A stretch of 63,905 nucleotides of DNA, the filler included. It is 8 parts of 8 records of this genome, joined end to end, with 100 filler letters (N's around TTAATTAATTAA, not from the genome) between each part and the next. Parts side by side here need not be neighbours in the genome. Positions count along the whole stretch, not along the records: positions 1 to 6,500 come from SRR31156797_39258; 7 more parts are not named here. One strand, given 5' to 3'. The notes below the pieces were generated by a model. That model made no database searches, was not told the origin of the DNA, and saw nothing but the letters and a program-made list of their open reading frames with translations. This document shows, one piece after another, positions 1 through 63,905 of the stretch. The number at the start of each line of letters is the position of its first letter. Within the stretch, counting starts at the first letter, position 1. The position numbers and the translations under genes are program-made.

Positions 1-447
1 CTAACCGTTACCTCCGAACCGACACATTGAGAGTATAGAGAGTAACACCCCGGAAGTACAATATTTATTCCACAAGTGATGGTTCTCATGTCCTTGCCGT
101 AATTATCGATTGTCTCTATTATATTTTCGCTGACCTCGGCCAACAACCTGAAAACAAACTGTTTTTCAAGAAGTCAGCATACACTCAAGCAACTACGAAT
201 TGCGCCTCAGGAGATACAACTAACCTCCTGATATCAAAATCTTTGTTATATGTCCGAACTCGCTCAGGTGGATCAGTGGTGGACTACTTTGATAAAAGGC
301 ACCGAACCGAGACGTAAAGGGAGCGCAATTACAGGAATAGTCACAAGTTCTCGTGTTTCGAGAATTTCTTGAGGTTGGGCTTGTCAAGGCTAACGATATA
401 GCCCAAGAAGCGGTAAGTCACCGCATTCTCTGGAATGCCTTTAGTTT

Positions 448-822
448 TCAATTTCTAATCACATGATAAAGTGCAGGATCATACTTCAAGCCCTCTACCA
501 TTTTTATCTTTTCCAAGCGTAAATATTCCTTCATTTTCTGGGTTGCACTTGCAAAGGCTTCACCACTTTCCCACTCAGCAACATTAACCAATTGGTAAGT
601 TGCGTCTAGCTGAATCGATTGGTGTAGCTTCGTTGAAATATAGCCAGGTTCATTTTGTAAGAAATCCCGCGCTTCCTCCCAAAATTTAACTGACTCTTCA
701 AGTTTTCCAGCTGGGACTGTGAACGGGTTTATCAAGACAACAGATTCTGCCGTAGCAATAGATGCTGGCGCAATAAGGAAAGTATAAATTAACAATTTAA
801 TGATATTCATTTTCATAGTCAT
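448..822 (-). CDS. antibiotic biosynthesis monooxygenase (ABM)-family protein with N-terminal signal peptide
   Basis: LINPFTVP...F...ARDFLQNEPGYISTKLHQS...LVNVAEWES is the ABM-like dimeric alpha/beta barrel pattern; hydrophobic N-terminus. Confidence 0.8.
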   Translation of the reverse strand: MTMKMNIIKLLIYTFLIAPASIATAESVVLINPFTVPAGKLEESVKFWEEARDFLQNEPGYISTKLHQSIQLDATYQLVNVAEWESGEAFASATQKMKEYLRLEKIKMVEGLKYDPALYHVIRN

Positions 823-844
823 CTTCCAATAGGGAAAGGATCGC

Positions 845-1366
845 TCACAAGGACTCTATAACGTTACTTTTTCTGAAATTTTTCCAGGGTTTATAAACAG
901 AGAAAAAGACAGCTGTTATCAGCAATAGTGTATTAATGATTGCTGCCCAGATGCCAATGGTCACCCCTTGCATGTAATAGCCATCCTGTAACGATCCAAG
1001 CCTTTTTAGATCAGTGATAGCCAACATCTTTGTTACCATCGGCCCTAGATAAAAAGTACCTGAAATAATAATTGCCAGTGTCGCTAACCACTTATAGACG
1101 AGCCAGCCATGCTTGAAAAAACCCCACTTTGTGAACAATGAGTAAATAAGTCCAGTAAGCAGCGTTACTATTGCCGCAGGCGTCAGAATGTACATGTCGA
1201 TAAAGTGATAGATGAGGTTGTACATATAGATTTCGTCGCCTGAAGCTATATTCTTGCCAATAATCGGCATCACCAACAATACGATGACACAAGACAACCA
1301 TAAGCCAGCAACCGTGACATGGACCGCTTTGAGTAATTTTTGACTCTGAATTGAGAGTTGCTTCAT
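845..1366 (-). CDS. DUF2269-like integral membrane protein
   Basis: LKAVH..AGLW, LLTGL..SLFTKWGFFKHGWLVYKW and C-terminal SVYKPW motifs; 4 hydrophobic segments. Confidence 0.7.
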   Translation of the reverse strand: MKQLSIQSQKLLKAVHVTVAGLWLSCVIVLLVMPIIGKNIASGDEIYMYNLIYHFIDMYILTPAAIVTLLTGLIYSLFTKWGFFKHGWLVYKWLATLAIIISGTFYLGPMVTKMLAITDLKRLGSLQDGYYMQGVTIGIWAAIINTLLLITAVFFSVYKPWKNFRKSNVIESL

Positions 1367-1390
1367 CGCCAGGACTCCTTTCCTGTTTAA

Positions 1391-1834
1391 TTACTTGAGC
1401 TTACCAGTCATTTTGAGCCCATCTCGAATGTTCATGCTCATTAGTGTCATATTGATCGCACCTGCCAGTAGTTCAAGACCTTGCACTACATAAAATTTTG
1501 CATCAAATACTCCTGCTGATGCCAGGTGATTGAGGTATATCGCTGCCGGTATAAGTATCAAAACTCCATTCGTCCCAATGAAAGGCATTCGTTTCATTTT
1601 CTGGTCAACCAGTAAGCCCTTTCTCTTCCTTGATAGGAAAGCACCACTACCTCCTGTTGCAATTATCGCTGGAACAAGAATAAATAACCCAGGGCATACA
1701 ATGAAATTTTTAACCTTGACGATCCATTCTTCTGTTCCAAAAAGTTCCACAAGTAGCGTAGATGAAAAGAAAGTGATTATGCACGTTAATGCCAACATTC
1801 CAGCTATTCTGTGAGTATTACGTTTCATTATCAT
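1391..1834 (-). CDS. conserved membrane protein (HR..G...FF.STL..ELFG family)
   Basis: 4 hydrophobic segments; overlaps MarR stop, same operon. Confidence 0.65.
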   Translation of the reverse strand: MIMKRNTHRIAGMLALTCIITFFSSTLLVELFGTEEWIVKVKNFIVCPGLFILVPAIIATGGSGAFLSRKRKGLLVDQKMKRMPFIGTNGVLILIPAAIYLNHLASAGVFDAKFYVVQGLELLAGAINMTLMSMNIRDGLKMTGKLK

Positions 1835-2303
1835 TCTGTACTCCTTCTAAAGAAGAGCTTTGTACACGAAGGCGACAATCTATCATCATTTCTAGGGTTT
1901 GCTTTAACTCAGCGACCTTCATCTCATTAGACATTTGGTTAACCCATCGCTCCTGCCTCTTGGTGATTTCCAACATCGATTCTTTTCCAAGATCAGTAAG
2001 GAAATATAATTTTGCTCGCCGATGGGCAGGGTTTGGTGAAGTATCAATAAAACCGTCCTGTTTAAGTCGATTTGCTATTCTTTGAACGTTTTGTCGTGAC
2101 AATCCCATTTTACGACCAATGTCAGCTACGGTAATTGGTCCGTCCACCAAACTGCCAAGGATCTGCCATCTTGCACTCGTTAAACCGAGATCACTAATGA
2201 GTTTATCACCAGCCTCAATCAGCGCTCCATTTAGACGAAATGTCTCTAGGATTATTTCAGTGAAGGTGTTTCCAGATTTTGTATGAGTCATTATTATCTC
2301 CAT
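1818..2303 (-). CDS. MarR-family transcriptional regulator
   Basis: GLTSARWQILG...TVADIGRKMGLSRQNVQRIANRL...PNPAHRRAKL..LT..G winged-helix motif. Confidence 0.92.
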   Translation of the reverse strand: MEIIMTHTKSGNTFTEIILETFRLNGALIEAGDKLISDLGLTSARWQILGSLVDGPITVADIGRKMGLSRQNVQRIANRLKQDGFIDTSPNPAHRRAKLYFLTDLGKESMLEITKRQERWVNQMSNEMKVAELKQTLEMMIDCRLRVQSSSLEGVQNDNET

Positions 2304-2305
2304 AT

Positions 2306-2358
2306 TGACAACACGTTGTCATGTTTTGTAAACATAGCAACTTGACACCATATTGTCA
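2306..2358. promoter_or_regulatory. two TGACA-N6-TGTCA palindromes, probable MarR operators
   Basis: TGACAACACGTTGTCA (2306-2321) and TGACACCATATTGTCA (2343-2358) immediately upstream of the marR start. Confidence 0.75.
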
Positions 2359-2679
2359 ATGCGCAAACAGCGATTAATTTTATAGATGTGGTATGGAGAA
2401 TTATTTAGATGAATACATGTGATTTGAGCTGCTAATCTCACATTAAAAAAGGCTACTAACTCTGAAGGTTATTCCTGTACACCCTCGACCAAGAATTCAG
2501 GGATTCCGGACTTCGAATAGCTGCGCATTTAACCATTCTACGCTACATTTGATAATCGAATGACGAAATCAACCTCTGTCGCTGGTACGTCGGTTCGGAG
2601 GCTTGCGATAAGATATGGACGACGTGATTACGATGAGGTGTGGCGGCAGAAAAACAATAGAGTGAAATTCGCTTCACTA

Positions 2680-3255
2680 TCAGGACCCACTCGACAGCAA
2701 ATCATACGGCCTTCCACCATTCTGTATGGATCGCATGTGACCATTAACATCGCGATCACGGAGTACTGATAGTACGTACCCTCCGATCACTGACACGAAA
2801 AGAATCCACTCGACTCCAGAAGGCAATTTAATCTGCAAATAGAAAGGATACAACACATCGAAATGTTGGTAAATTAGCCGTCCAACGTCGACATTCATAA
2901 GGCGTAAAAACCACGGCAACATGCACAGCGAAAATTTTACGATGAGAATGTGACCAATAAACCCGAGCATCGTCAATTCCTTCAGCTTCGAGGCGGCACT
3001 ACCAGCGAAAACGAGTTTGCCCAGCAGATAGTTGTTCATGCCATAAATCACACTGGCAAAGATTAAGCCGAGAAGCATTATTCGTATTGACTCCGGCCAA
3101 CTAAAAGTTGCCGCGAGAAGACTCACACAAATGTGAGCCACGAACATCGTCGTTGTTCCAATTCCACCAAGAACAGCGCCTTTTGTCAGCGTACATAACC
3201 GCCGCGAAGTAGTTAACTGCCGTTCCGTTATCGGTAATCGACAGAGTCGCTCCAC
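2680..3255 (-). CDS. hypothetical membrane protein (start uncertain)
   Basis: 191-aa ORF with several hydrophobic segments; no family recognised. Confidence 0.4.
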   Translation of the reverse strand: MERLCRLPITERQLTTSRRLCTLTKGAVLGGIGTTTMFVAHICVSLLAATFSWPESIRIMLLGLIFASVIYGMNNYLLGKLVFAGSAASKLKELTMLGFIGHILIVKFSLCMLPWFLRLMNVDVGRLIYQHFDVLYPFYLQIKLPSGVEWILFVSVIGGYVLSVLRDRDVNGHMRSIQNGGRPYDLLSSGS

Positions 3256-3392
3256 GAGACTGAAATACTCAAGCTCAGAATGAGCAGTAATATACCTCGA
3301 AAACTCGATGCCCCAGACCGCTCCGCTTCTTCACGTTGAGTAGCTTGTGGGTCTCCTCCGAGCATAAATGCGTCGTTACTCATGATGACCTC

Positions 3393-4349
3393 CTATCTTA
3401 GATAATGCAGTGTAATTTCAGGTTGATAATGACCTATTTCAAGAACGACCGCCTGCAAAGCTTCATTGAAGTTTTTGCCGCCAGTCTCTTGATGCGCTCG
3501 GAAACTATTTTGGACAAAATTCCAACGTAACCCGTGCGAACCATTCCAGTTCTCACCAGCTCGTTTCGTGGCGCTCTTTAACGATGCAGCGTAATTACAT
3601 CTGGTGAACTCAAATTTACCGTTCTCGATAGCAATTTTTTCTACTCGTTTATAGAGATCCTCGGACACTTCTACGGTACGAACCCGGTCTCCTTTCGTAT
3701 TCGTATATCGTATGGCCCAGCCGTACCTTTCTTGATCTGTACCTTCATCAAGAAGTGTATACCCGAGTAAGTTCCGATCTAGTTTAAGTTCTGAAACTTC
3801 GGATATTCGCGCGCCACTATATAATTGCAGCTCAGCAGCAAGTTTATATTCAGGGATCTTTAGTTCCGCGATCACAGCTTTTGGATTTTTATAGCCACGA
3901 GATTTACTACTACCGTCCAAATCTCCTTTCGCCTTCCCTCTTAGCCGATCCACGGTTTCTGAGTAGTACAGCAGATATTTGCGTACATTATTGAGTGCAA
4001 CTTCCATCTTACTGAATGCGGCGGCATATCCTTTGAACGTACGTAACTTCACGCCAACATTAATTTTCCGCTGTAGAAATCCCTCAACATGCCAGCGCTT
4101 TATTTTCGCCGGATCACGTACACCGTACTCCATCCGCGCATAAGTAAAGAATCTCTCCCAGGCTTTTTTATATTCAGCTTCAGTGCGAAGCGAATATACC
4201 GGCATATGTTTCGCGATATTTGCCGGTGTTGTCGATATTCCTTGTGATTCCAACTGCTCTCGAACTTTCGCCTTCATTTCATGCCTTGGAATAGCCGCGA
4301 CATTCCGACCATTTTTATCTTTTGCCGTTTTCGCACGTACGGTTCGCAT
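3393..4349 (-). CDS. tyrosine recombinase/integrase-family protein (probable original start at 4385, interrupted by TAG at 4353-4355)
   Basis: Catalytic set intact: SGARISE (R), NTKG (K), HGLR, IGH, C-terminal LHY; N-terminal SAM-like core-binding region (YS..T...Y...W..FF). Confidence 0.88.
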   Translation of the reverse strand: MRTVRAKTAKDKNGRNVAAIPRHEMKAKVREQLESQGISTTPANIAKHMPVYSLRTEAEYKKAWERFFTYARMEYGVRDPAKIKRWHVEGFLQRKINVGVKLRTFKGYAAAFSKMEVALNNVRKYLLYYSETVDRLRGKAKGDLDGSSKSRGYKNPKAVIAELKIPEYKLAAELQLYSGARISEVSELKLDRNLLGYTLLDEGTDQERYGWAIRYTNTKGDRVRTVEVSEDLYKRVEKIAIENGKFEFTRCNYAASLKSATKRAGENWNGSHGLRWNFVQNSFRAHQETGGKNFNEALQAVVLEIGHYQPEITLHYLR

Positions 4350-4419
4350 AAGCTACTTCGCTAAGTACTTCGGACTGCCTTTCATTTGCCACCTCATAAT
4401 TCATCGTCAATCGTTCAAC

Positions 4420-5100
4420 TTCGCTCTGTAAAGATAGCGAAAAGAACAACGCTTGAAGCAACGCAGAAAGTGAATGAACAGTGAGCAGCGTCAGCTGAGC
4501 AATAAATATCACAGTCCTAGATATTTATATACCGCGTGACTTGATGATGAAGAATCGACTTGAGCTTGGCAAAACACTGAAAGGAAGAAGAGATATTTCT
4601 TTTCATTGATTTACAGCGAAAGCGTGCTCCAGCGAAGTAAGAGCGCATGACCCGTTTCTGTCGTCGAAGTCCGTTCCCGTTTTGCTGGCTTGTATCTGCA
4701 AAACGGGGAAGGACCGTCCCCGTTCGGCTCCCTGAGAACAGCAAGGAACAGCTGTTCAAAATAGCCACCAAGCACAGCGGTGAAACAACTGTGCCGATAC
4801 GACGCACTTTTTTACCGCTCGTGTACCAACATCCTCGTCTTTCATCTACCGGTACACATAGAGCGTAGTAGAGACGCGACGTATCTCTACACCGCGAGAC
4901 GAGTTCCGTGAACAGACTCTCGCACCGCACGCCTTAGCCTTGTCTAAGCCGTGCAACAGTGTCGTGAAACACACCAATTCACGATACGACCAAGTCCAAC
5001 ACCAAGTGTTGCGACGACCAGCTTCGAAATTTCGAAGCAAGGCGCTTTCTTGCGTCAGTGTTCAACAGCAAGCAATTACAGCCGACCGTGAGGCCGGTGA
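4420..5100 (+). ncRNA. candidate large structured RNA or structured ssDNA element (array of adjacent hairpins)
   Basis: About 12 consecutive stem-loops; G-U pairs occur on the plus strand in stems 4578-4605, 4669-4714 and 4959-4987; no convincing ORF. Confidence 0.45.
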
Positions 5101-5125
5101 TTTTATAAAGACGGAGGATAAAGCA

Positions 5126-5716
5126 ATGTTTGAAGAACAAACAACAATCGGCGGTACACAGGCCGCACTGAATTCGCCTGCCCCGCCGACGCCGCAGGTG
5201 CGCAAGCTTTTAAAAAACTCACTTGAATACTTCGTGACGATGAGTGACGAGGACAAGCTGGCAATCTTTCAGGATAGTGAATTCGACATTGTTGAGTTCA
5301 GCGAGACCGTGAATGAACACAGGACCGCTGCACTCGCGGATATCGATTCAGCCATAGAAACTATCAAGAAAGCTCGTCCGAAGACCGCATCGAAAAAATC
5401 AGAGTTACTACGACACCGGTATCTCGTAGAAGTGAAGAAGCTCACTGAGGCAGATATCAAACCAAGAAAGATTGTCGGTTATTTGAGAGATAAGCATAGA
5501 TTTGTCGTCAAAGAACTGGCAGTGAAGAATCTAATTGCGGAGCTGAAAACCGAGGAGATGCTTGAAAGCAGTGAGCTATGCGAGGAAATCGAGCGTCATG
5601 AAGACTGGACGCATCAACAGCTGGCTCATCATCTCAACGGCAAATTCAAAACTCGCACCACGGCGGCAGTCGTGAAACGTGTAAGAGCTGAACTTGAAAA
5701 GAAAGCCAATCTATAA
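5126..5716 (+). CDS. hypothetical DNA-binding protein with two tandem HTH-like repeats
   Basis: RBS GGAGG 5113-5117 before ATG 5126; repeats IKPRKIVGYLRDKHRFVVKELAVKNL and WTHQQLAHHLNGKFKTRTTAAVVKRV. Confidence 0.65.
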   Translation: MFEEQTTIGGTQAALNSPAPPTPQVRKLLKNSLEYFVTMSDEDKLAIFQDSEFDIVEFSETVNEHRTAALADIDSAIETIKKARPKTASKKSELLRHRYLVEVKKLTEADIKPRKIVGYLRDKHRFVVKELAVKNLIAELKTEEMLESSELCEEIERHEDWTHQQLAHHLNGKFKTRTTAAVVKRVRAELEKKANL

Positions 5717-5726
5717 GGAGAACGAC

Positions 5727-6179
5727 ATGGAACTTCGAGCAGTGATTATTGCAACCATTCTATTAGTCGCGTCGAGCGTCACAGCAGGCGAGTTACAATT
5801 CATCCAAAACAGCAGCGGCGTTACGTCTCACGTTATGTACAACGGCCAACTGTACCCTGTAGCGTCAGACGGGACGGTCGTCCTGGACGGTAGCAAGATA
5901 CCTGTCACGGTGTTAATGGCCGCAGCTCAACCGCAGCAGCCACACGTGCAGTCAACCGTGCAGCCATCCATACAGCCACCGCAGCAGTGGCAGAATCCTG
6001 ACCTGCAGCAGTCACAAACACAAACCTCGAATCGGCCACAGCCGTCTCCTGAATATAACAATACGAAATCGGCAACTAAGCGTGAACTAAAGCGTGAGAC
6101 GAGAAAAATCTTAGGAAATGGTACCGGATCAAGCATCGGTGCCGGAGTTGTCGAAGATGTCTTAGGCTCTTTTTTCTAA
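5727..6179 (+). CDS. hypothetical secreted protein with Q/P-rich linker
   Basis: RBS AGGAG before ATG 5727; signal peptide MELRAVIIATILLVASSVTA. Confidence 0.65.
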   Translation: MELRAVIIATILLVASSVTAGELQFIQNSSGVTSHVMYNGQLYPVASDGTVVLDGSKIPVTVLMAAAQPQQPHVQSTVQPSIQPPQQWQNPDLQQSQTQTSNRPQPSPEYNNTKSATKRELKRETRKILGNGTGSSIGAGVVEDVLGSFF

Positions 6180-6229
6180 TACACAGCGACTCATTTTTGC
6201 TGTGAGACATTAAGCCACGGAGTTTAACG

Positions 6230-6478
6230 ATGGACATTTCAGTATGGTACGTGATCGAGCGAATATCAATGTTGTCAGTTATCGCGTTCCTTGCAGTATT
6301 TGCAATCTATCAATGGAAGATAGCGAGCGTGAGACCGTCTCTGTTAGCGAAGTTTCGAGACGAAGCTGAAGCTATGGCACGTGAAAAGATGGCCGCTGAA
6401 GTAGAGGAGCATCAAGCTGTCGTTGATGATTTCGCACGTCGAATCAAGGATGTGTATTCCAGTGAAACTGGACATTGA
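6230..6478 (+). CDS. small single-TM hypothetical protein, 3' end probably disrupted by IS insertion
   Basis: RBS GGAG; TM segment; last codons lie in the IS21-like end. Confidence 0.5.
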   Translation: MDISVWYVIERISMLSVIAFLAVFAIYQWKIASVRPSLLAKFRDEAEAMAREKMAAEVEEHQAVVDDFARRIKDVYSSETGH

Positions 6479-6500
6479 TTCCAGAGGAATCCGGACACCG
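6451..6500 (+). mobile_element. terminus of an IS21-family insertion sequence (contig break)
   Basis: Begins TGTGTATTCC; tandem sub-terminal repeats ATTCCAGTGAAACTGGACA / ATTCCAGAGGAATCCGGACA of the kind seen at IS21-family ends; contig ends here. Confidence 0.65.
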
Positions 6501-6600
6501 NNNNNNNNNNNNNNNNNNNNNNNNNNNNNNNNNNNNNNNNNNNNTTAATTAATTAANNNNNNNNNNNNNNNNNNNNNNNNNNNNNNNNNNNNNNNNNNNN
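6501..6600. other. artificial contig linker (N-TTAATTAATTAA-N); same linker at 13207, 22816, 37627, 46603, 52711, 58777
   Basis: Identical 100-nt N spacer with six-frame stop motif. Confidence 0.99.
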
Positions 6601-7234
6601 CTGCGCCTGGTTGCACGGTCCTTTGATCGATCCAAAACATTGGGAAAACTGCGTTGCGGCTTTGTATGAAGAACTTATCCAAGCCCTTCCTGATGGAATA
6701 AATGAATTCAGAGCCTATTTGAACACTAAGAACGAAACCGGTATAGCCATGTATCGAAAACTGGGGTTCGAAAAAAAAGAACATCCCTCTTTCGTTTACC
6801 AATTATCACGTATTTGCAGGGTCCCACTTCCTTCGCACATTTATACGCCTCTCAATAAAGAACATGAAGCTACTTTTAAACGTTTATTCGAAGAACTTTT
6901 TCCCAACAGCTACTACACTGTTGAACGTTTGCTGGAAATGAAAGGCAATAGCCATGAAATATTCATTGCCATGAACAAACACACTTTTGCGGGATTCGTG
7001 GTCATCAGCAAGGATGAACATGAAATCCAATTTCTGGGTGTCGAAGCGGCATTCAGGCGAAAAGGTTACGGAAAAATACTATTGAGCACCGGAATAAATT
7101 ACTTATTCGACACAGTTAAAACCGACCGCGTGGACCTGAACGTGAACGGTGATCTCGAAAATGCCCGCAAGCTTTATGAAAGTGTCGGATTTAGATTACA
7201 ATATAGCGGGATCGGATTGACAAAAAAATATTAA
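6601..7234 (+). CDS. GNAT-family acetyltransferase (tandem GNAT, 5' truncated)
   Basis: N..GIAMYRKLGF and LGV..AFRRKGYGKILL...N..ARKLYESVGF motifs. Confidence 0.85.
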
Positions 7235-7282
7235 ATATCATCCTTTCGCCAGTCAAATATCTATAAATAATTTTCATATAAT

Positions 7283-7340
7283 GTACGGGAGGCTCTTGAG
7301 CTTCCCCTTGCTTACCGGGCGGGTCTAGCCCGCCCCTACA
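7283..7340. repeat. two REP-like palindromes
   Basis: GTACGGGAGGCTCTTGAGCTTCCCC and GGGCGGGTCTAGCCCGCCCCTACA (GTAG foot on minus strand). Confidence 0.55.
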
Positions 7341-7524
7341 TTTACATTATTTTCACGATTTTCATATTATGTCTCACATTTCGCATCTTATTTTTTCTTT
7401 GCATAAACATAATTTCCCCCTATTTTAATGCAACAGGAGGGATTTAGAGCATTTGGCAAGACCCTTTGCCCCTTTCTCAAATCCAAGACATTGCGGAAAT
7501 TAACGAAACCTAAAGGAGTTCGAT

Positions 7525-8397
7525 ATGATCATTGATATCGCATTGCCCCTATCTCTCGTTTTTATCATGTTCAGTCTGGGACTGGGCCTAACGCTTGACG
7601 ATTTCAAGAATGTATTTCGTCAACCAAAAGCGTTTACACTTGGATTATTGAACCAGATGGTGCTTCTGCCCTTGGTCGCTTTCGGAATTATTTCGCTGTT
7701 GGGACTCAAGGGTCCCATGGCGGTTGGATTGATGATCTTATCAGCTTGCCCGGGCGGCGTCACCTCGAACATCGTAACAAAACTAGCCAAAGGAGATACG
7801 GCATTATCCATTTCTTATACAGCTGTTGTGAGTGTTGTGTCGGTTTTGACCCTGCCTTTGATCGCAGCCTTTTCATTGAATCATTTCATGGGCGCTGCCG
7901 CTCCTGAGATGAATATTCTAACGCTTGGATTGCAGATGTTCCTCATTACTGTTATCCCCGTGGGGATCGGTTTATGGATCCATGCGAAAGCAAAGGACTT
8001 TACAAAGAAATTTGAGCCAATTGCCTCTAAAATATCATCCGTACTTTTTGCCGTGATCGTGGTCGCCGCTTTAGCCAGTGAATGGGATGCCTTTGTCGAG
8101 AACGTAAAGGTACTCGGTCCGGCCATCGTCATATTGATCATTGTCATGCTTTTGATCGGCTATTATTCTTCAAAATTATTCAAGATGAAGGAACCACAGG
8201 CTGTATCCGTCGCTATCGCCACGGGAATTCAGAATGCGACTCTGGGTATTGCTATTGGAAATATTATTTTGCCGGCTGCTGAAGGCCTTTCAGTCTTTAG
8301 CTTACCTTCAGGTGTTTATGGGATCCTGATGTATCTGGTTGTTCTGCCGATCGTGTTTTTATATGTGAGGTTGATACGGAAGGGTGTGAAAAAGTAA
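7525..8397 (+). CDS. bile acid:sodium symporter family protein
   Basis: IMFSLGLGLT..DF, LSACPGGVTSN..T.LAKGD.ALS, GIQN motifs. Confidence 0.92.
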   Translation: MIIDIALPLSLVFIMFSLGLGLTLDDFKNVFRQPKAFTLGLLNQMVLLPLVAFGIISLLGLKGPMAVGLMILSACPGGVTSNIVTKLAKGDTALSISYTAVVSVVSVLTLPLIAAFSLNHFMGAAAPEMNILTLGLQMFLITVIPVGIGLWIHAKAKDFTKKFEPIASKISSVLFAVIVVAALASEWDAFVENVKVLGPAIVILIIVMLLIGYYSSKLFKMKEPQAVSVAIATGIQNATLGIAIGNIILPAAEGLSVFSLPSGVYGILMYLVVLPIVFLYVRLIRKGVKK

Positions 8398-8398
8398 A

Positions 8399-9349
8399 TT
8401 AATAATTCCAGTAATCACTTACTAATGTATCCGCAAATATGGAAAAAGCGGGATCATCTGTGAGGGTGGTAAAATAATCCAGCTGACGTATATGAATTTT
8501 ATGATAAACCGGATTCGTATGTTTGTGTCGGAGACAATAGTATGAAATACCCTCTGGATTTCGGAAAGAATACATATTATTATTGATCGTTGTCAAATAT
8601 ACCGATAATACATTTCTAACGTTCTCGCTATCATTGACTAAACGGTAATAATCATATAAGCCTATGAGCGCATACATAAATCCATTGAAAGTATGATCCG
8701 GAGGAGTACCCGGATATTCCTCGATCCATGCAAATTTAGCTGAATCAATACAGACAATTTCTTTGCTCAGGGAGGAGTAAGGATTTAATGTCTCAAACAT
8801 TTTATCGGCCAGAGGCGTAGATGATGAGTCTTCTAAATAATATGACAAAAATGAGAACAGCGATAAAGCCAAACCTTGGGCCATACCGGAATACCATGGG
8901 TTAGAATGATAAATATCAAAATGGACATAATTCATTCTGTATTCAAGCAACCCGTCTTCATCCATTAATCCGATCAAGGCATCCCGATGTTTCAGGGCGG
9001 TATTGAGAAATTGTATCGAATCGGGCATATTGATATAGTGATCAAAGAAATTCAATCCTCTCGTAGCAATAGCTACAGGATTATAGTAATCCAGGTACAA
9101 ATAACGAGAAATGATAACTCCTTCTTCATCTGCTGTAAAATTGTAGGGGTCAACACCAATGTAATTGCCAAGGGGATATCGGAAATAGAGTTCCATTTCA
9201 TCAATAATGTTAATATTGAACTGTTTGTCTTGTAATTCACCGACTTGCGGCAAAGTATCACAACCTGAGACCAACAGGAGCATAACAGTAAATACTAAAA
9301 GAATCGATTTATTTTTAATTTGTTTAAACATTATTGCTAGTAATTCCAA
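8399..9349 (-). CDS. lipoprotein with D-glucuronyl C5-epimerase C-terminal domain (paralogue 3; likely start 9331)
   Basis: YNPV.IA..GL, PWYSGMAQGLALS, WIEEYP..PPDHTFNGFMYALIGLYDY, YHKIHIRQL; lipobox VSGC. Confidence 0.8.
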   Translation of the reverse strand: MELLAIMFKQIKNKSILLVFTVMLLLVSGCDTLPQVGELQDKQFNINIIDEMELYFRYPLGNYIGVDPYNFTADEEGVIISRYLYLDYYNPVAIATRGLNFFDHYINMPDSIQFLNTALKHRDALIGLMDEDGLLEYRMNYVHFDIYHSNPWYSGMAQGLALSLFSFLSYYLEDSSSTPLADKMFETLNPYSSLSKEIVCIDSAKFAWIEEYPGTPPDHTFNGFMYALIGLYDYYRLVNDSENVRNVLSVYLTTINNNMYSFRNPEGISYYCLRHKHTNPVYHKIHIRQLDYFTTLTDDPAFSIFADTLVSDYWNY

Positions 9350-10296
9350 TAATCCGTTTCAAGCGTATCGGCAAATAAAGCAAAAGTAGAGTCATGAGTA
9401 AAACTTGTAAATAGATCCAATTGTTGTACATGGATCTTGTGATATGTGTGATCGGTGTGATGATGCCGTATGCAGTAAAATGATATATTCCCCGGATTGC
9501 GATATTCTCGCATATAGGCTTCTACAGTTGTAAGATAAGCCGATAAAACATCACCAACCTCGGCATTTGGTTTAAGAAGGTGATAGTAATCATACACCCC
9601 GATAATGGCATGCATAAAACCGTTGAATGTCCTATCAGGTGGATCCCCGGGGTATTCCTCTATCCAGGCATAACCCGCGGTATCTATATCCACAACTTCA
9701 GCGCTTATCTTTAAATTTGGGTCAAGGGTTTTGTATACTTTATGGGCAACTTCCGCTGAAAGGGAATCCTCCGTATAATAAGCCAGTCGTGATAAGAGCG
9801 AAAGCGCCAATCCTTGCGCCATACCCGAATACCATGGTTCAAAAAGCACAATATCAAAATGGTGGTAATTCATACGGTATTCAAAGTATCCCTCATCGTC
9901 CATCAGTTCAATTAATGCATCCCTATGCCTGAATGCGTAATCCAGATAAAGCGAATCCTGAACATTGACATATCTGTCATATAGATTAATGCCCCGCAAA
10001 CATATACTGACCGGATTATAATAAGTATAATATAAATATCTGGATAAGATCACGCCACTGCTATCCATTTCGTATTGAAAAGGCGGGAAGATATCATAAT
10101 AGACAGGAAGATAGGTGTAGTATAGGTCATGATAATCTAGACTGTACAATGTATATTCATTGTTTTTCATTTCGGGAATGTCATTGGGGCCGCTGCACCC
10201 GCCGGAGCAAGATACAATACAAACCACGAATAAAAGGACAAATAAATTTGATAATAACTTTGATTTCAATGCATGCTCCTTAATTACCAATCCCAA
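9337..10296 (-). CDS. lipoprotein with D-glucuronyl C5-epimerase C-terminal domain (paralogue 2)
   Basis: Same motifs; lipobox IVSC. Confidence 0.8.
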   Translation of the reverse strand: MGLVIKEHALKSKLLSNLFVLLFVVCIVSCSGGCSGPNDIPEMKNNEYTLYSLDYHDLYYTYLPVYYDIFPPFQYEMDSSGVILSRYLYYTYYNPVSICLRGINLYDRYVNVQDSLYLDYAFRHRDALIELMDDEGYFEYRMNYHHFDIVLFEPWYSGMAQGLALSLLSRLAYYTEDSLSAEVAHKVYKTLDPNLKISAEVVDIDTAGYAWIEEYPGDPPDRTFNGFMHAIIGVYDYYHLLKPNAEVGDVLSAYLTTVEAYMREYRNPGNISFYCIRHHHTDHTYHKIHVQQLDLFTSFTHDSTFALFADTLETDYWNY

Positions 10297-11303
10297 TAAT
10301 CCGTTTCAAGCGTATCTGCAAAAAGGGCAAAACTTGAGTCTTGAGTAAAATCGGTGAAAAGATCCAATTGCCATACATGGATCTTATGGTAAGTGCGATC
10401 AATATGATGATGTTTAAGGCAATAATATGAGATACCGTCCGGATTGCGATATTCCCTCATATATGCCTCAATAGTTGTTAAATAAGCCGAAAGGATATCC
10501 GCAGTTTCCTGATCAGAATTTACCAGGTGGTAATAATCGTATATTCCGATGATGGCGTGCATAAAACCATTGAAGGTCCTGTCCGGAGGATTGCCGGGGT
10601 ATTCTTCTATCCAGGCATATCCGAGTTTATCAACATCTACAACTTCCGGACTTAAGAGTGAATAGGGATTTAAGGTTTGAAATACATTATGAGCCAAATC
10701 TTCTGAAATGCTATCCTGAGCACAAGCAGCCATACGGGATAACATCGAAAGGGCCAGTCCCTGCGCCATACCCGAGTACCAGGGATCCATAAAGACAATA
10801 TCATAGTGGTTATAGTTCATTTGGTATTCAAAGAGATAGTTTTCGTCCATCAATTCGATCAACCTGTCTCGATGTCTATTCGCAAGATCAAGATACAAGG
10901 AATCTCTCATATTCATATATCTGTCAAAGTAATTCAATCCCCTTAGACATAAGGCTACGGGATTATAATACATAATATTCTTGTATTGAGTAATGATCAC
11001 AGAGTCTTCATCCATGACATAATCAAAGGGATCCATGGCCTCATAAAAAGATAAAGAATAATTATAATAAAGATCGGGGTAATCAAGGCTAATGAAAGAA
11101 TAATGATTATCGTTCAAAGTTTCGGGAGGATCGAAGGGCTTATCACAACTTTGCAGACTGAAAACAATAAGGAAAAGTACAAATAGCATTCGCATATGTC
11201 TATTGAATTTTTTCACTGAGTTCATACTCCATATTTTACTGAACTTATTAATTTCGGCAATAAACCGATAGGGAATTTTAAGTGAATCCATTGATAAATC
11301 CAA
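10284..11303 (-). CDS. lipoprotein with D-glucuronyl C5-epimerase C-terminal domain (paralogue 1; start probably downstream, ~11195-11225)
   Basis: Same motifs; lipobox LQSC. Confidence 0.8.
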   Translation of the reverse strand: MDLSMDSLKIPYRFIAEINKFSKIWSMNSVKKFNRHMRMLFVLFLIVFSLQSCDKPFDPPETLNDNHYSFISLDYPDLYYNYSLSFYEAMDPFDYVMDEDSVIITQYKNIMYYNPVALCLRGLNYFDRYMNMRDSLYLDLANRHRDRLIELMDENYLFEYQMNYNHYDIVFMDPWYSGMAQGLALSMLSRMAACAQDSISEDLAHNVFQTLNPYSLLSPEVVDVDKLGYAWIEEYPGNPPDRTFNGFMHAIIGIYDYYHLVNSDQETADILSAYLTTIEAYMREYRNPDGISYYCLKHHHIDRTYHKIHVWQLDLFTDFTQDSSFALFADTLETDYWDW

Positions 11304-11363
11304 TGAACAATTGTTATAATTTATTTATGAAAACTGATCAATGAATTTTCAATTGAGATACAA

Positions 11364-12929
11364 CTACTTTAGAAGCAGCATTTTTTTGGATTCAATGAAT
11401 TCCCCGGCTTTCATACTGTAAATATAAACACCGCTGGGAACGGGATTGCCGTTGTGGTCTTTGCTGTTCCAAGTGAATTCATATGCGCCTGCATTTTGAT
11501 TTTGATATGACCATTGTTTTATCTTTCTACCCGAAAGATCATAGATCGCCAGTTCAACATCACTGATAGCTGACAGTTGGTAACTTATAGTTGTTGTTGG
11601 GTTGAAGGGGTTGGGGTGGTTTTGGTTTAACACAAAGCATATATTGGTTGGAGTAATATTACTTAAAAACGAATCTGTTTCCCAAATCAGATATATATAC
11701 CCGTTATTGATCTCGCCGTTCGTATCAATTGCCCAAATTTCATTAAAATTCCAACTGCTGTCGGAAAAGGTGGATAGCGATTTCATTTCTAAGGTTGTCT
11801 TACCCATGCCACCAGCTGATTGAGTCTGTCCTGATGTTTCGATATCCCAATAGCAATTATCAACTTGTTGGTCGTAATCATTACTACCTATTAGTCCTCC
11901 AGCGATACCCGACATTAATCCATTGTTATAACAATTCATTATACTGGAATAAAAGAACAATTCACCAATGACACCACCCGACCCTGATCCACTGATTTTA
12001 CCGGTATTATAACAATTTTTAATATTTGCATATTGTACATATCCTGCAATACCACCTGCATTTGCTGCACTAATATCACCAATATTATAACATTCGAAAA
12101 TGTTAACAATATTGTACTCATTTCTTAATTCATTCATTCCATAAATTCCGCCCCCGGCATTATCTGCTATAACCGTAGCAGTATTACCACATTGATAAAT
12201 ATTCGAACCATTATAACCAACTAAACCTCCGATAGCACTAGCCCCTTCCACTCTCCCGTTACAATAACATTTTTCAATGATATCGTCATGACTATATCCA
12301 ATCAAACCACCTACATATGTTTTTGCTTTAATTGTCGCTGAATTGATGCAATTTGTGATTTTCCCATCACAAGATATACCTGCCACTCCTCCTATATTTA
12401 CTCTATCATTAGAGGAAATATCATATACTACTGCCCTAATTGCTCCGCTAATATGGCATTTGTTTATTGTGGTGCCACCATTAAATCCTACCACCCCCCC
12501 AATAAATCCATTTCCCGTATAATTTATATCTGTTAAAAAAAGATTTTCAATAACCGCATCACTTGTGACAGAGAATAACCCCAATTTAGATTCTGTTTTT
12601 CTATTAATAAAAAGATCATATATCACATAATTTTGCCCATCATAAAAGCCGGTAAAATAGTTTTCGGCACTATATGCTATTGGTAACCATCCTTTTCCAT
12701 CAAACCAATTTTCCGTATCCGTCGCATTAATATCCGCCGTTTGAATATAATGTTTATCCCAATTGATAGAATCAGCTGAAATCCAATAGAGATTTTCTAA
12801 CGTAGCAATTTGATAAGGATTCGCTTCAGATCCATCACCGGCATCAGGTGCAACAGCTGTTTGAGCGAATATCGAAGATGCAATAATGATCAGCATGATA
12901 ATTCTTTTTAACATAAGCTTTCTCCTCAC
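11364..12929 (-). CDS. secreted GLUG-motif repeat protein with FlgD-Ig/T9SS-like C-terminal sorting domain
   Basis: Signal peptide, GDGSEANPYQI, repeated xGGxxG units, C-terminal QNHPNPFNPTTTISY...SGVYIY...KKMLLLK. Confidence 0.85.
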   Translation of the reverse strand: MRRKLMLKRIIMLIIIASSIFAQTAVAPDAGDGSEANPYQIATLENLYWISADSINWDKHYIQTADINATDTENWFDGKGWLPIAYSAENYFTGFYDGQNYVIYDLFINRKTESKLGLFSVTSDAVIENLFLTDINYTGNGFIGGVVGFNGGTTINKCHISGAIRAVVYDISSNDRVNIGGVAGISCDGKITNCINSATIKAKTYVGGLIGYSHDDIIEKCYCNGRVEGASAIGGLVGYNGSNIYQCGNTATVIADNAGGGIYGMNELRNEYNIVNIFECYNIGDISAANAGGIAGYVQYANIKNCYNTGKISGSGSGGVIGELFFYSSIMNCYNNGLMSGIAGGLIGSNDYDQQVDNCYWDIETSGQTQSAGGMGKTTLEMKSLSTFSDSSWNFNEIWAIDTNGEINNGYIYLIWETDSFLSNITPTNICFVLNQNHPNPFNPTTTISYQLSAISDVELAIYDLSGRKIKQWSYQNQNAGAYEFTWNSKDHNGNPVPSGVYIYSMKAGEFIESKKMLLLK

Positions 12930-13306
12930 CCACCCTGTGCAATGTGTAAATGTATGTAGAATAATAAACTTATATTATGAGAATAGCAAACGACTTTTAC
13001 AGATTATGGGTTATGGGTGTTGGATGATTAATTCGGGACAGATATATCTGTCCCCTTCACCGCCTTGAATAACGAACATTAGAACAATCGAAGTAATTGT
13101 CAATTGTCCTTTTTCAATTGTTAATTGTTTCCACCCCATACTCCGAACTCTCATGCTCCCATACTGTTTTTTCGATAGAAAAAACAAACATCCGCATAGC
13201 GGATGTNNNNNNNNNNNNNNNNNNNNNNNNNNNNNNNNNNNNNNNNNNNNTTAATTAATTAANNNNNNNNNNNNNNNNNNNNNNNNNNNNNNNNNNNNNN
13301 NNNNNN

Positions 13307-13336
13307 TCGCAAGTTCAAATCTTGCCGTCCCGACCA
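13307..13336 (+). tRNA. 3' fragment of a tRNA, probably tRNA-Pro
   Basis: GCAAG-TTCAAAT-CTTGC T-arm and acceptor end CGTCCCGACCA; anticodon lies off-contig, so identity is inferred from the acceptor stem. Confidence 0.75.
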
Positions 13337-13343
13337 TATATAT

Positions 13344-13383
13344 AAAAATGCTTTCAACATTCGTGTTGAAAGCATTTTTTTTT
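13344..13383 (+). terminator. intrinsic (bidirectional) terminator
   Basis: AAAAATGCTTTCAACA-TTCG-TGTTGAAAGCATTTTT followed by T run. Confidence 0.85.
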
Positions 13384-13460
13384 GAGTTGGTTACGCTGCC
13401 CGGCCCGCCTTTTCTGATTCCGGGGACAGGTAACCACCCTTGGCTGTTAATTAGATGGTA

Positions 13461-13920
13461 TTAAATGTACCAGATCCATATCAGGCCAAGTGCCTTTACC
13501 GGGATAAAAAATTTGCCAAGCCGGGGGGCATAAACGTTGATCCCTTCCAGCTGAACTTGTTCGCCGTCCGGGTCGATCACATAGTCCTTGCCTGAAGGAA
13601 ATTGAAAGCCCCTGACCATGAGGATGGGGTTCTCCGGGTCTGTCGTATCAATGGTGAAATCTCCGGCTTTCGCCGCATCGGCGTAAAGCGTTTCCGTAAT
13701 GCTCGCAAGGTCAAATCCAAATGCATCGGCAACAATGGTTGCCATTTCTGTGTTGTCATAGAGTCCGGCAGGCTTGTTGGGACCGTATGCCCACAACGGA
13801 ACGGATTATCCGCTGTGCCCGTGGGTGGTAAAACCAAGTTTGGTCAGGTTCTTGGAAATGTAGTCACAAAGCGGGTATTGAGCCTCGTAGGACTCGGAAC
13901 CGTACCTGGGTTCGGGATCT
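13461..13920 (-). pseudogene. C-terminal remnant of alkaline phosphatase
   Basis: Frame reads ...ISKNLTKLGFTTHGHSG*SVPLWAYGP..PAGLYDNTE, the AP C-terminal metal motif with in-frame TAA at 13806-13808; N-terminal part absent. Confidence 0.75.
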
Positions 13921-13922
13921 TT

Positions 13923-14720
13923 CTATAATTGACGGGTATAGTTCAGGGGGGAGTGAGCGGCTAAAAAAACAGGGGCTTCGAACCAGCAACGCCGGGGGGC
14001 GGAAGTCTGTAAATGGGGCAGGCAGTGGGGCTTCCCGGCATGAAGGATTCCGGGAAACGGGGGAATGGCCGCCACAATATCCCTGGCGGAAGCCACCCGG
14101 TAAATGTTGATCTCTTTGGTTGCATTTACAAAATCTGCATCGCCGATCCTGGGCGAACCAAAGGTATAGACCGCCGCCGGTTTTTTTAAGGTGGCCGCGA
14201 GTACGGCCAGGGCACCCCCCAGGCTGTGTCCGGTATAATAAAGAGGACCGGATACGGCATCGAGCTTGTGGTGAATCTTTTCCCAGGCTTCCAGAAGGAG
14301 CAGCTTGAATCCCTTGTGAACGTTTCCTCCCGGTGGCCACGGGGAGAGGCCGGTGTTCAAATTGAATAGCCAGTTGGCGATTCGACCCTGGGTTCCCCGG
14401 AAAACCAGGGCTGAAAACCCTCGTTCCGGTCCGGGCGGGGGTCCCATGATGGCGCACTGAATATGCCTGCCGTTGTAGAACCAGCGTTCCTCCAGTCCTG
14501 TTTTACCCAGAAAATGATTCCGAGCCGTCGTCTGGTATTCCTGGTTGATTTTATCGGGCCCCTTCAGGTAAATCAACCGTGACAGTTCGGACAACCACCA
14601 TGCATTTCCTTGACTGAATCCCGGTTCTTCCGTTTCAAAAGGTTTCGGTGTGCTTGCCTGGAAAAAATCAGCAGCTTTCCCGGGATTGAAAATGGGTCCC
14701 CATGCGTAACTATAAGGCAT
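13923..14720 (-). CDS. class 3 lipase (alpha/beta hydrolase)
   Basis: VFRGT, VHKGF, TGHSLGGALA, YTFGSPRIGD, DIV, C-terminal H. Confidence 0.9.
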   Translation of the reverse strand: MPYSYAWGPIFNPGKAADFFQASTPKPFETEEPGFSQGNAWWLSELSRLIYLKGPDKINQEYQTTARNHFLGKTGLEERWFYNGRHIQCAIMGPPPGPERGFSALVFRGTQGRIANWLFNLNTGLSPWPPGGNVHKGFKLLLLEAWEKIHHKLDAVSGPLYYTGHSLGGALAVLAATLKKPAAVYTFGSPRIGDADFVNATKEINIYRVASARDIVAAIPPFPGILHAGKPHCLPHLQTSAPRRCWFEAPVFLAAHSPLNYTRQL

Positions 14721-14977
14721 TTTGAACTCTGGCTTTTTTTATGTTGAATGGCCGACAGCGGAAAAAGTTCCGCTTAAATGGGATAACTGTATTGTGGAAA
14801 TGCCCGGGGTGTCAAGGACGTATTAGGATTTTGTTAAATGTTTGCATTCTGCGGATGGGATGGCGCAAGGGGCATCTCCTTTGAGACCTGCAGGCAGGTG
14901 GTCCGGAAAGGGATACCCCGTGGGTATATTTGATATTGACCTTGTACGTGGTTACCGTCCAACGATCGGAAGCGTGT

Positions 14978-16027
14978 TTATATTTTTTCCCTGACCACAT
15001 TAAAAACGATCATGGCGTCCGTAACCGAGCTTTTTCCCGAATGGAGAAAGGCTGTGATCCAGACAAGCTCAAGAAAAAGAATGACGCCGGGTTCCCAGAG
15101 GGCCGTCAGGCCAAGGTTCAGGTCCGGCATTCCCGTTGTTACCGAAAAAACCGGTAGAATGAGGCTGGAATAAACGATGGCCCCAAGGGCCATGACCTGG
15201 TACATGGAGAACTTCATGGTTCCCCTGAAATCCGCCCGGAAAAATTCGGAAATCACCCGCCATGTCTGGGTGACCCAGAGGGTCTCCATGAATGCCGCCC
15301 CAAACTTTCCTTCCAGGAAGAGCCAGGTGCCCATGAGGCCGGAAATGGTATAGATGACAGCCGTGATCATCTGTATGGGGAGCAGTTTTTTTCCGTCCAG
15401 GCCTGCGGCGTAGGCGGCTTTTTTGGTTTTTCCGTGAAAAACCAGATTGAACCTGGCAAAGATTCTCCGGGCCAGGGGGCCGCACTGGGACAGGGGCTTG
15501 CCGTAGCAGCAGCCGAAACTGATACAGGCAAGCCGTCCCAGGGCCTCGCCAAAGGTATAGGCAATGGAAACGGCCGCAAGCATCACAGGCACCGGCAGTG
15601 AAAAACCATTGGCCTTTCCAAGGGTCATGTTCACAAGAACCATGAGCCAGGGGGCGCTGATGACACCAACAAAGACGGCGCCGCCCACGGTCAGGGTGCC
15701 CTGTTTTTTTTCCACCAGCCGGGCCATGATTCTGGAGGCGGGAATGGTGACGGATAAAAGAAAAACGGTCAGTACCACCAGGGGGGAAAGCCCGATGCCC
15801 GCAGCCTTTGCCAGAACGATCAGGAGAGCCGTGCCAAAGGTATAGGCATTGGCGGACAAGAGGCCGTACCAGGTCAGGTTCAGTCCTTTCCATTGACCAT
15901 TGGCACTTTTTTCAAGGGGCAGGGTGGCCAGCATTTGCCTTTTTTCCCCGGGCAGGGTTCGGTATCCCCAGGTGAGCGCCAAGGCCATGAAAACGGCCAG
16001 TCCCAGAACAAAAAACAGTGGATTCAT
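14978..16027 (-). CDS. Lgt-like (prolipoprotein diacylglyceryl transferase family) membrane protein
   Basis: GRLACISFGCCYG and RVISEFFRAD match Lgt-family motifs; multiple TMs; divergent from housekeeping Lgt. Confidence 0.75.
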   Translation of the reverse strand: MNPLFFVLGLAVFMALALTWGYRTLPGEKRQMLATLPLEKSANGQWKGLNLTWYGLLSANAYTFGTALLIVLAKAAGIGLSPLVVLTVFLLSVTIPASRIMARLVEKKQGTLTVGGAVFVGVISAPWLMVLVNMTLGKANGFSLPVPVMLAAVSIAYTFGEALGRLACISFGCCYGKPLSQCGPLARRIFARFNLVFHGKTKKAAYAAGLDGKKLLPIQMITAVIYTISGLMGTWLFLEGKFGAAFMETLWVTQTWRVISEFFRADFRGTMKFSMYQVMALGAIVYSSLILPVFSVTTGMPDLNLGLTALWEPGVILFLELVWITAFLHSGKSSVTDAMIVFNVVREKI

Positions 16028-16028
16028 T

Positions 16029-17060
16029 TTAAAATTCTCCTTTCTCGTAATTTTCGCTTAACGGTACCCCCGTGCCAATGACGGATCGAACCTTGACGGC
16101 TGTTTCCACAAGCTGGCTGCCAAATCCTTTTGAAAAGCGGCTGATTGCATCGGTTCTTGACATGTTCTCCACAATATCCCGGGAGAATTTCATTCTGCCC
16201 CTTTGAAAGATCAGAATGGTGGTGGAACTGCCCGGCCTGAAAAGACTTTTGGGCCGACCCTTCTCAATAAACAATCCGGGTTCCACCGGTACCGGCGATT
16301 CGTACCCGGTCCGGCTGTAACATTGGACGATTTGCCCGATCATCAGGGCCACCACCTCCACCATGGCCACAAGACCCATCCGGGATCCGCCGGGCACGTC
16401 CGTATTGATTATGGTCACCACCCGCCTGTTCCTGGAGAAGGGCGTCACCTCCCTGACCACGGCAGCTGGATTGCAGGAGTGAAAGCTGCCGTCAATGGCA
16501 TAGACGTCTTCGACAATGCCGGACACGGGCGCATGGTTGTAATGGTATTTTTCCGGCGTCAGCCTGAACACCGCAACGTCTCCATGGAAAAAGGCCTTTT
16601 GCCAGGAGGGCTTGTCCGGTCCCATAAGGTCTGCGTAGTCAAAGAATTTTTCCTTGATGAACAGGGGATTGGCGTCGGAAAAGGAGCCGATCAGCATGGA
16701 TGCATCGGCCGGGGATACCACGGCCGATGCATCCCCGGCCATGGGCCTTACTTCCCAGTACCTGATCTGCCGCTCAAATATTTTCCTGTAGGAATCGAGA
16801 TCCTCCACCCTGCCGGCCACTTCGTCAAGGTCGATGCCCCGGGATTGGAGGAATTTTCTTGTCTCTGCCGGACCCCGCCGAAAGGGGATGTCATAGGTTG
16901 CGGCACCCAGAAGGGCGGATATCCTTTTTGAGATCAGCAGCTTAAAAAGGAATCCGGCATTCTCCCGGACATCCGAATAGATCAGGTTCACCACCCGGTC
17001 GGCAAAGAGTTGTTCCGTCTTGACCCTGGAGGTCTCCCGTTCAATGTATTGGTGTTTCAT
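16029..17060 (-). CDS. psd: phosphatidylserine decarboxylase family proenzyme
   Basis: F.R.IR...RP, VSPAD, FRLTPEKYHYNHAPV, PGSST autocleavage motif. Confidence 0.85.
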   Translation of the reverse strand: MKHQYIERETSRVKTEQLFADRVVNLIYSDVRENAGFLFKLLISKRISALLGAATYDIPFRRGPAETRKFLQSRGIDLDEVAGRVEDLDSYRKIFERQIRYWEVRPMAGDASAVVSPADASMLIGSFSDANPLFIKEKFFDYADLMGPDKPSWQKAFFHGDVAVFRLTPEKYHYNHAPVSGIVEDVYAIDGSFHSCNPAAVVREVTPFSRNRRVVTIINTDVPGGSRMGLVAMVEVVALMIGQIVQCYSRTGYESPVPVEPGLFIEKGRPKSLFRPGSSTTILIFQRGRMKFSRDIVENMSRTDAISRFSKGFGSQLVETAVKVRSVIGTGVPLSENYEKGEF

Positions 17061-17089
17061 CCCATTGCCTTTTTTGTTTTTACTGACAT

Positions 17090-19498
17090 TTATTGAATCG
17101 ACGTTTCGAAAACATTGACTTCCCTGTTCACCACAAGGATGATGAGATAGATCAGTTTTTTCAATCGTTCCATGGCAAGGGTGTTGTCATGGAACTCCCT
17201 GCGCACGGTTTTGAGGAATTCAAACAGGTCCTCGTCTCCAAGTATTTTGTCCAGGGCGTCACCATCGGCGGCATCCCTGTATCGGGCCCATATGTGCATC
17301 GTTTCACAGGCCCGTTCAAGCTGGTCAAATCCCTGGCGGATATGGGCCTTTCGCAGGGTGTCCCCGTAATAGGCCTCTGCCCGTTCATTGAACTCCGTGC
17401 CTTGAACTGCCATGGGATTCGTTTTTTTTCCGCCCAGGATTCCCGATGTCAGCCTGCCCCAGGCTCCATGGGCCCCGGGATCGTTGATTCGGTTTACAAG
17501 GTCGTCAATCACAGGCTTCATCCTGAACGCTTCTATCAGGGAAGCACCGTCTTTTCTTAACAGGCGGATCAGCCCCTTCTGATATTCCTTGACATAGACC
17601 CTTGTATATCCGGGATATCGCCGGCTGGCCCTTGTCCGTCTGACATTTTGCAGTATCTTTGCCAGAAAAAGGTTCCGGGTACGGGTTTTTACAAAAAAGG
17701 TGGGCAGATCGATGGCGCTGTCGAAAAATATCTGCCTGCGCTCGCTTTCAATCTCGGGAGAGTCCGGAATCATCCGGTGTTCCACCTTCTTTGAGAAAAT
17801 ATATTTCTGGGCAAGGCAGGTGATAAGCAATTGAAGATCGGCGGCGCCGCCCATGTCCCTGGTGATATCCTCAAATATGGAAAAGTAGCGATGTTCAAAC
17901 CCGGAATACCCCATTTGGCATTGTTTCCTAAGCCGGATCAGCTGATACAGGGGCATTCGCTCGTCGAAAATTCCCATTTCCGCCAGATCTTTTTTCAGCA
18001 TGGCTTCGCCCTTGAGGGAGCCGTCCAGGGCCGGACTCTGGAAGGTGCTCTTGACCGATACAAAATAATCGATCAGCCGGATATCCGGGATGAAATCTCC
18101 TTTCAGTCCAAGGCAGCGGCTGATCAGGCGGTCCAGCCATACGGGCCCGAAGGGGGTCAGGGGCTGTCCCATTATCTTCAGGTCCGCCTTTTTCTTCCAG
18201 CGCCGCCAGATCATTCGAAGGTGGGCATCTTCCAGTTGATGGGGCAGAAACCCCAGTAGGCGTTCCGGGTGGAAATCCTCAAAATTTAGGCGATGGGGAG
18301 AGGCGCTGAAGGTTGTGGAGAACAGGGGGAGGAAATGTTCGCAAATCTTGATGGCCAGATCCCCCACCTGTTTTTCATCGGTTTCCGTCAACCCCGAATG
18401 CTTGTCCGCAAGTAATCGGGAAAGTTTGATACTGCCCATGCTGATGTGGGTACCGTTGTTGGCAAGGCTGATGTTGGACAGGTTTGGCATCACCACCAGG
18501 TTGGAGGTGATGATGCCCGCCTCCTTCAGCCGGGTCACCGCATTGATATGACTCCGGGAGAGGACCTTGTGACAGAGGTTCATGTAGGCGTTTTTTTCCT
18601 CTCCCCGATCCCAGCCGGAGAGGCAGGGGCTCATGAACAACTCCCGGTAAAAGGCATCTGAAATACAATCGTTGAGCTGCCGCTGGCCCATTGGAGGCGT
18701 GGCGGAGAAAAACACCTTTACCCTTTGTCCGTTTTCCTTGAGCAGGAATTCCTCTTCGGCGTAGCGCACCAGTGCCTGGGTCAGGAGAAACCGGATCAAG
18801 GTCTCGCCGGCCAGTTTTTCTCCAAAACCGGCGTTTGAATTTGATTTTACCGGGTGAAAGGAGAAAAGCTCCGGGGAGGAATTATCATTGGAAAAATGAT
18901 TCATCATCTGTTTCCCACGGCTTTTCACATGGGGGGGAAGATTCTTTTCCGCCCCAACGGCCTGGGCCAGGGAGAGCTTGAGCAGATAACTCACCGGAAT
19001 CCTGATATGGGGTTCCCCCGCCGTTTTAAATACAAACCAGCTGGCATCCTTGCGGTAGCCCGATGCGGGATTTGACTTATCCGCCTTTAAATCATGGTTC
19101 AGCACATGATTGGCAAACGGGTTCAGGGTCGCCCTTGGAAACCTGACCCAGGAATTTTCCCATCTCCTGACCTCCTTTTCCCCGAGAAAGTTCTCAAGGG
19201 CGATCACCCGTTCCTCCGGTGTATCGCCGGATTTCGCCTGCTTGACCAGGTTCTTGTAATAGTTGGACGCCTCGATGGATATTGGCAGGTCAACATTTTC
19301 CCGTCGCCCTGTCACCACGGCCTGGAATTCGTTTTCCACTCCTGCCGTGGCATCCCCTGCACAAAAGGGGAGGGAGTGGATAAAGGCATCTGTTGATCGG
19401 GTATCGATCCCTATAATATCGCTAATCTGATCCAGGCTCCGGAGGGGCAAAGCGTCCCTGTCGTGGGGAAATGTTTGTTTTTTCTCAATTGCAGTCAT
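17090..19498 (-). CDS. 802-aa hypothetical protein, putative glutamate-cysteine-ligase/carboxylate-amine ligase fold
   Basis: TAGVENEFQ, NNGTHISMG, GFEHRY resemble the GxExE, GxHxxxG and ExR motifs of the GS/GCS fold; the fold call is an inference. Confidence 0.6.
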   Translation of the reverse strand: MTAIEKKQTFPHDRDALPLRSLDQISDIIGIDTRSTDAFIHSLPFCAGDATAGVENEFQAVVTGRRENVDLPISIEASNYYKNLVKQAKSGDTPEERVIALENFLGEKEVRRWENSWVRFPRATLNPFANHVLNHDLKADKSNPASGYRKDASWFVFKTAGEPHIRIPVSYLLKLSLAQAVGAEKNLPPHVKSRGKQMMNHFSNDNSSPELFSFHPVKSNSNAGFGEKLAGETLIRFLLTQALVRYAEEEFLLKENGQRVKVFFSATPPMGQRQLNDCISDAFYRELFMSPCLSGWDRGEEKNAYMNLCHKVLSRSHINAVTRLKEAGIITSNLVVMPNLSNISLANNGTHISMGSIKLSRLLADKHSGLTETDEKQVGDLAIKICEHFLPLFSTTFSASPHRLNFEDFHPERLLGFLPHQLEDAHLRMIWRRWKKKADLKIMGQPLTPFGPVWLDRLISRCLGLKGDFIPDIRLIDYFVSVKSTFQSPALDGSLKGEAMLKKDLAEMGIFDERMPLYQLIRLRKQCQMGYSGFEHRYFSIFEDITRDMGGAADLQLLITCLAQKYIFSKKVEHRMIPDSPEIESERRQIFFDSAIDLPTFFVKTRTRNLFLAKILQNVRRTRASRRYPGYTRVYVKEYQKGLIRLLRKDGASLIEAFRMKPVIDDLVNRINDPGAHGAWGRLTSGILGGKKTNPMAVQGTEFNERAEAYYGDTLRKAHIRQGFDQLERACETMHIWARYRDAADGDALDKILGDEDLFEFLKTVRREFHDNTLAMERLKKLIYLIILVVNREVNVFETSIQ

Positions 19499-19756
19499 GT
19501 ATCACCTTTCTATTGAAATCACGTTTCGATGTCCCTGTATCGCAGGTAAATATTTTGATGCTGTTACGGGACGGCTAAAGTTCTGTGTGATCTGTCACTG
19601 GCCCAAATGGAAAGGGCGCAGGTCTGGTTGCTCCGGGAGGTTTGTTTTTCCGATTCAAACACGATCTTAATTTTATCCTCACGCCGGGCGGCTATGCTGA
19701 ATTCGCTATCGAGGGAGGACATAACCATGAATTTGAATAAATGAAGGAGGTAACCA

Positions 19757-22204
19757 ATGATCTGTGCAGATCTTCATGTGCACTCCATGGCGTCCAAGCG
19801 GCCGTCCGAATGGTTTTTGCAAAAGGTGGGCGCCAGGGAGTCTTACACCGATGTCGAGACGATATATGAAAAGGCGAAGGAGCAGGGGATGTCCTTTGTC
19901 ACGGTTTCGGACCATAATACCATCGAGGGGGCGCTCAAGCTGGTGGCGGCCCATCCCGACGATACCTTTTTAAGTGTGGAGGTGACCACCTACTTCCCCG
20001 AGGACAACTGCAAGGTCCACATCCTGGTCTTTGACCTCACCCCGGATCAGTTCAAGGAGATCGATGGGATCAGGAATAATATTTATCTTCTTCGGGACTA
20101 CCTTTTAAGGGAGAACCTGGCCTATTCCGTGGCCCATGCCACCTACAGCGTCAACAAGAGACTTACCCTGGCGGTCCTGGAGAAGCTGATGGTGCTGTTT
20201 GACGTGTTTGAAGGGATCAACGGCGCCAGGAACAGCCTCCACAACGAGGTGTGGCAGACCGTGCTCCACAGCCTTACCCCGGAGCGCATGGAGGCCCTCG
20301 CGGAGCGGTACGGGATCCGGCCCGCAAGCAGTGATCCCTGGGTCAAAGGGATTACCGGCGGGTCAGACGACCATGCGGGGCTTTTTATCGGCCAGACCTT
20401 TACCACGGCCCCCTGGGGCGCCACCAAGGCGGATTTCATCGACAGCATCCGGGAGAAGCGCACCTTCAGTTCGGGCAGAAGCAACGACTACAAGACCCTG
20501 GCCTTCTCAATTTACAAGATCTTTTGTGATTATTCCGGCACACGGCGTCTGGACGATCCCCACAGTATTCGGGAACTTGTGGGCAGTGTCCTGTTTTCCG
20601 ACAGCGACCGCAAGGTAAAAAACTGGATCATCCGCCAGAAAATCAAGCGGGGCAAAGCCCCCAGGGACCAGATCTATTTCCGGTTTTTCGACGACGTGCT
20701 CACCTGGTCCCGGAATCGGACCATGGATGTGGAGGCGCGTATGGAGAGCATCTACCGGAACATGGCCACCCTGTTTGACGGGTTCACCACCATGGTTCTG
20801 GAGTCCATGATCAAGGATTTCTGCAACGGGGATGTGGGGCGGCTTTTCAAGAACATCAGCGCCTCCCTTCCCATGATGTTCATTTCGGTTCCCTTCTTTT
20901 CCTCCCTGAAGCATCTGTTCCTTGACCGGGAGATTCTCAAGGAACTGAAACAGGAGTATGTCGGTGACAGCGACGATGAACCGGACCGGGTCCTCTGGTT
21001 CACCGACACCATCAATGACCTGAATGGCGTTTCCGTGAGTCTTTCCAACTACATGCAAAGCTCCCTTGACCGGAATTCCAACACTACCTTTGTTGTCTGC
21101 CTTCCGGAAGAACAGGCCCGGGATCTGCTGTCCAATACCCTGAACCTGCCCTCTATTTTTTCCCACAGGCCCGATTTTTATGCTAACTACACCCTGCACA
21201 TCCCCTCCCTGCTCAATTCGGTTGAATCGATCTACAAACGGAAACCGGAACGGATCATCATATCAACCCCCGGCCCGGTGGGGCTTCTGGGACTTCTCAT
21301 GTCAAAGCTCATGGGGGTTCCCGCCACCGCGATTTTTCACACCGATTTTGCCGCCCAGGCAGGGTATCTGTTTGACGACGAAGCCGTTGGGGAGATCATC
21401 AATGGGTACATCCGGTGGTTTTACGCTTCTGCCGATGAGATCAGGGTTCCCACCAATGCATATATCCGCATCCTCGAATCCCAGGGGTATGATCCCGGGA
21501 AGATGCGGTTGCTCAAGCGCGGCATCGATATCCGGCCGCCACGATTTTCCGACACGGACAGAGATGCATTCCTGGCGCTGCACAAGATTCCCCGGGGGTT
21601 TACCCTGCTGTGGGCGGGCAGGGTCAGCAGGGACAAGAACATCCATTTCCTGGTGGATATTTACAGGCAGGTGGCAGAGGACAGGGAGGATGTCAACCTT
21701 GTGATCTGCGGGGACGGTCCCGATCTTGGCGAGTTGAAAAAAAAGCTTGAACCCGGCGACCGGGTGGTGTTCACCGGTCGCATCCCCCATGGTATGCTGC
21801 TTGATTTTTATGCCTGCTCGGATCTGTTCGTGTTTCCAAGCACCACCGACACCTTTGGAATGGTGGTGTTAGAGGCCCAGGCCTGCGGTCTTCCGGCCAT
21901 GGTCTCCAATGTGGGCGGTCCCCAGGAGATTGTCGTGAAAAACAGGACCGGCTTTGTGCGTCCGGTCACGGCCCCGGACGCCTGGAGCCGCCAGATCCTG
22001 GAACTGGTTCAGCTGAAACATAACAATCCCGAAGCCTATGCCCGCATGGGCAGGAGCGCACGGGACCATATCCGGGTCAATTTTTCCTGGGATGCGGCCC
22101 TGGCCGATATCCTCGGGTGCGAGCCCTCTATCGTCCCCCGCCCGGCGGCTCCCTCCCCGTTGCCGGCCAACAGTCAAAGCGATACTCCCCGGGTCGTGGC
22201 ATAA
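19757..22204 (+). CDS. PHP-domain / GT4 glycosyltransferase fusion
   Basis: N-term DLHVHS, SDHN, E, HIL, AH, GGSDDHA; C-term NGVS, GRVSRDKN, FPSTTDTFGMVVLEAQACGLP. Confidence 0.9.
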   Translation: MICADLHVHSMASKRPSEWFLQKVGARESYTDVETIYEKAKEQGMSFVTVSDHNTIEGALKLVAAHPDDTFLSVEVTTYFPEDNCKVHILVFDLTPDQFKEIDGIRNNIYLLRDYLLRENLAYSVAHATYSVNKRLTLAVLEKLMVLFDVFEGINGARNSLHNEVWQTVLHSLTPERMEALAERYGIRPASSDPWVKGITGGSDDHAGLFIGQTFTTAPWGATKADFIDSIREKRTFSSGRSNDYKTLAFSIYKIFCDYSGTRRLDDPHSIRELVGSVLFSDSDRKVKNWIIRQKIKRGKAPRDQIYFRFFDDVLTWSRNRTMDVEARMESIYRNMATLFDGFTTMVLESMIKDFCNGDVGRLFKNISASLPMMFISVPFFSSLKHLFLDREILKELKQEYVGDSDDEPDRVLWFTDTINDLNGVSVSLSNYMQSSLDRNSNTTFVVCLPEEQARDLLSNTLNLPSIFSHRPDFYANYTLHIPSLLNSVESIYKRKPERIIISTPGPVGLLGLLMSKLMGVPATAIFHTDFAAQAGYLFDDEAVGEIINGYIRWFYASADEIRVPTNAYIRILESQGYDPGKMRLLKRGIDIRPPRFSDTDRDAFLALHKIPRGFTLLWAGRVSRDKNIHFLVDIYRQVAEDREDVNLVICGDGPDLGELKKKLEPGDRVVFTGRIPHGMLLDFYACSDLFVFPSTTDTFGMVVLEAQACGLPAMVSNVGGPQEIVVKNRTGFVRPVTAPDAWSRQILELVQLKHNNPEAYARMGRSARDHIRVNFSWDAALADILGCEPSIVPRPAAPSPLPANSQSDTPRVVA

Positions 22205-22228
22205 ACGGCCTTGATAAAATGCCGGTTG

Positions 22229-22768
22229 TCAACTCCGGTCCCCGAATTTATGGATGATTTTTATCGACCTTGCAACGATTAAAATCAATAACAGGGTACC
22301 GATTATTCGGATATTCTTTTTTAAAAATCCGGTCGAATATTGCCAGGCTTTATTGTTTTTGGGTAGCAAAAAAGATTTGTCATCCGTAGCCGCTATGAGT
22401 AATGCCGACACTGCAATAACATGGGCCCCCAATCGCAAATTATAAGACCCGTAAATAAACCATGCGATCAGGGCGGGTATGATTAACAATGAAAATATGC
22501 CGCGCAGTTTTTTTTCTCTGAAAACAAGATATCCGGATGAGAGCAGTATCAAAGTGATGACCGGTTTTTTAATGAGATATTTATTGACCGAAAATAAGAG
22601 TTGGTCAAGATAACTTCTACCTTGCATTGATGCATTGATAACGCCTTCGTTATTGTGAAACGCCGATCCCTCACTTACAATCCAGAGAATCGTGGTGAAA
22701 ATTAAAACGAATGCCATGAGTGATATCGGAATGGGATGATGCTTGATTCTGTTCGAACAAAGAAGCAA
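22229..22768 (-). CDS. AT-rich membrane protein fragment (possibly pseudogene)
   Basis: Multiple TMs; sharp drop in GC relative to the adjacent gene; no clean start before the contig edge. Confidence 0.4.
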   Translation of the reverse strand: MLLCSNRIKHHPIPISLMAFVLIFTTILWIVSEGSAFHNNEGVINASMQGRSYLDQLLFSVNKYLIKKPVITLILLSSGYLVFREKKLRGIFSLLIIPALIAWFIYGSYNLRLGAHVIAVSALLIAATDDKSFLLPKNNKAWQYSTGFLKKNIRIIGTLLLILIVARSIKIIHKFGDRS

Positions 22769-22983
22769 TTTAAGACAGCGCTAAACCCAGAACAAGCGTG
22801 TTTTGAATAAGAAAANNNNNNNNNNNNNNNNNNNNNNNNNNNNNNNNNNNNNNNNNNNNTTAATTAATTAANNNNNNNNNNNNNNNNNNNNNNNNNNNNN
22901 NNNNNNNNNNNNNNNCAGGAGCGGATTAAAGAGGTATTCAGCACACCCTCTCACTTAGTGATTCGCCTAAAGGTGCTACCTTT

Positions 22984-22998
22984 TGGCATGGGGCTTGC
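22984..22998 (+). promoter_or_regulatory. sigma54 promoter of flg operon
   Basis: TGGCAT-GGGGC-TTGC (GG-N10-GC). Confidence 0.75.
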
Positions 22999-23022
22999 TT
23001 TTCAAGGGGTGAGGAGTAAATT

Positions 23023-23772
23023 ATGAAGAAATTATTTCCTGTTGTACTGTTAGTTCTGATGATGGCGGGCTGTGTAGACAAGCCTATATCAGTGGCGATG
23101 GGCATAGCTGACCCCTACAAGGTTAATACTATCCTGAAAGAGAACGCTGCTATAGCTACTGACTCTTTCAGAAAGCTTATACATCCGGCATACGGGTACA
23201 CATATATGCTTCTGGCTATAGAGCTGAACACTAACGCATCTTCACTTATAATAGATAAGACCAAAGAGAAGATAGTCGGTTACGACTCAAAGGTTTTAAA
23301 GAAGCTCGAGTCCGGAAGTTTTTTCTTCGTTATACCTCCTAGGATTTCCAACGGTGAGACATTTGTATTTGATGAGGAGATGGGCAGAATGCTTAGAAAC
23401 TACCTCACAATGGCTAAATACGGCATTCCGGTTTCTAACCCGATGGATGCAGAGTATATAGTTGTTACTAATATCAGAGAATCCCTGAGCAAAGGGTACG
23501 GACTTAATTATTCCGAGGTAGCGCTCAGTATTGTAGATAAGTTTGATACACCGATATATCTGGCTAGCTTAAGGGTTGAGAGTAAATCAGATAAAAATTT
23601 CTGGTACTACGCAACTAAAAAAGCGAAGCCTGTAAAGAAACTCACAATGAAGGGTATGACCCGCATCATGGCTGAGGGGCTTCCTGAAGTTCATGGGCGT
23701 TCACACGATCTTGTGAGCTACACTAAAAATTTAATCAATAAGAATAAAGAAAATAAGGAGCAGGTGCAGTGA
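23023..23772 (+). CDS. hypothetical lipoprotein, first gene of flagellar operon
   Basis: Lipobox MAGC; overlaps flgF start. Confidence 0.75.
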   Translation: MKKLFPVVLLVLMMAGCVDKPISVAMGIADPYKVNTILKENAAIATDSFRKLIHPAYGYTYMLLAIELNTNASSLIIDKTKEKIVGYDSKVLKKLESGSFFFVIPPRISNGETFVFDEEMGRMLRNYLTMAKYGIPVSNPMDAEYIVVTNIRESLSKGYGLNYSEVALSIVDKFDTPIYLASLRVESKSDKNFWYYATKKAKPVKKLTMKGMTRIMAEGLPEVHGRSHDLVSYTKNLINKNKENKEQVQ

Positions 23773-24527
23773 TTAACGGACTTTACACAGCTACAGCCGG
23801 AATGGCTATGCAGCAAAAAAGGGTAGATATTATCGCTTCTAACCTTGCTAACATAAATACGACAGGGCACAAGAAAGAAGTTCCTGTTTTTTCACAGTAT
23901 CTTGCTAATCCAACTGAGACACCTAACGATTTCATCAGAGACAGTGAGTATAACAAAATGATTAACTCGAAGGTTAGGCTGCACGATGTTAAGACAAGCT
24001 TTGAGATGGGCTATCTGAAAGAGACAGGTAAATATACTGATATGGCTCTAGGTAACCCGAACGCTTTCTTCGCTGTGGATACTCCTTACGGTGTCAGGTT
24101 TACAAGGGACGGTGCTTTTACTATTAATGAGCAGAACGAGCTTACAACTATGGACGGTTTCAATGTCGTTAGTAATGTTGATTCTCTCCAGCCAGTAAGG
24201 CTTCAGGAAGGTTCAATTATCACAGAAGAAGGGGACATCCTTGTGGATGGCGCACCTGTTGGCTCAATAGATATAGTTGAGTTTGAAGATGTCGGAGACC
24301 TGCAGAAGCAGGGGCAGAACCTTTATGTTGCAATAGATACACTTCCTGAACCTTCAGAACAGCCGCTTCTTTACACTGGCTATCTGGAAGGGAGTAACGT
24401 GAATCCGATCGAAGAGATGGTAAAAATGATAGAGGCCTCAAGGGGCTTTGAAAACTATTCAAAGATAATACAAACTATTCAGGAAATGGATAGCAAGGCA
24501 GCCGGCGAAGTCGGCAAAGTAAGCTAA
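23769..24527 (+). CDS. flgF: flagellar basal-body rod protein FlgF
   Basis: [32 protein letters not shown]. Confidence 0.85.
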
Positions 24528-24538
24528 GGAGGGGTATA

Positions 24539-25327
24539 ATGTTTAGAACCCTATGGACAGCCGCTACCGGCATGACAACACAGCAGACAAATATTGATAC
24601 AATCGCTAACAACCTTGCGAATGTTAATAACGTTGGATTTAAGAAAAGCAGAGCACATTTCGAAGATCTTATATATCAGGAACTCAAACCGGCAGGAGCT
24701 ATATCTGCCGCTGGTATGACCCACCCGACAGGTATTCAGGTCGGTCTCGGTTCCAAAGTAGCCGCTATTGAAAAGGTTCATACACAGGGTAACTTTCAAT
24801 ATACCGGAGTAAACCTTGATATCGCTATCGAAGGTGATGGATATTTTCAGTTTACTATGCCAGATGGTGAGATTGCTTACACGAGAAACGGTTCGCTTAA
24901 AACTGATGCTAACGGATCACTTGTAAATGCTAATGGTTACCTCCTTGAGCCTGCTATAACTATTCCGGAAGACGCTACAAATGTTGCTTTTGGTGAGGAT
25001 GGTACGGTTTCTGTCACTCTGCCGGGTGAGGATGAGGCGCAGGAAGTTGGTCAGCTTGAGATATCAAGATTCATTAATCCAGCAGGACTTAAGTCTATCG
25101 GTAAGAACCTCTTTCTGCCTACGGGTGCAAGTGGTGAGCCTGTTGCTGGTACACCATCAGCGGATGGTTTTGGTACAGTCGCACAAAACATACTTGAAAT
25201 GTCTAACGTCAGTGTGGTAGATGAGATGGTGAACATGATCACCGGACAGAGAGCTTACGAGATTAACTCTAAGGCTGTTCAGACCGGCGATGAAATGCTC
25301 CAGATAGTTAATAACCTTAAGAGGTAA
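24539..25327 (+). CDS. flgG: flagellar basal-body rod protein FlgG
   Basis: [43 protein letters not shown]. Confidence 0.97.
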
Positions 25328-25329
25328 TA

Positions 25330-26187
25330 ATGTTTAAATCTCTACTGCTCGGATTGATGCTTTCAGCGACTCTGTTCAGCGTGTCAGCGAGTGATGCGAT
25401 AGTCATAGACTCTGAGTGCATAATGCTCGAAGACATCTTTCCGGCGATTGGGATTAAAGACGAGGTTTACTGCGGTCTCAGCTACGGTGAAGAGAAAACA
25501 ATTAATCGCCAGATGACGATGTATATTATTAATAAACATAAAATAGCTGGTGCAAGACCGGGGCAGGTCACTTTCAGAAGAAGCGGGACTAAGCTAACTG
25601 CTGACAAGTTTAAAAGTGATGTCTCAGATATTCTCTCGGTTATGTATGGAGATATGGATATCGAGATAGGGACTATCCGTATGGGCAGACCTTTCTATTA
25701 TTCACCAGAGAATGGTTACGATATTAATATCCCTAAAAACAGATTTGGAAATGTTGCTGTCTCTGTGGATAGCGGCATGAGAAAGTACAATTACACAGTC
25801 AACCTCAAAGCTTTCAAAGAGGTATATGTAGCGAAAGGTTCTATTAAAAAAGGTCAGGATATTGATGGACTTGTAGCTCTTGAGAGGATGGATCTTTCTA
25901 AGCTTCGGGGAGAAGCTATCTCTGAGACAGTGGGCTATATCGCATCACGCAACATATCGTCAGGTAAGCCGGTTACGACTAATCAGGTGATGAAAAAACC
26001 TGACGCTTTCGAAGGCGCATCGGTGCGGATAGAATTTAAGTCGAGAGGACTTAACATCACCACTGGCGGCGAGCTTCAGGAAGATGCCTATATCGGAAAA
26101 AATGTCCGTGTGAAAAATACTACCAGTGGTAAAATTGTCCGAGGAACCTACTCCGCAGGGCGTAAAGTCGTTGTAAATAGCCAGTAA
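25330..26187 (+). CDS. flgA: P-ring formation chaperone FlgA
   Basis: Signal peptide, SAF-like region, G..VRVKN..SGKIV; position between flgG and flgH. Confidence 0.85.
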   Translation: MFKSLLLGLMLSATLFSVSASDAIVIDSECIMLEDIFPAIGIKDEVYCGLSYGEEKTINRQMTMYIINKHKIAGARPGQVTFRRSGTKLTADKFKSDVSDILSVMYGDMDIEIGTIRMGRPFYYSPENGYDINIPKNRFGNVAVSVDSGMRKYNYTVNLKAFKEVYVAKGSIKKGQDIDGLVALERMDLSKLRGEAISETVGYIASRNISSGKPVTTNQVMKKPDAFEGASVRIEFKSRGLNITTGGELQEDAYIGKNVRVKNTTSGKIVRGTYSAGRKVVVNSQ

Positions 26188-26225
26188 TACTTGCAAGTCA
26201 ACCCTCTTCATAACTAAAACATAAT

Positions 26226-26240
26226 TGGCACACTTCTTGT
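26226..26240 (+). promoter_or_regulatory. sigma54-like promoter upstream of flgH
   Basis: TGGCAC-ACTTC-TTGT (variant -12). Confidence 0.5.
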
Positions 26241-26281
26241 TATGTATACGGTAATAGAAATAAAATTACCGGAGAGACAAG

Positions 26282-27001
26282 ATGAAAGTCAAAATCCTTC
26301 TAATGATAGTAACAGCAGCGGCACTCTTTTCAGGATGTGCCAGCAACGCTGATTTCGACAATCAGGCACTTAAAAATAGCTATCAGCAGGAGCTTGAAGC
26401 TTATAAGAAGCAGCTCGCAGCAAGAAAGCCTTCCGCATCACTCTGGATGGCTTCTTCGTCTAAGGGCTCTCTCTTTCTCGACTATAAGGGCCGCCACGTA
26501 GGTGACATCATTATAGTTAATATTATTGAGAACACTACAGCGACAAACTCCAACACTACTGCAACTTCTAAGAGTCAGAGTACATCATCAACTCTTACAA
26601 ACCTTTTAGGTCTTCCGGCTAACCTTGGAGTAGGCAACCTGCTTGGTACAGGCAATGCTCTGAATCTTGATAACGCACTTGAGTCTTCTGATTCTTTTTC
26701 AGGGAGCGGCTCAAAGTCTAAGGCTGACACTATACAGGGAACAATCGCAGCGAGAGTTACTGAGGTTCTCCCTTCAGGAAACCTTGTTATCGAAGGTCAC
26801 AAAGAGCTGATCGTAGACAGAGAGAAGCAGACAGTGACGCTTTCAGGGATAGTTCGTCAGAAAGACCTCGATTCATCTAACACTGTAAACTCAACATCCA
26901 TAGCGGATGCGAAAATAGCATATAGCGGACAGGGAATGCTCTCTGACTCTAATAAGCCGGGCTGGCTGATGACACTACTCAGCTGGATCATGCCATTCTA
27001 A
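26282..27001 (+). CDS. flgH: flagellar L-ring protein FlgH
   Basis: Lipobox FSGC, VGDIIIV, V.EVLPSGNLVIEG, SIADAKIAYSG. Confidence 0.95.
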   Translation: MKVKILLMIVTAAALFSGCASNADFDNQALKNSYQQELEAYKKQLAARKPSASLWMASSSKGSLFLDYKGRHVGDIIIVNIIENTTATNSNTTATSKSQSTSSTLTNLLGLPANLGVGNLLGTGNALNLDNALESSDSFSGSGSKSKADTIQGTIAARVTEVLPSGNLVIEGHKELIVDREKQTVTLSGIVRQKDLDSSNTVNSTSIADAKIAYSGQGMLSDSNKPGWLMTLLSWIMPF

Positions 27002-27014
27002 GGCGGAGGAAGAA

Positions 27015-28100
27015 ATGAAAAGGACAGTGCTTACACTAATAATAATACTCATCGCAAACTACGCATTTGCGACTGTTAAGATCAGGGACATATCCAATGT
27101 TGAAGGGATAAGAGATAACCAGCTTATCGGCTACGGTCTCATTGTTGGTCTTAATGGAACAGGTGATAAATCCGGTACGGATTTCACCGTTCAGTCCCTC
27201 GTAAACATGATGGAGCGGATGGGTATTACAGTTAGCAAAGATGATGTATCAGTTAAAAACGTTGCCGCAGTTATGGTTACAGCGAAACTTCCACCTTACT
27301 CAAAACCGGGCACAATGGTTGATATAGTTGTTTCATCAGTTGGTGATTCGAAAAGCCTTGAGGGCGGAACACTCCTTATGACGCCACTCTCCGCTGCAAA
27401 CGGAGAGGTTTACGCTGTTGCTCAGGGACCTATCTCAGTAGGCGGTATGAACGTTTCCGCATCAGGTGCAGGGGCTATAAAGAATCATCCGACAGTTGGT
27501 ATGGTTCCTAATGGTGCGATAGTAGAGCAGGAAATTCCGTTTATGATGAGCCAGGAAGAGATAGTTCTTACATTTAAGCAGAGAAACCTTACCGACCTCG
27601 TAAAAGCGAAAGAGGCTATAAACGGTCTTGTTGGGCAGGCAGTGGCTAAGATCACTTCACCTTCCACACTCGAAGTAGATGTACCCGCTGAGCAGAGAGA
27701 TGACTTCTACGTTTATCTCGATAATGTACTCAGCGCAAAGATAGAACCTACAAACCTCGCAAGAGTGGTTGTGGACGAGAGAACAGGAACGATAGTTATG
27801 GGGGCTGACGTAAGGCTGAACACAGTTGCAGTTTCACACGGTAACCTCACAATAACAGTCAAATCAACAGTTGAGAAGACAGAGGCTGACATATTAGGTC
27901 AGGGCGCAGAGACTGTTGAAGAGACAGATATAGAAATAGAGGAAGAGAATGCGAACCTTATGGTTGTTCCGGAAGGCGTTAGCATAAGCGACCTTGTTAA
28001 AGCTCTTAACTCTATCGGCGTAACACCAAGAGACCTGATATCAATCCTTCAGGCGATAAAATCAGCCGGTGCACTCCACGGCGATCTTCAGGTGATGTAA
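27015..28100 (+). CDS. flgI: flagellar P-ring protein FlgI
   Basis: IRDNQLIGYGLIVGLNGTGD, KNVAAVMVTA, LQAIKSAGALH. Confidence 0.97.
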   Translation: MKRTVLTLIIILIANYAFATVKIRDISNVEGIRDNQLIGYGLIVGLNGTGDKSGTDFTVQSLVNMMERMGITVSKDDVSVKNVAAVMVTAKLPPYSKPGTMVDIVVSSVGDSKSLEGGTLLMTPLSAANGEVYAVAQGPISVGGMNVSASGAGAIKNHPTVGMVPNGAIVEQEIPFMMSQEEIVLTFKQRNLTDLVKAKEAINGLVGQAVAKITSPSTLEVDVPAEQRDDFYVYLDNVLSAKIEPTNLARVVVDERTGTIVMGADVRLNTVAVSHGNLTITVKSTVEKTEADILGQGAETVEETDIEIEEENANLMVVPEGVSISDLVKALNSIGVTPRDLISILQAIKSAGALHGDLQVM

Positions 28101-28495
28101 TGTATACAGAAGCACTCAGTACAGACCTTAACACAACAAAAGACCAGACTCAGAAGCTCAAGAAGGCTACAGAAGAGTTCGAAGCACTCTTTATGTCTAA
28201 GATATTCTCCAGCATGAGAGACACTATCCAAGATAGCGGACTTGTTGAGAAGAGCATGGGCGAAGAGGTTTTCACAGAGATGCTCGATAGTGAGGTTGCT
28301 CAGCAGTCTTCAAAGGGTGAGGGTATCGGGCTTGCTGATATGCTCTTTGATTCACTGAGCAGAAATCTCCCAGGTGTGGATGGAAATAATTTCCCGACAG
28401 GAAAAAACAACCCTGCCAGCTCATCACAATTCCTTGAATTACAAAGGAAAATGAATGGCACGAATGTTGCTTCTAACATAGATGTAAAATTATGA
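28100..28495 (+). CDS. flgJ: short FlgJ (rod-binding domain only)
   Basis: LKKA..EFEALF....MR, F..MLD...A....GIGLADML; no muramidase domain. Confidence 0.85.
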   Translation: MYTEALSTDLNTTKDQTQKLKKATEEFEALFMSKIFSSMRDTIQDSGLVEKSMGEEVFTEMLDSEVAQQSSKGEGIGLADMLFDSLSRNLPGVDGNNFPTGKNNPASSSQFLELQRKMNGTNVASNIDVKL

Positions 28496-28579
28496 GAGCA
28501 GGAGACTAAAGGAAAGACAGCTTTTTCACTGGAACAACCGGGTAAAAACTGCTAAAGTTTTTTAGAATCTCGACGATTA
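28456..28579 (+). promoter_or_regulatory. tandem sigma54 and sigma28 promoters for flgM
   Basis: TGGCAC-GAATG-TTGC at 28456-28470; TAAA-N15-GACGATTA at 28553-28579. Confidence 0.7.
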
Positions 28580-28602
28580 TCTGGATGTACCGGAGGCTAC
28601 TG

Positions 28603-28899
28603 ATGAGAATAGACGACAAGTTCAAAATGAACATGAACAAACTGAATGAGACAGCAGACAGCAAGAAGAAGAGCGCCAAAAGCTCATCTGAGTCTGGATC
28701 CTCTAGCAGTGACAGCGTTTCTCTCTCAAACAGTGCGAAAAATGCCGCAAATGTCACAGAAGCTGTTAAAGGCGCTCCAGAGATCAGAGTTGAGCTGGTA
28801 CACGAGCTCAAGCTAAAGATCGAGAACGGTGAGTACAACGTATCAGGCAGAGATGTCGCTGAGAAAGTTGTACATGCAGCTATCGACGATCTCTTCTAA
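28603..28899 (+). CDS. flgM: anti-sigma28 factor FlgM
   Basis: DSVSLS, R.ELV.ELK.KIENGEYNV....VAEK; RBS GGAGG before ATG 28603. Confidence 0.9.
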   Translation: MRIDDKFKMNMNKLNETADSKKKSAKSSSESGSSSSDSVSLSNSAKNAANVTEAVKGAPEIRVELVHELKLKIENGEYNVSGRDVAEKVVHAAIDDLF

Positions 28900-28969
28900 A
28901 AAAGCTGACCACGTCTTTTCCTTTTAAGAATCCGCTCCTCATAACTGCCGAAATACTCGGAGGTATGGG

Positions 28970-29449
28970 ATGGAACTCGTTAAAGATTTACTGGATATCT
29001 TAAAATCACAGGAAACACTGTATACTGAGATGAAGCAGATTCTCGAAGATGAGACTAACTGCGTTGTCACATGGGATGCAGACAAAACCATAGAATTAGT
29101 CAAAAAGAAAGATACTCTCTCTTATAAAGAGAAGATTCTTGACGAAGCTTTCAGAGCTAGTCTTAAGAAGATCGAAAAAGAGACAGGTATCGAACCTCTC
29201 CGTGTTCAGGATATCCCTGAGCAGTTCGCGGGGGAACATCACACAGAACTTACCGAAGTCCGCATGAGACTGATAGCTCTTGTTAAGGATATCGGTGCGC
29301 TCAATGAATCACTCAAAATTCTCTATAAAACTAATATGACACTTATCGAAGGTGTATTCGGCAGACTCGGTCTCGCTGGAAAGAACACTTACGGTATCGA
29401 CAGAGGTTATGGGAAATCAAGAACTTCTACTATCAGCAAAACAGGGTAA
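28970..29449 (+). CDS. flgN: flagellar export chaperone FlgN
   Basis: Coiled-coil, N...L, C-terminal TY; position between flgM and flgK. Confidence 0.8.
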   Translation: MELVKDLLDILKSQETLYTEMKQILEDETNCVVTWDADKTIELVKKKDTLSYKEKILDEAFRASLKKIEKETGIEPLRVQDIPEQFAGEHHTELTEVRMRLIALVKDIGALNESLKILYKTNMTLIEGVFGRLGLAGKNTYGIDRGYGKSRTSTISKTG

Positions 29450-29475
29450 TTGGCTCATGAAGCCGGAGGCAGTAA

Positions 29476-31230
29476 ATGTCTAACTTAATGCATATTTTTT
29501 CGACTGGTGTGTCCGGTCTTTTCGCTTCGCAGGCGGGGATCGACGTTACTGGTAACAACATTTCTAACGTAAATACAGAAGGCTACTCCAGACAAAGAGT
29601 TGTACTTGAGACCAATGAGTCTCAGGTGCTTTCCACTGGAGTTTTCGGTCGTGGTGTAGACATCGAGACCGTTGAGCGTATTTATGATGATATGGTTGCC
29701 ACCTCCATCAGGAATGAGTCTTCCGATCTCAACTATTATGAGACAGTGCAGATGGCTCTTTCGAAAGTCGAGATATATTTTAACGAACTTGAAGATGGCT
29801 CTGGTCTTGGTGAGACTATGCAGAATTATTTCGATGCGTGGAGCGACCTTGCCAATACCGCCCCTGACGAATCTGATGAAGCACTTATTAAGCGTGAGAC
29901 GCTACTTGAAAAGTCGCTTGTACTTGCAGATAAACTTAATGGAAGCTATCAGGTTCTTGAAGAACTTAAAGATGAAAGTAATCAGATACTTGAAGACTAC
30001 GTTGATGAGATAAACGAGATTTCTGATAATATCTCTTACCTTAATAAGAATATCGCCCTAATTGAAGCTGGCGGAGACGGAGCTAATAGTTTTCGTGATG
30101 AGCGCCAGGTGCTTCTCGACAGGCTTGCAGAATTGACCAACATCTCTGTTACAGAGAGAACAAATGGTCAGATAGCGGTTTATGTGGGCGGTAATGCACT
30201 TGTTGACGAGGGCAAAGTTTTTAAGCTTTCAGCATCCAATGAGTCAACTGATAGTGACGATATAAGTATCATGTGGGGGACGCCAGGTCAGACAAAAGAC
30301 CTTGTGGAGATCACAGAGTCAATAACCTCAGGTGCGATGAGAGGCGAGCTTTATGTACGTGACGAGCTGCTCGATGAGTATCAGGATCAGATAAACGAAC
30401 TTGCAACTACAATAATTACTGAGACAAATAAAATTCACTCTGTTGGTCAGGGTACAGACAGACTGACACAGATCACATCATCGAATGGTGTTGAAAACCC
30501 TTCATACACTTTTTCAGAGGAAGTGGGTGCATTCCCTATCGAGGTAGTGTCAGGTACACTGCGTATTGCTATTTATGATGATGATGGAAATCATATTGAG
30601 GATCTTGACATTGAGATAGATCCTGAGAAGGACAACCTGAACTCTGTAATTGCGAAGATATCAATCGCAGATAATAACCCTAATGGCGGTAAGATTCAGG
30701 CGTCAATCTCCAGCGGTAACTCAATTAAGATTACAGCGGGATCAGGATATGACTTCACATTCGCAGAAGATACTTCTAACTTTCTCGTAGCATCAGGTAC
30801 ATATGGATTTTTCGGTGGTAGCGATGCTCAGGATATAGAGGTTTCAGAGATTATCGTAAACAATAACAGCTACATCGCAGCTTCCCTTACAGGTGCTGTT
30901 GGTGATAACCAGAATGCGTATGCAATCGCTGATATGAAAGATCAGGATATCATCGAAGGAACGAATATTACTGTTGATGAATTCTACGCTTATTTCGCTG
31001 CAAAAATAGGTAGTGATAAAGCGCAGGCAGATATCTATGTTACGACAAAAGAACAGGCAGTGACAGAGCTTTCGCTTAAACTGGAAGAGGTTAAGGGTGT
31101 TTCCATGGATGAGGAAATGACAAACCTTATGAAGTATCAGCGGGCTTTTGAAGCTAGCTCACGTTTTATAAATGTCGTGGATGAGATGCTTAGCAAACTC
31201 GTTAACAGCCTTGGAACCGGCGGACGTTAA
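29476..31230 (+). CDS. flgK: hook-associated protein FlgK
   Basis: GNNISNVNTEGYSRQRV; GVSMDEEMTNLMKYQRAFEAS. Confidence 0.96.
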   Translation: MSNLMHIFSTGVSGLFASQAGIDVTGNNISNVNTEGYSRQRVVLETNESQVLSTGVFGRGVDIETVERIYDDMVATSIRNESSDLNYYETVQMALSKVEIYFNELEDGSGLGETMQNYFDAWSDLANTAPDESDEALIKRETLLEKSLVLADKLNGSYQVLEELKDESNQILEDYVDEINEISDNISYLNKNIALIEAGGDGANSFRDERQVLLDRLAELTNISVTERTNGQIAVYVGGNALVDEGKVFKLSASNESTDSDDISIMWGTPGQTKDLVEITESITSGAMRGELYVRDELLDEYQDQINELATTIITETNKIHSVGQGTDRLTQITSSNGVENPSYTFSEEVGAFPIEVVSGTLRIAIYDDDGNHIEDLDIEIDPEKDNLNSVIAKISIADNNPNGGKIQASISSGNSIKITAGSGYDFTFAEDTSNFLVASGTYGFFGGSDAQDIEVSEIIVNNNSYIAASLTGAVGDNQNAYAIADMKDQDIIEGTNITVDEFYAYFAAKIGSDKAQADIYVTTKEQAVTELSLKLEEVKGVSMDEEMTNLMKYQRAFEASSRFINVVDEMLSKLVNSLGTGGR

Positions 31231-31248
31231 AGGTAAGGGGAAGATAGC

Positions 31249-34200
31249 ATGAGAATAACATATAACTATATGACGATGAAATACCTTAGCGGTATGAACT
31301 CTACTTTGAACACCTTGGTTAAAGCTAGTGAAGAGGTTTCTAAAGGCCGTCAGCTCATCGACCCAGAGGATGATCCGGTTAAATATCTTTCAGCTTTTAA
31401 CCTTCAGCGTTCGATAGACGATGCAGAACAGTACAGCCGAAACGCGAATAACGCACTTATATGGATTCAGGCGGAAGATTCTGAACTTCAGAATGCCTCT
31501 TCTATCCTTTCAAGAGCCAAGGATGAGCTCGCTATTCAAGGTATAAACGACTCTCAGGATGCCGACTCACGTAAGGCTATCGCCGGTGAGGTAGAAAACA
31601 TCTATCAAGAGATGCTCGATATCGCAAACTCACAATATATGGACAGGTACATCTTCGGCGGATACGAGACAGAGGATGAGCCTTTTACATCGGGAGCGAG
31701 ACAGGTTACATCTGTTGTTTCAAATATGGACGACGGAGAGGCTTTCGCTACAAGGCTTTACTCGGATATGCCGGACCTCGCAGAAGGGTCTTACACAATA
31801 AAAGCTGTTGCGACCAATGGAGTGGTTTCAGTTTCGATAACTGATTCCAATAGCAAAAGCGTTATCCTCGACAGTAACGGAAGTGATGAATCCACTGAGA
31901 ACGGAAACCTCACCACTGACTCACTCGTTAAAGAGTTTGTGCCCGGGCAAGTTATTAATACAGGCCGTGGTGTAAGTATTAAGCTTCCTGATACGATGAT
32001 AGAGGGTGAGTCTTTGTCACTATCATTCTATTACACACCTGGAGACGATGTTCAGTATGTAGGTGATGATGGGGAAATTCTTTCCAAGATAGGAAGCACT
32101 CAGAATGTTGCTATTAACATACCTGGGCAGGATATCTTTATGGAGACACAGCGTACAGTGCTAGGCACTATGCCTAACACCTCTAACGGTATCGCAATAT
32201 CCCAGACAACGAACTTTTCTGATATAGACGGTGCAAATGTAAATATAGCAGACGGAATCAGCTTCACTGGTACTGACCATAACGGCTACCGCATAGGTAC
32301 TGCAAGAGTGACATCTCCTGCGAACGTAAGTATGGACATGATAAATACCACTGATGCTCAGAGGACTCTGACAATACAATATGCTGGTAAGTCATACGAT
32401 ATAACTGTTGATGAACAGGGTTATCAGGATATGGACGAAGTGGTTTATAACGTCAACAGACAGCTCGACAATGCCGGTATAGGTGGCGAGATGCAGGCTG
32501 TGAATGACGGCGATAAGCTTATGATCATCTCAAATGATGCAGGAAGCGGAGTTGAGATTGGTGTCAGAGGCGCAGATTACGGTACTCTCGGATTTGCAGA
32601 TAATACAGTTTATGATACTGGTAAAGATACAGTTTTTGATATCTCTTACGACAATTATACGGGGCCTGTTGAGACCACATACACAGGTCTTACGATGGCT
32701 GGCTCTGTTGCCGGAACAGATCACTCCTATTGGGTGAACGGTACAGAGGTTGCTTTTACAATACTTGATACAGATGGCGCTACAGAGCGTCAGGATAAGA
32801 TTAATGCAGCACTTAAATCAGCAGGTCTTGAGTTCGAGATTGACGCTACTGTTGCTGATGATGGATTTGGCGGATATGACCTAACTATTACATATGTAAA
32901 TCAGAATTTTTCCAAAGATACATATCTCGCAACGAGAATTGACGAAGGTGCATCTGAATATCAGTATGCTACTGCTAAAGGAACAGATTTTCCTCTCGAA
33001 GAGGAGAAGAATATTAGTGATATGCTCGACTTTATAGAAGAGCTCTACGATAACGCTGTTGAAGCATCTGTTGTTGATGGAAAGCTTCAGGTGAAAGATA
33101 TCAGAAGCGGTGAGAGCCAGCTTACTTTCAGCTTAGATGAGCAGAATACTGGCGTTGGCTACGCAATGCTTCAGCCTAATGTCGCACTCACAGGCAGATA
33201 TTCCGGAACATCAGATGAGAACTGGAGTGTTGACGTAAGTGTTGCTGCCGGTGATGTTACGATCACAGTGACAGATACAGACGGAACAGTGCTTTTTAAT
33301 AACGCAGCAAGCCCGCTTGTCGCAGCGAACTATAACGGTGAAGAAATTTACATTAATCAGGGTGTGAGCATCGTTTTAGGCGAACTCGTAAGTAACTCTT
33401 TTAATGTAGATATGACACAGTCATCAAACCTAAGTTTTGGTGACCTTAACATCATCGAAGACGGATCAAACGTAGACATATTCCGCTCGCTTGATAACCT
33501 TCACGACGCCCTCGACCTGAACATCCCTGATTCAGGCATAGGCGCTCCGAGTGCATGGGAAAGTATCGACCTCGGCTCTGATGCTACACCATATTTTGAC
33601 GGTGATTTTAGAGGAAATTATAACGACCTGCTCACTTTTGAGGTGGAATACTACGGTAATAAATCTGAATATTACATTCAGTCAGAGCAGTATTGGGAAT
33701 CAGACGGGCTAACAATGTACAACAGTGTGGACCCTGTCTCATTCGACATTATGCTCCAGTCTGACAGTATTTCAGGCGACGGTTTTTTCACAAAGAATAT
33801 CTCTGTATCTACAGCGGTATACTCAGCCAGCACAACACTTTTGACTAACGAAATTATTCAGCAGATAAATAGTGATAGTGACATGCAGGATCTCGGTGTG
33901 CATGCCTATATGGAAGATGGAAACCTCAGAATAGATTCAGGCTCAGGTAATACAGAGCTCACAGTTCACTATAACAACACTGAGACAGCTTTTATGTTTG
34001 GTGAGGTTAATAGTGAAACAGACGGGACACAACTTCCGACTACGTCACCGGTAGAGGACTCGGTCTTGACTGTTTACTACGAAGACGGCGGTTCATGGGA
34101 AACAACAACCCCGATACAGATAACTGTTCCCGCCGGAACATATGCAGATGATGCGGCTTTGGTCGCTCAGATAAATACTCTTTTAGACGCTGAACTCGTT

Positions 34201-35106
34201 GGTGCGGGCTACCTCGCAGGCGATATGTATGCAGAAATGAACACAAATGGAACAATTGCTATTAAGAATACCGCTGCTTTTGACGATATAATAGTATCCG
34301 GTGATGATAATGCCGAACTGGGCTTCTATCCTGTTATACAAGCTAACACGATAGAGACCGCTGCCAGACCGACTTTGGATGTAAGTGAGAAGAATCTCGA
34401 GGAGAGAACGATCACGTTTTACACAGATGACGGTTCCGGAACAATGGTCTCTACAAGTGTTGTTGTAGATCAGGAAAACTTTCAGTCACTGGATGATTTG
34501 ATAGATAATATAAACTCAAAACTGACAGCAGCAGGTGTCAATCCGGGGATAACAGCCGGAAAGATGGGCGAAGACCAGTTGTCTTTCAGTTTTGACGGTG
34601 GAACATATACCACCATGCATGTTGCAGGCGACTATGAAGGTACATTCGGCATAGAGAAGGGCGGAGACATTGCGAAGATGAAGGTTACAGGTTCTGATGG
34701 AGCACTTGTAAGCAGTTACCTTCTCGATACGGCTAACGAACAGTATTACATCACTGATGGCGTTTACCATCATTATGATGCGGGTACAGTGGTTGCAACA
34801 GATACATATGAAGTTGCTGTCGGTTCGGGGATTGAGTATGAACTCCCTATCCTCGATAAGGCAGAGTCACAAGTTCATACAGCTCTCACAACTGTTGGTA
34901 ACAGACAGAACAGAGCAGAATCAGCGATAACTTTCAATGAGTCGCTGAGCACCATGAACGAAGAGATAAAAGCAGAATATACAGGCTCTAATACCATAGC
35001 CCAAACAGAGTCTATGACGAACTATACAGTGGCGCAAACTGTTTATCAGGCAGCGCTTCAGTCGTCGGCTCAGATAATGCAGATAAGTCTTTTGGACTAT
35101 CTGTAG
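31249..35106 (+). CDS. flgL: hook-associated protein FlgL, unusually large (1285 aa)
   Basis: MRIT..., PEDDP, IAN....RYIFGG; C-terminal YQAALQSSAQIMQISLLDYL; follows flgK. Confidence 0.9.
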   Translation: MRITYNYMTMKYLSGMNSTLNTLVKASEEVSKGRQLIDPEDDPVKYLSAFNLQRSIDDAEQYSRNANNALIWIQAEDSELQNASSILSRAKDELAIQGINDSQDADSRKAIAGEVENIYQEMLDIANSQYMDRYIFGGYETEDEPFTSGARQVTSVVSNMDDGEAFATRLYSDMPDLAEGSYTIKAVATNGVVSVSITDSNSKSVILDSNGSDESTENGNLTTDSLVKEFVPGQVINTGRGVSIKLPDTMIEGESLSLSFYYTPGDDVQYVGDDGEILSKIGSTQNVAINIPGQDIFMETQRTVLGTMPNTSNGIAISQTTNFSDIDGANVNIADGISFTGTDHNGYRIGTARVTSPANVSMDMINTTDAQRTLTIQYAGKSYDITVDEQGYQDMDEVVYNVNRQLDNAGIGGEMQAVNDGDKLMIISNDAGSGVEIGVRGADYGTLGFADNTVYDTGKDTVFDISYDNYTGPVETTYTGLTMAGSVAGTDHSYWVNGTEVAFTILDTDGATERQDKINAALKSAGLEFEIDATVADDGFGGYDLTITYVNQNFSKDTYLATRIDEGASEYQYATAKGTDFPLEEEKNISDMLDFIEELYDNAVEASVVDGKLQVKDIRSGESQLTFSLDEQNTGVGYAMLQPNVALTGRYSGTSDENWSVDVSVAAGDVTITVTDTDGTVLFNNAASPLVAANYNGEEIYINQGVSIVLGELVSNSFNVDMTQSSNLSFGDLNIIEDGSNVDIFRSLDNLHDALDLNIPDSGIGAPSAWESIDLGSDATPYFDGDFRGNYNDLLTFEVEYYGNKSEYYIQSEQYWESDGLTMYNSVDPVSFDIMLQSDSISGDGFFTKNISVSTAVYSASTTLLTNEIIQQINSDSDMQDLGVHAYMEDGNLRIDSGSGNTELTVHYNNTETAFMFGEVNSETDGTQLPTTSPVEDSVLTVYYEDGGSWETTTPIQITVPAGTYADDAALVAQINTLLDAELVGAGYLAGDMYAEMNTNGTIAIKNTAAFDDIIVSGDDNAELGFYPVIQANTIETAARPTLDVSEKNLEERTITFYTDDGSGTMVSTSVVVDQENFQSLDDLIDNINSKLTAAGVNPGITAGKMGEDQLSFSFDGGTYTTMHVAGDYEGTFGIEKGGDIAKMKVTGSDGALVSSYLLDTANEQYYITDGVYHHYDAGTVVATDTYEVAVGSGIEYELPILDKAESQVHTALTTVGNRQNRAESAITFNESLSTMNEEIKAEYTGSNTIAQTESMTNYTVAQTVYQAALQSSAQIMQISLLDYL

Positions 35107-35129
35107 GATTTAGAGTAGGAGCAAAAATT

Positions 35130-35606
35130 ATGAGTACTAGCGCAGCAAAGAAATGTGAGGACAAAATGGAAACCCGTAAGATTGTATCAGGTAAGCTTGG
35201 GGAGATAGAGTTCGAAGAGGCAGATATAATAACTCTGTCCGCTCCGATGCTCGGATTCCCTGATCTGAACGATTTTGTGCTGATCTCCAATGAGAAGTCA
35301 TACCCTTTCCTTTGGTTTCAGTCAGTTCAGGATGCAAATATCTGTTTTATACTGGTTGAACCGGAGATTTTCTTTCCTGATTATAAGCCAGAGGTAAATA
35401 AACGTGATCTTAAAATCCTTGCCGCATCAGACAATAAGGAGCTTAAGATGTTCGGGATTGTGGTCGTGCCTGACCAGCCTAAAAACGCTACCGTAAACTT
35501 GCGTGCACCTCTCGCTGTAAATATGGAGAAAAAACTCGCAAAACAGGTTATACTAGAAGATGACAAGTGGCAGATAAAGTCACCATTATTTAAAGATCAG
35601 GACTAA
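35130..35606 (+). CDS. fliW: flagellar assembly factor FliW
   Basis: LGFP, PFLWFQSV, P..FFPDY, TVNLRAP, AKQVIL. Confidence 0.93.
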   Translation: MSTSAAKKCEDKMETRKIVSGKLGEIEFEEADIITLSAPMLGFPDLNDFVLISNEKSYPFLWFQSVQDANICFILVEPEIFFPDYKPEVNKRDLKILAASDNKELKMFGIVVVPDQPKNATVNLRAPLAVNMEKKLAKQVILEDDKWQIKSPLFKDQD

Positions 35607-35609
35607 TTA

Positions 35610-35846
35610 ATGCTTGTATTATCACGGAAGATAAATGAAAGCATTGTTATCGGAGACGGCGGGATCGAAGTGAAGATCGTCGATGTTTCCGGTCGCAACG
35701 TAAAGATAGGTATCGACGCCCCCAAGGATGTGAGCGTTCACCGTAAAGAAGTGTATGAAGCCATTCTCAATGAGAATATCGAGGCGACGAAGAAGGAAAA
35801 TATCGTCTCATTCATCGACTTTTTCAAACAACAGAGCAAAGACTAG
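35610..35846 (+). CDS. csrA: carbon storage regulator CsrA
   Basis: [16 protein letters not shown]...[19 protein letters not shown]. Confidence 0.97.
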
Positions 35847-35855
35847 GGGGATTAG

Positions 35856-36329
35856 TTGGGCGCAGTTTTAAGGCTGGGGCTGATTATTTTTTCGATTCTT
35901 TGTTTCATCCCATATTCCTATGCAAAACAACCCACAGATAAACAGCTGGATGAGTTATTCCGGCTGAAAGGCTCAGATAAATCTTACGAATCTGTAGTGT
36001 CGTCAATATACCTGCCATTAGTTGCCATCATGGAGAGCGGTGGTGTGAAGGTTCGTGATAAGGCGAAAGCAGACCGCATCTCAGACCGTGTGATACTCAC
36101 TTTTAAATGGGAAAACCTCAAACCGAAAGTTTATAAATTCTATAAATCAAACTATTCATATGAAGAGGTAGATGCGTATATTAAGCTTCTTAAGCGTCCT
36201 GAGTATCGTGTTATGATGATGAAAGAAGATGCTCTCCGACCTGCCTATGACAAAGTCTTGCAAACCTCAACATTCCAAAACCTAATGCAGATCCTCCTGC
36301 AAACCCAGCTCGAAGATGCGCTTAGATAA
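35856..36329 (+). CDS. DUF2059-like exported protein
   Basis: Signal peptide; Y..NYSYEEVDAYI motif. Confidence 0.55.
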   Translation: MGAVLRLGLIIFSILCFIPYSYAKQPTDKQLDELFRLKGSDKSYESVVSSIYLPLVAIMESGGVKVRDKAKADRISDRVILTFKWENLKPKVYKFYKSNYSYEEVDAYIKLLKRPEYRVMMMKEDALRPAYDKVLQTSTFQNLMQILLQTQLEDALR

Positions 36330-36372
36330 AAGTTGACTCCTGATTTGCTATATCCTTTAATCTTGTGTTAAT

Positions 36373-37476
36373 ATGTGTGCGTATTATTTATTTTTAGGGA
36401 GAAAATTGATGTCTGTTTTTAAATCGATTATCACTTTGTTTTCTGTGTTAATGCTAGTTGCTGCTTGTGGTGGCGGTGCTGGGAGTGGAGACGGTTCCGA
36501 AGCTTTACCTTACTGGCAAATAAGCAAAACCGGCGTATCTGTTTCATATGTTCAGTATGATGACGGCTATTACTCTAAAGGTGCAGATGGAGACTTTTCA
36601 AGAGACGATATTAATCGGGTTGTTGAAGATAATCTTAATGGGCTAGTTTGGCAGGACAATGACGTTGTCGGTACATCGACATACACACTGGCTGAGGCAG
36701 TTCAGTATTGCTCTAATCTTAATTTAGCTAGCTACTCAGACTGGCGACTGCCTAACATGGCTGAGTATATGAGTGTAATAGATTACAGTACCCTCAAGCT
36801 TAACAGCTCCTTTGAGCATAAAAATCCAGCGTGGACATCGTCACAGGTTTCGGGTGGTCTAGAGTCTTTTGTCTACGGTGTCGGCGAAAGTGAGCAATTC
36901 TACGGTATAGAAGCACTCGGTAGCTATAAGATGCCGAAAACAAATAGCTTTTCTGTAAGGTGCGTCAGGGGCGATGAGTATCCTGCTTCAGATATGACTA
37001 AAACAGGTGACTTTGTAATTGATAACAACACTGGTCTGATGTGGAAGGATGCTAGAGCACTGATGTCATTTACAGGTGCAATATCTTACTGTGAAACTTT
37101 GACGGATGGATATTCAGACTGGAGACTGCCTAATATTAGAGAGCTTAATACTATTATAGATTTTGATGCTGCTTCTATAGATTCTGCATTTACTGGTGCG
37201 TTAGCGAATGCTTATTGGAGCTCAACCGCATTCAAATATTTTAGTGATACATATATAGGCGTCGCTACTGTGGATCCTTATGAAGTTGGTGGAGCTCTTT
37301 ATCCGTCACTTATTACAGGTTCAGATGATGACTCTGATGGATATTACGATGTGTATACAGTCTCTTCAAATTTATCAGGGGTGGCGCCAGCAAATATGAA
37401 CTATGTATCATACGGAAGCGTGGGCAGTATGAGTGGGGTGTACAATCTCGCTACTGTCTGTGTGAGAGAACAGTAA
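36373..37476 (+). CDS. DUF1566 (Lcl C-terminal) tandem-domain lipoprotein
   Basis: Two D..TGL.W / A..YC..L...YSDWRLPN..E repeats; lipobox VAAC. Confidence 0.85.
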   Translation: MCAYYLFLGRKLMSVFKSIITLFSVLMLVAACGGGAGSGDGSEALPYWQISKTGVSVSYVQYDDGYYSKGADGDFSRDDINRVVEDNLNGLVWQDNDVVGTSTYTLAEAVQYCSNLNLASYSDWRLPNMAEYMSVIDYSTLKLNSSFEHKNPAWTSSQVSGGLESFVYGVGESEQFYGIEALGSYKMPKTNSFSVRCVRGDEYPASDMTKTGDFVIDNNTGLMWKDARALMSFTGAISYCETLTDGYSDWRLPNIRELNTIIDFDAASIDSAFTGALANAYWSSTAFKYFSDTYIGVATVDPYEVGGALYPSLITGSDDDSDGYYDVYTVSSNLSGVAPANMNYVSYGSVGSMSGVYNLATVCVREQ

Positions 37477-37487
37477 TATCTTACAAA

Positions 37488-37570
37488 AATCGGGGCACAG
37501 CTTCAATTAGAGCCCCTTTATCCATTCCCACAAAAAAAGAGGGACACAGCTTTAAAACTATGCCCCTCTT
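37488..37570. repeat. pair of related hairpins/terminators between lipoprotein gene and tRNA
   Basis: GGGGCACAGCTT...GCCCCTT and GAGGGACACAGCTTT...GCCCCTCTT. Confidence 0.5.
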
Positions 37571-37579
37571 CTCATTATA

Positions 37580-37626
37580 TGGCGGTGCAGGGACTTGAAC
37601 CCCGGACACTACGGATATGAGCCGTA
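37580..37626 (-). tRNA. tRNA-Met(CAT), 3' portion
   Basis: Minus strand TACGG-CTCATAT-CCGTA anticodon arm, GGTTCAAGTCC T-arm, acceptor end CACCGCCA; truncated by contig edge. Confidence 0.85.
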
Positions 37627-37726
37627 NNNNNNNNNNNNNNNNNNNNNNNNNNNNNNNNNNNNNNNNNNNNTTAATTAATTAANNNNNNNNNNNNNNNNNN
37701 NNNNNNNNNNNNNNNNNNNNNNNNNN

Positions 37727-39211
37727 TTCACCCGTGGCAAAAGTATGACTCCAGATATCTAAGCTAAAATCTGATTGAGAAAGCTTACCGGGCTGTGTAC
37801 GAAATGTCTCTAAAGTATCCCATGTTGATTCACTAACCCTAGGAGCCTTATCTTCTAGCCAGTATACAATTTCTGGGTTATTAATAATTTTACCACAAGC
37901 AGGCCGTCTCACGTTACCATAGAATACAAGACGCCCTTTACCCGTTACAGGCAATAATGGTGTAAAACTACGCGCTTCATATCCTTTTTCAAACACATCA
38001 GTACATCCAAAAAGAGCTATAAAACTTGTATGCTGAATGCTGGTGTGATAATTTTCATATGTTAGAGAACCTTTCGTATTAAAAAAATCCCACATTGAAT
38101 TTGTCATTTTAGCAAATTCATCTTTTTGATCAACACCATCCTTTGTAAATAGATTATTGTATATTTGTAAAGGTACGTTTCCCCATTGATTAGAAGTGAG
38201 CAGCCTTTCAGCTATAACATGAGATAATTCAGATACTTTTCCTAAACTTTCATTAGTAATTAATACACCAGCACTAGATAGGTTAATACCTACAGAGTGC
38301 CCATAAACTTGTTTATTGCCAACCATTGTCTCATGGCTGCCAGGAGTGCGCACTACAAGAATATTTGTACTACTGCCTACTGATTTTTTTGGTATTATAG
38401 GTTCAAAAGGATATGATCTTTCATCTTCTGCATAAATTCCAACGTATTGATTAACTTTTTTATCAAGTACAAAATATGCACCATGTATATTAACAGGATC
38501 TAATCCTCCTGGTACTGGATCAAATGCTAAGATATTGATTTTACTTACTCTACTATACTCGCTGGCCATCTTAGCAACTCTTAATGCTGAGACTCCCCCT
38601 CTACTAAAACCAATTAAATTTAAAGTAACTTTATCATCGGGGTGGTTATGTTTATCTAATAGTTTGACTAATCCATTAATTGCTTCAGTTTCAATACTAT
38701 GCCATGTGCGTGTGCCGAGATCAGGATCAATTGAACCCAAAAAAGATAATAAATCAATAAAACGGAGTTCTGGACTCATCTTAAACGTCATGTCAGATGT
38801 ACCTGCTCCATTAACAAAATATTTAAAATGTGTAGCATTATTGTCTACAATATCTTTAGGTCCCCAATAACCTTCATTTGTGTCAAATGGATAGTGTTCA
38901 ATTGCAACTGATGTATCATAATCATTATAAAGTGTAGCTAACAATTCAGGGCTATGCCATGGTGAATTTTTTCCTATGTTATCATTCCAAGTCATACCTG
39001 TTCCAGCCAAATAGATTGTTAAAACTCTATTATTCTCACTGGCTGTGGCAGTAACTGACAATAATAATAAGCAAATAATTGTTAACATTCTTAGATATTT
39101 TTCGAATCGGTGATCCATTGAAACCTCCCCATTGTTAAATTTATTTTGAGCAACTGAATTTCCAACCGCCCTACTTTTATTCTCTTTTTGTTTTTCTACT
39201 TGTTCATACAT
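37727..39211 (-). CDS. secreted alpha/beta hydrolase-like protein (GFSRGG), 3' truncated; likely start 39118
   Basis: YLAGTG, LIGFSRGG, FDPVPG, A.DER..F, PGSH are DUF2235/Tle1-like motifs; signal peptide after RBS GGAGG. Confidence 0.7.
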
Positions 39212-39409
39212 CTCTCAAACTTTTTAAAAATTGGCTTTACTCGATGTTATAGGCTTTTTTTCAATTGCCTATCACCTTGAAATTAGGTTGATATTCGTGT
39301 TCGATATTGAAAAAGCCAGATATTACACCAGATAGCCAGCAGATGAATCTGTGGAACTCAGGTATGCCGCTGGATACTTTCTTTCCAGAAAAAACACGGT
39401 AGCCCCAAA

Positions 39410-40132
39410 TCAATGCGGATCTTTGAACGCATTGTCTTTTTTCTTGCCACCAAGACCGGCTGTATTTCCCACTGCCATCCCAAGCAATCCCACACCAATA
39501 AGCAGTAAGCTGGATGGCTCCGGGACCGCCAAAGGAGCAGTTGCTGTTATGATGTCATCTACTCTATAAGAAGTCATCCGGAAATTCATTGAAGCAATGT
39601 CAGCATTGGTAAAGGTGTTCTTGTCGTCAACTATGCCCAGGAAATATGCCGTGAAGCCTCCATATAGATTCAAACCGTTTGAAATATTTAAATTTACTGA
39701 AACGTTGTCCAATCTAATGTCAAGCATATCTATAAAAGGAAATTGATCGGCGGTAATAAAGTACATTCCAATGGCATTAACCGGTTCAAATGAAAGGGAG
39801 AATCCTTGCGTTAACCTCTCATCGTTAGAGTAGTCGCTTGAACCAAGAGAATTGAACCACGATGTGGGGGGGGCGAACATCGAATAGTTCACGACCATTT
39901 TTTCATATGTTCCCCCAAAATCATAGTTAAATGTAATACCGTCAATGGTATCACCGCTGTTAATGGTTCTTTCATGCATACGGTCAAAATCCAGAACAGA
40001 AGCCGGGCCGGGCAATGCATTCATAAAGGCATTGTAATCTGTATAAGCGACCGGACTTGCAAAAGCCGGAGATAAACAAAAAAAGAGCAACATTGCCGTC
40101 ATGATTAAAGTGTTTTTTGGAAAAATTTTCAT
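39410..40132 (-). CDS. PEP-CTERM sorting domain protein
   Basis: Signal peptide; VPEPSSLLLIGVGLLG followed by basic tail. Confidence 0.9.
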   Translation of the reverse strand: MKIFPKNTLIMTAMLLFFCLSPAFASPVAYTDYNAFMNALPGPASVLDFDRMHERTINSGDTIDGITFNYDFGGTYEKMVVNYSMFAPPTSWFNSLGSSDYSNDERLTQGFSLSFEPVNAIGMYFITADQFPFIDMLDIRLDNVSVNLNISNGLNLYGGFTAYFLGIVDDKNTFTNADIASMNFRMTSYRVDDIITATAPLAVPEPSSLLLIGVGLLGMAVGNTAGLGGKKKDNAFKDPH

Positions 40133-40697
40133 TGTCCATCTTCCTTATCTGTTTCATGGTTTGGGTAATAGTTCATTTTCCGCAGGATATAGACCGATGT
40201 CCGATTCGTGGAAAAAATGCGACACCGATTTAGCGCACTCCTGTGCGGCATCCGGCGAATTTGGTGAAGTCAGTCTTTTCACAATGAGCGTCATTGACAG
40301 TATGCGACAACGCAACGGGAAGCAATAAATACATACTGTTAAAACTGTTAAACGGCATGAGAATGTTCATGTTCTGTTCGAGGCGCTTCGACCCAATGGC
40401 ATGAATAAAGCTGTTAAAATAACGATTTATACAAATATAGGAAAACATCATGCCATTTGCATACTTCTCGTTTTATGAAACTTTAAAACACTGATTTTTT
40501 CTTCAGCGGGGGCGGGCGTTATGCAAATGTAACATTTTTAACAGTAGTTCACTGTTGAGATTCAGACGTTTACTTTGTAATATCCTCAGAACCAGCCGGT
40601 CATTCTGCTTCCGGAAGATGGGGAGCCGATATCAAAGGGCAGGTGGAACAAACGAAAGGTTGTACCGTATTTTAACAAATCAATCATAGGAGAACAG

Positions 40698-41477
40698 ATG
40701 TCTATTCAAATGAGATGGTTGGGTAAGGCAGGTTTTGAAATTGTCACACCGTCGGGGAAAACGATTATCATCGATCCCTACATGACCAGTGCCTTCGAGC
40801 CTCCGATTCAATGGGGCGAGATCCAAGGTTGTGACTACATCTTCATCACCCACGGACATTTTGATCATGTTTCAGATGTGGGCAACCTTGCCGGAAAATT
40901 CACACCCAAAATATTTTGCAATAAGACCACGGCTGATGCGCTGATGGAACATCAGAACGTCGATCCAAAGCTATTCTCATTCATTACTGCCGGTGATGTG
41001 ATCAAGGATGGGGACCTCTCGGTAAAAGTCGTAGAAGGGGTGCATGCGGATGTTTCAAACCCGGAGGATATACCTGAAATAGAAGGTGTTGATGTAGGCA
41101 AATCGATAGAGGACTATCCCCCTGGAGAACAGCTGAATTTTATTTTCGATGTGGAGGGCGGAAATAGAATCTATATGGCGGGATCCTTTCCGGACCCGAG
41201 TCTTTTAACCGTCGCAGAAAAGGCCAGGGCCGACATCATTTTGCTGCAGGTGATGATGGGCAAGAAACTGGTGGGCTTGGAAAGAGCAACTTTTGAAATG
41301 GCCAAAGCGTCAGGATGTAAAATCGTTATTCCCCAGCACCATGATCCCATGGGGAAAAACTCTACGAAAACAGATCTAAAAGAGCTCAAGAAGATCTTCT
41401 CCACGGAATCTGACATGGAATTTAAAGAATTGGAAGCCGGAGGATGGTATACCTTCAATATTCCAAGCATTTCATGA
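40698..41477 (+). CDS. metallo-beta-lactamase fold hydrolase (UPF0173-like)
   Basis: WLG.AGF, IIIDPY, THGHFDH, VIPQHHD. Confidence 0.88.
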   Translation: MSIQMRWLGKAGFEIVTPSGKTIIIDPYMTSAFEPPIQWGEIQGCDYIFITHGHFDHVSDVGNLAGKFTPKIFCNKTTADALMEHQNVDPKLFSFITAGDVIKDGDLSVKVVEGVHADVSNPEDIPEIEGVDVGKSIEDYPPGEQLNFIFDVEGGNRIYMAGSFPDPSLLTVAEKARADIILLQVMMGKKLVGLERATFEMAKASGCKIVIPQHHDPMGKNSTKTDLKELKKIFSTESDMEFKELEAGGWYTFNIPSIS

Positions 41478-41589
41478 CCCATTGAGTTCAGAATATAGTT
41501 TGGTACTATATTTCAAGTCAGCTATCTCCGGAAAAGTCATGTGGCGTCATATTTGTTCTCATACGAGGAGGTAAACTAATAGCGCCTTG

Positions 41590-44500
41590 TTATACAACGA
41601 GGCGCAACCGGGCAAGGAGGTTCTCCAGTTTCTGCCTCACCCCATTGGTGATATCTGAAGCCGCAAGGGCAAAGTCACCGGTCTCAAGTACCTGGGCCAG
41701 ACGTGGCCTTTTGGGAATGGTTTTTATATCAAGATATTTATCCAGGGTCTGGGTGCGATCCCAGCCATCCAAATTGGTGTAGACCTTCCAGATCGTCGAT
41801 TCCCTGGCCAGATCGCCTTTGGTCTTGCCGGTTACCCCCTGCCAATACTTTAAAGAAAGCCTCATTACCTCTACGGCCAGCTTGCGCTTATCCAGCTGCT
41901 CATCACCTTGACCCAAGAGTTGCTCCATCTGGCCAAGGGCGCTGTCTATAGACTGAATGGTTTGAGTAAAATCCGGGGACTGCGCCACAATTAACGGCCA
42001 AGATCCGTTGAGGGAGGCTTCAAGATCCCGTACCCGTTTTCTGTTGCGGGCCAGCTCCTCTATCAGTGTTAGTGTTGAAAGCCCTCCTGGCCGAGCTCCG
42101 TTGGCGAAACCATGGCCGGCATCAAAATCTTGCCGCAAGACCACCATTTTTAAGAGGGAGTCGTCTATCTCTATATGGGTCAACATGGCCGCCGCCGATA
42201 GGGTCGTCTGATCCTTTTTTATAAATTCGACGATCTCCAGATATCTGGCATGACCTGGTTCATTTTGTTTAGCATCGGGCATCCCCTCCCCTGACCGCCA
42301 CGGTCCATCCCCCACCACCGTGGCGGCAGGATGTCCAAGCAGCTCCTCTCCTTTATACCCCGTACACTCTTGGAACTGACGATTGCTAAAGGCGATCTCA
42401 TCGCTTTCGTTGATGGCAAGCAATGGATCTGGCGCGGCATCGAGCATGTTAGACAGTCTTCGCTGCATCATGCGCAACTCAAATTCTGTCTTTGCCCGTT
42501 TAGCCAGCTCCTTTTTAAGGGTAATGTTCTCTTCAAGGGTTTTGTATGCCTTTTTAAGGTCGAGCTGGGTCCTTACCCGTGCCAACAACTCTTCATTGGC
42601 AAAGGGCTTGGTGAGATAATCGTTGGCTCCGGAATCAAACCCTTCCACCAAATCACTCACCCGATTTCTGGCAGTAATGATAATGACAGGCAATTGTGAT
42701 GCTGAAAAGGTCTCACGCAGCCGCCTGCACACCTCAAACCCACTGAGACCGGGCATCATAATGTCTAAAAGTATAAGGTCAAAGCGCTCCCCGGCCGCCA
42801 GCAACTCAAGGGCCTGAAGACCGCTGGTCGCCAAGGCAAATCCCAATTCGTTCATGGTTAACACATTTGCCGCCACTTGGAGGTTGACCGGTTCGTCGTC
42901 TACGACGAGCACCCTGGGTTGTCCTGGTTTGGCTGATATCTTTTCCGGCAACCTGGCAGCCCCATCGTCCTGCTGCAATGGGGCTATATTAACAGGCAAT
43001 CGAATGCAGGAGTCTCCAGGGGAGCTGTATTGTTCCAAAAATTGTTCGGCCCCTTCGGAAACCACAGGAATGGAAAATGTAAAGACAGATCCCTCTCCAA
43101 CAGTGGAATCCACCCGTATTTTGCCCCCGTGCAGTTCGACAAGCTGCTGTGTGATATTAAGCCCCAGGCCCGTCCCCCCAATTTTTCTGTGCCCCTCCTC
43201 AACCCGGCTGAACGATTCAAAGATCAAGCGATACTTATCTTTTGCAATACCGATTCCGGTATCTGTTACAGAAATTTCAACCATCTCTTTGACCGGATTG
43301 GCCGAAATGTTAATTCTGCCTTGGTCGGTAAATTTAAGGGCATTACCGACAAGGTTGAATAAAATTTGTTGTAAACGGTTCTCATCGGCCCACACCAAAG
43401 GGAGGTCATTGGCAAGATTGACGGTGATAAAAAGCTTTTTCCTGTCGCTCATTGGGGAGAGCACTGTGACCACAGTATCTGACAATGTGCGCAAATCAAC
43501 AGGGGCAAAGCGCAGCTTGAGTGACTTTTTTTCAAGAAGGGTCATATCAAGCAGATCATCAACCAGACAATTCAATCGTCTGGCCGATGATGAGACAATA
43601 GTCAGATTCTGGACGACCTTTTTGGCAAGTGAACCACCTCCCCCTGAAAGAAGGGAATCTATAATACCGATGATGCCATGAAGTGGCGTTTTCAGTTCAT
43701 GGGACGTATTGGCGATAAATCTATCCTTTTGCCGCCCCATCTCCTCCAGCTGCAGGTTTTTTTGCTCAAGATCCACGGACAGGGTTTCCACACGGCTGAA
43801 TGCGTTGGTAAAACGTTTTGCCAGGACCAGGGACTGTGAAACCACAAAAAGAAGCAGGCCAAAGGGCAGCAGATAGACTGAATTGACAATTCTTTTATCA
43901 TAAAGGATATCATGAACGCCGGTAAAGGCAAAAAGGAGGAATCCTGCAAGTAGTGTTGCCGCCCCATGGCGTGAACTACGAAAAGCCCGGTATAAAATAG
44001 TTAAACCAACTCCAATACAGAGTAACGTAATGGGCTGATAAACCGCCAGCAACCAGGTCGCCTGGTAAGCAGAGAGAAACCATGCGATACCAATAAAACC
44101 GACGGAAATATAGGCCAAGGCCTTCATAATTACCCTATTTCCCTCTTCCGGAAAAAGAGAATATACAAAATATACGATGCACGGAACTTCGATAAATAGC
44201 AAAAACAGATTGAATTTAAACAGAAACGACCAGGAAAGCCCCTTAAAGAGTTGATCGATAAACCAACCGCTTGGGGCTAAGGTCGTAGAACCGCCAAGCA
44301 GCATGCAAAAAAGCCCGAACCAGAGGAGCGGAGTATCCTTGGGTCTTAGCAAATAGAGCAGCAGATGGTACACTCCGAAAATAAGCAGGATACCTGCAAG
44401 GAACATTGACATTGCCCAGGATACAGCCTGCCTGCGGTTCAGCTCATCTGCACTGCCAATTACCGGAGAAGACCTTACCCCACCGGTGATGTGATGATGG

Positions 44501-45018
44501 TTGGAGACCTGGAGTATAAGCTCCAACCTTCTGTTGGAAGCCTTGAACGTTGCAATGGAAAGCGAGTGCTTCGGGACCTCTTCTTTGACATTTTTACCAA
44601 CGATGCCGCATGTTGAGATCAAATTGCCGTTAAGCCACAACCGATAGGCTGATGCCACATTGGCAATCTTTAATGCCAGCGGCTTTTCTATCCCGGGCAA
44701 TTCGATCACTAATCTGTAAGTGGCATAGCCCCGGCGCAGCAGTGTTTTTTGGTTGACCTCCCCCCCATCCCAGACATTTGGAACAAGAATATACTCTTTA
44801 TCTTTAACGCGCTTACCCTGTGTAAACTCATCCGGGTAGAGTAATCGTCCCCTGTAAAACTCCCACTCACCATCTAACCCCGCAGGCCCTGATAGCTCCA
44901 AATCATAACCTTGCAGATCAAGATGGCCATTCTGTGCACGTGGTCCCTTCTCTTTTGAACATCCTGCCACTGTGAAGATAATCAGAAACAATAGAATAAC
45001 GTGAACCAGATATTTCAT
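41590..45018 (-). CDS. hybrid sensor histidine kinase (7TM-DISM, HisKA, HATPase, REC, PAS, ChiS-like C-terminal domain)
   Basis: LDGEWEFY, SHELKTPL, NLVGNALKFT, DTGIGI, GGTGLGL, VDDEPVN, LDIMMP, DYLTKPF; C-terminal WKVY...RTQTLDKYL...PKRPR. Confidence 0.92.
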   Translation of the reverse strand: MKYLVHVILLFLIIFTVAGCSKEKGPRAQNGHLDLQGYDLELSGPAGLDGEWEFYRGRLLYPDEFTQGKRVKDKEYILVPNVWDGGEVNQKTLLRRGYATYRLVIELPGIEKPLALKIANVASAYRLWLNGNLISTCGIVGKNVKEEVPKHSLSIATFKASNRRLELILQVSNHHHITGGVRSSPVIGSADELNRRQAVSWAMSMFLAGILLIFGVYHLLLYLLRPKDTPLLWFGLFCMLLGGSTTLAPSGWFIDQLFKGLSWSFLFKFNLFLLFIEVPCIVYFVYSLFPEEGNRVIMKALAYISVGFIGIAWFLSAYQATWLLAVYQPITLLCIGVGLTILYRAFRSSRHGAATLLAGFLLFAFTGVHDILYDKRIVNSVYLLPFGLLLFVVSQSLVLAKRFTNAFSRVETLSVDLEQKNLQLEEMGRQKDRFIANTSHELKTPLHGIIGIIDSLLSGGGGSLAKKVVQNLTIVSSSARRLNCLVDDLLDMTLLEKKSLKLRFAPVDLRTLSDTVVTVLSPMSDRKKLFITVNLANDLPLVWADENRLQQILFNLVGNALKFTDQGRINISANPVKEMVEISVTDTGIGIAKDKYRLIFESFSRVEEGHRKIGGTGLGLNITQQLVELHGGKIRVDSTVGEGSVFTFSIPVVSEGAEQFLEQYSSPGDSCIRLPVNIAPLQQDDGAARLPEKISAKPGQPRVLVVDDEPVNLQVAANVLTMNELGFALATSGLQALELLAAGERFDLILLDIMMPGLSGFEVCRRLRETFSASQLPVIIITARNRVSDLVEGFDSGANDYLTKPFANEELLARVRTQLDLKKAYKTLEENITLKKELAKRAKTEFELRMMQRRLSNMLDAAPDPLLAINESDEIAFSNRQFQECTGYKGEELLGHPAATVVGDGPWRSGEGMPDAKQNEPGHARYLEIVEFIKKDQTTLSAAAMLTHIEIDDSLLKMVVLRQDFDAGHGFANGARPGGLSTLTLIEELARNRKRVRDLEASLNGSWPLIVAQSPDFTQTIQSIDSALGQMEQLLGQGDEQLDKRKLAVEVMRLSLKYWQGVTGKTKGDLARESTIWKVYTNLDGWDRTQTLDKYLDIKTIPKRPRLAQVLETGDFALAASDITNGVRQKLENLLARLRLVV

Positions 45019-45282
45019 AGCAGAACCATTCTTCTAAAAATAGGGGACATCATCACGATTTCCCCAAAGCTGCAAGTTCTATATTTTGTCATGCTCTGCG
45101 CAGATCCGGAGTACAAAATATGGCCCAATCATTAAAAAGCGCAGTCCGTCCCTATTATTTTAGCTGTTACTGGAAAAGTAACAGCTCATAGATCATTTTC
45201 GGAGAGGGGACCGTCTATAATAATGGCCCACGCCGAACCCGAAATCAGTATAGTGAAATTATGTTGCGAGACGCTTTACAGC

Positions 45283-46518
45283 TTAGAGCAGGCTCTTTTT
45301 TGCCTCATCAAGGTTGAAACCATAGGTTTCTGTAACAAAGTCAAGATCCTTATCACCTCGGCCACTGAGATTGATCAGAATGGAACCATGCCCCATTTCT
45401 TTGGCAAGCTTCATGGAATAAGCCACTGCATGGGCACTCTCCAGAGCTGGGATAATGCCTTCAACCCGACTGAGGGTGTAGAAACCATCGAGGGCTTCGA
45501 TATCATTGGCAATTTCATAGCTGATACGATCATCATCTTTCATCAGGCTATGCTCAGGCCCAACCCCTGGGTAATCAAGGCCGCTGGCAATGGAGTAGAC
45601 CGGCGCCGGCTCGCCCTTCTCGTCCTGGAGCAGGTAACATTTAAAGCCATGAATAATTCCAGGCTTGCCAAAGGCGGCTGTGGCGGCATGGTCACCAAGG
45701 TTAAGAGAGCGACCACCGGGTTCAACCCCAACCAGCTTAACCGGATCTTTCATAAAGCCTGAGAAAATACCCATGGCGTTAGAACCACCGCCGACACAGG
45801 CACAAACAACATCCGGTAGTTCCCCGGTCATATCAAGGAACTGTTCTCTGGACTCGATTCCCACCACAGCCTGAAAATCTCTGACCATCATGGGGAAGGG
45901 GTGAGGGCCTACTACCGAACCAATACAGTAGATCGAGGTGACGGGATCCTTTAAATAGGCCAGGAAAGCCGAATCAACTGCTTCTTTCAGGGTTTTAAGA
46001 CCAAAGGAGACAGGAACCACAGTGGCACCAAGCAGTTTCATCCGAATCACATTGGGTGCTTCTTTGACTATATCTACTTCACCCATATGGATTTCACACT
46101 CTATCCCAAAATAGGCAGCAGCTGTTGCCAGGGCAACGCCATGCTGACCTGCACCTGTTTCGGCGATAAGCTTCTTTTTGCCCATATATTTGGCTAGGAG
46201 AGCTTCTCCCATACAATGGTTGAGCTTATGGGCACCGGTATGATTGAGATCTTCACGTTTGAGATAGATTTGAGCGCCACCACAAAGCTGTGAAAGACGG
46301 TCTGCATGAAATACCGGAGTTGGGCGCCCCTGGTAGTGCTTACGGATAGAACGAAGTTCTTCTATAAATTTATGGGTTTTACAGATATGCAAATATGCGT
46401 CGGTAATTTTATCCATCTCCACCTGCAGTTCCGGTGGGATATAGGAGCCGCCATAGTCGCCAAAGTGTCCAGTTGAATCGGGGTACTGATTGGGATAACG
46501 GGAGTAATCTTTTGTCAT
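45283..46518 (-). CDS. trpB: tryptophan synthase beta chain
   Basis: [49 protein letters not shown]. Confidence 0.97.
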
Positions 46519-46747
46519 GGTATGCCTTTTATTGCTGAGGGTTAGGACGGATAGGGTCTTCCTTTTTTTTCAAGCAAGGTATAACAAAGAATAAAAAGAT
46601 TANNNNNNNNNNNNNNNNNNNNNNNNNNNNNNNNNNNNNNNNNNNNTTAATTAATTAANNNNNNNNNNNNNNNNNNNNNNNNNNNNNNNNNNNNNNNNNN
46701 NNTTTTTTTATCTTCTCGGAATTGAAATAAACAGGAGCGGAAACAAA

Positions 46748-47290
46748 ATGAATATCATGACAAAAGTTCAAAATATCTCAACTAAAAGCTTTGTAAAAGA
46801 AGTTACATATATCATGTCGGCTGTTTTGATGCTGGCGGCTCTATCACGCGTTACGATTCCATTGCAACCTGTACCTGTTACGGGGCAAACCCTGGGCATA
46901 TTGCTCACCGGTATCATGCTTGGTAAAAAACGTGCTTTAACCGCAACAATGGTTTATCTTGCAATGGGTATTTTCGGTTTCCCAGTTTTCGCTAATGCTG
47001 CTTTCGGCCCTGCTGCTCTTGTTGGTCCCACCGGTGGCTATCTAATCGGATTTATTCCAACAGCATTCCTCATGGGCTGGTTTGCAGATAAGGGTTGGTT
47101 CAACAATGCATGGTCAGCCATTTCTGCCCTCTTGATCGGACATACTCTTGTTTTTGCTTTCGGTTTGGTCTGGTTAGCAAATTTCACCGGTTGGTCTGCT
47201 GTGCTGGCTACAGGATTGCTTCCCTTTCTACCGGGTGCAGCTATCAAGACATTGATCGCGTTTGCTTTGATCCCGATAATTAAAAAATAA
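46748..47290 (+). CDS. bioY: biotin transporter BioY
   Basis: PVPVTGQTL, YLAMGIFGFPVFA, GPTGGYLIGF, PFLPG..IK. Confidence 0.93.
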   Translation: MNIMTKVQNISTKSFVKEVTYIMSAVLMLAALSRVTIPLQPVPVTGQTLGILLTGIMLGKKRALTATMVYLAMGIFGFPVFANAAFGPAALVGPTGGYLIGFIPTAFLMGWFADKGWFNNAWSAISALLIGHTLVFAFGLVWLANFTGWSAVLATGLLPFLPGAAIKTLIAFALIPIIKK

Positions 47291-47307
47291 TTTTACTGCA
47301 CAAAAAA

Positions 47308-47402
47308 GTACGGGAGGGTCTCAGATCCTCCCGTTTTTTATTCTTTTGATTTTATATTGAATATTCTATGAGAATACGGGAGACTCACGAGTCTCCCCTA
47401 CA
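47308..47402. repeat. REP-like palindromes/terminator between convergent bioY and purC-purE
   Basis: GTACGGGAGGGTCTCAGATCCTCCCG+T run and TACGGGAGACTCACGAGTCTCCCCTACA. Confidence 0.6.
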
Positions 47403-47417
47403 ATACCATAAAATTAC

Positions 47418-48797
47418 TTAGATTCTGACTTTATTATCAGCCTCGATCAGTCCTTCTTTGATCTCTAGGATCTCATCAGAAATTATATTTTTCAAGCGAT
47501 GAAGGTTCAATGAACGTAGCGCCAAGTGCGCAGCATTCTTAGGATCAACAACTGTCGCTGCCGGTGTGTATGACGGCATCATTAAAGATGAATTGATATT
47601 GACCATCAAATCGACCTTGTCTGCAAATGGCGGACAAGAAATAACCGGGCAGCTCAGGTTGGCTGAAAGTGCTCCACCTAGTCCATTCGAACGGCCTGCA
47701 ACAGCGATCACAGCAACCGGTTCAAGGGCATGGTTATATTCTTCAGCCACATTTAAAATTGCTTCGCCGTTTTTGTGAGCCGACATGATCCTCAGGTCAC
47801 AAGGAATGTCATATTTTTCAATGATCTTTTTCATCTTTTCCGCATGAGGAATATCAGATGCCGAGCCCATGATGATGGAAACGAATCCGTCTTTCATTAA
47901 ACCTTCATCCTGTAAACATGCTGCCAGATAATGCTCGGGACGACGAACATGAAGGATGTCTTCACCGGTGATCATCTTATAAATGGCTTCGTAACGACGA
48001 ACCGTTTCAGTAACGATCTCATCCGAAAGCGTTGTAGGATATTTACCATCTACTTTATTTTTCATCAAATGCGTACGAACGAATTCTTTATCAAGCTGTT
48101 CGACCTTTTCAGGATTCTTTTCATGATCTTCAGCTGACCAGAAACGCGATGAATCGGGTGTATGGATCTCATCGATCAAGATGACTTTACCATTTTTCAA
48201 ACCGAACTCATATTTCGTATCAACCAGAATAATACCCTTTTCTTTCAAAACCTTTGACCCACGTTCAAAAAGTTTGATTGAGTATTCTTCCATTTGTTTA
48301 TAAATATCTTCTGTTGTCCAACCTTCTTTCAGCAGATCTTCACGAGAGATCTCGCGATCACTGTCTTCTTTTGTAGTTGGTGTCAAAATAGGTGTAGGAA
48401 ATTCATCGTTTTTCTTTAATCCGTCAGGAATAGGAACACCTGATACTTCCCTGCCACCTTTTTCATATTTGCGCCAAGCTGAGCCTGTAATGTAACCACG
48501 AACGATCATTTCGATCTTAATTGGTTCCACATCGTGAACGAGTGAAGTATTGACACCTATGGTTTTGATCAGATGATTGTCAACAATATCTTTCGTCTGA
48601 TCGAACCACCAGGCGGCCAGTGAATTCAGTACGGCACCTTTGCCGGGGATAAGGCTTTCAAGGACCATATCAAAACTTGAAATACGGTCGGTCGCCACGA
48701 TCAAACGTCTTTTCTCGTCAATTCTAAAACTATCACGCACCTTGCCCTTGTGGATCTTTTTGATCTGCGGGCTCGAGATCTCTTGCATGGGTTTCAT
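47418..48797 (-). CDS. purC: bifunctional SAICAR synthetase / AIR carboxylase (PurC-PurE, PAICS-like)
   Basis: N-term GKVRD, TDRISSFD, VDTKYEFG, DEIHTPDSSRFW; C-term IMGSASD, SAHK, AVAGRSNGL, PVISCPP. Confidence 0.92.
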   Translation of the reverse strand: MKPMQEISSPQIKKIHKGKVRDSFRIDEKRRLIVATDRISSFDMVLESLIPGKGAVLNSLAAWWFDQTKDIVDNHLIKTIGVNTSLVHDVEPIKIEMIVRGYITGSAWRKYEKGGREVSGVPIPDGLKKNDEFPTPILTPTTKEDSDREISREDLLKEGWTTEDIYKQMEEYSIKLFERGSKVLKEKGIILVDTKYEFGLKNGKVILIDEIHTPDSSRFWSAEDHEKNPEKVEQLDKEFVRTHLMKNKVDGKYPTTLSDEIVTETVRRYEAIYKMITGEDILHVRRPEHYLAACLQDEGLMKDGFVSIIMGSASDIPHAEKMKKIIEKYDIPCDLRIMSAHKNGEAILNVAEEYNHALEPVAVIAVAGRSNGLGGALSANLSCPVISCPPFADKVDLMVNINSSLMMPSYTPAATVVDPKNAAHLALRSLNLHRLKNIISDEILEIKEGLIEADNKVRI

Positions 48798-48876
48798 ATA
48801 TGTACTCCTTTATATTATTTTTGCTGGTAAGCCAATGGGCTATGAAGCTGACAAGCAAATATGCTTTTTAGCTTGT

Positions 48877-49239
48877 CTAATATTTCAATCGATTAATTAA
48901 TGATCTTAGCATTTTAATAATTTCATCGATCGAATCATTCAATGCAGAATAATCAGTTTCACTGATATATTCCAATTCATGAGAAAGCAATAAAAGATAT
49001 TCCGTTTCATTTGCCGATGCAAATGCGATATCAAGAAATCTCTTAAATTGTTTATCTCCTTCTCTGGTTGCTCCTTCAGTAATATTTGTTGGTATTGAAG
49101 TCGCAGCCCGTCGAATCTGACTTCTAAGTCCATACATTTCATCCTTTGGAAATGCTTGAGTTGCTTTATAAATATTTAAAGCAAATATGTGACCTTTACG
49201 CCAGACATCATAGTCTTTGTAATTTCTCATTTCGTCCAC
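48877..49239 (-). CDS. four-helix-bundle protein (23S rRNA IVP family)
   Basis: YKD..VW.K.H, FPKDEMYGL.SQIRRAATSIP.NI.EG, FL.IA.AS..ET. Confidence 0.92.
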   Translation of the reverse strand: MDEMRNYKDYDVWRKGHIFALNIYKATQAFPKDEMYGLRSQIRRAATSIPTNITEGATREGDKQFKRFLDIAFASANETEYLLLLSHELEYISETDYSALNDSIDEIIKMLRSLINRLKY

Positions 49240-49279
49240 CTCAATTTTATTTCAAAAAGCTGTTTCTTCTATTTCTTAC

Positions 49280-49322
49280 CTTCTTTGCTTCTTTGCTTCC
49301 TTGCTTCTTTGCTTCCCAGCTT
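49280..49322. repeat. 8-bp tandem repeat (CTTCTTTG)x5
   Basis: CTTCTTTG CTTCTTTG CTTCCTTG CTTCTTTG CTTCCCAG. Confidence 0.9.
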
Positions 49323-50926
49323 TAATGTTTGAAGTGCCTCATCCCTACAAACACCATCCCGACACCCAACTCATCCGCTTTCGCAATGACCTTTTTGTCG
49401 CGAATGGATCCACCGGGTTGAACAATGGTCTTGATCCCAACTTCGGCAGCAACTTCAACATTGTCGGGAAAGGGGAAAAATGCATCGGATATCAGCACAG
49501 TATCAGCCATTTTTGCTTTGATATAGTCTTCTACATCGCCTTCGCCATTCCACTCGTTTTTTAGATTCTCACGAGCACGTTTTACGCTTAATTCGGTGGA
49601 ATTCAGACGATTGGGCTGCCCACAACCCATGCCAAGCAATTGACAATATCCGTTTTCTAGCTTTCTGACAAGGCAAATGGCATTTGATTTCAATTGTCTG
49701 ACTGTTTTCAAGCCAAAATCAAGCAATTCGTCATCTATCTTCGCTTTGGTTTCGGTCACGTTATCCATTTTGGCTTTGACCTTAAGATCCGAATCCTGAT
49801 ATAAAAGTGCATTGTGTAGGACCTTCATATCCTTTTCAGGGAAAAGGAAGTGAGGATCGAATTCCACAATGCGTAAATTTTTGTGCAATTGCAAGTATTG
49901 TAGCGCTTCTGGTGTAAATCCCGGGGCTACAACGATCTCAACAAATTTGCGTTTACCTTTATCCTCGGCATCCAATGCGAAGAATTCGACGGTTTCACGT
50001 TCTACAACGGTATTGAACGCGATCACTGAACCGAAGGCTGACACAGGATCACCCTCCCAGGCAAGTTCCATGGCTGTGCGTTGGTCATCACCGGTAGCAA
50101 GTCCGCAGGGATTGGCGTGCTTGATCACAGCAACACCATGCTGACGCATATCACGGATTGACTCGATGGCACCATACATATCAAACATATTATTATAAGA
50201 AAGTTCTTTACCATGAAGGACTTTCATATCGTAATAGGAGCTGTCTGCCCCTTTTTGACGTAAAAAATAACCGTTCTGGTGAGAGTTCTCACCATATCGC
50301 AACTTTTTGGCCTGATCATAGGCCAAACGCACCGTTAATTCACCGGCTTCGGCATCCATTGTGGTTGCGATCAATGCATCGTAATCGGCCGTGTGGTTGA
50401 ATGCCTTGCGCATCAGATCGAAACGAGTCTCTTCTTTTAATGCACCGTCATTTTTTGCAAGTTCTTCAAGAAGTGCAGGATAATCATAAGGATCAACGAC
50501 AGTAGCAACATATTTATAGTTTTTGGCGGATGCTCTTACCATCGTGGGACCGCCAATATCAATATTTTCGATCAAAGTAGGCAGATCTGCACCCAGAGCC
50601 TTTTCTTTGGCAAAAGGATATAAATTACACACAACCATATCGATCGGCTCTATTTCAAGCTCTGAAGCTTCTTTTGCATCTTTTTTACGATCATATAACA
50701 ATGCTGATTCGATCTGGAAAGAAATGGTCTTCATCCTGCCGCCGAAAGCTTCAGGATTTCCTGTAACTTTAGAAATATCAGTAACTTCTATTCCTGCTTC
50801 CTTTAATACTTTTTTTGTACCACCTGTAGAAATGATCTCGCAACCCTGACGTTCAAGTGCGGCCGCAAAATCTACAATTCCAGCTTTATCCGAAACTGAG
50901 ATCAATGCTCTTTTGATCTTGATCAT
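49322..50926 (-). CDS. purH: bifunctional AICAR transformylase/IMP cyclohydrolase
   Basis: RALISVSDK, STGGT, IDIGGPTMVRASAKN, LRYGENSHQ, KHANPCG, SDAFFPF, QPGGS, RHFKH. Confidence 0.97.
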   Translation of the reverse strand: MIKIKRALISVSDKAGIVDFAAALERQGCEIISTGGTKKVLKEAGIEVTDISKVTGNPEAFGGRMKTISFQIESALLYDRKKDAKEASELEIEPIDMVVCNLYPFAKEKALGADLPTLIENIDIGGPTMVRASAKNYKYVATVVDPYDYPALLEELAKNDGALKEETRFDLMRKAFNHTADYDALIATTMDAEAGELTVRLAYDQAKKLRYGENSHQNGYFLRQKGADSSYYDMKVLHGKELSYNNMFDMYGAIESIRDMRQHGVAVIKHANPCGLATGDDQRTAMELAWEGDPVSAFGSVIAFNTVVERETVEFFALDAEDKGKRKFVEIVVAPGFTPEALQYLQLHKNLRIVEFDPHFLFPEKDMKVLHNALLYQDSDLKVKAKMDNVTETKAKIDDELLDFGLKTVRQLKSNAICLVRKLENGYCQLLGMGCGQPNRLNSTELSVKRARENLKNEWNGEGDVEDYIKAKMADTVLISDAFFPFPDNVEVAAEVGIKTIVQPGGSIRDKKVIAKADELGVGMVFVGMRHFKH

Positions 50927-51888
50927 GATCCTTCATTCTCCTTTTCTTTTTTTCTGATCAGCACATTGTCGGCAATGATCGTTTCTCCATTTCTTAATTC
51001 AAGTACGAAGAATGCATCACCGGTATATTGAAAATCTTTTAATACGATCTTTCGTGTTGTGACATATTTAAAAAAGTAATGTAATGATACGTGCTCGAGG
51101 GTCGAGAAGTTCAATTCCTGAGTACTGACTTTCAAGCCACCGTCTATACCTGAAATAACAATACCCGTTTCAACGACATAGTACATGTCCTTAATCTCGC
51201 CAATTTCTTCAGCGATCCTGTAATCAGGAATATAAACATCCTTAATATGCCATAGGCTCATCACTTTGTTTGTCTCAAGTGAGGTGGGGGCATCGTCCCA
51301 ATTTACGATGTGGTTTTCCTGCAAGTTCTCTGAAAATTCCTGATAGGCTTGAACAACGGTTTGGACATGACGGGCTTCATCAAAGCTTTTGGGAACATCA
51401 GTGATCCAAAATACAGTCAAAGCAAGAAGTATTAGAGTTCCGACGATCTTTATCCATAAGGTTTCAGGATCAAAAACCCATAATAGCACCATAATTATTA
51501 ATGGAAGAAGAAATGGCAAAAAACCCATTAAAGCATCTGATTTATCAGGCTGCATTAAAAACATAAAAAATCGGATCAGATCCGAGAAAGCCAGGCATGC
51601 GATCGCCGGCATCCAAACAGCAGCAGCTAAATGGGAACGTGTACCCTTTATCCATATGAACAATAACATGAGGATAGATGTCACCAAAAGAATAAAAAGC
51701 TCGGCAATGGCATCGCCAAAGGTGAAAGCAATACCTTTTCCCTGAGTCAGGAAGGCAAATAAACCAATACGTAAAACAACATAAAGTCCCAACCCCATTA
51801 ATAAACGGATAATGAACTGCCAGGCGTTCGCATAATACTGAACGACCTTGATACGGTTTCTTTTAGCTCTTTCTAGATTGCTTGACAT
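50923..51888 (-). CDS. hypothetical membrane protein within pur operon
   Basis: 5 TM segments followed by a soluble domain; overlaps purH start. Confidence 0.65.
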   Translation of the reverse strand: MSSNLERAKRNRIKVVQYYANAWQFIIRLLMGLGLYVVLRIGLFAFLTQGKGIAFTFGDAIAELFILLVTSILMLLFIWIKGTRSHLAAAVWMPAIACLAFSDLIRFFMFLMQPDKSDALMGFLPFLLPLIIMVLLWVFDPETLWIKIVGTLILLALTVFWITDVPKSFDEARHVQTVVQAYQEFSENLQENHIVNWDDAPTSLETNKVMSLWHIKDVYIPDYRIAEEIGEIKDMYYVVETGIVISGIDGGLKVSTQELNFSTLEHVSLHYFFKYVTTRKIVLKDFQYTGDAFFVLELRNGETIIADNVLIRKKEKENEGS

Positions 51889-51920
51889 AATTTATTCTCT
51901 ATCTTAAACAAATGATATGT

Positions 51921-51950
51921 TGTATGGACGCGATGCATCGCGTCCCTGTA
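51921..51950. repeat. REP-like palindrome
   Basis: GGACGCGATGCATCGCGTCC perfect palindrome. Confidence 0.6.
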
Positions 51951-52710
51951 TCATTTCGTTTTATTAATTTTTTCAACGATATTTTTAAATATCGCCATCC
52001 CTTCCCCATCTTCGGAGATCTTGGGATTGCTTCGCTTCTTTCCTGCCCAATCCGGATGATTGTACAAAGATAAATAGGCTTCAGGATGCGGCATTAAACC
52101 AAATACCTGACCGCTTACATCACAAAGTCCGGCACAATTCAGTTCCGAACCGTTGGGATTGGCGGGATATTCGACCGTGGGGTTCTTTTCCTTATCTGCG
52201 TATGTCAAAACATTCAATTTCTTTTCAATAATAGCTTCCCGGATCTCGTCATCACGAATGATCAGCTTGCCTTCACCGTGACGGACAGGCAGATCCATAC
52301 CTTTGATCTCGGGATCATTCAAAAATGGTGTAGGATTATCAGGAGTTACAAGGCAATGCACCCAGCGGTCTTCAAAATGACCGGATGCATTATTGGTCAG
52401 AGTAACCTCTTGTTCAAATTTGCCGCCGATGTTCGGTAACAATCCCATTTTTACAAGAGCCTGGAATCCATTACAAACTCCAATGATATATTTTCCGTCG
52501 TTCAAGAACTGTTCTATCTCGTCGATGAACAGTTTGCCGGATTTCATTTTCTTGAATTTGAACTTGTTCGCCAGAACTTTCGCCGAACCGATATCATCCC
52601 CAAAAGAAAATCCACCCGGAAAGTTCAAAATATCGTAATTGTGAATGGAATCCCGTTCCTGGAATAATTCGTTCAAGTGTAAAATAGTGGCTTCGGCACC
52701 CAGCAGACGA
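51951..52710 (-). CDS. purQ: FGAM synthase glutaminase subunit PurQ (5' truncated)
   Basis: PGGFSFGD, GVCNGFQ, N.SG.FEDRW, HGEG, NPNGS, MPHPE. Confidence 0.93.
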
Positions 52711-52950
52711 NNNNNNNNNNNNNNNNNNNNNNNNNNNNNNNNNNNNNNNNNNNNTTAATTAATTAANNNNNNNNNNNNNNNNNNNNNNNNNNNNNNNNNN
52801 NNNNNNNNNNTGCAAACCTGTCAACGACACAGCGATACCTTGGCACGATCAGTGATATTGAAGCGATCCGATGGATTGAGAACATCTACGGGTAGAATAG
52901 GAAAGGGGTGATGCCGGTTTCGGTTTCACCTCTTTTTGATGGATACAATA

Positions 52951-54153
52951 TCATTTTTTCTCTTCTTCAGCCTGTATTCTACGCATAACGTTGATCACAA
53001 ATTCGGTTGATTCGGTTAAATCGATTTTAAGCCATTTGCTCATTTTTTGCGGATTTTTTTTTGCCAAAGCATCAATCATATTTTGATGATAGTCGCGACC
53101 GGTTTGAGGATCGTGAAACACTGTTTGGCGAAACATCAGGTGATAATATGGGCTGACTTGATCCCAAAGGTTCTGAATCATTGAAAGTAGGATCGGCATA
53201 TGTGCGCAGAGGTATATCGCAAAATGAAACTCACGATTTACTGAAAGTGTCCGCTCTGCATCCTTTTTCTGCTGGGCAGATATATATTGCTTATTTAACT
53301 TTTCAAGTTTTCCGACTGTGCTTGCCGTTGCTGCCATGGCGGCTTTTCGTGCTGCGGTAACTTCAAGCATTAGTCGAATTTCTAATATTTCTTTAAGATT
53401 TTTCTCAGAAAGCTCGTTAACCGTCGCTCCTTTTTGAGGTTGAACCGTAACAAAGTTTCGTGCCTCTAAACGCCCGATTGCCTCACGGATGGGTATTCGG
53501 CTGATGCCCATTTGTCTGGCTAACTCTTCGGTTACCAGTCTCTCACCTGGTTTAATGCGGGCTGTAACAATCGCACGCTCCAATTCTTTGTAGACCAGTT
53601 CTTGGGTGGTTGGAGTTTGAATGGTGTTCGCAGAATAGGCAGGCTCGGGTACCAGTGAAGAGGGATTCCCATCTTTTTCCTTTGTCGATGGTTCACGATG
53701 CATTTCCCACGTTTTTCGCAAACTTAAAAAACCACTCATCCCTTTTAGACCGACCTGATCAAACCAACTACGAACCAGACGCGATGCGCTGGGAAGCGAC
53801 AGAGCGCCATTTCCTTTTCTTGATTTGAACAATAATTCATCCGCCAGCGGACGATTAATTTGGAGATAATTCTGAAATGCTTCATGGGTTTGCTGCCCCA
53901 TTACGACTGGTTCACTTCGTCTCTGCTTGCCACCTAAAACAGAAATTTCATCGCCGACATTAAGACCGATAAGGTCCTTTACATGCAGCGACAATAGTTG
54001 ATTGGCTGCCACCCCTGTTTCAATGGCCAGGTTGAACAATAGTAAGTCCCTGATGTTTGGCTCGATAGCGCGTCGGACACGATCAATATCTGTTGAATTC
54101 GGTATGGGATAAGCCTGTTTCTGTCTATTTTTCGAAAATGATTGTCGGGTCAT
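52951..54153 (-). CDS. fusion of degenerate tyrosine-recombinase catalytic-like domain with GntR/FCD regulator
   Basis: N-term RDLLLFNLAIETGVAANQLLSL.VKD...LFKSRKG...LSLRKT; C-term PGERLVTEELARQMGISRIPIREAI + FCD (NREFH). Confidence 0.85.
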   Translation of the reverse strand: MTRQSFSKNRQKQAYPIPNSTDIDRVRRAIEPNIRDLLLFNLAIETGVAANQLLSLHVKDLIGLNVGDEISVLGGKQRRSEPVVMGQQTHEAFQNYLQINRPLADELLFKSRKGNGALSLPSASRLVRSWFDQVGLKGMSGFLSLRKTWEMHREPSTKEKDGNPSSLVPEPAYSANTIQTPTTQELVYKELERAIVTARIKPGERLVTEELARQMGISRIPIREAIGRLEARNFVTVQPQKGATVNELSEKNLKEILEIRLMLEVTAARKAAMAATASTVGKLEKLNKQYISAQQKKDAERTLSVNREFHFAIYLCAHMPILLSMIQNLWDQVSPYYHLMFRQTVFHDPQTGRDYHQNMIDALAKKNPQKMSKWLKIDLTESTEFVINVMRRIQAEEEKK

Positions 54154-54332
54154 TCGTCATCCTCCAACCACACAATATATTATATAACATTAAAAATCAA
54201 CTTCTTTAAGCAAAAAGCAATCAAAACAACTTTTATAAAAGTTATTAACTAACCGAATATTATAATATTATAAGTTTTTTCAGAACTAAACGGCAATCAT
54301 CGTGAACATTTTGAATGTTATTTAAAAAATAG

Positions 54333-54370
54333 TTGACATTATATTATATCCAATACATATTAATATGTAT
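54333..54370 (+). promoter_or_regulatory. sigma70 -35 (TTGACA) overlapped downstream by a perfect 18-bp palindrome, candidate operator
   Basis: TTGACA 54333-54338; ATACATATTAATATGTAT 54353-54370. Confidence 0.6.
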
Positions 54371-54458
54371 CATTCATCATCGCCGACCATGTTGGAACGA
54401 ATCACGAAGTGTCCTGGATTTTTTTCACCAGATGACCGCTTTAGGGGAGTAAAAACGG

Positions 54459-56171
54459 ATGAACGGCGCACGCACCGTTGTCGAAATGCTCAAAAAGTAT
54501 GAAACTGAAGTAATTTTCGGTGTTCCCGGCGACACAAGTATTGGGTTGTATGAAGCCCTTTATGATGTGTCTCCCGCAATCCGCCATGTCATGGCCAGGG
54601 ATGAACGATCGGCCTCATTCATGGCTGATGCGTATGCCAGGTTATCTCACCGACCTGGAGTTTGTGAGTGTCCATCCGGGGCAGGACCGCTTTACGCTAT
54701 CCCCGGTATTGCTGAAGCAAACGCATCTTCCGTACCGGTCATTCTAATCACTTCAGATATCGCATTGTCCGGCGAAGGTCGGCAGACCATTACCGAAATC
54801 GATTGTGCAAAGCTTTTTGAGCCGGTCACGAAATGGTCCTATCTCGTCAAGCATGTCGACAAAATACCGGAAACGCTGCGACGGGCGTTTCGAATTGCGA
54901 CAACCGGGAGGCCTGGAGCGGTCCATGTTGCCTTGCCGTTGGAGGCGCAAAAGGAAGACTTTCCAGGTGACTCAAAAGATCTTTATGCCGAAGGTGAGTG
55001 TTCGACTTATCCTGCATTCCGCACACGAGGTGCCAGAGTTGTCCTTGAAAAGGTTTGCCAGCTATTAATTCAGGCCCAAAAACCAGTGATCATTGCCGGT
55101 GGCGGAGCTAATCACTCTCAGGCGGGACCGGCAATATTAGCGCTGGCGGAATGGCTGTCCTCCCCCGTGGTGACCACCATTTCCGGTCAAGGTATTGTGC
55201 CGGATGACCATCTGCTGGCCATGGGAGTTACCGGAGACAATGGCTTTCACCCGCACGCTCATCGAACGATTGATCAAGGAGATGTTCTGCTTTACGTCGG
55301 ATGCAAGATGGGCTCGGTTTCAACTGTCAATTGGACGATTCCAAGCGTCACTTCGGACAAGCATATTGTTCAAATTGACCTGAACCCTGAATTGTTGGGC
55401 AACAATTACAAAAATGCGCTGAGTGTCGCTGGAGATGCCAAACTCATATTAGAGGATTTACTTATTCTCATCAGAGGAAAAATTGCCCAGAAACAGACAA
55501 CTGGATGGGTTGGCGATCTCAATTTAGTTCGTAAAGAATTTTGGCAAAGCCATATCCCGGCTTTTGAATCGAACGCCACGCCCATTAAGCCCCAGCGCGT
55601 TATCGCCTCCCTTAATCGCCATCTGGCTTCAAATTCAGTTGTCATTGCAGATGCAGGAACCCCAACACCTTATATTACCCGATTCCTGAAACTGGGTGGA
55701 TATGGTTCCCGATTTATTATCCCAAGGGCATACGGTGGATTAGGCTACGCCATACCGGCAATCGTTGGCGCGCATTATGCCAGGCCGGAAGCCTGTCTGG
55801 TCGGCCTTTTTGGAGACGGCAGTCTGGGGATGTCTGCCGGTGAACTGGAAACGCTGGCGCGGCTGAACATCCCGGCAGTATTGATCCACTTCAATAACGG
55901 GACGTTCGGGTGGATCAAGGCCCTACAGAAGCTTCATTGCCAGGAGAAATACTTTTCAGTGGATTTTCAGACCGGTGATATGCCGGCCTTGGCCTCGGTT
56001 TTTGGAATTAAAGGCTACCACGTCAAAACCCCTGGAGATCTCGATGATGCACTCGATGACGCCTTTAAACACAATGGCCCGGTGTTCATCGATATCGTAT
56101 CCGTATCGGAAGTCGCGGAATTGCCACCGGTTTTCTCATGGGAAGCGGCAGCCACTGGCAACCAGACTTAA
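54459..56171 (+). CDS. thiamine pyrophosphate-dependent enzyme (acetolactate synthase-like)
   Basis: IFGVPGD, RDERSASFMADAYAR, GDGS...N TPP motif. Confidence 0.92.
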   Translation: MNGARTVVEMLKKYETEVIFGVPGDTSIGLYEALYDVSPAIRHVMARDERSASFMADAYARLSHRPGVCECPSGAGPLYAIPGIAEANASSVPVILITSDIALSGEGRQTITEIDCAKLFEPVTKWSYLVKHVDKIPETLRRAFRIATTGRPGAVHVALPLEAQKEDFPGDSKDLYAEGECSTYPAFRTRGARVVLEKVCQLLIQAQKPVIIAGGGANHSQAGPAILALAEWLSSPVVTTISGQGIVPDDHLLAMGVTGDNGFHPHAHRTIDQGDVLLYVGCKMGSVSTVNWTIPSVTSDKHIVQIDLNPELLGNNYKNALSVAGDAKLILEDLLILIRGKIAQKQTTGWVGDLNLVRKEFWQSHIPAFESNATPIKPQRVIASLNRHLASNSVVIADAGTPTPYITRFLKLGGYGSRFIIPRAYGGLGYAIPAIVGAHYARPEACLVGLFGDGSLGMSAGELETLARLNIPAVLIHFNNGTFGWIKALQKLHCQEKYFSVDFQTGDMPALASVFGIKGYHVKTPGDLDDALDDAFKHNGPVFIDIVSVSEVAELPPVFSWEAAATGNQT

Positions 56172-56244
56172 GTATCCATACGCGCTTTGTCACGACAGTG
56201 ACAATCACTTTCATCAAACCATGCAATTTAACAAGGGGGCGGAT

Positions 56245-57756
56245 ATGAAACGAATTTCATCAATACTAACTTTGACAGTATTTGGATTGCTCCTCTTAAT
56301 GTTGCCCGCAGCGGCAATTGCAGCCGATCAGATCAAAATCGCCACATGGGAGGACATCAGCACATTTGATCCAGGTTGGATGACCAGCGCAGAGAGAGAA
56401 CTCATCATCATGAGTTCTCTATACAACGGACTGGTAAAATACAAAGAGGGATCTTGGGATATCGTGCCTGATCTGGCTGAGTCCTGGGATGAGGCCCCTG
56501 GTGGGAAATCGATTGTTTTTCATCTTCGCAAGAATGTCCAGTTTCACAAGGGTTTTGGAGAAATGACCGCCGAAGATGTAAAATTTTCCCTTGATCGAAT
56601 TGTCGATCCCAAGGCTGAGGCTGCGGAGAAAGGTACATGGAAGCTGCTTGATAGTGTAGACGTTGTCGACAAATATACCGTAAAAATTAATCTAAAAGAA
56701 AAAATGGCCAACCTGTTTACATCTGCACTGCCCATGAATTCAGGTTTTATTGTTTCGAAAAAAGCAGTCGAAAAAATGGGACGAGAAAAATTCAGTAAAG
56801 ATCCGATCGGTACCGGTCCCTACCAGTTGGATTCCTGGAAACCAAAAACACACGTTAAATTGGCAGCATTCGATGGCTACTGGGGAGAAAGCCCAAAAAT
56901 CAAAAGCATCACTTTTCTTCCTATTGTCGAAGACAGTACTTGTGAGACAGCCCTTAGAACAGGTGAAATCAATATCGGCCGATCAGCAATGATCAATATG
57001 CAGTCCTTTGAAAAAGATCCAAAATTTGCTGTATACGCCAAACCAGCCTTGAAAACATATTGGCTCGGTATGACCGTAAATAAACCACCCTTTGATAAAT
57101 TAGAACTTCGTCAAGCGTTCCGGTATGCTGTGAATGTTGATAATATTGTAGAGGCTGCCTTCTATGGCACGGCCAAGCGTGCCAACACCATTTTACCACC
57201 CGGCCTTCCAGACTACTGGTCCGATGCACCGGTATACACGCAGGACATTGACAAGGCGAAAGCGCTAATAAAAGCCGCCGGCAAACCCGGTGGATTTAAA
57301 GTCAATCTATTTATTCCCGGCAATGATGCCGAGCGAATCATGGCGGAAGTGATCAAGGCCGATGCAGCCAAGGCCGGCATTGAAGTTATCATTGAAGTGA
57401 AGGAGATCGGAGCCTTTAATGAAGCCGCTAACAAAGGTGAAACCGATGCCTATATTCAGTTTTATACCTCTACCATCGACCCATATTATATTATGCAATG
57501 GTTTGCCGGTGAATCCTGGAATCCAAGCCAGTGGCGCAACGCCGAATTTACCGAGTTGATGAAAAAAGGCGCTAGTGAAATAGATCCCAAAAAACGCCAA
57601 CAAATTTATATTGACGCGCAAAAACTCACCGATAAAGATTGCTGGGCGATTTGGCTAACCCATGGCACTAAGTTTTGGATAGCTCAAAACAACGTGAATA
57701 TGGGTGCAATTTATCCCAACGGCCGATTAACCCCATGGACGATGAGTTTCAAATAA
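56245..57756 (+). CDS. ABC transporter substrate-binding protein, family 5 (peptide/nickel type)
   Basis: PDLAESW, LRKNVQFH, TAEDVKFS, PIGTGPY; signal peptide from ATG 56245. Confidence 0.92.
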   Translation: MKRISSILTLTVFGLLLLMLPAAAIAADQIKIATWEDISTFDPGWMTSAERELIIMSSLYNGLVKYKEGSWDIVPDLAESWDEAPGGKSIVFHLRKNVQFHKGFGEMTAEDVKFSLDRIVDPKAEAAEKGTWKLLDSVDVVDKYTVKINLKEKMANLFTSALPMNSGFIVSKKAVEKMGREKFSKDPIGTGPYQLDSWKPKTHVKLAAFDGYWGESPKIKSITFLPIVEDSTCETALRTGEINIGRSAMINMQSFEKDPKFAVYAKPALKTYWLGMTVNKPPFDKLELRQAFRYAVNVDNIVEAAFYGTAKRANTILPPGLPDYWSDAPVYTQDIDKAKALIKAAGKPGGFKVNLFIPGNDAERIMAEVIKADAAKAGIEVIIEVKEIGAFNEAANKGETDAYIQFYTSTIDPYYIMQWFAGESWNPSQWRNAEFTELMKKGASEIDPKKRQQIYIDAQKLTDKDCWAIWLTHGTKFWIAQNNVNMGAIYPNGRLTPWTMSFK

Positions 57757-57767
57757 GGATATTTAGC

Positions 57768-57798
57768 CGGCACGCCATTCTGCTTCGGTGGCGTGTCG
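57768..57798 (+). other. intercistronic stem-loop after SBP gene
   Basis: CGGCACGCCATT...GGTGGCGTGTCG hairpin. Confidence 0.5.
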
Positions 57799-57840
57799 CC
57801 CTCATCCGGCTGCTGTTATGACTGGAAAAGAGACTCTAAT

Positions 57841-58776
57841 ATGTTGAAATACATCATTAAAAGAGCACTTTGGGTGATTCCGACCCTACTCGGTGTATTG
57901 ATTATTCTGTTTGGTCTGACCTACCTCATGCCCGGTGATCCGGCATCGGCGATGTTAGGCCCCCGGGCAACTCCTGAACTGGTGGCAGAGCTTAACCAAC
58001 GGTTGCATCTCGATAGAGCGATGCCCATAAGGTTGGGCTATTATCTGACGGGTGTTGTCAAAGGCGATTTGGGGACTTCTGTCTGGTCGGGCCATGAAGT
58101 CAGCGCGCTGCTTGCAGAGGCACTGCCCCACACGGCGTTACTTGCCTTGACCAGTCTGGGAGTTGCAGCCCTTATCGGCATTCTCCTGGGTGCATTTGCC
58201 GCCGTCCGGCGGGATAGTCCCATTGGTGGTGCCGTAACCATCGCCTCACTTTTAGGTGTGGCTGTCCCTGATTTTGTGGCAGCCCTTATTTTAATGCTGC
58301 TGTTTTGTGTGCTGATTCCGATGTTACCTGCTTTGGGAGCCGGTGCCGCCGGCGACCCTGTCGATATTGCCGTGCATTTGATTTTGCCGGCCACAGCTTT
58401 GGGGATTGGCTGGGTCGGCTACCTGGCCCGGCTTACTCGTGAATCTATGCTTGATGTTCTGGACTCGGACTACATCCGTACCGCTCGGGCGTTTGCCATC
58501 CCCGGACAAACCATTGCTTACCGGTACGCATTGAAAAACGCGGTGATTCCTTCCATCACAGTCATCGGCCTGGGGGTGGGCAAACTTTTGGGCGGTGCGG
58601 TTTTTGTCGAGATTATTTTCAATCGTCCCGGGTTGGGAAAACTAATTGTTGATGCGGTATACGCCCGTGATTTTCCAGTGGTTCAGGGCGGCATCCTGTT
58701 GGCAACGATTTTGTTTGTCCTGGCAAATTTAATTGCCGACATATCATATGCTTTTGTAGATCCGCGAATTCAGTAC
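57841..58776 (+). CDS. ABC transporter permease DppB/OppB family (3' end at contig edge)
   Basis: MPGDPA, GDLGTS, DYIRTARA, EIIFNRPGLG, RDFPVVQG, DPRI. Confidence 0.93.
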
Positions 58777-58876
58777 NNNNNNNNNNNNNNNNNNNNNNNN
58801 NNNNNNNNNNNNNNNNNNNNTTAATTAATTAANNNNNNNNNNNNNNNNNNNNNNNNNNNNNNNNNNNNNNNNNNNN

Positions 58877-59456
58877 GGTCCAGCAGCCTGGCCTGGACGG
58901 AAACGTCAAGGCCGCCGGTCGGCTCATCCATAAAGACGAGTCGAGGATTATTGACCAGGGTGCGCGCAATCTGCAAGCGCTGCAACATGCCGCCGGAAAA
59001 TGTAAATGGCAGGTCGTCCAGGCGGTCGTCGTCAATTTCCACCCTGCGCAGCCATTTAAGAGCCTCGGAACGTATCTTGCCGTAATTTCTGGCGCCGACG
59101 GCCATTAAACGCTCACCGATATTAGCTCCCGCACTCACGGCCATGCGCAAGCCGTCCCGAGGATTCTGGTGGACAAAGCCCAATTCCGTCCGGTTCAGCA
59201 TTCTCCGGTCGGATTCCGGCAAGCCCTGAATATCCCGCAGCCCGTGATCAGAGGACCGGTATTCCACATGGCCCGATGTCGGCGAGAGGCCGCCGGACAG
59301 GCAATGCAGCAAGGTCGTCTTTCCTGAACCTGATTCACCCACAATTCCCAACACTTCGCCCGGCCATAGCTCAAAGGCCGCATCCAGGCACCCGGGATGC
59401 CGCCCGTAATATTTCGTCAATCCCCGCACACGCAGCAAGGGAGATGGATCATTCAT
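58877..59456 (-). CDS. phnK: C-P lyase ATPase PhnK (3' truncated)
   Basis: GESGSGKT, HQNPRDGLRM.VSAGANIGERLMAVG, FSGGM.QRLQIA. Confidence 0.95.
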
Positions 59457-60378
59457 TTCGCCGCCTCATCTCCGCGGTTTTTCCCACCGCTGTTTCATCC
59501 GGCGCCATCCGCCGCCGCCCGCAATAGTCAGTATCCGAGCAGACAAACATCCGGCCGCCCAGGTTATCCATAACTATTTCATCCAGAAAGCTGTCCTGCG
59601 CCCCGCAGAGTTCACAACCGTGATCCCAGGTTTCCACCTGGAAAGGATAGTCTTCAAAATCCAGGCTTTTAACCCTGGTGTACGGCGGGACCGCGTAAAT
59701 GCGTTTTTCGCGACCGGCGCCGAAAAGCATCAGGGCCGGACTGTAGTCCATTTTCGGATTATCGAATTTGGGAATAGGGGACGGGCTCATGACATATCTG
59801 TCGTTAACCAGCACCGGATAATTGAAACCCGAGGCAATGCGCCCGTGGCGGGTTATGTCCTCGTACAACTTGACGTACATGGCGCCGTATTCTTCCAGGG
59901 CGTGCATCTTCCTGGTTTCGGTCTCCCTGGGTTCCAGCCATCTTAAAGGTTCGGGAATCGGCACCTGAAAAACCATTATCTGGCCCTCTTCCAGGGGCGT
60001 TTCCGGAATGCGGTGCCTGGTCTGAATAATCGTGGCTTCTCTTGTGTCTTCTGTTTCCCTTACCCCGGCCGTTTTCTTGAAAAACTGTCTTATGGAAACA
60101 GCGTTGGTAGTGTCATCGGCGCCCTGGTCTATAACTTTTAAAACATCATCCGGACCTATTATACTGGCCGTTACCTGAACGCCGCCGGTTCCCCAACCAT
60201 AAGCCAGTGGCATTTCCCGTCCGCCGAAAGGCGCCTGGTAACCGGGCGCGGCCACGGCTTTAAGCAAGGTGCGGCGAATCATTCTTTTGGTTTGTTCATC
60301 CAGGTACGCAAAATTGTATCCCGGCATAGGCCCTGCAGAATCCGGCCGGGAGTCCTTTTTATCATTCCGCGACATCAT
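59449..60378 (-). CDS. phnJ: C-P lyase radical SAM subunit PhnJ
   Basis: GYNFAYLDEQTKRMIRR, MPLAYGWGTGG, CxxC...CSDTDYC. Confidence 0.97.
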   Translation of the reverse strand: MMSRNDKKDSRPDSAGPMPGYNFAYLDEQTKRMIRRTLLKAVAAPGYQAPFGGREMPLAYGWGTGGVQVTASIIGPDDVLKVIDQGADDTTNAVSIRQFFKKTAGVRETEDTREATIIQTRHRIPETPLEEGQIMVFQVPIPEPLRWLEPRETETRKMHALEEYGAMYVKLYEDITRHGRIASGFNYPVLVNDRYVMSPSPIPKFDNPKMDYSPALMLFGAGREKRIYAVPPYTRVKSLDFEDYPFQVETWDHGCELCGAQDSFLDEIVMDNLGGRMFVCSDTDYCGRRRMAPDETAVGKTAEMRRRNE

Positions 60379-61481
60379 TAAATACCTTCCTCCGGCGTTG
60401 GGGCTGACTCGCCGGACGCTTCCGCCCGCATCTGCCTGACCATGACCAGGTCCGCCTGAAAATCCACGTGGTGGGGCAGCTTCAGATGCTGAAGGAATCC
60501 CGAAGATTCCACATTATCTCCATGATATAGAACAAACTCTTCATCCTGGACCGGGGAATAGGGTTCTTCTCCCAATTCCCCGCACCTCAGCGCCCGGTCA
60601 ACAACAGACATGGACATGGCTTTTTTTTCGTTTGCCCCGAAGACCAGTCCGTACCCCCTGGTAAACTGCGGAGGAACGTCTTTCGATCCTTTAAACTGGT
60701 TTATCATTTCACATTCCGTGACCATAACGTCGCCGATTTCAATCGGAAATCCCAATTCTTCGGGTTGAATCACCACCGGCGCTTCTCCGATTCTTATCTC
60801 GCCGACAAAGGGGTGGCTGCCTCCAAAACCGCGCTGGGCCGAGTAGCCCAGGGCCAGGATAAAGCCTTCATCAGCCCTGGCCAGGCACTGCAGGCGCATA
60901 TCCCGATCCGCTGGCAGCCTCAGTGGATCCCGGGTTATATCCCCCGCCGACGGGTCGCCCTCCGGAGGCGTCTCTTTTTCAACCAATCCCTCGCCGTCCA
61001 GAAATTCAACTACCTTCGGCATATCGTCATCTATTTCTTCAACACCGGCTTCCGCCTCGGGCGTAATTTCGTCATCCCCGGCCAGTGAAAAATCCAGCAG
61101 CCTGTGGGTATAATCATATGTCGGTCCCAGAACCTGTCCTCCGGGCAGATCCTTATATGTGGCCGATATTCTGCGAGTAATGCACATCCGGCTGGTGTCG
61201 ATCGGCTCACTGACTGCAAACCTGGGCAAAGTCGTCCGGTACGCCCTTAAAAGAAAGGCGGCTTCAATAAGATCGCCCTGGGCCTGTTTGACGGCCAGGG
61301 CCGCCAACTCCCGGTCGTAAACAGAACCTTCGGCCATGACGCGATCCACGGCCAAACCCAACTGTTCGGAAATTTGTTCAAGAGAAACCTCTGGGACTTC
61401 CCGCTTACCCCGCCGGTTGTCGGCCAGCAGCTTGTGGGCGTTGGCGATCGCCTTTTCTCCGCCTTTTACCGCAACATACAT
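60378..61481 (-). CDS. phnI: C-P lyase subunit PhnI
   Basis: MYVAVKGGEKAI, GGQVLGPTYDYTHRLLD, HLKLPH.VDFQ. Confidence 0.97.
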   Translation of the reverse strand: MYVAVKGGEKAIANAHKLLADNRRGKREVPEVSLEQISEQLGLAVDRVMAEGSVYDRELAALAVKQAQGDLIEAAFLLRAYRTTLPRFAVSEPIDTSRMCITRRISATYKDLPGGQVLGPTYDYTHRLLDFSLAGDDEITPEAEAGVEEIDDDMPKVVEFLDGEGLVEKETPPEGDPSAGDITRDPLRLPADRDMRLQCLARADEGFILALGYSAQRGFGGSHPFVGEIRIGEAPVVIQPEELGFPIEIGDVMVTECEMINQFKGSKDVPPQFTRGYGLVFGANEKKAMSMSVVDRALRCGELGEEPYSPVQDEEFVLYHGDNVESSGFLQHLKLPHHVDFQADLVMVRQMRAEASGESAPTPEEGI

Positions 61482-61483
61482 AA

Positions 61484-62089
61484 TCAGGCCTCCACCTGTA
61501 CGGTTCGAGGCGCCCCGCATACCGAACCGGGTCCAACCAGAAAAATATCAACGCCCCTGGGAAACAGGCTGTTATTGACCCGGACTTCACGCCAAAATTC
61601 ACGAGGCAGACCAGTTGCCGAGATATAAACTTCACTTTCTATACCCGGACCGGAAAACCTGACGCCCGGTTTATTCTCAAGGCTTTCAACCTGTATAATC
61701 AGGGTTGTTGAAGTTTCGGGGTATTCCATACTTCCAAGGGCGAAACTTTCCAGTCCCGGGATATTCCTGCAGTCGCCCGCCAGGGCGAAAGCCGCATCCT
61801 TTCCATTCGGAGTAAACGGACATCCGCAGTGGAAGCCCAGGTATTGTCTGATCTCTTTTTTGAACAGAGCGTCATCCAACCAGATCGGAGTATCCAGATC
61901 AAAGAGAGACAGGCAGATTGCTCCGGCGGACGGGTAAAGCGGCGAGGGCGTTTCCGGCAAAACCGGCAAATTATAAATTCGGCCTGGTCGCGCCATGGCC
62001 TCCAGAATTATACGGAACGTAGACTGGCTGTCCATGACCGGGTCGTTGAAACCAGGGGCCAGGCCCGTTGAACCATTCATTTTATTCAT
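61484..62089 (-). CDS. phnH: C-P lyase subunit PhnH
   Basis: GFNDPV.DSQ.TFR..L.AMARPG, FHCG, GPGI, FPRGVD, PRT. Confidence 0.95.
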   Translation of the reverse strand: MNKMNGSTGLAPGFNDPVMDSQSTFRIILEAMARPGRIYNLPVLPETPSPLYPSAGAICLSLFDLDTPIWLDDALFKKEIRQYLGFHCGCPFTPNGKDAAFALAGDCRNIPGLESFALGSMEYPETSTTLIIQVESLENKPGVRFSGPGIESEVYISATGLPREFWREVRVNNSLFPRGVDIFLVGPGSVCGAPRTVQVEA

Positions 62090-62531
62090 CCCCTCTGACC
62101 ATGGTGAAAAAATCCACCTTGGTCGGCGATACCTTTAAGCTGTTTTTGCGCCTGGCCTCTTCTTGCGACATGGACATGGGCTTAATGACTCCAGCCATCA
62201 GGTCTTCCCTGATATCCGGATTCTGCAAAAGCGCGTCGAACACCGCGCACAATTCAGCGCGTCGGCCTGTGCGACCAGCGACATAGCCATAGCCGGTTTC
62301 GCCATTGCCAAGCCTGACCACGCACCTGGTGACGGTCATTTCCCCCAGGCAAAACTGCCGGCCTGTATTTCCAGCCCGGGCCTGAACCATGGTCAACCCT
62401 GTTTCAGGTTTTCTCAGGAAAATGTAGTCGGGCTTTTCGAGCAGGCTTTCCCAGGCTTTTTCCAGTTCGTCTCGTGATGAACGGGCGAGCACGCTGATCC
62501 AGAATTGTCTCATTTTTGTATCTTCGTTCAT
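62082..62531 (-). CDS. phnG: C-P lyase subunit PhnG
   Basis: R.PETGL.MV.AR.G.TG..F.LGEMTVTRC, TKVDFFTMVRGD. Confidence 0.95.
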   Translation of the reverse strand: MNEDTKMRQFWISVLARSSRDELEKAWESLLEKPDYIFLRKPETGLTMVQARAGNTGRQFCLGEMTVTRCVVRLGNGETGYGYVAGRTGRRAELCAVFDALLQNPDIREDLMAGVIKPMSMSQEEARRKNSLKVSPTKVDFFTMVRGDE

Positions 62532-62558
62532 CTTCAGAAGAATCCCCGCATTAAAATT

Positions 62559-62633
62559 TGTATAGACATCTACTTTTCTGTCTGGTATACCCATATCCGG
62601 CGGCCTTGTCAAGCCTGTCACAAAAACTTAACA
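62559..62633. promoter_or_regulatory. divergent phnG/phnF control region: PhnF-type operator, sigma70 promoter, Pho-box-like repeat
   Basis: TGTATAGACA near-palindrome 62559-62568; minus-strand TTGACA-N17-TATACC (62612-62584); GTCACA/TTAACA 11-bp-spaced repeat 62617-62633. Confidence 0.6.
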
Positions 62634-62646
62634 AGAGGCTGAAAAG

Positions 62647-63369
62647 ATGGAACTGTCCCGCGGAAAAGGGGTAACCCTCTGGAAGCAAATTGCCGATATT
62701 CTCTCGGCGGAAATAAACAGGGAAGTTTTTGCACCCGGTCAACGCCTTCCTTCCGAACATGATCTGGCCGGCAGGTTCACTGTCAACCGCCATACTGTCC
62801 GCCGGGCCCTGGCCGACCTTGAAGACAAAAGCATTATCCGCGTTGAACACGGCAGCGGCGCTTTTGTTCAGGAAAAAACAGTTGAATACAAAGTCAGCAG
62901 GCGCACCAGGTTCAGTCGCAACCTTGCCGATCAAAAAATGACCGCGGGCAACATAATTTTGGATGCCGGCGAAATTGCAGCCTCGACGGAAGCCGCTCAA
63001 GCATTGGAGCTTAGAACGGGAACAAAACTTTATTACATTGAATCTTGCGGAACCGCCGACGATAGAATAATAGTTACCGGAACCAACTTTTTTCCCAAAG
63101 ACCGCTTCCAGGGCATTATTGAATCTTTCAAGGAAAGCAAGTCCATCACGTCCGCGCTGCGTGAATGCGGCATTGCAGACTATTTCAGAAAAACAACCCG
63201 TGTCGCATCCAGGATGCCTTCCGCCAAAATTGCCAGACATCTCCACATTCCCAAGAGTCAACCGGTTTTAAAGGTAACCGCGGTCAACATGGATACGGCA
63301 GGTCGACCAATCCAATACGGAGTCCATTATTACCACGGCGATTTGGTTGAACTTGTGTTCGAACCTTGA
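62647..63369 (+). CDS. phnF: GntR/HutC-family regulator PhnF
   Basis: LWKQIA, RLPSE..LA.RF.VNRHTVRRAL, RTRFS.NL, UTRA domain. Confidence 0.92.
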   Translation: MELSRGKGVTLWKQIADILSAEINREVFAPGQRLPSEHDLAGRFTVNRHTVRRALADLEDKSIIRVEHGSGAFVQEKTVEYKVSRRTRFSRNLADQKMTAGNIILDAGEIAASTEAAQALELRTGTKLYYIESCGTADDRIIVTGTNFFPKDRFQGIIESFKESKSITSALRECGIADYFRKTTRVASRMPSAKIARHLHIPKSQPVLKVTAVNMDTAGRPIQYGVHYYHGDLVELVFEP

Positions 63370-63443
63370 TCCCGAAGGCTGCGCTGTTACCAGTCCCCTT
63401 CACTTCAGACCTTCCTTGATTTCGAGTCCGCTCCCACACCTGA

Positions 63444-63905
63444 TTATTCAGGGTCGTACTTTTTAGCGAATTCGCGAGCGTCGTAATTTCTGAAATCATT
63501 CATGGCTTCCTTCAGTTTTTCGTGCGGCCAGTCCCACCAGGAAATTCTCAACAATGCGTCCTGAACATCCTTTGGAAACCGGTCCCTGATCGGCTTGGCC
63601 GGAACACCGGCCGCCACCTGGAAAGGCGCGACATCCCTGGTCGCCACGGCGCCCGCGCCTATAGCCGCCCCGGTTCCGATATTCACCCCGGGGAGAACAA
63701 CGGCGCCATGTCCTATCCAGACGTCATGCCCTAAAGCGACCTTGTGCCGCCTTCGCCATTCAAAAAAGGACGGATCGTCTTCCCCCATTTCAAACTGCCT
63801 GCTGCGGTATGTAAAATGGTGCAGGGCGGCTCGGTCGAGGGGATGGTTGCCGGGATTAAGCCTGGCGAATGATGCAATACTGCAGAATTTTCCGATACTG
63901 GCATA
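63444..63905 (-). CDS. phosphonate-associated hexapeptide acetyltransferase (CAT/Vat-like), 5' truncated
   Basis: IGKFCSIA..RLNPGNHP..RA..HHFTYR, GHDVWIGHGA, GVPAKPIR.RF, WWDW. Confidence 0.88.
   Translation of the reverse strand, partial: YASIGKFCSIASFARLNPGNHPLDRAALHHFTYRSRQFEMGEDDPSFFEWRRRHKVALGHDVWIGHGAVVLPGVNIGTGAAIGAGAVATRDVAPFQVAAGVPAKPIRDRFPKDVQDALLRISWWDWPHEKLKEAMNDFRNYDAREFAKKYDPE

Follow-up and report, generated by a model that had tools for sequence, protein, structure and literature searches.

A hairpin-dense spacer in a tyrosine recombinase module: a candidate structured leader or non-coding RNA with an operator or core site

The spacer between a tyrosine recombinase gene and a divergent partner gene in the window analysed here (the whole stretch of DNA, 63,905 nt) is dense in hairpins, and the results support the conclusion that it forms a structured, non-coding partner of the genes on both sides. 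The explanation that we favour, tentatively, is that the spacer holds a structured leader of the recombinase gene, or a non-coding RNA, together with an operator or recombinase core site. The features of the region are as follows:

3393 to 4349, minus strand: tyrosine recombinase P0001, 318 aa, open reading frame as called
4350 to 4395, minus strand: ancestral recombinase N-terminus and Shine-Dalgarno sequence, from comparison with relatives P0004–P0007
4350 to 5125: spacer, 776 nt
4420 to 4441, no strand assigned: hairpin nearest the recombinase, with the motif at 4452 to 4462 ahead of it on the recombinase-sense strand
4452 to 4462, no strand assigned: CTTGAAGCAAC, the window's form of a block of TCTTGA(G/A) type that lies close to the start of the recombinase
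4502 to 4528, no strand assigned: perfect 9-bp hairpin, absent from the stems listed in the sequence-only reading
4578 to 5011, no strand assigned: GC-enriched array of 11 unrelated hairpins, as local folds (4578–4605, 4622–4646, 4669–4714, 4746–4757, 4772–4794, 4816–4865, 4868–4890, 4894–4923, 4927–4954, 4959–4987, 4997–5011)
4971 to 5020, no strand assigned: pair of 22-nt direct repeats (73% identity, spaced 28 nt), next to the palindrome
5021 to 5038, no strand assigned: perfect 18-bp palindrome (9+9), 87 nt before the partner start
5082 to 5097, no strand assigned: small hairpin with a 6-bp stem and a 4-nt loop
5113 to 5117, plus strand: Shine-Dalgarno sequence GGAGG of the partner gene
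5126 to 5716, plus strand: partner protein P0002 (196 aa), which diverges from the rest of its family of small helical proteins with a C-terminal HTH-like motif

The hairpin density of the spacer, noted in the sequence-only reading, is confirmed. Each of the 13 stems listed there folds alone as a hairpin, with plus-strand energies of −1.4 to −24.7 kcal/mol (the weakest being 4746–4757, −1.4; 4997–5011, −4.1; and 4420–4441, −5.8 kcal/mol), the linkers TA, ACC, ACC, and AACA separate the helices of 4816–4987 as claimed, and G-T pairs are present at 4583/4600, 4675/4708, and 4961/4985. The description of the region as almost fully tiled by stems holds for 4816–5038 but fails for 4442–4577. Array hairpins are mostly 23–30 nt long, and array GC content is 0.52–0.54 vs. 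approximately 0.42–0.47 in the flanks. The stems share no common sequence, and no REP, CRISPR, or tandem multi-copy family is present in 4300–5200. Nor is there a cluster of intrinsic terminators: 4200–5300 contains one terminator-like site vs. 1.3 expected.

The folding energy of the spacer is below that of every shuffled control on both strands, as expected for the structured element that had been proposed. The minimum free energy (MFE) is −266.2 vs. −205.4 ± 5.9 for 20 shuffles on the plus strand (z −10.3) and −264 vs. −238 ± 8.4 for shuffles on the minus strand (z −3.1). For the core, 4578–5040, z is −7.8 on the plus strand and −4.0 on the minus strand with RNA parameters (60 shuffles), vs. 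+0.8 to −2.3 for five coding control blocks in the same test; with DNA parameters, z is −5.6 and −6.4, and none of 100 shuffles folds as well. Compared with real sequence from the window, the spacer is less extreme: its GC-regressed 300-nt windows rank 7–50 of 637, and its seven hairpins with at least 7 Watson-Crick pairs per 776 nt are the window maximum, a count that two other regions equal (mean 2.4, sd 1.5). This high but not unique rank is what might be expected if the hairpins had no function and were neutral quasi-palindromes gathered in a long spacer. We consider that explanation very improbable, in view of the behaviour of related loci: distant relatives show the same excess and matched controls do not, close relatives conserve the array as well as or better than the flanking genes, and one subfamily shows covariation.

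Among 19 deduplicated related spacers of 300–560 nt, 18 have z of −3 or lower on at least one strand (means −6.1 and −5.0), vs. three of 19 size-matched pieces of recombinase genes (means −0.66 and −0.92). In all 12 tandem-arranged loci scanned, structure measured in 300-nt windows also peaks upstream of the recombinase, with a weak signal in three (L002, L076, and L086; best z no lower than −1.1). The arrangement of recombinase, spacer, and small protein recurs in distant relatives with equally structured spacers.

The covariation called for by the sequence-only reading was found, in one subfamily (six rows, five distinct), which is distant from the window, so that the evidence does not extend to the window's own hairpins. 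In that subfamily, 96% of alignment cells are paired and six pairs have changed on both sides, vs. 3.0 ± 1.1 in shuffles (1 of 500 reaching six) and 0–2 in slid controls. In close relatives of the window, from two metagenome runs, identity over 4581–5015 is 93.6–95.5% vs. 83–93% over the flanking genes. Only three of the 12 substitutions listed in 4866–5068 fall on bases paired in the plus-strand MFE fold, in which 60% of bases are paired (P 0.017), and the two single-base insertions listed, after 4931 and after 5100, are both at unpaired positions; the listed variants of the close relatives avoid stem positions.

Conservation of another kind is seen at the ends of the leaders of relatives, where conserved sequence blocks flank variable hairpins across subfamilies. 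A TCTTG-type block is present in 17 of 37 related spacers (regular-expression search of the first 260 nt by the recombinase, near-duplicates included). In hand-picked relatives, a CAAGA-type motif is separated from the ribosome-binding site by a hairpin of unlike sequence (L103, L121, L111, L114, L102, and L093), a hairpin with a short stem occupies the same place in two (L013 and L031), and the motif stands without a hairpin in three (L087, L004, and L095).

No known RNA family and no coding sequence accounts for the spacer. As predicted, there is no Rfam match: with Rfam 15 at gathering threshold, the whole window and 16 related loci yield none, and at E ≤ 1 the interval 3300–6300 yields a single unrelated match (E 0.9) inside a neighbouring gene. 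The window contains no tRNA, tmRNA, or rRNA. No open reading frame in the spacer has a relative in 131 related loci (tblastn), as the proposal of a non-coding element requires. Three frames were considered as coding sequence and rejected: 4517–4930 (minus) and 4647–4868 (plus), which have no Pfam match and no tblastn match in the 131 loci, and the extension of the partner frame over 4940–5125, which has no Pfam match as part of 4940–5716 and likewise no tblastn match in those loci. The insertions after 4931 and 5100 fall in open frames (4846–5040, minus, and 4940–5125), and these frames are therefore not kept.

On sequence evidence, the recombinase, P0001, is a divergent subfamily member of the tyrosine recombinases rather than a non-member. 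A family alignment of 26 sequences shows no variation at any of the six catalytic residues (R181, K219, H272, R275, H307, and Y316), the family profile matches the integron integrase IntI4 as best solved relative in the PDB (5e-10), and P0001 matches a PHROG integrase family (2e-8). P0001 matches no Pfam family at E ≤ 0.01 and does not reach the gathering score of Phage_integrase (PF00589), which more distant relatives carry. An NCBIfam scan at E ≤ 1 gives no match to the integron-integrase model; the sole listing is a weak XerA_Arch match (0.0063; 16 bits vs. a cut-off of 220). The closest relatives, P0004–P0011, are 64–91% identical, and no relative was found in viral contigs. Relatives P0004–P0007 start MKGSPKYLAKQLM; upstream of the called start, the window has, on the minus strand, an SD-like GAGGTGG (4395–4389), an ATG (4385–4383), the identical 10 residues, and then an in-frame TAG (4355–4353) in place of their Q. 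Given this early stop, the window's copy may not be fully functional.

The partner protein belongs with those of the related loci. P0002 matches a profile of 30 partners from related loci (hhalign probability 93%, E 3e-7) and is also joined to that family by BLAST single linkage. Its AlphaFold2 model is all helical (pLDDT 87.7). The earlier label of tandem-HTH protein goes further than the evidence: P0002 has no Pfam family and its model has no PDB fold at E ≤ 0.001. The best fold matches (E 1.8–3.7) include transposase DNA-binding domains and a small terminase, a search of the PDB with the sequence profile gives nothing meaningful, and a protein atlas gives weak HTH/transposase-like leads, with scores no higher than 0.82. 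A partner-family HMM was used to locate the partner gene in the 131 related loci. In 72 of them the gene lies upstream of the recombinase and is divergent from it; in 17 it closely follows the recombinase on the same strand; in 14 it is at another position in the locus; and 28 loci gave no partner gene, 19 of these having less than 1.2 kb of upstream sequence.

The module is carried by small circular Rep_3 and rolling-circle plasmids and by chromosomes, the latter with one to two copies per genome. The published plasmid pTRACA66, of rolling-circle type (Rep_OBD), has the same arrangement, with a 671-nt spacer (z −13.6 and −10.6) in which a sigma-70 scan found no sites; the passages on its isolation describe recovery as a transposon-plasmid cointegrate in kanamycin-resistant transformants (PMC3263338). 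The DNA of 3300–5800 has no similarity among plasmid and phage records. No element ends were found: 2301–2800 and 6381–6720 share no repeat, direct or inverted, of 9 nt or more, and repeats within 2400–6500 are at chance level; the contig stops at 6500, with the right end beyond view.

Promoters in related spacers point through the hairpins towards the recombinase. In a scan of 29 related spacers, six (L028, L031, L087, L089, L095, and L102) have TTGACA-16-TATAAT, with 12 of 12 matches, in the recombinase sense, 252–328 nt before the recombinase start, and two more (L013 and L103) have recombinase-sense promoters with 11 of 12 matches; the hairpins sit between promoter and start codon. The partner gene in relatives has its own promoter, 1–35 nt before the start of the longest open reading frame and downstream of the array, so that the array is absent from the partner mRNA. 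The window's spacer has no promoter with at least 10 of 12 matches on either strand; the sole match (9 of 12) is on the minus strand at 4572–4544, and a transcript from it would cover approximately 160–190 nt to the recombinase and leave the array, 4578–5011, outside.

These promoters bear on the strand of the structure. The sequence-only reading had inferred a plus-strand fold from G-T pairs. That inference is not supported: the window holds only four G-T vs. one A-C, the summed hairpin energies are nearly equal (−121.4 plus vs. −114.9 minus), both strands score alike with DNA parameters, and the promoters of relatives point the opposite way. Viewed in the partner sense, a hairpin scan of 32 spacers gives 38 G-T vs. 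51 A-C, and subfamily alignments give 25 G-T vs. 39 A-C. The strand tests are weak and mixed, the window being opposite to its relatives. Consensus folding energy is lower in the recombinase sense in four of five subfamily alignments, and single-sequence MFE folds of relatives pair the 5' end of the leader with the ribosome-binding-site region.

A plus-strand RNA, be it a non-coding RNA ending at the hairpin and T-run of 5082–5106 or a leader of 5126–5716, is quite improbable. Its z is the larger one, but the gap reflects base composition, because the plus strand is G-poor and its shuffles fold badly; the native energies are equal, and the gap is gone with DNA parameters. The window's G-T excess agrees with this explanation, and TGATTTTAT follows the 5082–5097 hairpin on the plus strand just before the partner's ribosome-binding site, but the stem of that hairpin has an A-C mismatch on the plus strand that is a G-T pair on the minus strand, the terminator scan does not call it, and the position of the partner promoter in relatives leaves the array out of the partner mRNA.

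The second conserved component of the spacer is the palindrome. The 5021–5038 palindrome is unique in the window (0.02 matches expected by chance). Long palindromes lie 32–148 nt before the partner's longest-ORF start in 21 of 31 related spacers; the family-specific palindrome is found approximately 30–125 nt before the partner gene, and 5021–5038 occupies that place. A GCTTT...AAAGC palindrome is present in 10 of 32 spacers and nowhere in 241,353 nt outside spacers. In relatives, the arms have 8–17 perfect pairs and the centres 2–11 nt; in one alignment (A3) the arms are invariant and the centre variable, and in the window's close relatives centre base 5028 varies. The relatives fit the pattern of loxP/dif-type cores (arms of approximately 9–13 bp, variable centre of 6–8 bp); the window's site is a perfect 9+9. 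We regard 5021–5038 as a candidate operator or recombinase core site. The 22-nt repeats (4971–4992 and 4999–5020), the sole repeat found across stems, are possible accessory protein sites.

The same observations would fit an explanation in which the entire spacer consists of clustered sites for protein binding to double-stranded DNA. It would serve for multimer resolution or as an attachment site, the palindrome being the core, the direct and further inverted repeats being accessory sites for recombinase and partner, and the hairpin potential being a by-product of many dyad-symmetric sites. Resolution sites often adjoin their own recombinase genes, as with P1 loxP-cre and Tn4430 IRS-tnpI, and the location of the spacer would be analogous. 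Conserved arms with a variable centre, as in loxP, FRT, and dif-type cores, specificity of the palindrome for spacers, direct repeats abutting it, and three tandem palindromes of one type in the pTRACA66 spacer all agree with such sites. The array itself does not: its stems have no common sequence, so that one or two proteins could not recognise every stem, compensatory changes preserve the pairing, which dyad sites would not need through to a 3–5-nt loop, and variants fall in loops and linkers rather than stems. We consider this explanation unlikely for the spacer as a whole.

Folding as single-stranded DNA is a stronger alternative, and one that we hold to be possible though less than likely. 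The hairpins would act as an oriT, a single-strand origin, or folded recombination substrates; in the oriT version, the recombinase-like protein would nick and the small partner would be an accessory protein. Integron attC sites and the CTX phage attP are known folded-strand recombination substrates, and RSF1010-type mobilisation regions combine an enzyme gene, a site, and a divergent gene for a small DNA-binding protein, a layout that the module resembles by analogy. Single-stranded DNA fits the folding data equally well, because folding with DNA parameters is just as significant, with both strands folding equally well; pairs in the stems are nearly all Watson-Crick, and the wobble pairs do not consistently favour one strand. 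The carrier plasmids (3.8–6.1 kb) have no known relaxase, and six of seven plasmid records encoding a relative are typed non-mobilizable. Since pTRACA66 replicates by rolling circle, it needs a single-strand origin somewhere; however, the module is also on Rep_3 theta plasmids (L102 and L123) and chromosomes, and such an origin therefore cannot be its general role. The best solved relative of the recombinase profile, IntI4, is an integron integrase, but P0001 lacks a match to the integron-integrase model, most hairpins (23–30 nt) are too short for two recombinase monomers, and no attC R''/R' box pair (RYYYAAC/GTTRRRY, 45–150 nt apart, either strand) was found. The six catalytic residues fit a true recombinase, with nicking still compatible, and near-consensus promoters read through the array in eight relatives. 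Structures of this kind, according to the relevant part of Weinberg et al. 2017 (PMC5737381), are indistinguishable by sequence analysis from single-stranded DNA structures.

The recombinase-sense promoters also bear on the possibility, which we consider improbable, that the array is a free-standing, trans-acting non-coding RNA, a scaffold or guide needed by the recombinase. It would correspond, for a tyrosine recombinase, to the bridge RNA of IS110 or to the retron and omega RNAs encoded beside their enzymes. A 12/12 promoter in six relatives is followed by 250–330 nt of structured RNA upstream of, and co-oriented with, the recombinase; conserved blocks stand at both leader ends around variable hairpins; and the array is GC-enriched vs. 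its flanks and at least as conserved as the neighbouring genes. There is, however, no terminator between the array and the recombinase start. Nor is there an excess of complementarity between leader and palindrome: in 15 of 16 loci, the longest exact match of the leader to the palindrome with 6 nt on each side is equalled or exceeded in 5% or more of the shuffles (exact matches to the putative site only). To our knowledge, tyrosine recombinases read their sites by protein-DNA contacts in every studied case. An RNA-dependent tyrosine recombinase was not found in the passages returned by a full-text literature search (PMC13604230 included).

We return to the favoured, tentative explanation, in which the spacer would supply, in cis, both the control sequences and the site for a conserved recombination module of two genes, tyrosine recombinase plus small helical HTH-like partner, on small plasmids and integrated islands. 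It would have three layers. The first would be the long run of independently folding hairpins adjoining the recombinase gene; in relatives, a near-consensus sigma-70 promoter would produce a 250–330-nt structured leader, or a leader-embedded non-coding RNA, towards the recombinase, and pairing of the leader 5' end around the ribosome-binding site could hold back or gate recombinase translation. The second would be the sequence-conserved palindrome between the two divergent promoters, which would be an operator if the partner binds it, a core site if the recombinase does, and possibly the target of both proteins. The third would be the promoter and ribosome-binding site of the partner gene. In the window, the hairpin run would extend over 4386–5011, approximately twice the length in relatives, and 5021–5038 would be the palindrome. 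Transcription in the source organism and its strand are inferred, as are the regulatory role and the identity of the protein that binds to the palindrome.

Structured, translation-limiting leaders are a known feature of transposase and recombinase mRNAs, as in the IS200 tnpA 5' UTR and IS10 RNA-IN. The module resembles these in having a mobile-element recombinase gene behind a folded leader that, in the MFE folds of relatives, can mask the ribosome-binding site by pairing. It differs in length (250–330 nt in relatives, up to approximately 640 nt in the window), in having approximately 8–12 separate hairpins and, in relatives, a perfect-consensus promoter, and in having a dedicated divergent partner gene and a palindrome. 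The P1 loxP, Tn4430 IRS, and ColE1 cer sites are protein-binding DNA of approximately 34–280 bp without covarying hairpins. The module is like loxP-cre, IRS-tnpI, and cer in having a dyad-symmetric putative core with variable centre beside a recombinase gene, direct repeats next to it, and small plasmid carriers, but interposes several hundred nt of unrelated stems between core-like palindrome and gene. Integron attC sites comprise R''/R' boxes flanking an imperfect hairpin of 57–141 nt and are separated by cassettes. Like an integron, the module has an Xer/IntI-like tyrosine recombinase divergent from a run of hairpins with common structure and no common sequence; unlike an integron, it has no such boxes, 2–4-nt linkers with no cassette ORFs between hairpins, mostly shorter hairpins, no match to the integron-integrase model, and as neighbour a conserved partner rather than a cassette. 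With oriT/relaxase modules the likeness is in gene layout only.

The names int-alpA and xerDC are said to denote integrase-associated candidate RNAs in the 2017 survey by Weinberg and colleagues. The term int-alpA does not occur in Weinberg et al. 2017 (PMC5737381). The portions of that paper concerned describe conserved intergenic structures of unassigned function by integrase and plasmid genes, possibly single-stranded DNA, which the spacer resembles; unlike those motifs, neither the window nor the 16 related loci match an Rfam family at threshold. The IS110 bridge RNA, as presented in excerpts of Durrant et al. 2024 (PMC11208160), is a structured RNA encoded immediately before a recombinase gene and in the same orientation. 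So far as those excerpts allow comparison, the spacer of relatives is alike in its upstream co-oriented position and sigma-70-type promoter, and differs in that the enzyme is a tyrosine recombinase rather than DEDD/RuvC-like, in that no loop-to-site complementarity (exact matches) and no Rfam match were found, and in that the module is present in one to two copies per genome and not as a multiplying insertion sequence.

The results define a compact module of recombinase, partner, and structured spacer that has moved among plasmids of both rolling-circle and theta type and chromosomes of several phyla. Its components are all unnamed: Pfam has no family for the partner, its integrase model misses the close recombinases, and Rfam has no family that the spacer matches. 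The structured spacer is the conserved non-coding heart of the module, so far undescribed, the likeliest reading being a structured leader RNA together with a palindrome to which protein binds. The spacer makes up 18% of the DNA of a 3.8-kb plasmid and must therefore pay for itself. It is doubtful that an entire, as yet unnamed subfamily of tyrosine recombinases requires the array, as a dedicated non-coding RNA acting in trans or in cis, to choose its sites or bring them into synapsis; if it did, this would be the first RNA-dependent tyrosine recombinase system, and the small helical partner would be a regulator or an RNA- and DNA-binding adaptor. An RNA that works with the enzyme, or folded single-stranded DNA, would widen the range of cofactors or substrates of tyrosine recombinases. 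The leader, if that is what the array is, would make the gating of this recombinase unusually elaborate.

The window joins separate contigs end to end, and two genes with a linker between them are therefore not neighbours. In each of the seven linkers (6501-6600, 13207-13306, 22816-22915, 37627-37726, 46603-46702, 52711-52810 and 58777-58876), a 12-nt spacer with stops in all frames is flanked by 44 N on both sides. The hairpin-dense spacer (4350-5125; 776 nt) lies on the first piece, 1-6500, between two genes. The features of this piece are as follows (plus strand, partner sense; minus strand, recombinase sense):

2680-3255: small ORF in a putative ~4-kb element, outside the module
3228-3383: small ORF in the putative element, outside the module
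3393-4349, minus strand: recombinase gene P0001, ORF of 318 aa
4420-4441: short hairpin following the CAAGA-type block
4452-4462: CAAGA-type block near the recombinase start
4502-4528: perfect hairpin, additional to the stems of the sequence-only reading
5021-5038: perfect palindrome, unique in the window, 87 nt before P0002, with GCTT at its start and AAGC at its end
5126-5716, plus strand: partner gene P0002, ORF of 196 aa with a strong GGAGG ribosome-binding site
5727-6179: small ORF in the putative element, outside the module
6230-6478: small ORF in the putative element, outside the module

All 13 stems named in the sequence-only reading fold as hairpins when folded singly, and the short linkers between stems and the three G-T pairs are as that reading described. 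The core of the spacer (4578-5040) is GC-enriched (0.52-0.54 vs. about 0.42-0.47 alongside). The spacer folds better than dinucleotide shuffles on both strands, with z of -10.3 (plus) and -3.1 (minus) for the whole spacer, -7.8 and -4.0 for the core with RNA parameters (vs. +0.8 to -2.3 for five control blocks of coding sequence from this contig), and -5.6 and -6.4 for the core with DNA parameters. The larger plus-strand z is no evidence for the plus-strand RNA that had been proposed: it stems from the poorly folding shuffles of a G-poor strand, and native folding energies are equal between strands (-266.2 plus vs. -264 minus). Against real sequence of the same window, GC-regressed 300-nt windows of the spacer region rank 7-50 of 637, and the plain hairpin count, 7, is the window maximum, shared with two other places, 8201-9200 and 49701-50500 (7 hairpins of at least 7 Watson-Crick pairs per 776 nt). 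We conclude that the structure of the spacer is high, not unique, for this window. On another contig piece, 13300-22200 (GC 0.53-0.60) has strongly folding 300-nt windows and no rRNA or Rfam match.

The spacer matched no known RNA family (no Rfam match at E <= 1; none in the whole window at gathering threshold). Searches of the spacer found no tRNA, tmRNA or attC box pairs, and no repeat family, which bears out the earlier statement that the array is not a REP or CRISPR repeat; terminator-like and promoter-like sites show no excess in the spacer region. A protein-coding reading was rejected, the ORFs of the spacer having neither a Pfam family nor relatives in 131 related loci.

P0001 has no Pfam match, and comparison of sequences nonetheless identifies it as a tyrosine recombinase: R181, K219, H272, R275, H307 and Y316 are conserved without exception across 26 aligned sequences, the family profile matches IntI4 in the PDB at 5e-10, PHROGs assigns P0001 to integrase, and 36 of 1,247 database candidates are relatives. 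Relatives begin 12 codons further upstream, with MKGSPKYLAKQLM. In the window, minus-strand codon 4353-4355, codon 11 from the ancestral start, is an in-frame TAG in place of the Q of four close relatives, and the called ORF therefore starts at an internal ATG. A Shine-Dalgarno sequence stands before the ancestral ATG, and the internal ATG has no obvious ribosome-binding site. The window's recombinase copy may be impaired or re-initiating, or the TAG base may be an assembly variant. The partner P0002 has no Pfam family; its AlphaFold2 model is all helical and confident, and its comparison with solved structures found no fold. A profile of 30 partners from related loci, built without P0002, matches it with 93% probability (E 3e-7).

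Species-representative genomes, mostly MAGs labelled Desulfobacterota-type, Geobacter-type, Campylobacterales and others, contain 51 loci with related recombinase genes (51/65 pattern matches confirmed); among metagenome contigs 457/488 matches were confirmed, the best 80 of which were taken further, and viral contigs yielded none. All recombinases from these loci are <=38% identical to P0001. A partner-family HMM, run over every ORF of the 131 loci (a set with near-duplicates), placed the partner gene upstream of the recombinase and divergent from it in 72 loci, immediately behind it on its own strand in 17 and elsewhere in the locus in 14, and gave no partner in 28, 19 of which have <1.2 kb of upstream sequence. 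Two contig pairs, L123/L128 (6.1 kb) and L102/L104 (4.4-4.5 kb), are mutual circular permutations and encode Rep_3 initiators. The published dental-plaque plasmid pTRACA66 (3,796 bp), with a rolling-circle-type Rep, has the same layout as the window's module; passages of its report (PMC3263338) mention just a possible integrase, along with ORFs that lack homology. Five genomes searched whole contain 1, 1, 1, 2 and 1 copies. Given plasmid carriers and one or two copies per genome, we conclude that the module moves as a unit with plasmids and islands and does not multiply as an insertion sequence would. On pGLOV01, a 77-kb plasmid of Trichlorobacter lovleyi, a 'hypothetical protein' (2938-3873) is a family member with 33% identity over 94% of P0001, and adjoins another tyrosine recombinase, this one annotated as such, and a Tn3-family transposase.

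Around the window's own module, a second variant of 566-2451 in the probable source run, about 80-90% identical, departs at 2451, and relatives in two other runs have contig breaks at 2687 and 6452/6465. These breaks hint at an insertion, some 4 kb in size, that reaches the contig end; no flanking repeats were found for it. The contig end (6465-6500) carries the motif CCAGAG...CCGGACACCG, of which relatives have a second copy about 47 nt upstream, a short repeat that may explain the assembly break.

The DNA between the two genes at related loci is likewise strongly structured. Eighteen of 19 deduplicated spacers (300-560 nt; 15 shuffles each) reach z <= -3 on at least one strand, with mean z of -6.1 (partner sense) and -5.0 (recombinase sense); for equal-sized recombinase-gene pieces from these loci the means are -0.66 and -0.92, with 3/19 reaching -3. 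As in the window, these spacers are runs of unrelated hairpins, back to back. At 12 loci with a tandem partner behind the recombinase, the top structured windows are on the upstream side of that gene in 12/12, the signal being weak in three (L002, L076, L086). The pTRACA66 spacer (671 nt; 1714-2384, 18% of the plasmid) has z of -13.6 and -10.6; in it are three palindromes in tandem, all of one type (GTTCGTA, 6-8 nt, TACGAAC), together with several perfect ones whose arms measure 11-17 bp. We conclude that structure in the spacer is characteristic of the module.

In one subfamily distant from the window (six spacers, five distinct, 83-87% identical), six pairs are changed on both sides yet still pair, vs. 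3.0 +/- 1.1 in shuffles, 1/500 of which reaches six, and 0-2 in slid controls; visual inspection shows another two stems with entirely changed sequence and intact pairing. These changes provide modest evidence, from distant relatives, that stems may be under selection. Fragmentary relatives of the window in two metagenome runs are 93.6-95.5% identical over 4581-5015 vs. 83-93% over flanking genes. The 12 substitutions listed for 4866-5068 (the list gives the best-supported differences, with 406 more outside it) fall on paired bases in 3/12 cases in the plus-strand MFE (60% of bases paired; P 0.017), in 5/12 in the minus-strand fold (68% paired; P 0.05), and in 0/12 in stems of well-defined hairpins. 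That the hairpins have no function, a reading that their shared maximum count in the window would favour, is scarcely credible beside these patterns.

Eight of 29 spacers scanned, from five subfamilies, have, 252-330 nt ahead of the recombinase start codon, a near-perfect sigma-70 promoter directed at that gene (12/12 matches in L028, L031, L087, L089, L095 and L102; 11/12 in L013 and L103), and the hairpin run falls between this promoter and the start codon. The partner gene has its own promoter 1-35 nt before its longest-ORF start, and a long palindrome lies between the two promoters; the longest hairpin is 32-148 nt before that start in 21/31 related spacers. A GCTTT...AAAGC palindrome (at least 8 perfect pairs) occurs in 10/32 spacers (16.8 kb) vs. 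0 in 241 kb outside, with arms invariant and centre variable within a subfamily. We take the 5021-5038 palindrome, the centre of which (5028) varies in the window's relatives, to be the equivalent site. Such invariant arms would suit a spacer that is a cluster of double-stranded sites, a reading that, beside stems re-written with pairing kept, is unlikely. Near the recombinase start, several subfamilies have a CAAGA-type block and then a short hairpin of varying sequence.

Tentatively, we favour transcription of the hairpin run in recombinase sense, as a structured leader of the recombinase gene or an ncRNA, together with a palindrome that would serve as operator or core site. The promoters in relatives argue for recombinase-sense RNA, as do a consensus energy lower that way in 4/5 subfamily alignments and a weak excess of would-be G-U changes in relatives (39 vs. 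25 and 51 vs. 38). We infer from single-sequence folds that the 5' end of the leader may pair with the region around the ribosome-binding site. Against recombinase-sense RNA, the window's spacer has no good promoter on either strand, and its lone match (9/12; 4572-4544) would, if used, give a transcript towards the recombinase that lacks the main array. Wobble pairs in the window itself tend towards plus (4 vs. 1); the plus-strand RNA of the sequence-only reading is very unlikely. DNA parameters fit as well as RNA parameters, and a search for RNA runs containing the stretch listed none, two further points against RNA; hairpins acting in single-stranded DNA, as an oriT, single-strand origin or folded recombination substrate, are plausible if doubtful, the promoter-bearing relatives speaking for transcription. 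A recombinase-dependent ncRNA acting in trans could also draw on those promoters; guide-like complementarity between leader and palindrome was negative in a simple test, full-text searches and passages of papers gave no description of the recombinase module or of an RNA-dependent tyrosine recombinase, and this reading is similarly unlikely to that of double-stranded sites. The array of the window has about twice the length of those in promoter-bearing relatives, and 4578-5011 may thus hold something that other spacers lack.

The results show that the hairpin array is real and that the finding is broader than sequence alone could reveal: the spacer forms the non-coding core, so far undescribed, of a recombinase module that is widespread and has no name.

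What the first reader, a model, noticed from the sequence alone, without database searches (positions are those of the whole stretch)
13923..22204. Putative undescribed lipid/lipoconjugate pathway: GCS-fold ligase + PSD + Lgt-like + lipase + PHP-GT4
Seen: a co-oriented run of an 802-aa unknown protein, a PSD-family pyruvoyl decarboxylase (29-nt gap), an Lgt-like membrane transferase (1-nt gap) and a class 3 lipase, with a divergent PHP-phosphoesterase/GT4 fusion. Established: PSD decarboxylates lipid head groups, Lgt transfers diacylglyceryl from phospholipid, and GT4 enzymes make glycolipids. Inference: an ATP-dependent amide ligase, a decarboxylase and a diacylglyceryl transferase together could build a new amino-acid or peptide head-group lipid, or lipidate a small molecule, with the lipase and PHP-GT remodelling it. 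I know of no characterised pathway with this composition.
Basis: partly seen in the sequence, partly recalled or inferred. Interest (0 to 1): 0.78.

Follow-up and report, generated by a model that had tools for sequence, protein, structure and literature searches.

The report
Candidate operon for phosphorus-free cysteine lipid
Three tightly linked genes, kept together in hundreds of mostly anaerobic bacteria and apparently switched on by phosphate shortage, most likely build a phosphorus-free, sulfur- and nitrogen-containing membrane lipid that chemists described in 2024 without naming any genes.

Summary
The five genes lie at the stated coordinates, all on one 9.5-kb contig (13307-22815) of a window that is eight contigs joined by N-linkers.

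- **802-aa protein:** it has no Pfam, NCBIfam or PDB sequence match. Its confident model has the glutamate-cysteine-ligase/YbdK fold (Z 18-20).
- **Conservation:** ligase, PSD-like and Lgt-like genes are collinear in 65 of 70 related loci with room to see it. In 401 Desulfobacterales genomes the Lgt-like gene occurs only where the ligase does (94/7/0/300).
- **Not housekeeping:** 5 of 5 genomes checked also hold an ordinary psd and lgt.
- **New here:** the Lgt paralogue has an extra helix at each end and a reversed positive-inside pattern, so its active site probably faces the cytoplasm.
- **Regulation:** an 11-bp-spaced direct repeat upstream of the ligase also lies upstream of pstS-pstC in related genomes.

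Best reading (about 0.5): the trio makes S-(diradylglyceryl)-N-(4-aminobutanoyl)cysteine. Glu + Cys - H2O - CO2 = C7H14N2O3S, which matches the head group of the 'butyramide cysteine' lipids of Desulfatibacillum alkenivorans (Ding 2024).

The lipase (3/80 loci) and PHP-GT4 fusion (17/80) are accessories. I could not test whether D. alkenivorans carries the trio. This scan reached the same reading on other genomes at least ten times; none of my searches found it in print.

The parts
17090..19498 (-). 802-aa carboxylate-amine ligase of the glutamate-cysteine-ligase/YbdK/PafA fold; a family without a Pfam or NCBIfam model
   Evidence: No Pfam, NCBIfam or PDB sequence match. AlphaFold model pLDDT 92.0, pTM 0.93. 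VIA-align Z 19.8 to GshF 3ln7_B (rmsd 4.6, 403 aligned), 18.5 to YbdK 1r8g/1tt4, 18.4 to E. coli GshA 2d32, 16.3 to PafA and 11.1 to glutamine synthetase; the next unrelated row has Z 3.7. Family size: 2780 proteins at E<=1e-3 among 8000 scored candidates, and 690 cluster representatives.
16029..17060 (-). 343-aa PSD-family pyruvoyl decarboxylase paralogue
   Evidence: PF02666 E 2.2e-37. The best NCBIfam equivalog, NF001941, scores 144.8 bits against a cut-off of 371. D119, H173, H176 and G277-S278-S279 are invariant in 31 orthologues. A second, shorter PSD gene lies elsewhere in 5 of 5 genomes.
14978..16027 (-). 349-aa Lgt-family membrane transferase paralogue with nine helices and a predicted inverted topology
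   Evidence: PF01790 E 8.7e-10, 38.8 bits. Model pLDDT 87.5. Foldseek's only significant hit is E. coli Lgt 5azb, E 4.3e-4. VIA Z 13.2, rmsd 4.0, 232 aligned, model residues 26-295; the next row has Z 5.3. K+R counts are 20.0 on the motif-bearing side and 2.5 on the other, n=30. A canonical Lgt (221-268 bits) lies elsewhere in 5 of 5 genomes.
19562..19581 (+). Direct-repeat box TGTTAC-N5-GGCTAA, half-sites 11 bp apart, 64-83 nt upstream of the ligase start and on the opposite strand; a candidate Pho box shared by the divergent promoters
   Evidence: Found de novo by Gibbs sampling of 72 upstream regions, with a strand bias of 35 to 4 among sites scoring above 12. The same box, in the same orientation and at a similar distance, lies upstream of pstS (TIGR00975, 384 bits)-pstC in related genomes.
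19757..22204 (+). 815-aa fusion of a probable PHP-type phosphoesterase domain (residues 1 to about 260), a linker region and a GT4 glycosyltransferase (about 430-790); an accessory, not a core part
   Evidence: GT4 domain. PHP: sub-threshold hits only, invariant D5 H7 H9 D52 H53 E75 H88 H127 D204 D205 H206 in 13 orthologues, and an Atlas look-alike cluster scoring 0.97 in which 14% of members carry PHP_C. Within 10 kb of the trio in 17 of 80 loci. In 75 of 101 ligase-positive and 54 of 300 ligase-negative genomes.
13923..14720 (-). 265-aa class 3 lipase with a GHSLG serine motif; an accessory, probably with its own promoter
   Evidence: PF01764 E 1.3e-20. The translation shows GHSLGG. A homologue lies near the trio in 3 of 80 loci. 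A promoter-like site lies at 14815-14786(-), but such sites are not more frequent than in shuffles.

Best explanation
The three co-transcribed genes at 14978-19498(-) encode a pathway that turns a phospholipid into a phosphorus-free, thioether-linked aminolipid when phosphate is scarce.

Proposed steps. All three are inferred and their order is open.
1. The Lgt paralogue has its catalytic face turned to the cytoplasm. It transfers the diradylglyceryl group of phosphatidylglycerol to the thiol of free cysteine or gamma-glutamylcysteine. This releases glycerol phosphate, whose phosphate can be salvaged.
2. The 802-aa glutamate-cysteine-ligase-fold enzyme uses ATP to join the gamma-carboxyl of glutamate to the cysteine amine.
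3. The PSD paralogue, a pyruvoyl enzyme, removes the alpha-carboxyl of the glutamyl residue. That residue is a free alpha-amino-acid head on a lipid, as serine is in phosphatidylserine.

The product would be S-(diradylglyceryl)-N-(4-aminobutanoyl)cysteine, with head group C7H14N2O3S. I equate this with the 'N-butyramide cysteine glycerol' (BACys) lipids that replace phospholipids in phosphate-starved Desulfatibacillum alkenivorans.

The PHP-GT4 fusion on the other side of the shared promoter region probably makes a glycolipid in the same response. The lipase is a loosely attached helper.

Shown here: the folds, the family memberships, the conservation and co-occurrence, the paralogy, the charge pattern and the shared upstream box. 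Inferred: substrates, order of steps, product and regulator.
For: - **Unit.** The trio is collinear in 65 of 70 loci with at least 2.3 kb downstream. The script counted 63; L005 and L008 have overlapping gene ends.
- **Co-occurrence.** In 401 Desulfobacterales genomes: 94 both, 7 ligase only (4 of the 7 have only fragmentary ligase matches), 0 Lgt-like only, 300 neither.
- **Enzymes.** The ligase fold gives Z 18-20 to GshF, GshA and YbdK, with E55/E57 nearly invariant and H351/E387 invariant. The PSD paralogue keeps an invariant GSS site and Asp/His residues. The Lgt paralogue keeps Y54, the GR...G signature and EF(F/L)RxD(F/Y)RG, as aligned with canonical Lgts.
- **Not housekeeping.** 5 of 5 genomes have another PSD and a canonical Lgt.
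- **Same side of the membrane.** The Lgt-like family has K+R 20.0 on the side bearing the catalytic motifs and 2.5 on the other (n=30). Its short loops TM1-2, TM3-4 and TM5-6 have 0.3, 0.4 and 0.5 K+R, against 2.3, 2.8 and 1.5 in six canonical Lgts of the same genomes. An extra helix lies outside the Lgt core at each end. E. coli Lgt has a periplasmic head and active site (PMC4728403, passages read). The ligase and PSD have hydrophilic N-termini.
- **Phosphate link.** PHP-GT4, Zn-phospholipase C or alkaline phosphatase lie within 10 kb in 28 of 80 loci. pstS- or pstC-like genes lie nearby in 7 of 80. The upstream box recurs upstream of pstS-pstC in 3 of 4 pstS regions at 11 bits or more, and in the fourth at 8.1 bits in the same place. 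About 0.03 hits are expected from 0.026 hits per kb. Two of those sites came from an unbiased genome-wide pattern scan.
- **Chemistry.** Glu + Cys - H2O - CO2 = C7H14N2O3S. The BACys head-group fragment is C7H13O3N2S+, m/z 205.064, calculated 205.0641. BACys and glucuronosyl lipids appear only at low phosphate, and I saw no genes named for them (PMC11181052: abstract, sections 5 and 13, and passages).
Against: - No experiment links any of these genes to any lipid.
- I could not test whether D. alkenivorans has the trio. It is not among the 120 listed hits of either protein search, which proves nothing either way. Only 101 of 401 sampled Desulfobacterales genomes carry the ligase.
- The published BACys structure is tentative and rests on MS2 shown in supplements that I could not open. 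Where the glycerol is attached (S, O or carboxyl) is unknown to me, and gamma-glutamyl-cysteamine is an isomer of the same formula.
- The ligase is as close in fold to YbdK, PafA and Dop as to true Glu-Cys ligases, so its substrates are not defined. I did not map its conserved acidic residues onto a solved active site.
- The inverted topology is a charge-rule inference, not a measurement.
- The box-to-PhoB assignment is inferred. Genome-wide, the box pattern is no more frequent than its reversed control (13 against 15 hits). The four best TIGR02136 (PstS-family) genes, one per genome in four of the five genomes, lack it at 11 bits or more. Only 1 of 8 unlinked PHP-GT4 genes has a site of 8 bits or more upstream.
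- The co-occurrence counts are not corrected for shared ancestry.
Confidence: 0.5

Rival explanations
1. The trio is a lipid head-group pathway, but its product is not BACys. One example is the isomeric route: S-diacylglyceryl-cysteine is decarboxylated by the PSD paralogue to an S-linked analogue of phosphatidylethanolamine, and glutamate or another acid is then ligated to it. Another is a different thiol- or hydroxyl-linked amino-acid lipid not yet seen by lipidomics.
For: The conservation, paralogy, fold and phosphate-context evidence is the same as for the best explanation. S-diacylglyceryl-cysteine mimics phosphatidylserine more closely than a gamma-glutamyl lipid does. The ligase fold does not fix its substrates. 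Presence of the trio in D. alkenivorans is untested.
Against: It ignores the exact match of the elemental formula to a lipid found in the same bacterial order under the condition the gene context points to. The authors split the head group into a C4 amide and cysteine, which fits 4-aminobutanoyl-cysteine better than glutamyl-cysteamine.
Confidence: 0.27
2. The trio modifies a protein or peptide. The Lgt paralogue lipidates a cysteine of a cytoplasm-facing protein, and the PafA/Dop-like ligase attaches or trims a peptide tag.
For: The ligase model matches PafA and Dop at Z 16, and Lgt's known acceptors are proteins (PMC4728403). A small unannotated ORF of about 141 aa follows the Lgt-like gene in 12 of 80 loci.
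Against: No small protein is conserved across the loci: that ORF is in 12 of 80 and is absent from this contig. A pyruvoyl decarboxylase needs a free alpha-amino acid, which is unusual on a protein. GCL and YbdK score higher than PafA. The neighbours are phosphate-salvage and lipid enzymes.
Confidence: 0.07
3. The genes are neighbours without a common pathway: an extra psd and lgt for ordinary phospholipid and lipoprotein synthesis, beside an unrelated ligase.
For: Both have Pfam hits above the gathering scores.
Against: Both fall far below the NCBIfam equivalog cut-offs (144.8 against 371; 19.8 against 334). Ordinary copies exist elsewhere in 5 of 5 genomes. The gene order is kept across several phyla. 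The Lgt-like gene was found in none of the 300 sampled genomes without the ligase. Its predicted topology is wrong for exported prolipoproteins.
Confidence: 0.03

Closest known systems
BACys ('N-butyramide cysteine glycerol') lipids of Desulfatibacillum alkenivorans PF2803 (Ding et al. 2024, PNAS, PMC11181052)
   Same: A phosphorus-free lipid containing sulfur and nitrogen, made only at low phosphate by a member of the Desulfobacterales. Its head group C7H13O3N2S+ equals Glu + Cys - H2O - CO2 minus one H. It appears together with a glycolipid (glucuronosyl).
   Different: It is a chemical description only, and I saw no genes named in what I read. The structure is tentative. I could not see the supplements or test whether that organism has the trio.
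Glutamate-cysteine ligases and YbdK/GCS2 carboxylate-amine ligases (PDB 3ln7, 3ln6, 1v4g, 2d32, 1r8g, 1tt4), with PafA/Dop as more distant kin
   Same: The fold matches (Z 18-20; 16 for PafA/Dop), and conserved acidic and His residues sit on the central sheet.
   Different: There is no detectable sequence similarity by HMMER, even at E<=10. The protein is 802 aa against 350-520, with only about 400 residues aligned, so roughly half is insertions and a C-terminal helical domain. Its substrates are unknown.
Lgt, phosphatidylglycerol:prolipoprotein diacylglyceryl transferase (E. coli, PDB 5azb; PF01790)
   Same: The core fold (Z 13.2) and the signature GR...G, WYG and EFxRxD motifs are shared. 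The proposed chemistry, diacylglyceryl transfer to a thiol, is the same.
   Different: It has nine helices instead of seven, with an extra one at each end. The charge pattern is reversed, so the active site is predicted to face the cytoplasm. It scores 36-42 bits against 221-268 for the canonical copies in the same genomes. The proposed acceptor is a small molecule rather than a prolipoprotein.
Phosphatidylserine decarboxylase (PF02666); PsiD tryptophan decarboxylase is recalled as a family member acting on a non-lipid substrate
   Same: Pyruvoyl proenzyme features are kept: the GSS site and the Asp/His residues.
   Different: It is a paralogue beside the ordinary short Psd, far below the equivalog cut-offs. 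The proposed substrate is a gamma-glutamyl (or cysteinyl) lipid, not phosphatidylserine.
Pho-regulated phospholipid replacement systems: PlcP + Agt glycolipids, BtaAB betaine lipids, OlsBA/OlsF ornithine lipids (recalled; listed in PMC11181052 section 13)
   Same: The physiological logic is the same: phosphate-starvation context, phospholipase C, phosphatase and GT4 neighbours, and a box shared with the pstS promoter.
   Different: None of those systems uses a GCL-fold ligase, a PSD paralogue or an Lgt paralogue. None makes a thioether-linked lipid.

Membership tests
Carboxylate-amine ligase superfamily (GCL / YbdK-GCS2 / PafA-Dop / glutamine synthetase fold) | The characteristic fold over the catalytic domain | tested here: met
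   Z 19.8, 19.0, 18.5 and 18.4 to 3ln7_B, 3ln6, 1r8g/1tt4 and 2d32. 334-420 residues aligned at rmsd 3.8-4.6. The next unrelated row has Z 3.7. In the Foldseek list, ranks 1-23 are all of this superfamily; the first unrelated entry is at rank 25.
Carboxylate-amine ligase superfamily (GCL / YbdK-GCS2 / PafA-Dop / glutamine synthetase fold) | Sequence membership in a curated family model (such as GCS2 or GshA) | tested here: not met
   No Pfam family at E<=10, no NCBIfam family at E<=0.01, and no PDB chain at E<=10 by sequence or by a 37-sequence profile.
Carboxylate-amine ligase superfamily (GCL / YbdK-GCS2 / PafA-Dop / glutamine synthetase fold) | Metal- and ATP-binding acidic, His and Arg residues on the central sheet | tested here: inconclusive
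   E55 and E57 are nearly invariant on strand 50-64. H351, E387, R474, R524 and R537 are invariant in 37 sequences. I obtained no residue-level superposition, so equating these with the GshA or PafA sites rests on recall.
Carboxylate-amine ligase superfamily (GCL / YbdK-GCS2 / PafA-Dop / glutamine synthetase fold) | ATP-dependent amide-bond formation | not testable with these tools
   Needs an enzyme assay.
Phosphatidylserine decarboxylase family (PF02666) | Pfam model above its gathering score | tested here: met
   129.1 bits against 22.
Phosphatidylserine decarboxylase family (PF02666) | Self-cleavage Gly-Ser site and Asp/His residues for pyruvoyl formation (motif recalled) | tested here: met
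   G277-S278-S279, D119, H173 and H176 are invariant in 31 orthologues.
Phosphatidylserine decarboxylase family (PF02666) | Equivalog to a bona fide Psd (NCBIfam cut-off) | tested here: not met
   The best match, NF001941, scores 144.8 bits against 371. A separate short Psd-type gene exists in 5 of 5 genomes.
Lgt (PF01790) | Pfam model above its gathering score, and the Lgt fold | tested here: met
   38.8 bits against 24.9. 5azb gives Z 13.2 with 232 of 284 residues aligned and Foldseek E 4.3e-4, prob 1.00.
Lgt (PF01790) | Signature motif with the essential Arg (E. coli R143) and Gly (G154), the TM1 Tyr, and the TM6 Arg/Glu cluster | tested here: met
   G164-R165...G176, Y54, E261, R264, D266 and R268 are invariant in 30 orthologues and align with the canonical motifs. 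Cys stands where E. coli has N146 and E151, but three of the six canonical Lgts aligned (L111, L112, L113) have the same substitutions. Residue roles are taken from PMC4728403.
Lgt (PF01790) | Seven helices with the head domain and active site facing the periplasm | tested here: not met
   Nine helices, with residues 1-25 and 296-349 outside the Lgt core. K+R is 20.0 on the head/motif side and 2.5 on the other, the reverse of the canonical Lgts. This is a prediction by the positive-inside rule, not a measurement.
Lgt (PF01790) | Equivalog to prolipoprotein diacylglyceryl transferase | tested here: not met
   NF000778 scores 19.8 bits against 334. Canonical copies at 221-268 bits lie elsewhere in 5 of 5 genomes.
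BACys lipid biosynthesis (proposed; no defined family) | Genes present in the organism that makes BACys | not testable with these tools
   D. alkenivorans is not among the 120 listed hits, out of 2780 and 2963 matches.
BACys lipid biosynthesis (proposed; no defined family) | Induction by phosphate limitation | tested here: inconclusive
   A box is shared with pstS-pstC promoters and the neighbours are phosphate-salvage genes. There are no expression data; no RNA run was listed.
BACys lipid biosynthesis (proposed; no defined family) | Predicted product matches the head-group composition | tested here: met
   C7H14N2O3S against the fragment C7H13O3N2S+ at m/z 205.064. Isomers are not distinguished.
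PHP phosphoesterase domain (PF02811) | Pfam model above its gathering score | tested here: not met
   15.6 bits against 26.4. Four of 13 orthologues match at E<=0.05, best 6.1e-4. A profile of the 13 sequences finds no PDB chain at E<=1.
PHP phosphoesterase domain (PF02811) | HxH ... H ... E ... H ... H ... DxH metal ligands (pattern recalled) | tested here: inconclusive
   D5, H7, H9, D52, H53, E75, H88, H127, D204, D205 and H206 are invariant in 13 sequences.
GT4 glycosyltransferase | Pfam GT1/GT4 models above their gathering scores | tested here: met
   PF00534 119.6 bits, PF13692 107.4 bits, PF13439 39.4 bits. All NCBIfam equivalogs fall below their cut-offs, so the sugar and the acceptor are undefined.
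Class 3 lipase (PF01764) | Pfam model above its gathering score, and a GxSxG nucleophile | tested here: met
   74.2 bits against 22. GHSLG is present in the translation.

The most novel reading that the evidence does not exclude
An Lgt paralogue has been turned upside-down in the membrane by an extra helix at each end, so that it alkylates a free cytosolic thiol instead of an exported protein. Together with a cryptic glutamate-cysteine-ligase-fold enzyme and a PSD paralogue, it converts phosphatidylglycerol directly into a thioether-linked 4-aminobutanoyl-cysteine lipid and frees glycerol phosphate for salvage. This would be the complete, previously unassigned pathway for the BACys lipids. It would be present in more than 500 species of Desulfobacterota, anammox Planctomycetota and Nitrospinota, which would make sulfur-for-phosphorus membrane substitution a widespread trait of anoxic sediments.
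Probability: 0.45. Interest if true: 0.85.

Novelty: new variant of a known kind. Interest (0 to 1): 0.76.

Why it matters
Replacing phospholipids with phosphorus-free lipids is a major microbial response to phosphate scarcity. It also underlies the lipid biomarkers used in oceanography and geochemistry. For anaerobes, the 2024 discovery of sulfur-containing 'butyramide cysteine' lipids left the genes unknown.

A three-gene candidate makes that question directly testable by expression in E. coli or by a knockout. It would let the trait be mapped in metagenomes of sediments, aquifers and anammox reactors.

It would also give functions to three things:
- a large protein family that is labelled 'hypothetical' or left unnamed in every listed hit of two searches;
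- a PSD paralogue;
- an Lgt paralogue acting on a small molecule in a predicted inverted orientation. None of my searches turned up an Lgt-family enzyme described as doing this.

Tried and rejected
- **Whole genome:** none is held for the window, so copy numbers were checked in five relatives instead.
- **Sequence searches with the 802-aa protein or its profile against the PDB:** no match at E<=10. The Lgt-like protein found nothing at E<=10. The Lgt-like profile found only a chance ArcB fragment at E 0.059, not Lgt.
- **D. alkenivorans:** not among the 120 listed hits of the search with the window's protein, nor of a profile of 13 non-Desulfobacteraceae members. This is no evidence either way. 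Word look-ups of earlier notes did not settle it.
- **'GCCYG' cysteines:** I first thought these marked a changed active site. I rejected that because three of the six canonical Lgts aligned (L111, L112, L113) carry the same motif.
- **PSD::Lgt-like fusion:** 692-710-aa open frames in two genomes suggested a fusion. Rejected: the long frame is an out-of-frame open stretch across the PSD gene.
- **Horizontally acquired GC island:** not supportable. The left edge is a contig junction. The linked flanks are only 154 and 586 bp. In 36 relatives the trio is on average 2.2 GC points above its flanks, range -5.6 to +8.2.
- **Pho-like box upstream of unlinked PHP-GT4 genes:** 1 of 8 has a site of 8 bits or more.
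- **Promoter and terminator consensus scans of the contig:** not above shuffles, 10 against 6.9 and 16 against 13.8.
- **Sequencing runs:** no RNA holder is listed. The one holder may be the source sample. No reads were laid.
- **Literature:** the terms 'butyramide cysteine'/'BACys' occur in 19 papers, of which only Ding 2024 is relevant. No paper holds 4 of the 5 terms psd, Lgt, glutamate-cysteine ligase, phosphate starvation and operon. The searches found no paper naming genes for such a lipid.
- **Protein complex prediction:** none was run, because I do not claim that the proteins bind each other.

Full report
**What is there.** The window is not one molecule. Seven N44-TTAATTAATTAA-N44 linkers join eight contigs. 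The finding lies wholly inside the piece 13307-22815 (9,509 bp, 52.7% GC), so the flagellar genes and the C5-epimerase/GLUG genes on the neighbouring pieces are not linked context.

| Gene | Coordinates | Length | Gap to the next |
|---|---|---|---|
| unknown protein | 17090-19498(-) | 802 aa | 29 nt |
| PSD-like | 16029-17060(-) | 343 aa | 1 nt |
| Lgt-like | 14978-16027(-) | 349 aa | 257 nt |
| lipase | 13923-14720(-) | 265 aa | - |
| PHP-GT4 (divergent) | 19757-22204(+) | 815 aa | 258 nt from the 802-aa gene |

Pfam gives PS_Dcarbxylase (E 2.2e-37), LGT (8.7e-10; 38.8 bits against 24.9), Lipase_3 (1.3e-20) and GT4 models (1.3e-34). It gives nothing for the 802-aa protein. NCBIfam agrees, and places the PSD and Lgt homologues far below the equivalog cut-offs: 144.8 against 371, and 19.8 against 334.

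**The 802-aa protein.** It belongs to a large family whose listed hits are all labelled 'hypothetical' or left unnamed: 2780 proteins at E<=1e-3 among the 8000 candidates scored, with a best hit of 88% identity, and 690 representatives of 50% clusters. A model built on 37 diverse members is very confident (pLDDT 92.0, pTM 0.93). In the Foldseek list, ranks 1-23 are all glutamate-cysteine ligases (GshF, GshA), YbdK, PafA or Dop. VIA-align gives:
- Z 19.8 to 3ln7_B (rmsd 4.6, 403 aligned);
- Z 18.5 to YbdK (334-338 of about 353 aligned);
- Z 18.4 to E. coli GshA;
- Z 16.3 to PafA and 16.1 to Dop;
- Z 11.1 to glutamine synthetase;
- Z 3.7 for the next unrelated row.

About half of the protein consists of insertions and a C-terminal helical domain. 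Residues E55 and E57 (nearly invariant) and H351, E387 and several Arg (invariant) are conserved. I equate them with the metal and ATP sites of the superfamily only from memory.

**The trio is a unit.** The best 80 loci come from Desulfobacterales, Syntrophobacterales, Syntrophales, Geobacterales, Desulfuromonadales, a Brocadia and Nitrospinota. Of these 80 loci, 70 have at least 2.3 kb downstream of the ligase gene. In 65 of the 70, ligase, PSD-like and Lgt-like genes follow each other on one strand. The script counted 63, and L005 and L008 have overlapping gene ends. The five exceptions are:
- L056: the PSD/Lgt-like pair lies 5.5 kb downstream.
- L080: a PHP-GT4 gene sits between PSD and Lgt-like.
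- L014: the pair is inverted, 8.5 kb away.
- L054: the Lgt-like gene is about 9 kb away.
- L006: neither gene lies within 10 kb.

In 401 sampled genomes of the order, 101 have the ligase and 94 the Lgt-like gene at E<=1e-40. The sets overlap as 94 both, 7 ligase only, 0 Lgt-like only and 300 neither. Four of the seven ligase-only genomes have only fragmentary ligase matches. These counts are not corrected for relatedness.

Each of five genomes (Desulfobacter vibrioformis, Desulfospira joergensenii, Citrifermentans bremense, Geomesophilobacter sediminis and a Brocadia MAG) also has a short ordinary PSD gene and a canonical Lgt scoring 221-268 bits, against 36-42 bits for the Lgt-like gene.

**The two paralogues look active.** In 31 PSD-like orthologues, the Gly-Ser-Ser site (G277-S279) and D119, H173 and H176 are invariant. 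These are the features I recall as needed for self-cleavage to the pyruvoyl enzyme. The Lgt-like model (pLDDT 87.5) has E. coli Lgt as its only significant Foldseek hit (E 4.3e-4). VIA gives Z 13.2 (rmsd 4.0, 232 of 284 aligned, model residues 26-295), with the next row at 5.3. Aligned with six canonical Lgts from the same genomes, it keeps the TM1 WYG, the GR...G signature and the EFxRxDxRG cluster. The Cys residues in 'GCCYG' are also present in three of those canonical Lgts (L111, L112, L113), so they mean nothing special.

The Lgt-like protein has nine helices: one before the arm-1 hairpin and one after the last Lgt helix, both outside the aligned core. Across 30 orthologues, the loops that carry the catalytic motifs hold on average 20.0 Lys+Arg (range 15-26). 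These are the hairpin, the TM2-3 loop, the head-equivalent 172-217, the TM6-7 loop and the C-terminus. The opposite loops hold 2.5.
- The head-equivalent has 7.1 K+R, against 1.8 in the canonical Lgts.
- The short loops TM1-2, TM3-4 and TM5-6 have 0.3, 0.4 and 0.5, against 2.3, 2.8 and 1.5.

In E. coli Lgt the head (E151-P197) and the active site face the periplasm, the periplasmic side is negative and the cytoplasmic side positive (PMC4728403, passages). By the positive-inside rule the paralogue is therefore inverted, with its active site at the cytoplasmic face. That is where free cysteine, glutamate and ATP are found, and where the ligase and the PSD-like enzyme, both with hydrophilic N-termini, would be expected. 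This argues for a small cytosolic thiol as acceptor rather than an exported prolipoprotein.

**Phosphate context.** Within 10 kb of the trio, 28 of 80 loci (19 of the 52 loci of 15 kb or more) carry at least one of three genes: the PHP-GT4 fusion (17), a Zn-dependent phospholipase C directly downstream on the same strand (9), or an alkaline phosphatase (8). pstS- or pstC-like genes occur in 7 of 80. On this contig the stretch 13461-13922(-) is the 3' remnant of an alkaline phosphatase gene with an in-frame TAA. The evidence is weak but consistent: PF00245 E 4.8e-4 on profile positions 377-420 of 423, and 30% identity to the C-terminus of a neighbour phosphatase from another locus.

Gibbs sampling of 72 upstream regions found a direct repeat, TGTTA(C/T)-N5-(G)TG(C/T)TAA, with half-sites 11 bp apart. 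It lies almost always on the strand opposite to the gene: 35 against 4 among sites scoring above 12. In the Desulfobacteraceae-type loci it sits 65-130 nt upstream. In the window it is at 19562-19581, 64-83 nt from the ligase start and inside the promoter region shared with PHP-GT4.

A genome-wide scan of five related genomes for this pattern gave 13 hits, no more than the reversed control (15). Four of the 13 are the trio's own sites. Two of the other nine lie about 80-115 nt upstream of a gene that is PstS by the TIGR00975 equivalog (384 bits, cut-off 205) and is followed by PstC. With a matrix built from the trio sites alone:
- 3 of 4 such pstS upstream regions score 11 bits or more, and the fourth scores 8.1 bits, all in the same place and orientation;
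- the background is 0.026 hits per kb, so about 0.03 hits are expected in 1.2 kb;
- the four best TIGR02136 (PstS-family) genes, one per genome in four of the five genomes, have no such site;
- only 1 of 8 unlinked PHP-GT4 genes has one.

I read the box as a binding site of a PhoB-type regulator. The regulator itself is inferred.

**The product.** Ding et al. (PMC11181052; I read the abstract, sections 5 and 13, and passages; supplements are closed) grew Desulfatibacillum alkenivorans at 0.5-1.5 uM phosphate. They saw PE, PG and cardiolipin almost completely replaced by glucuronosyl glycerolipids and by a new class of sulfur-containing aminolipids. [quoted passage not shown] I saw no genes named in what I read.

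The archetypal activities of the three enzymes predict exactly this composition: join Glu to Cys, remove an alpha-carboxyl from a lipid-borne amino acid, and put a diacylglyceryl group on a Cys thiol. Glu + Cys - H2O - CO2 = C7H14N2O3S, one H more than the fragment, whose calculated m/z is 205.0641. 4-Aminobutanoyl-cysteine is a 'butyramide plus cysteine'. The isomer gamma-glutamyl-cysteamine, from decarboxylating S-diacylglyceryl-cysteine first, has the same formula and cannot be excluded here. The Lgt-type reaction would also free glycerol phosphate from PG, which suits a phosphate-salvage response.

None of my searches found a paper naming genes for such a lipid.

**The accessories of this window.** The PHP-GT4 fusion is associated with the trio but separable from it. 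It is present in 75 of 101 ligase-positive and 54 of 300 ligase-negative genomes (odds ratio 13, uncorrected). Its GT4 domain is below every NCBIfam equivalog cut-off; the best are GlcNAc-PG synthase, a glycogen-synthase subfamily, BshA and MshA. Its PHP assignment is sub-threshold, though supported by invariant His/Asp/Glu residues. D. alkenivorans makes a glycolipid together with BACys, and PlcP+Agt pairs do the same job in other bacteria (recalled). A phosphoesterase-glycosyltransferase that makes a glycolipid is therefore a reasonable guess (about 0.35), but it is untested. The class 3 lipase has its GHSLG serine, and a homologue lies near the trio in only 3 of 80 loci.

**Limits.**
- Nothing here is experimental.
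- I could not find out whether D. alkenivorans carries the trio.
- The fold does not fix the ligase's substrates.
- The topology is a prediction.
- No RNA data were available.

**Relation to earlier notes of this scan.** After I had reached this reading, look-ups showed that other agents had reached the same trio and the same BACys reading on at least ten other genomes. That is not independent evidence. I added the inverted-topology argument, the co-occurrence tables and the analysis of the accessories.

Noticed in passing
window 6501-6600, 13207-13306, 22816-22915, 37627-37726, 46603-46702, 52711-52810, 58777-58876: Seven N44-TTAATTAATTAA-N44 linkers show that the window is eight contigs stitched together. 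GC ranges from 38.5% to 54.0% between pieces, so the bin may mix genomes.
   Followed up: yes
window 13307-13379: The contig begins with what looks like the 3' end of a tRNA gene (T-arm, acceptor stem and CCA, about 13307-13337), followed by a 16-bp hairpin terminator at 13344-13379. ARAGORN finds no tRNA because the gene is cut by the contig end.
   Followed up: partly
window 13461-13922 (-): A 3' remnant of an alkaline phosphatase gene with an in-frame TAA. The upstream part is replaced by the lipase gene. PF00245 E 4.8e-4 on the last 44 profile positions, and BLASTP E 0.004 to the C-terminus of a phosphatase next to the trio in L049.
   Followed up: partly
window 22229-22768 (-): A 179-aa hydrophobic ORF in the low-GC (39%) right end of the contig. 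It has no Pfam family and only a weak heimdallarchaeosortase-like match, E 0.0033.
   Followed up: no
window 8399-12929 (another contig piece): Three tandem paralogues with a D-glucuronyl C5-epimerase C-terminal domain lie beside a GLUG-repeat protein with a FlgD-Ig/T9SS-type C-terminal sorting domain.
   Followed up: no
window 23769-31230 (another contig piece): A flagellar basal-body cluster: flgF/G-like rods, flgA, flgH, flgI and flgK.
   Followed up: no
L001:14651-15076 and 11 other loci: A conserved ORF of about 141 aa with no Pfam family directly follows the Lgt-like gene in 12 of 80 loci, on the same strand in 11 of 12. It is absent from this contig and could be a lineage-specific fourth component.
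   Followed up: no
33 of 80 related loci, e.g. L039:9090-10373: GGDEF-domain proteins recur near the trio: 56 proteins in 33 loci. In 10 loci there is an EAL-CBS-GGDEF protein. This may only reflect how common these families are in such genomes.
   Followed up: no
L111, L112, L113 (canonical lgt of three related genomes): The canonical Lgt enzymes of these Desulfobacterota and of the Brocadia MAG carry GR(I/F)GC...GCC(Y/F)GK where E. coli has GRLGNFINGELWG. The E. coli residues N146 and E151, reported as important, are Cys in these canonical enzymes.
   Followed up: partly
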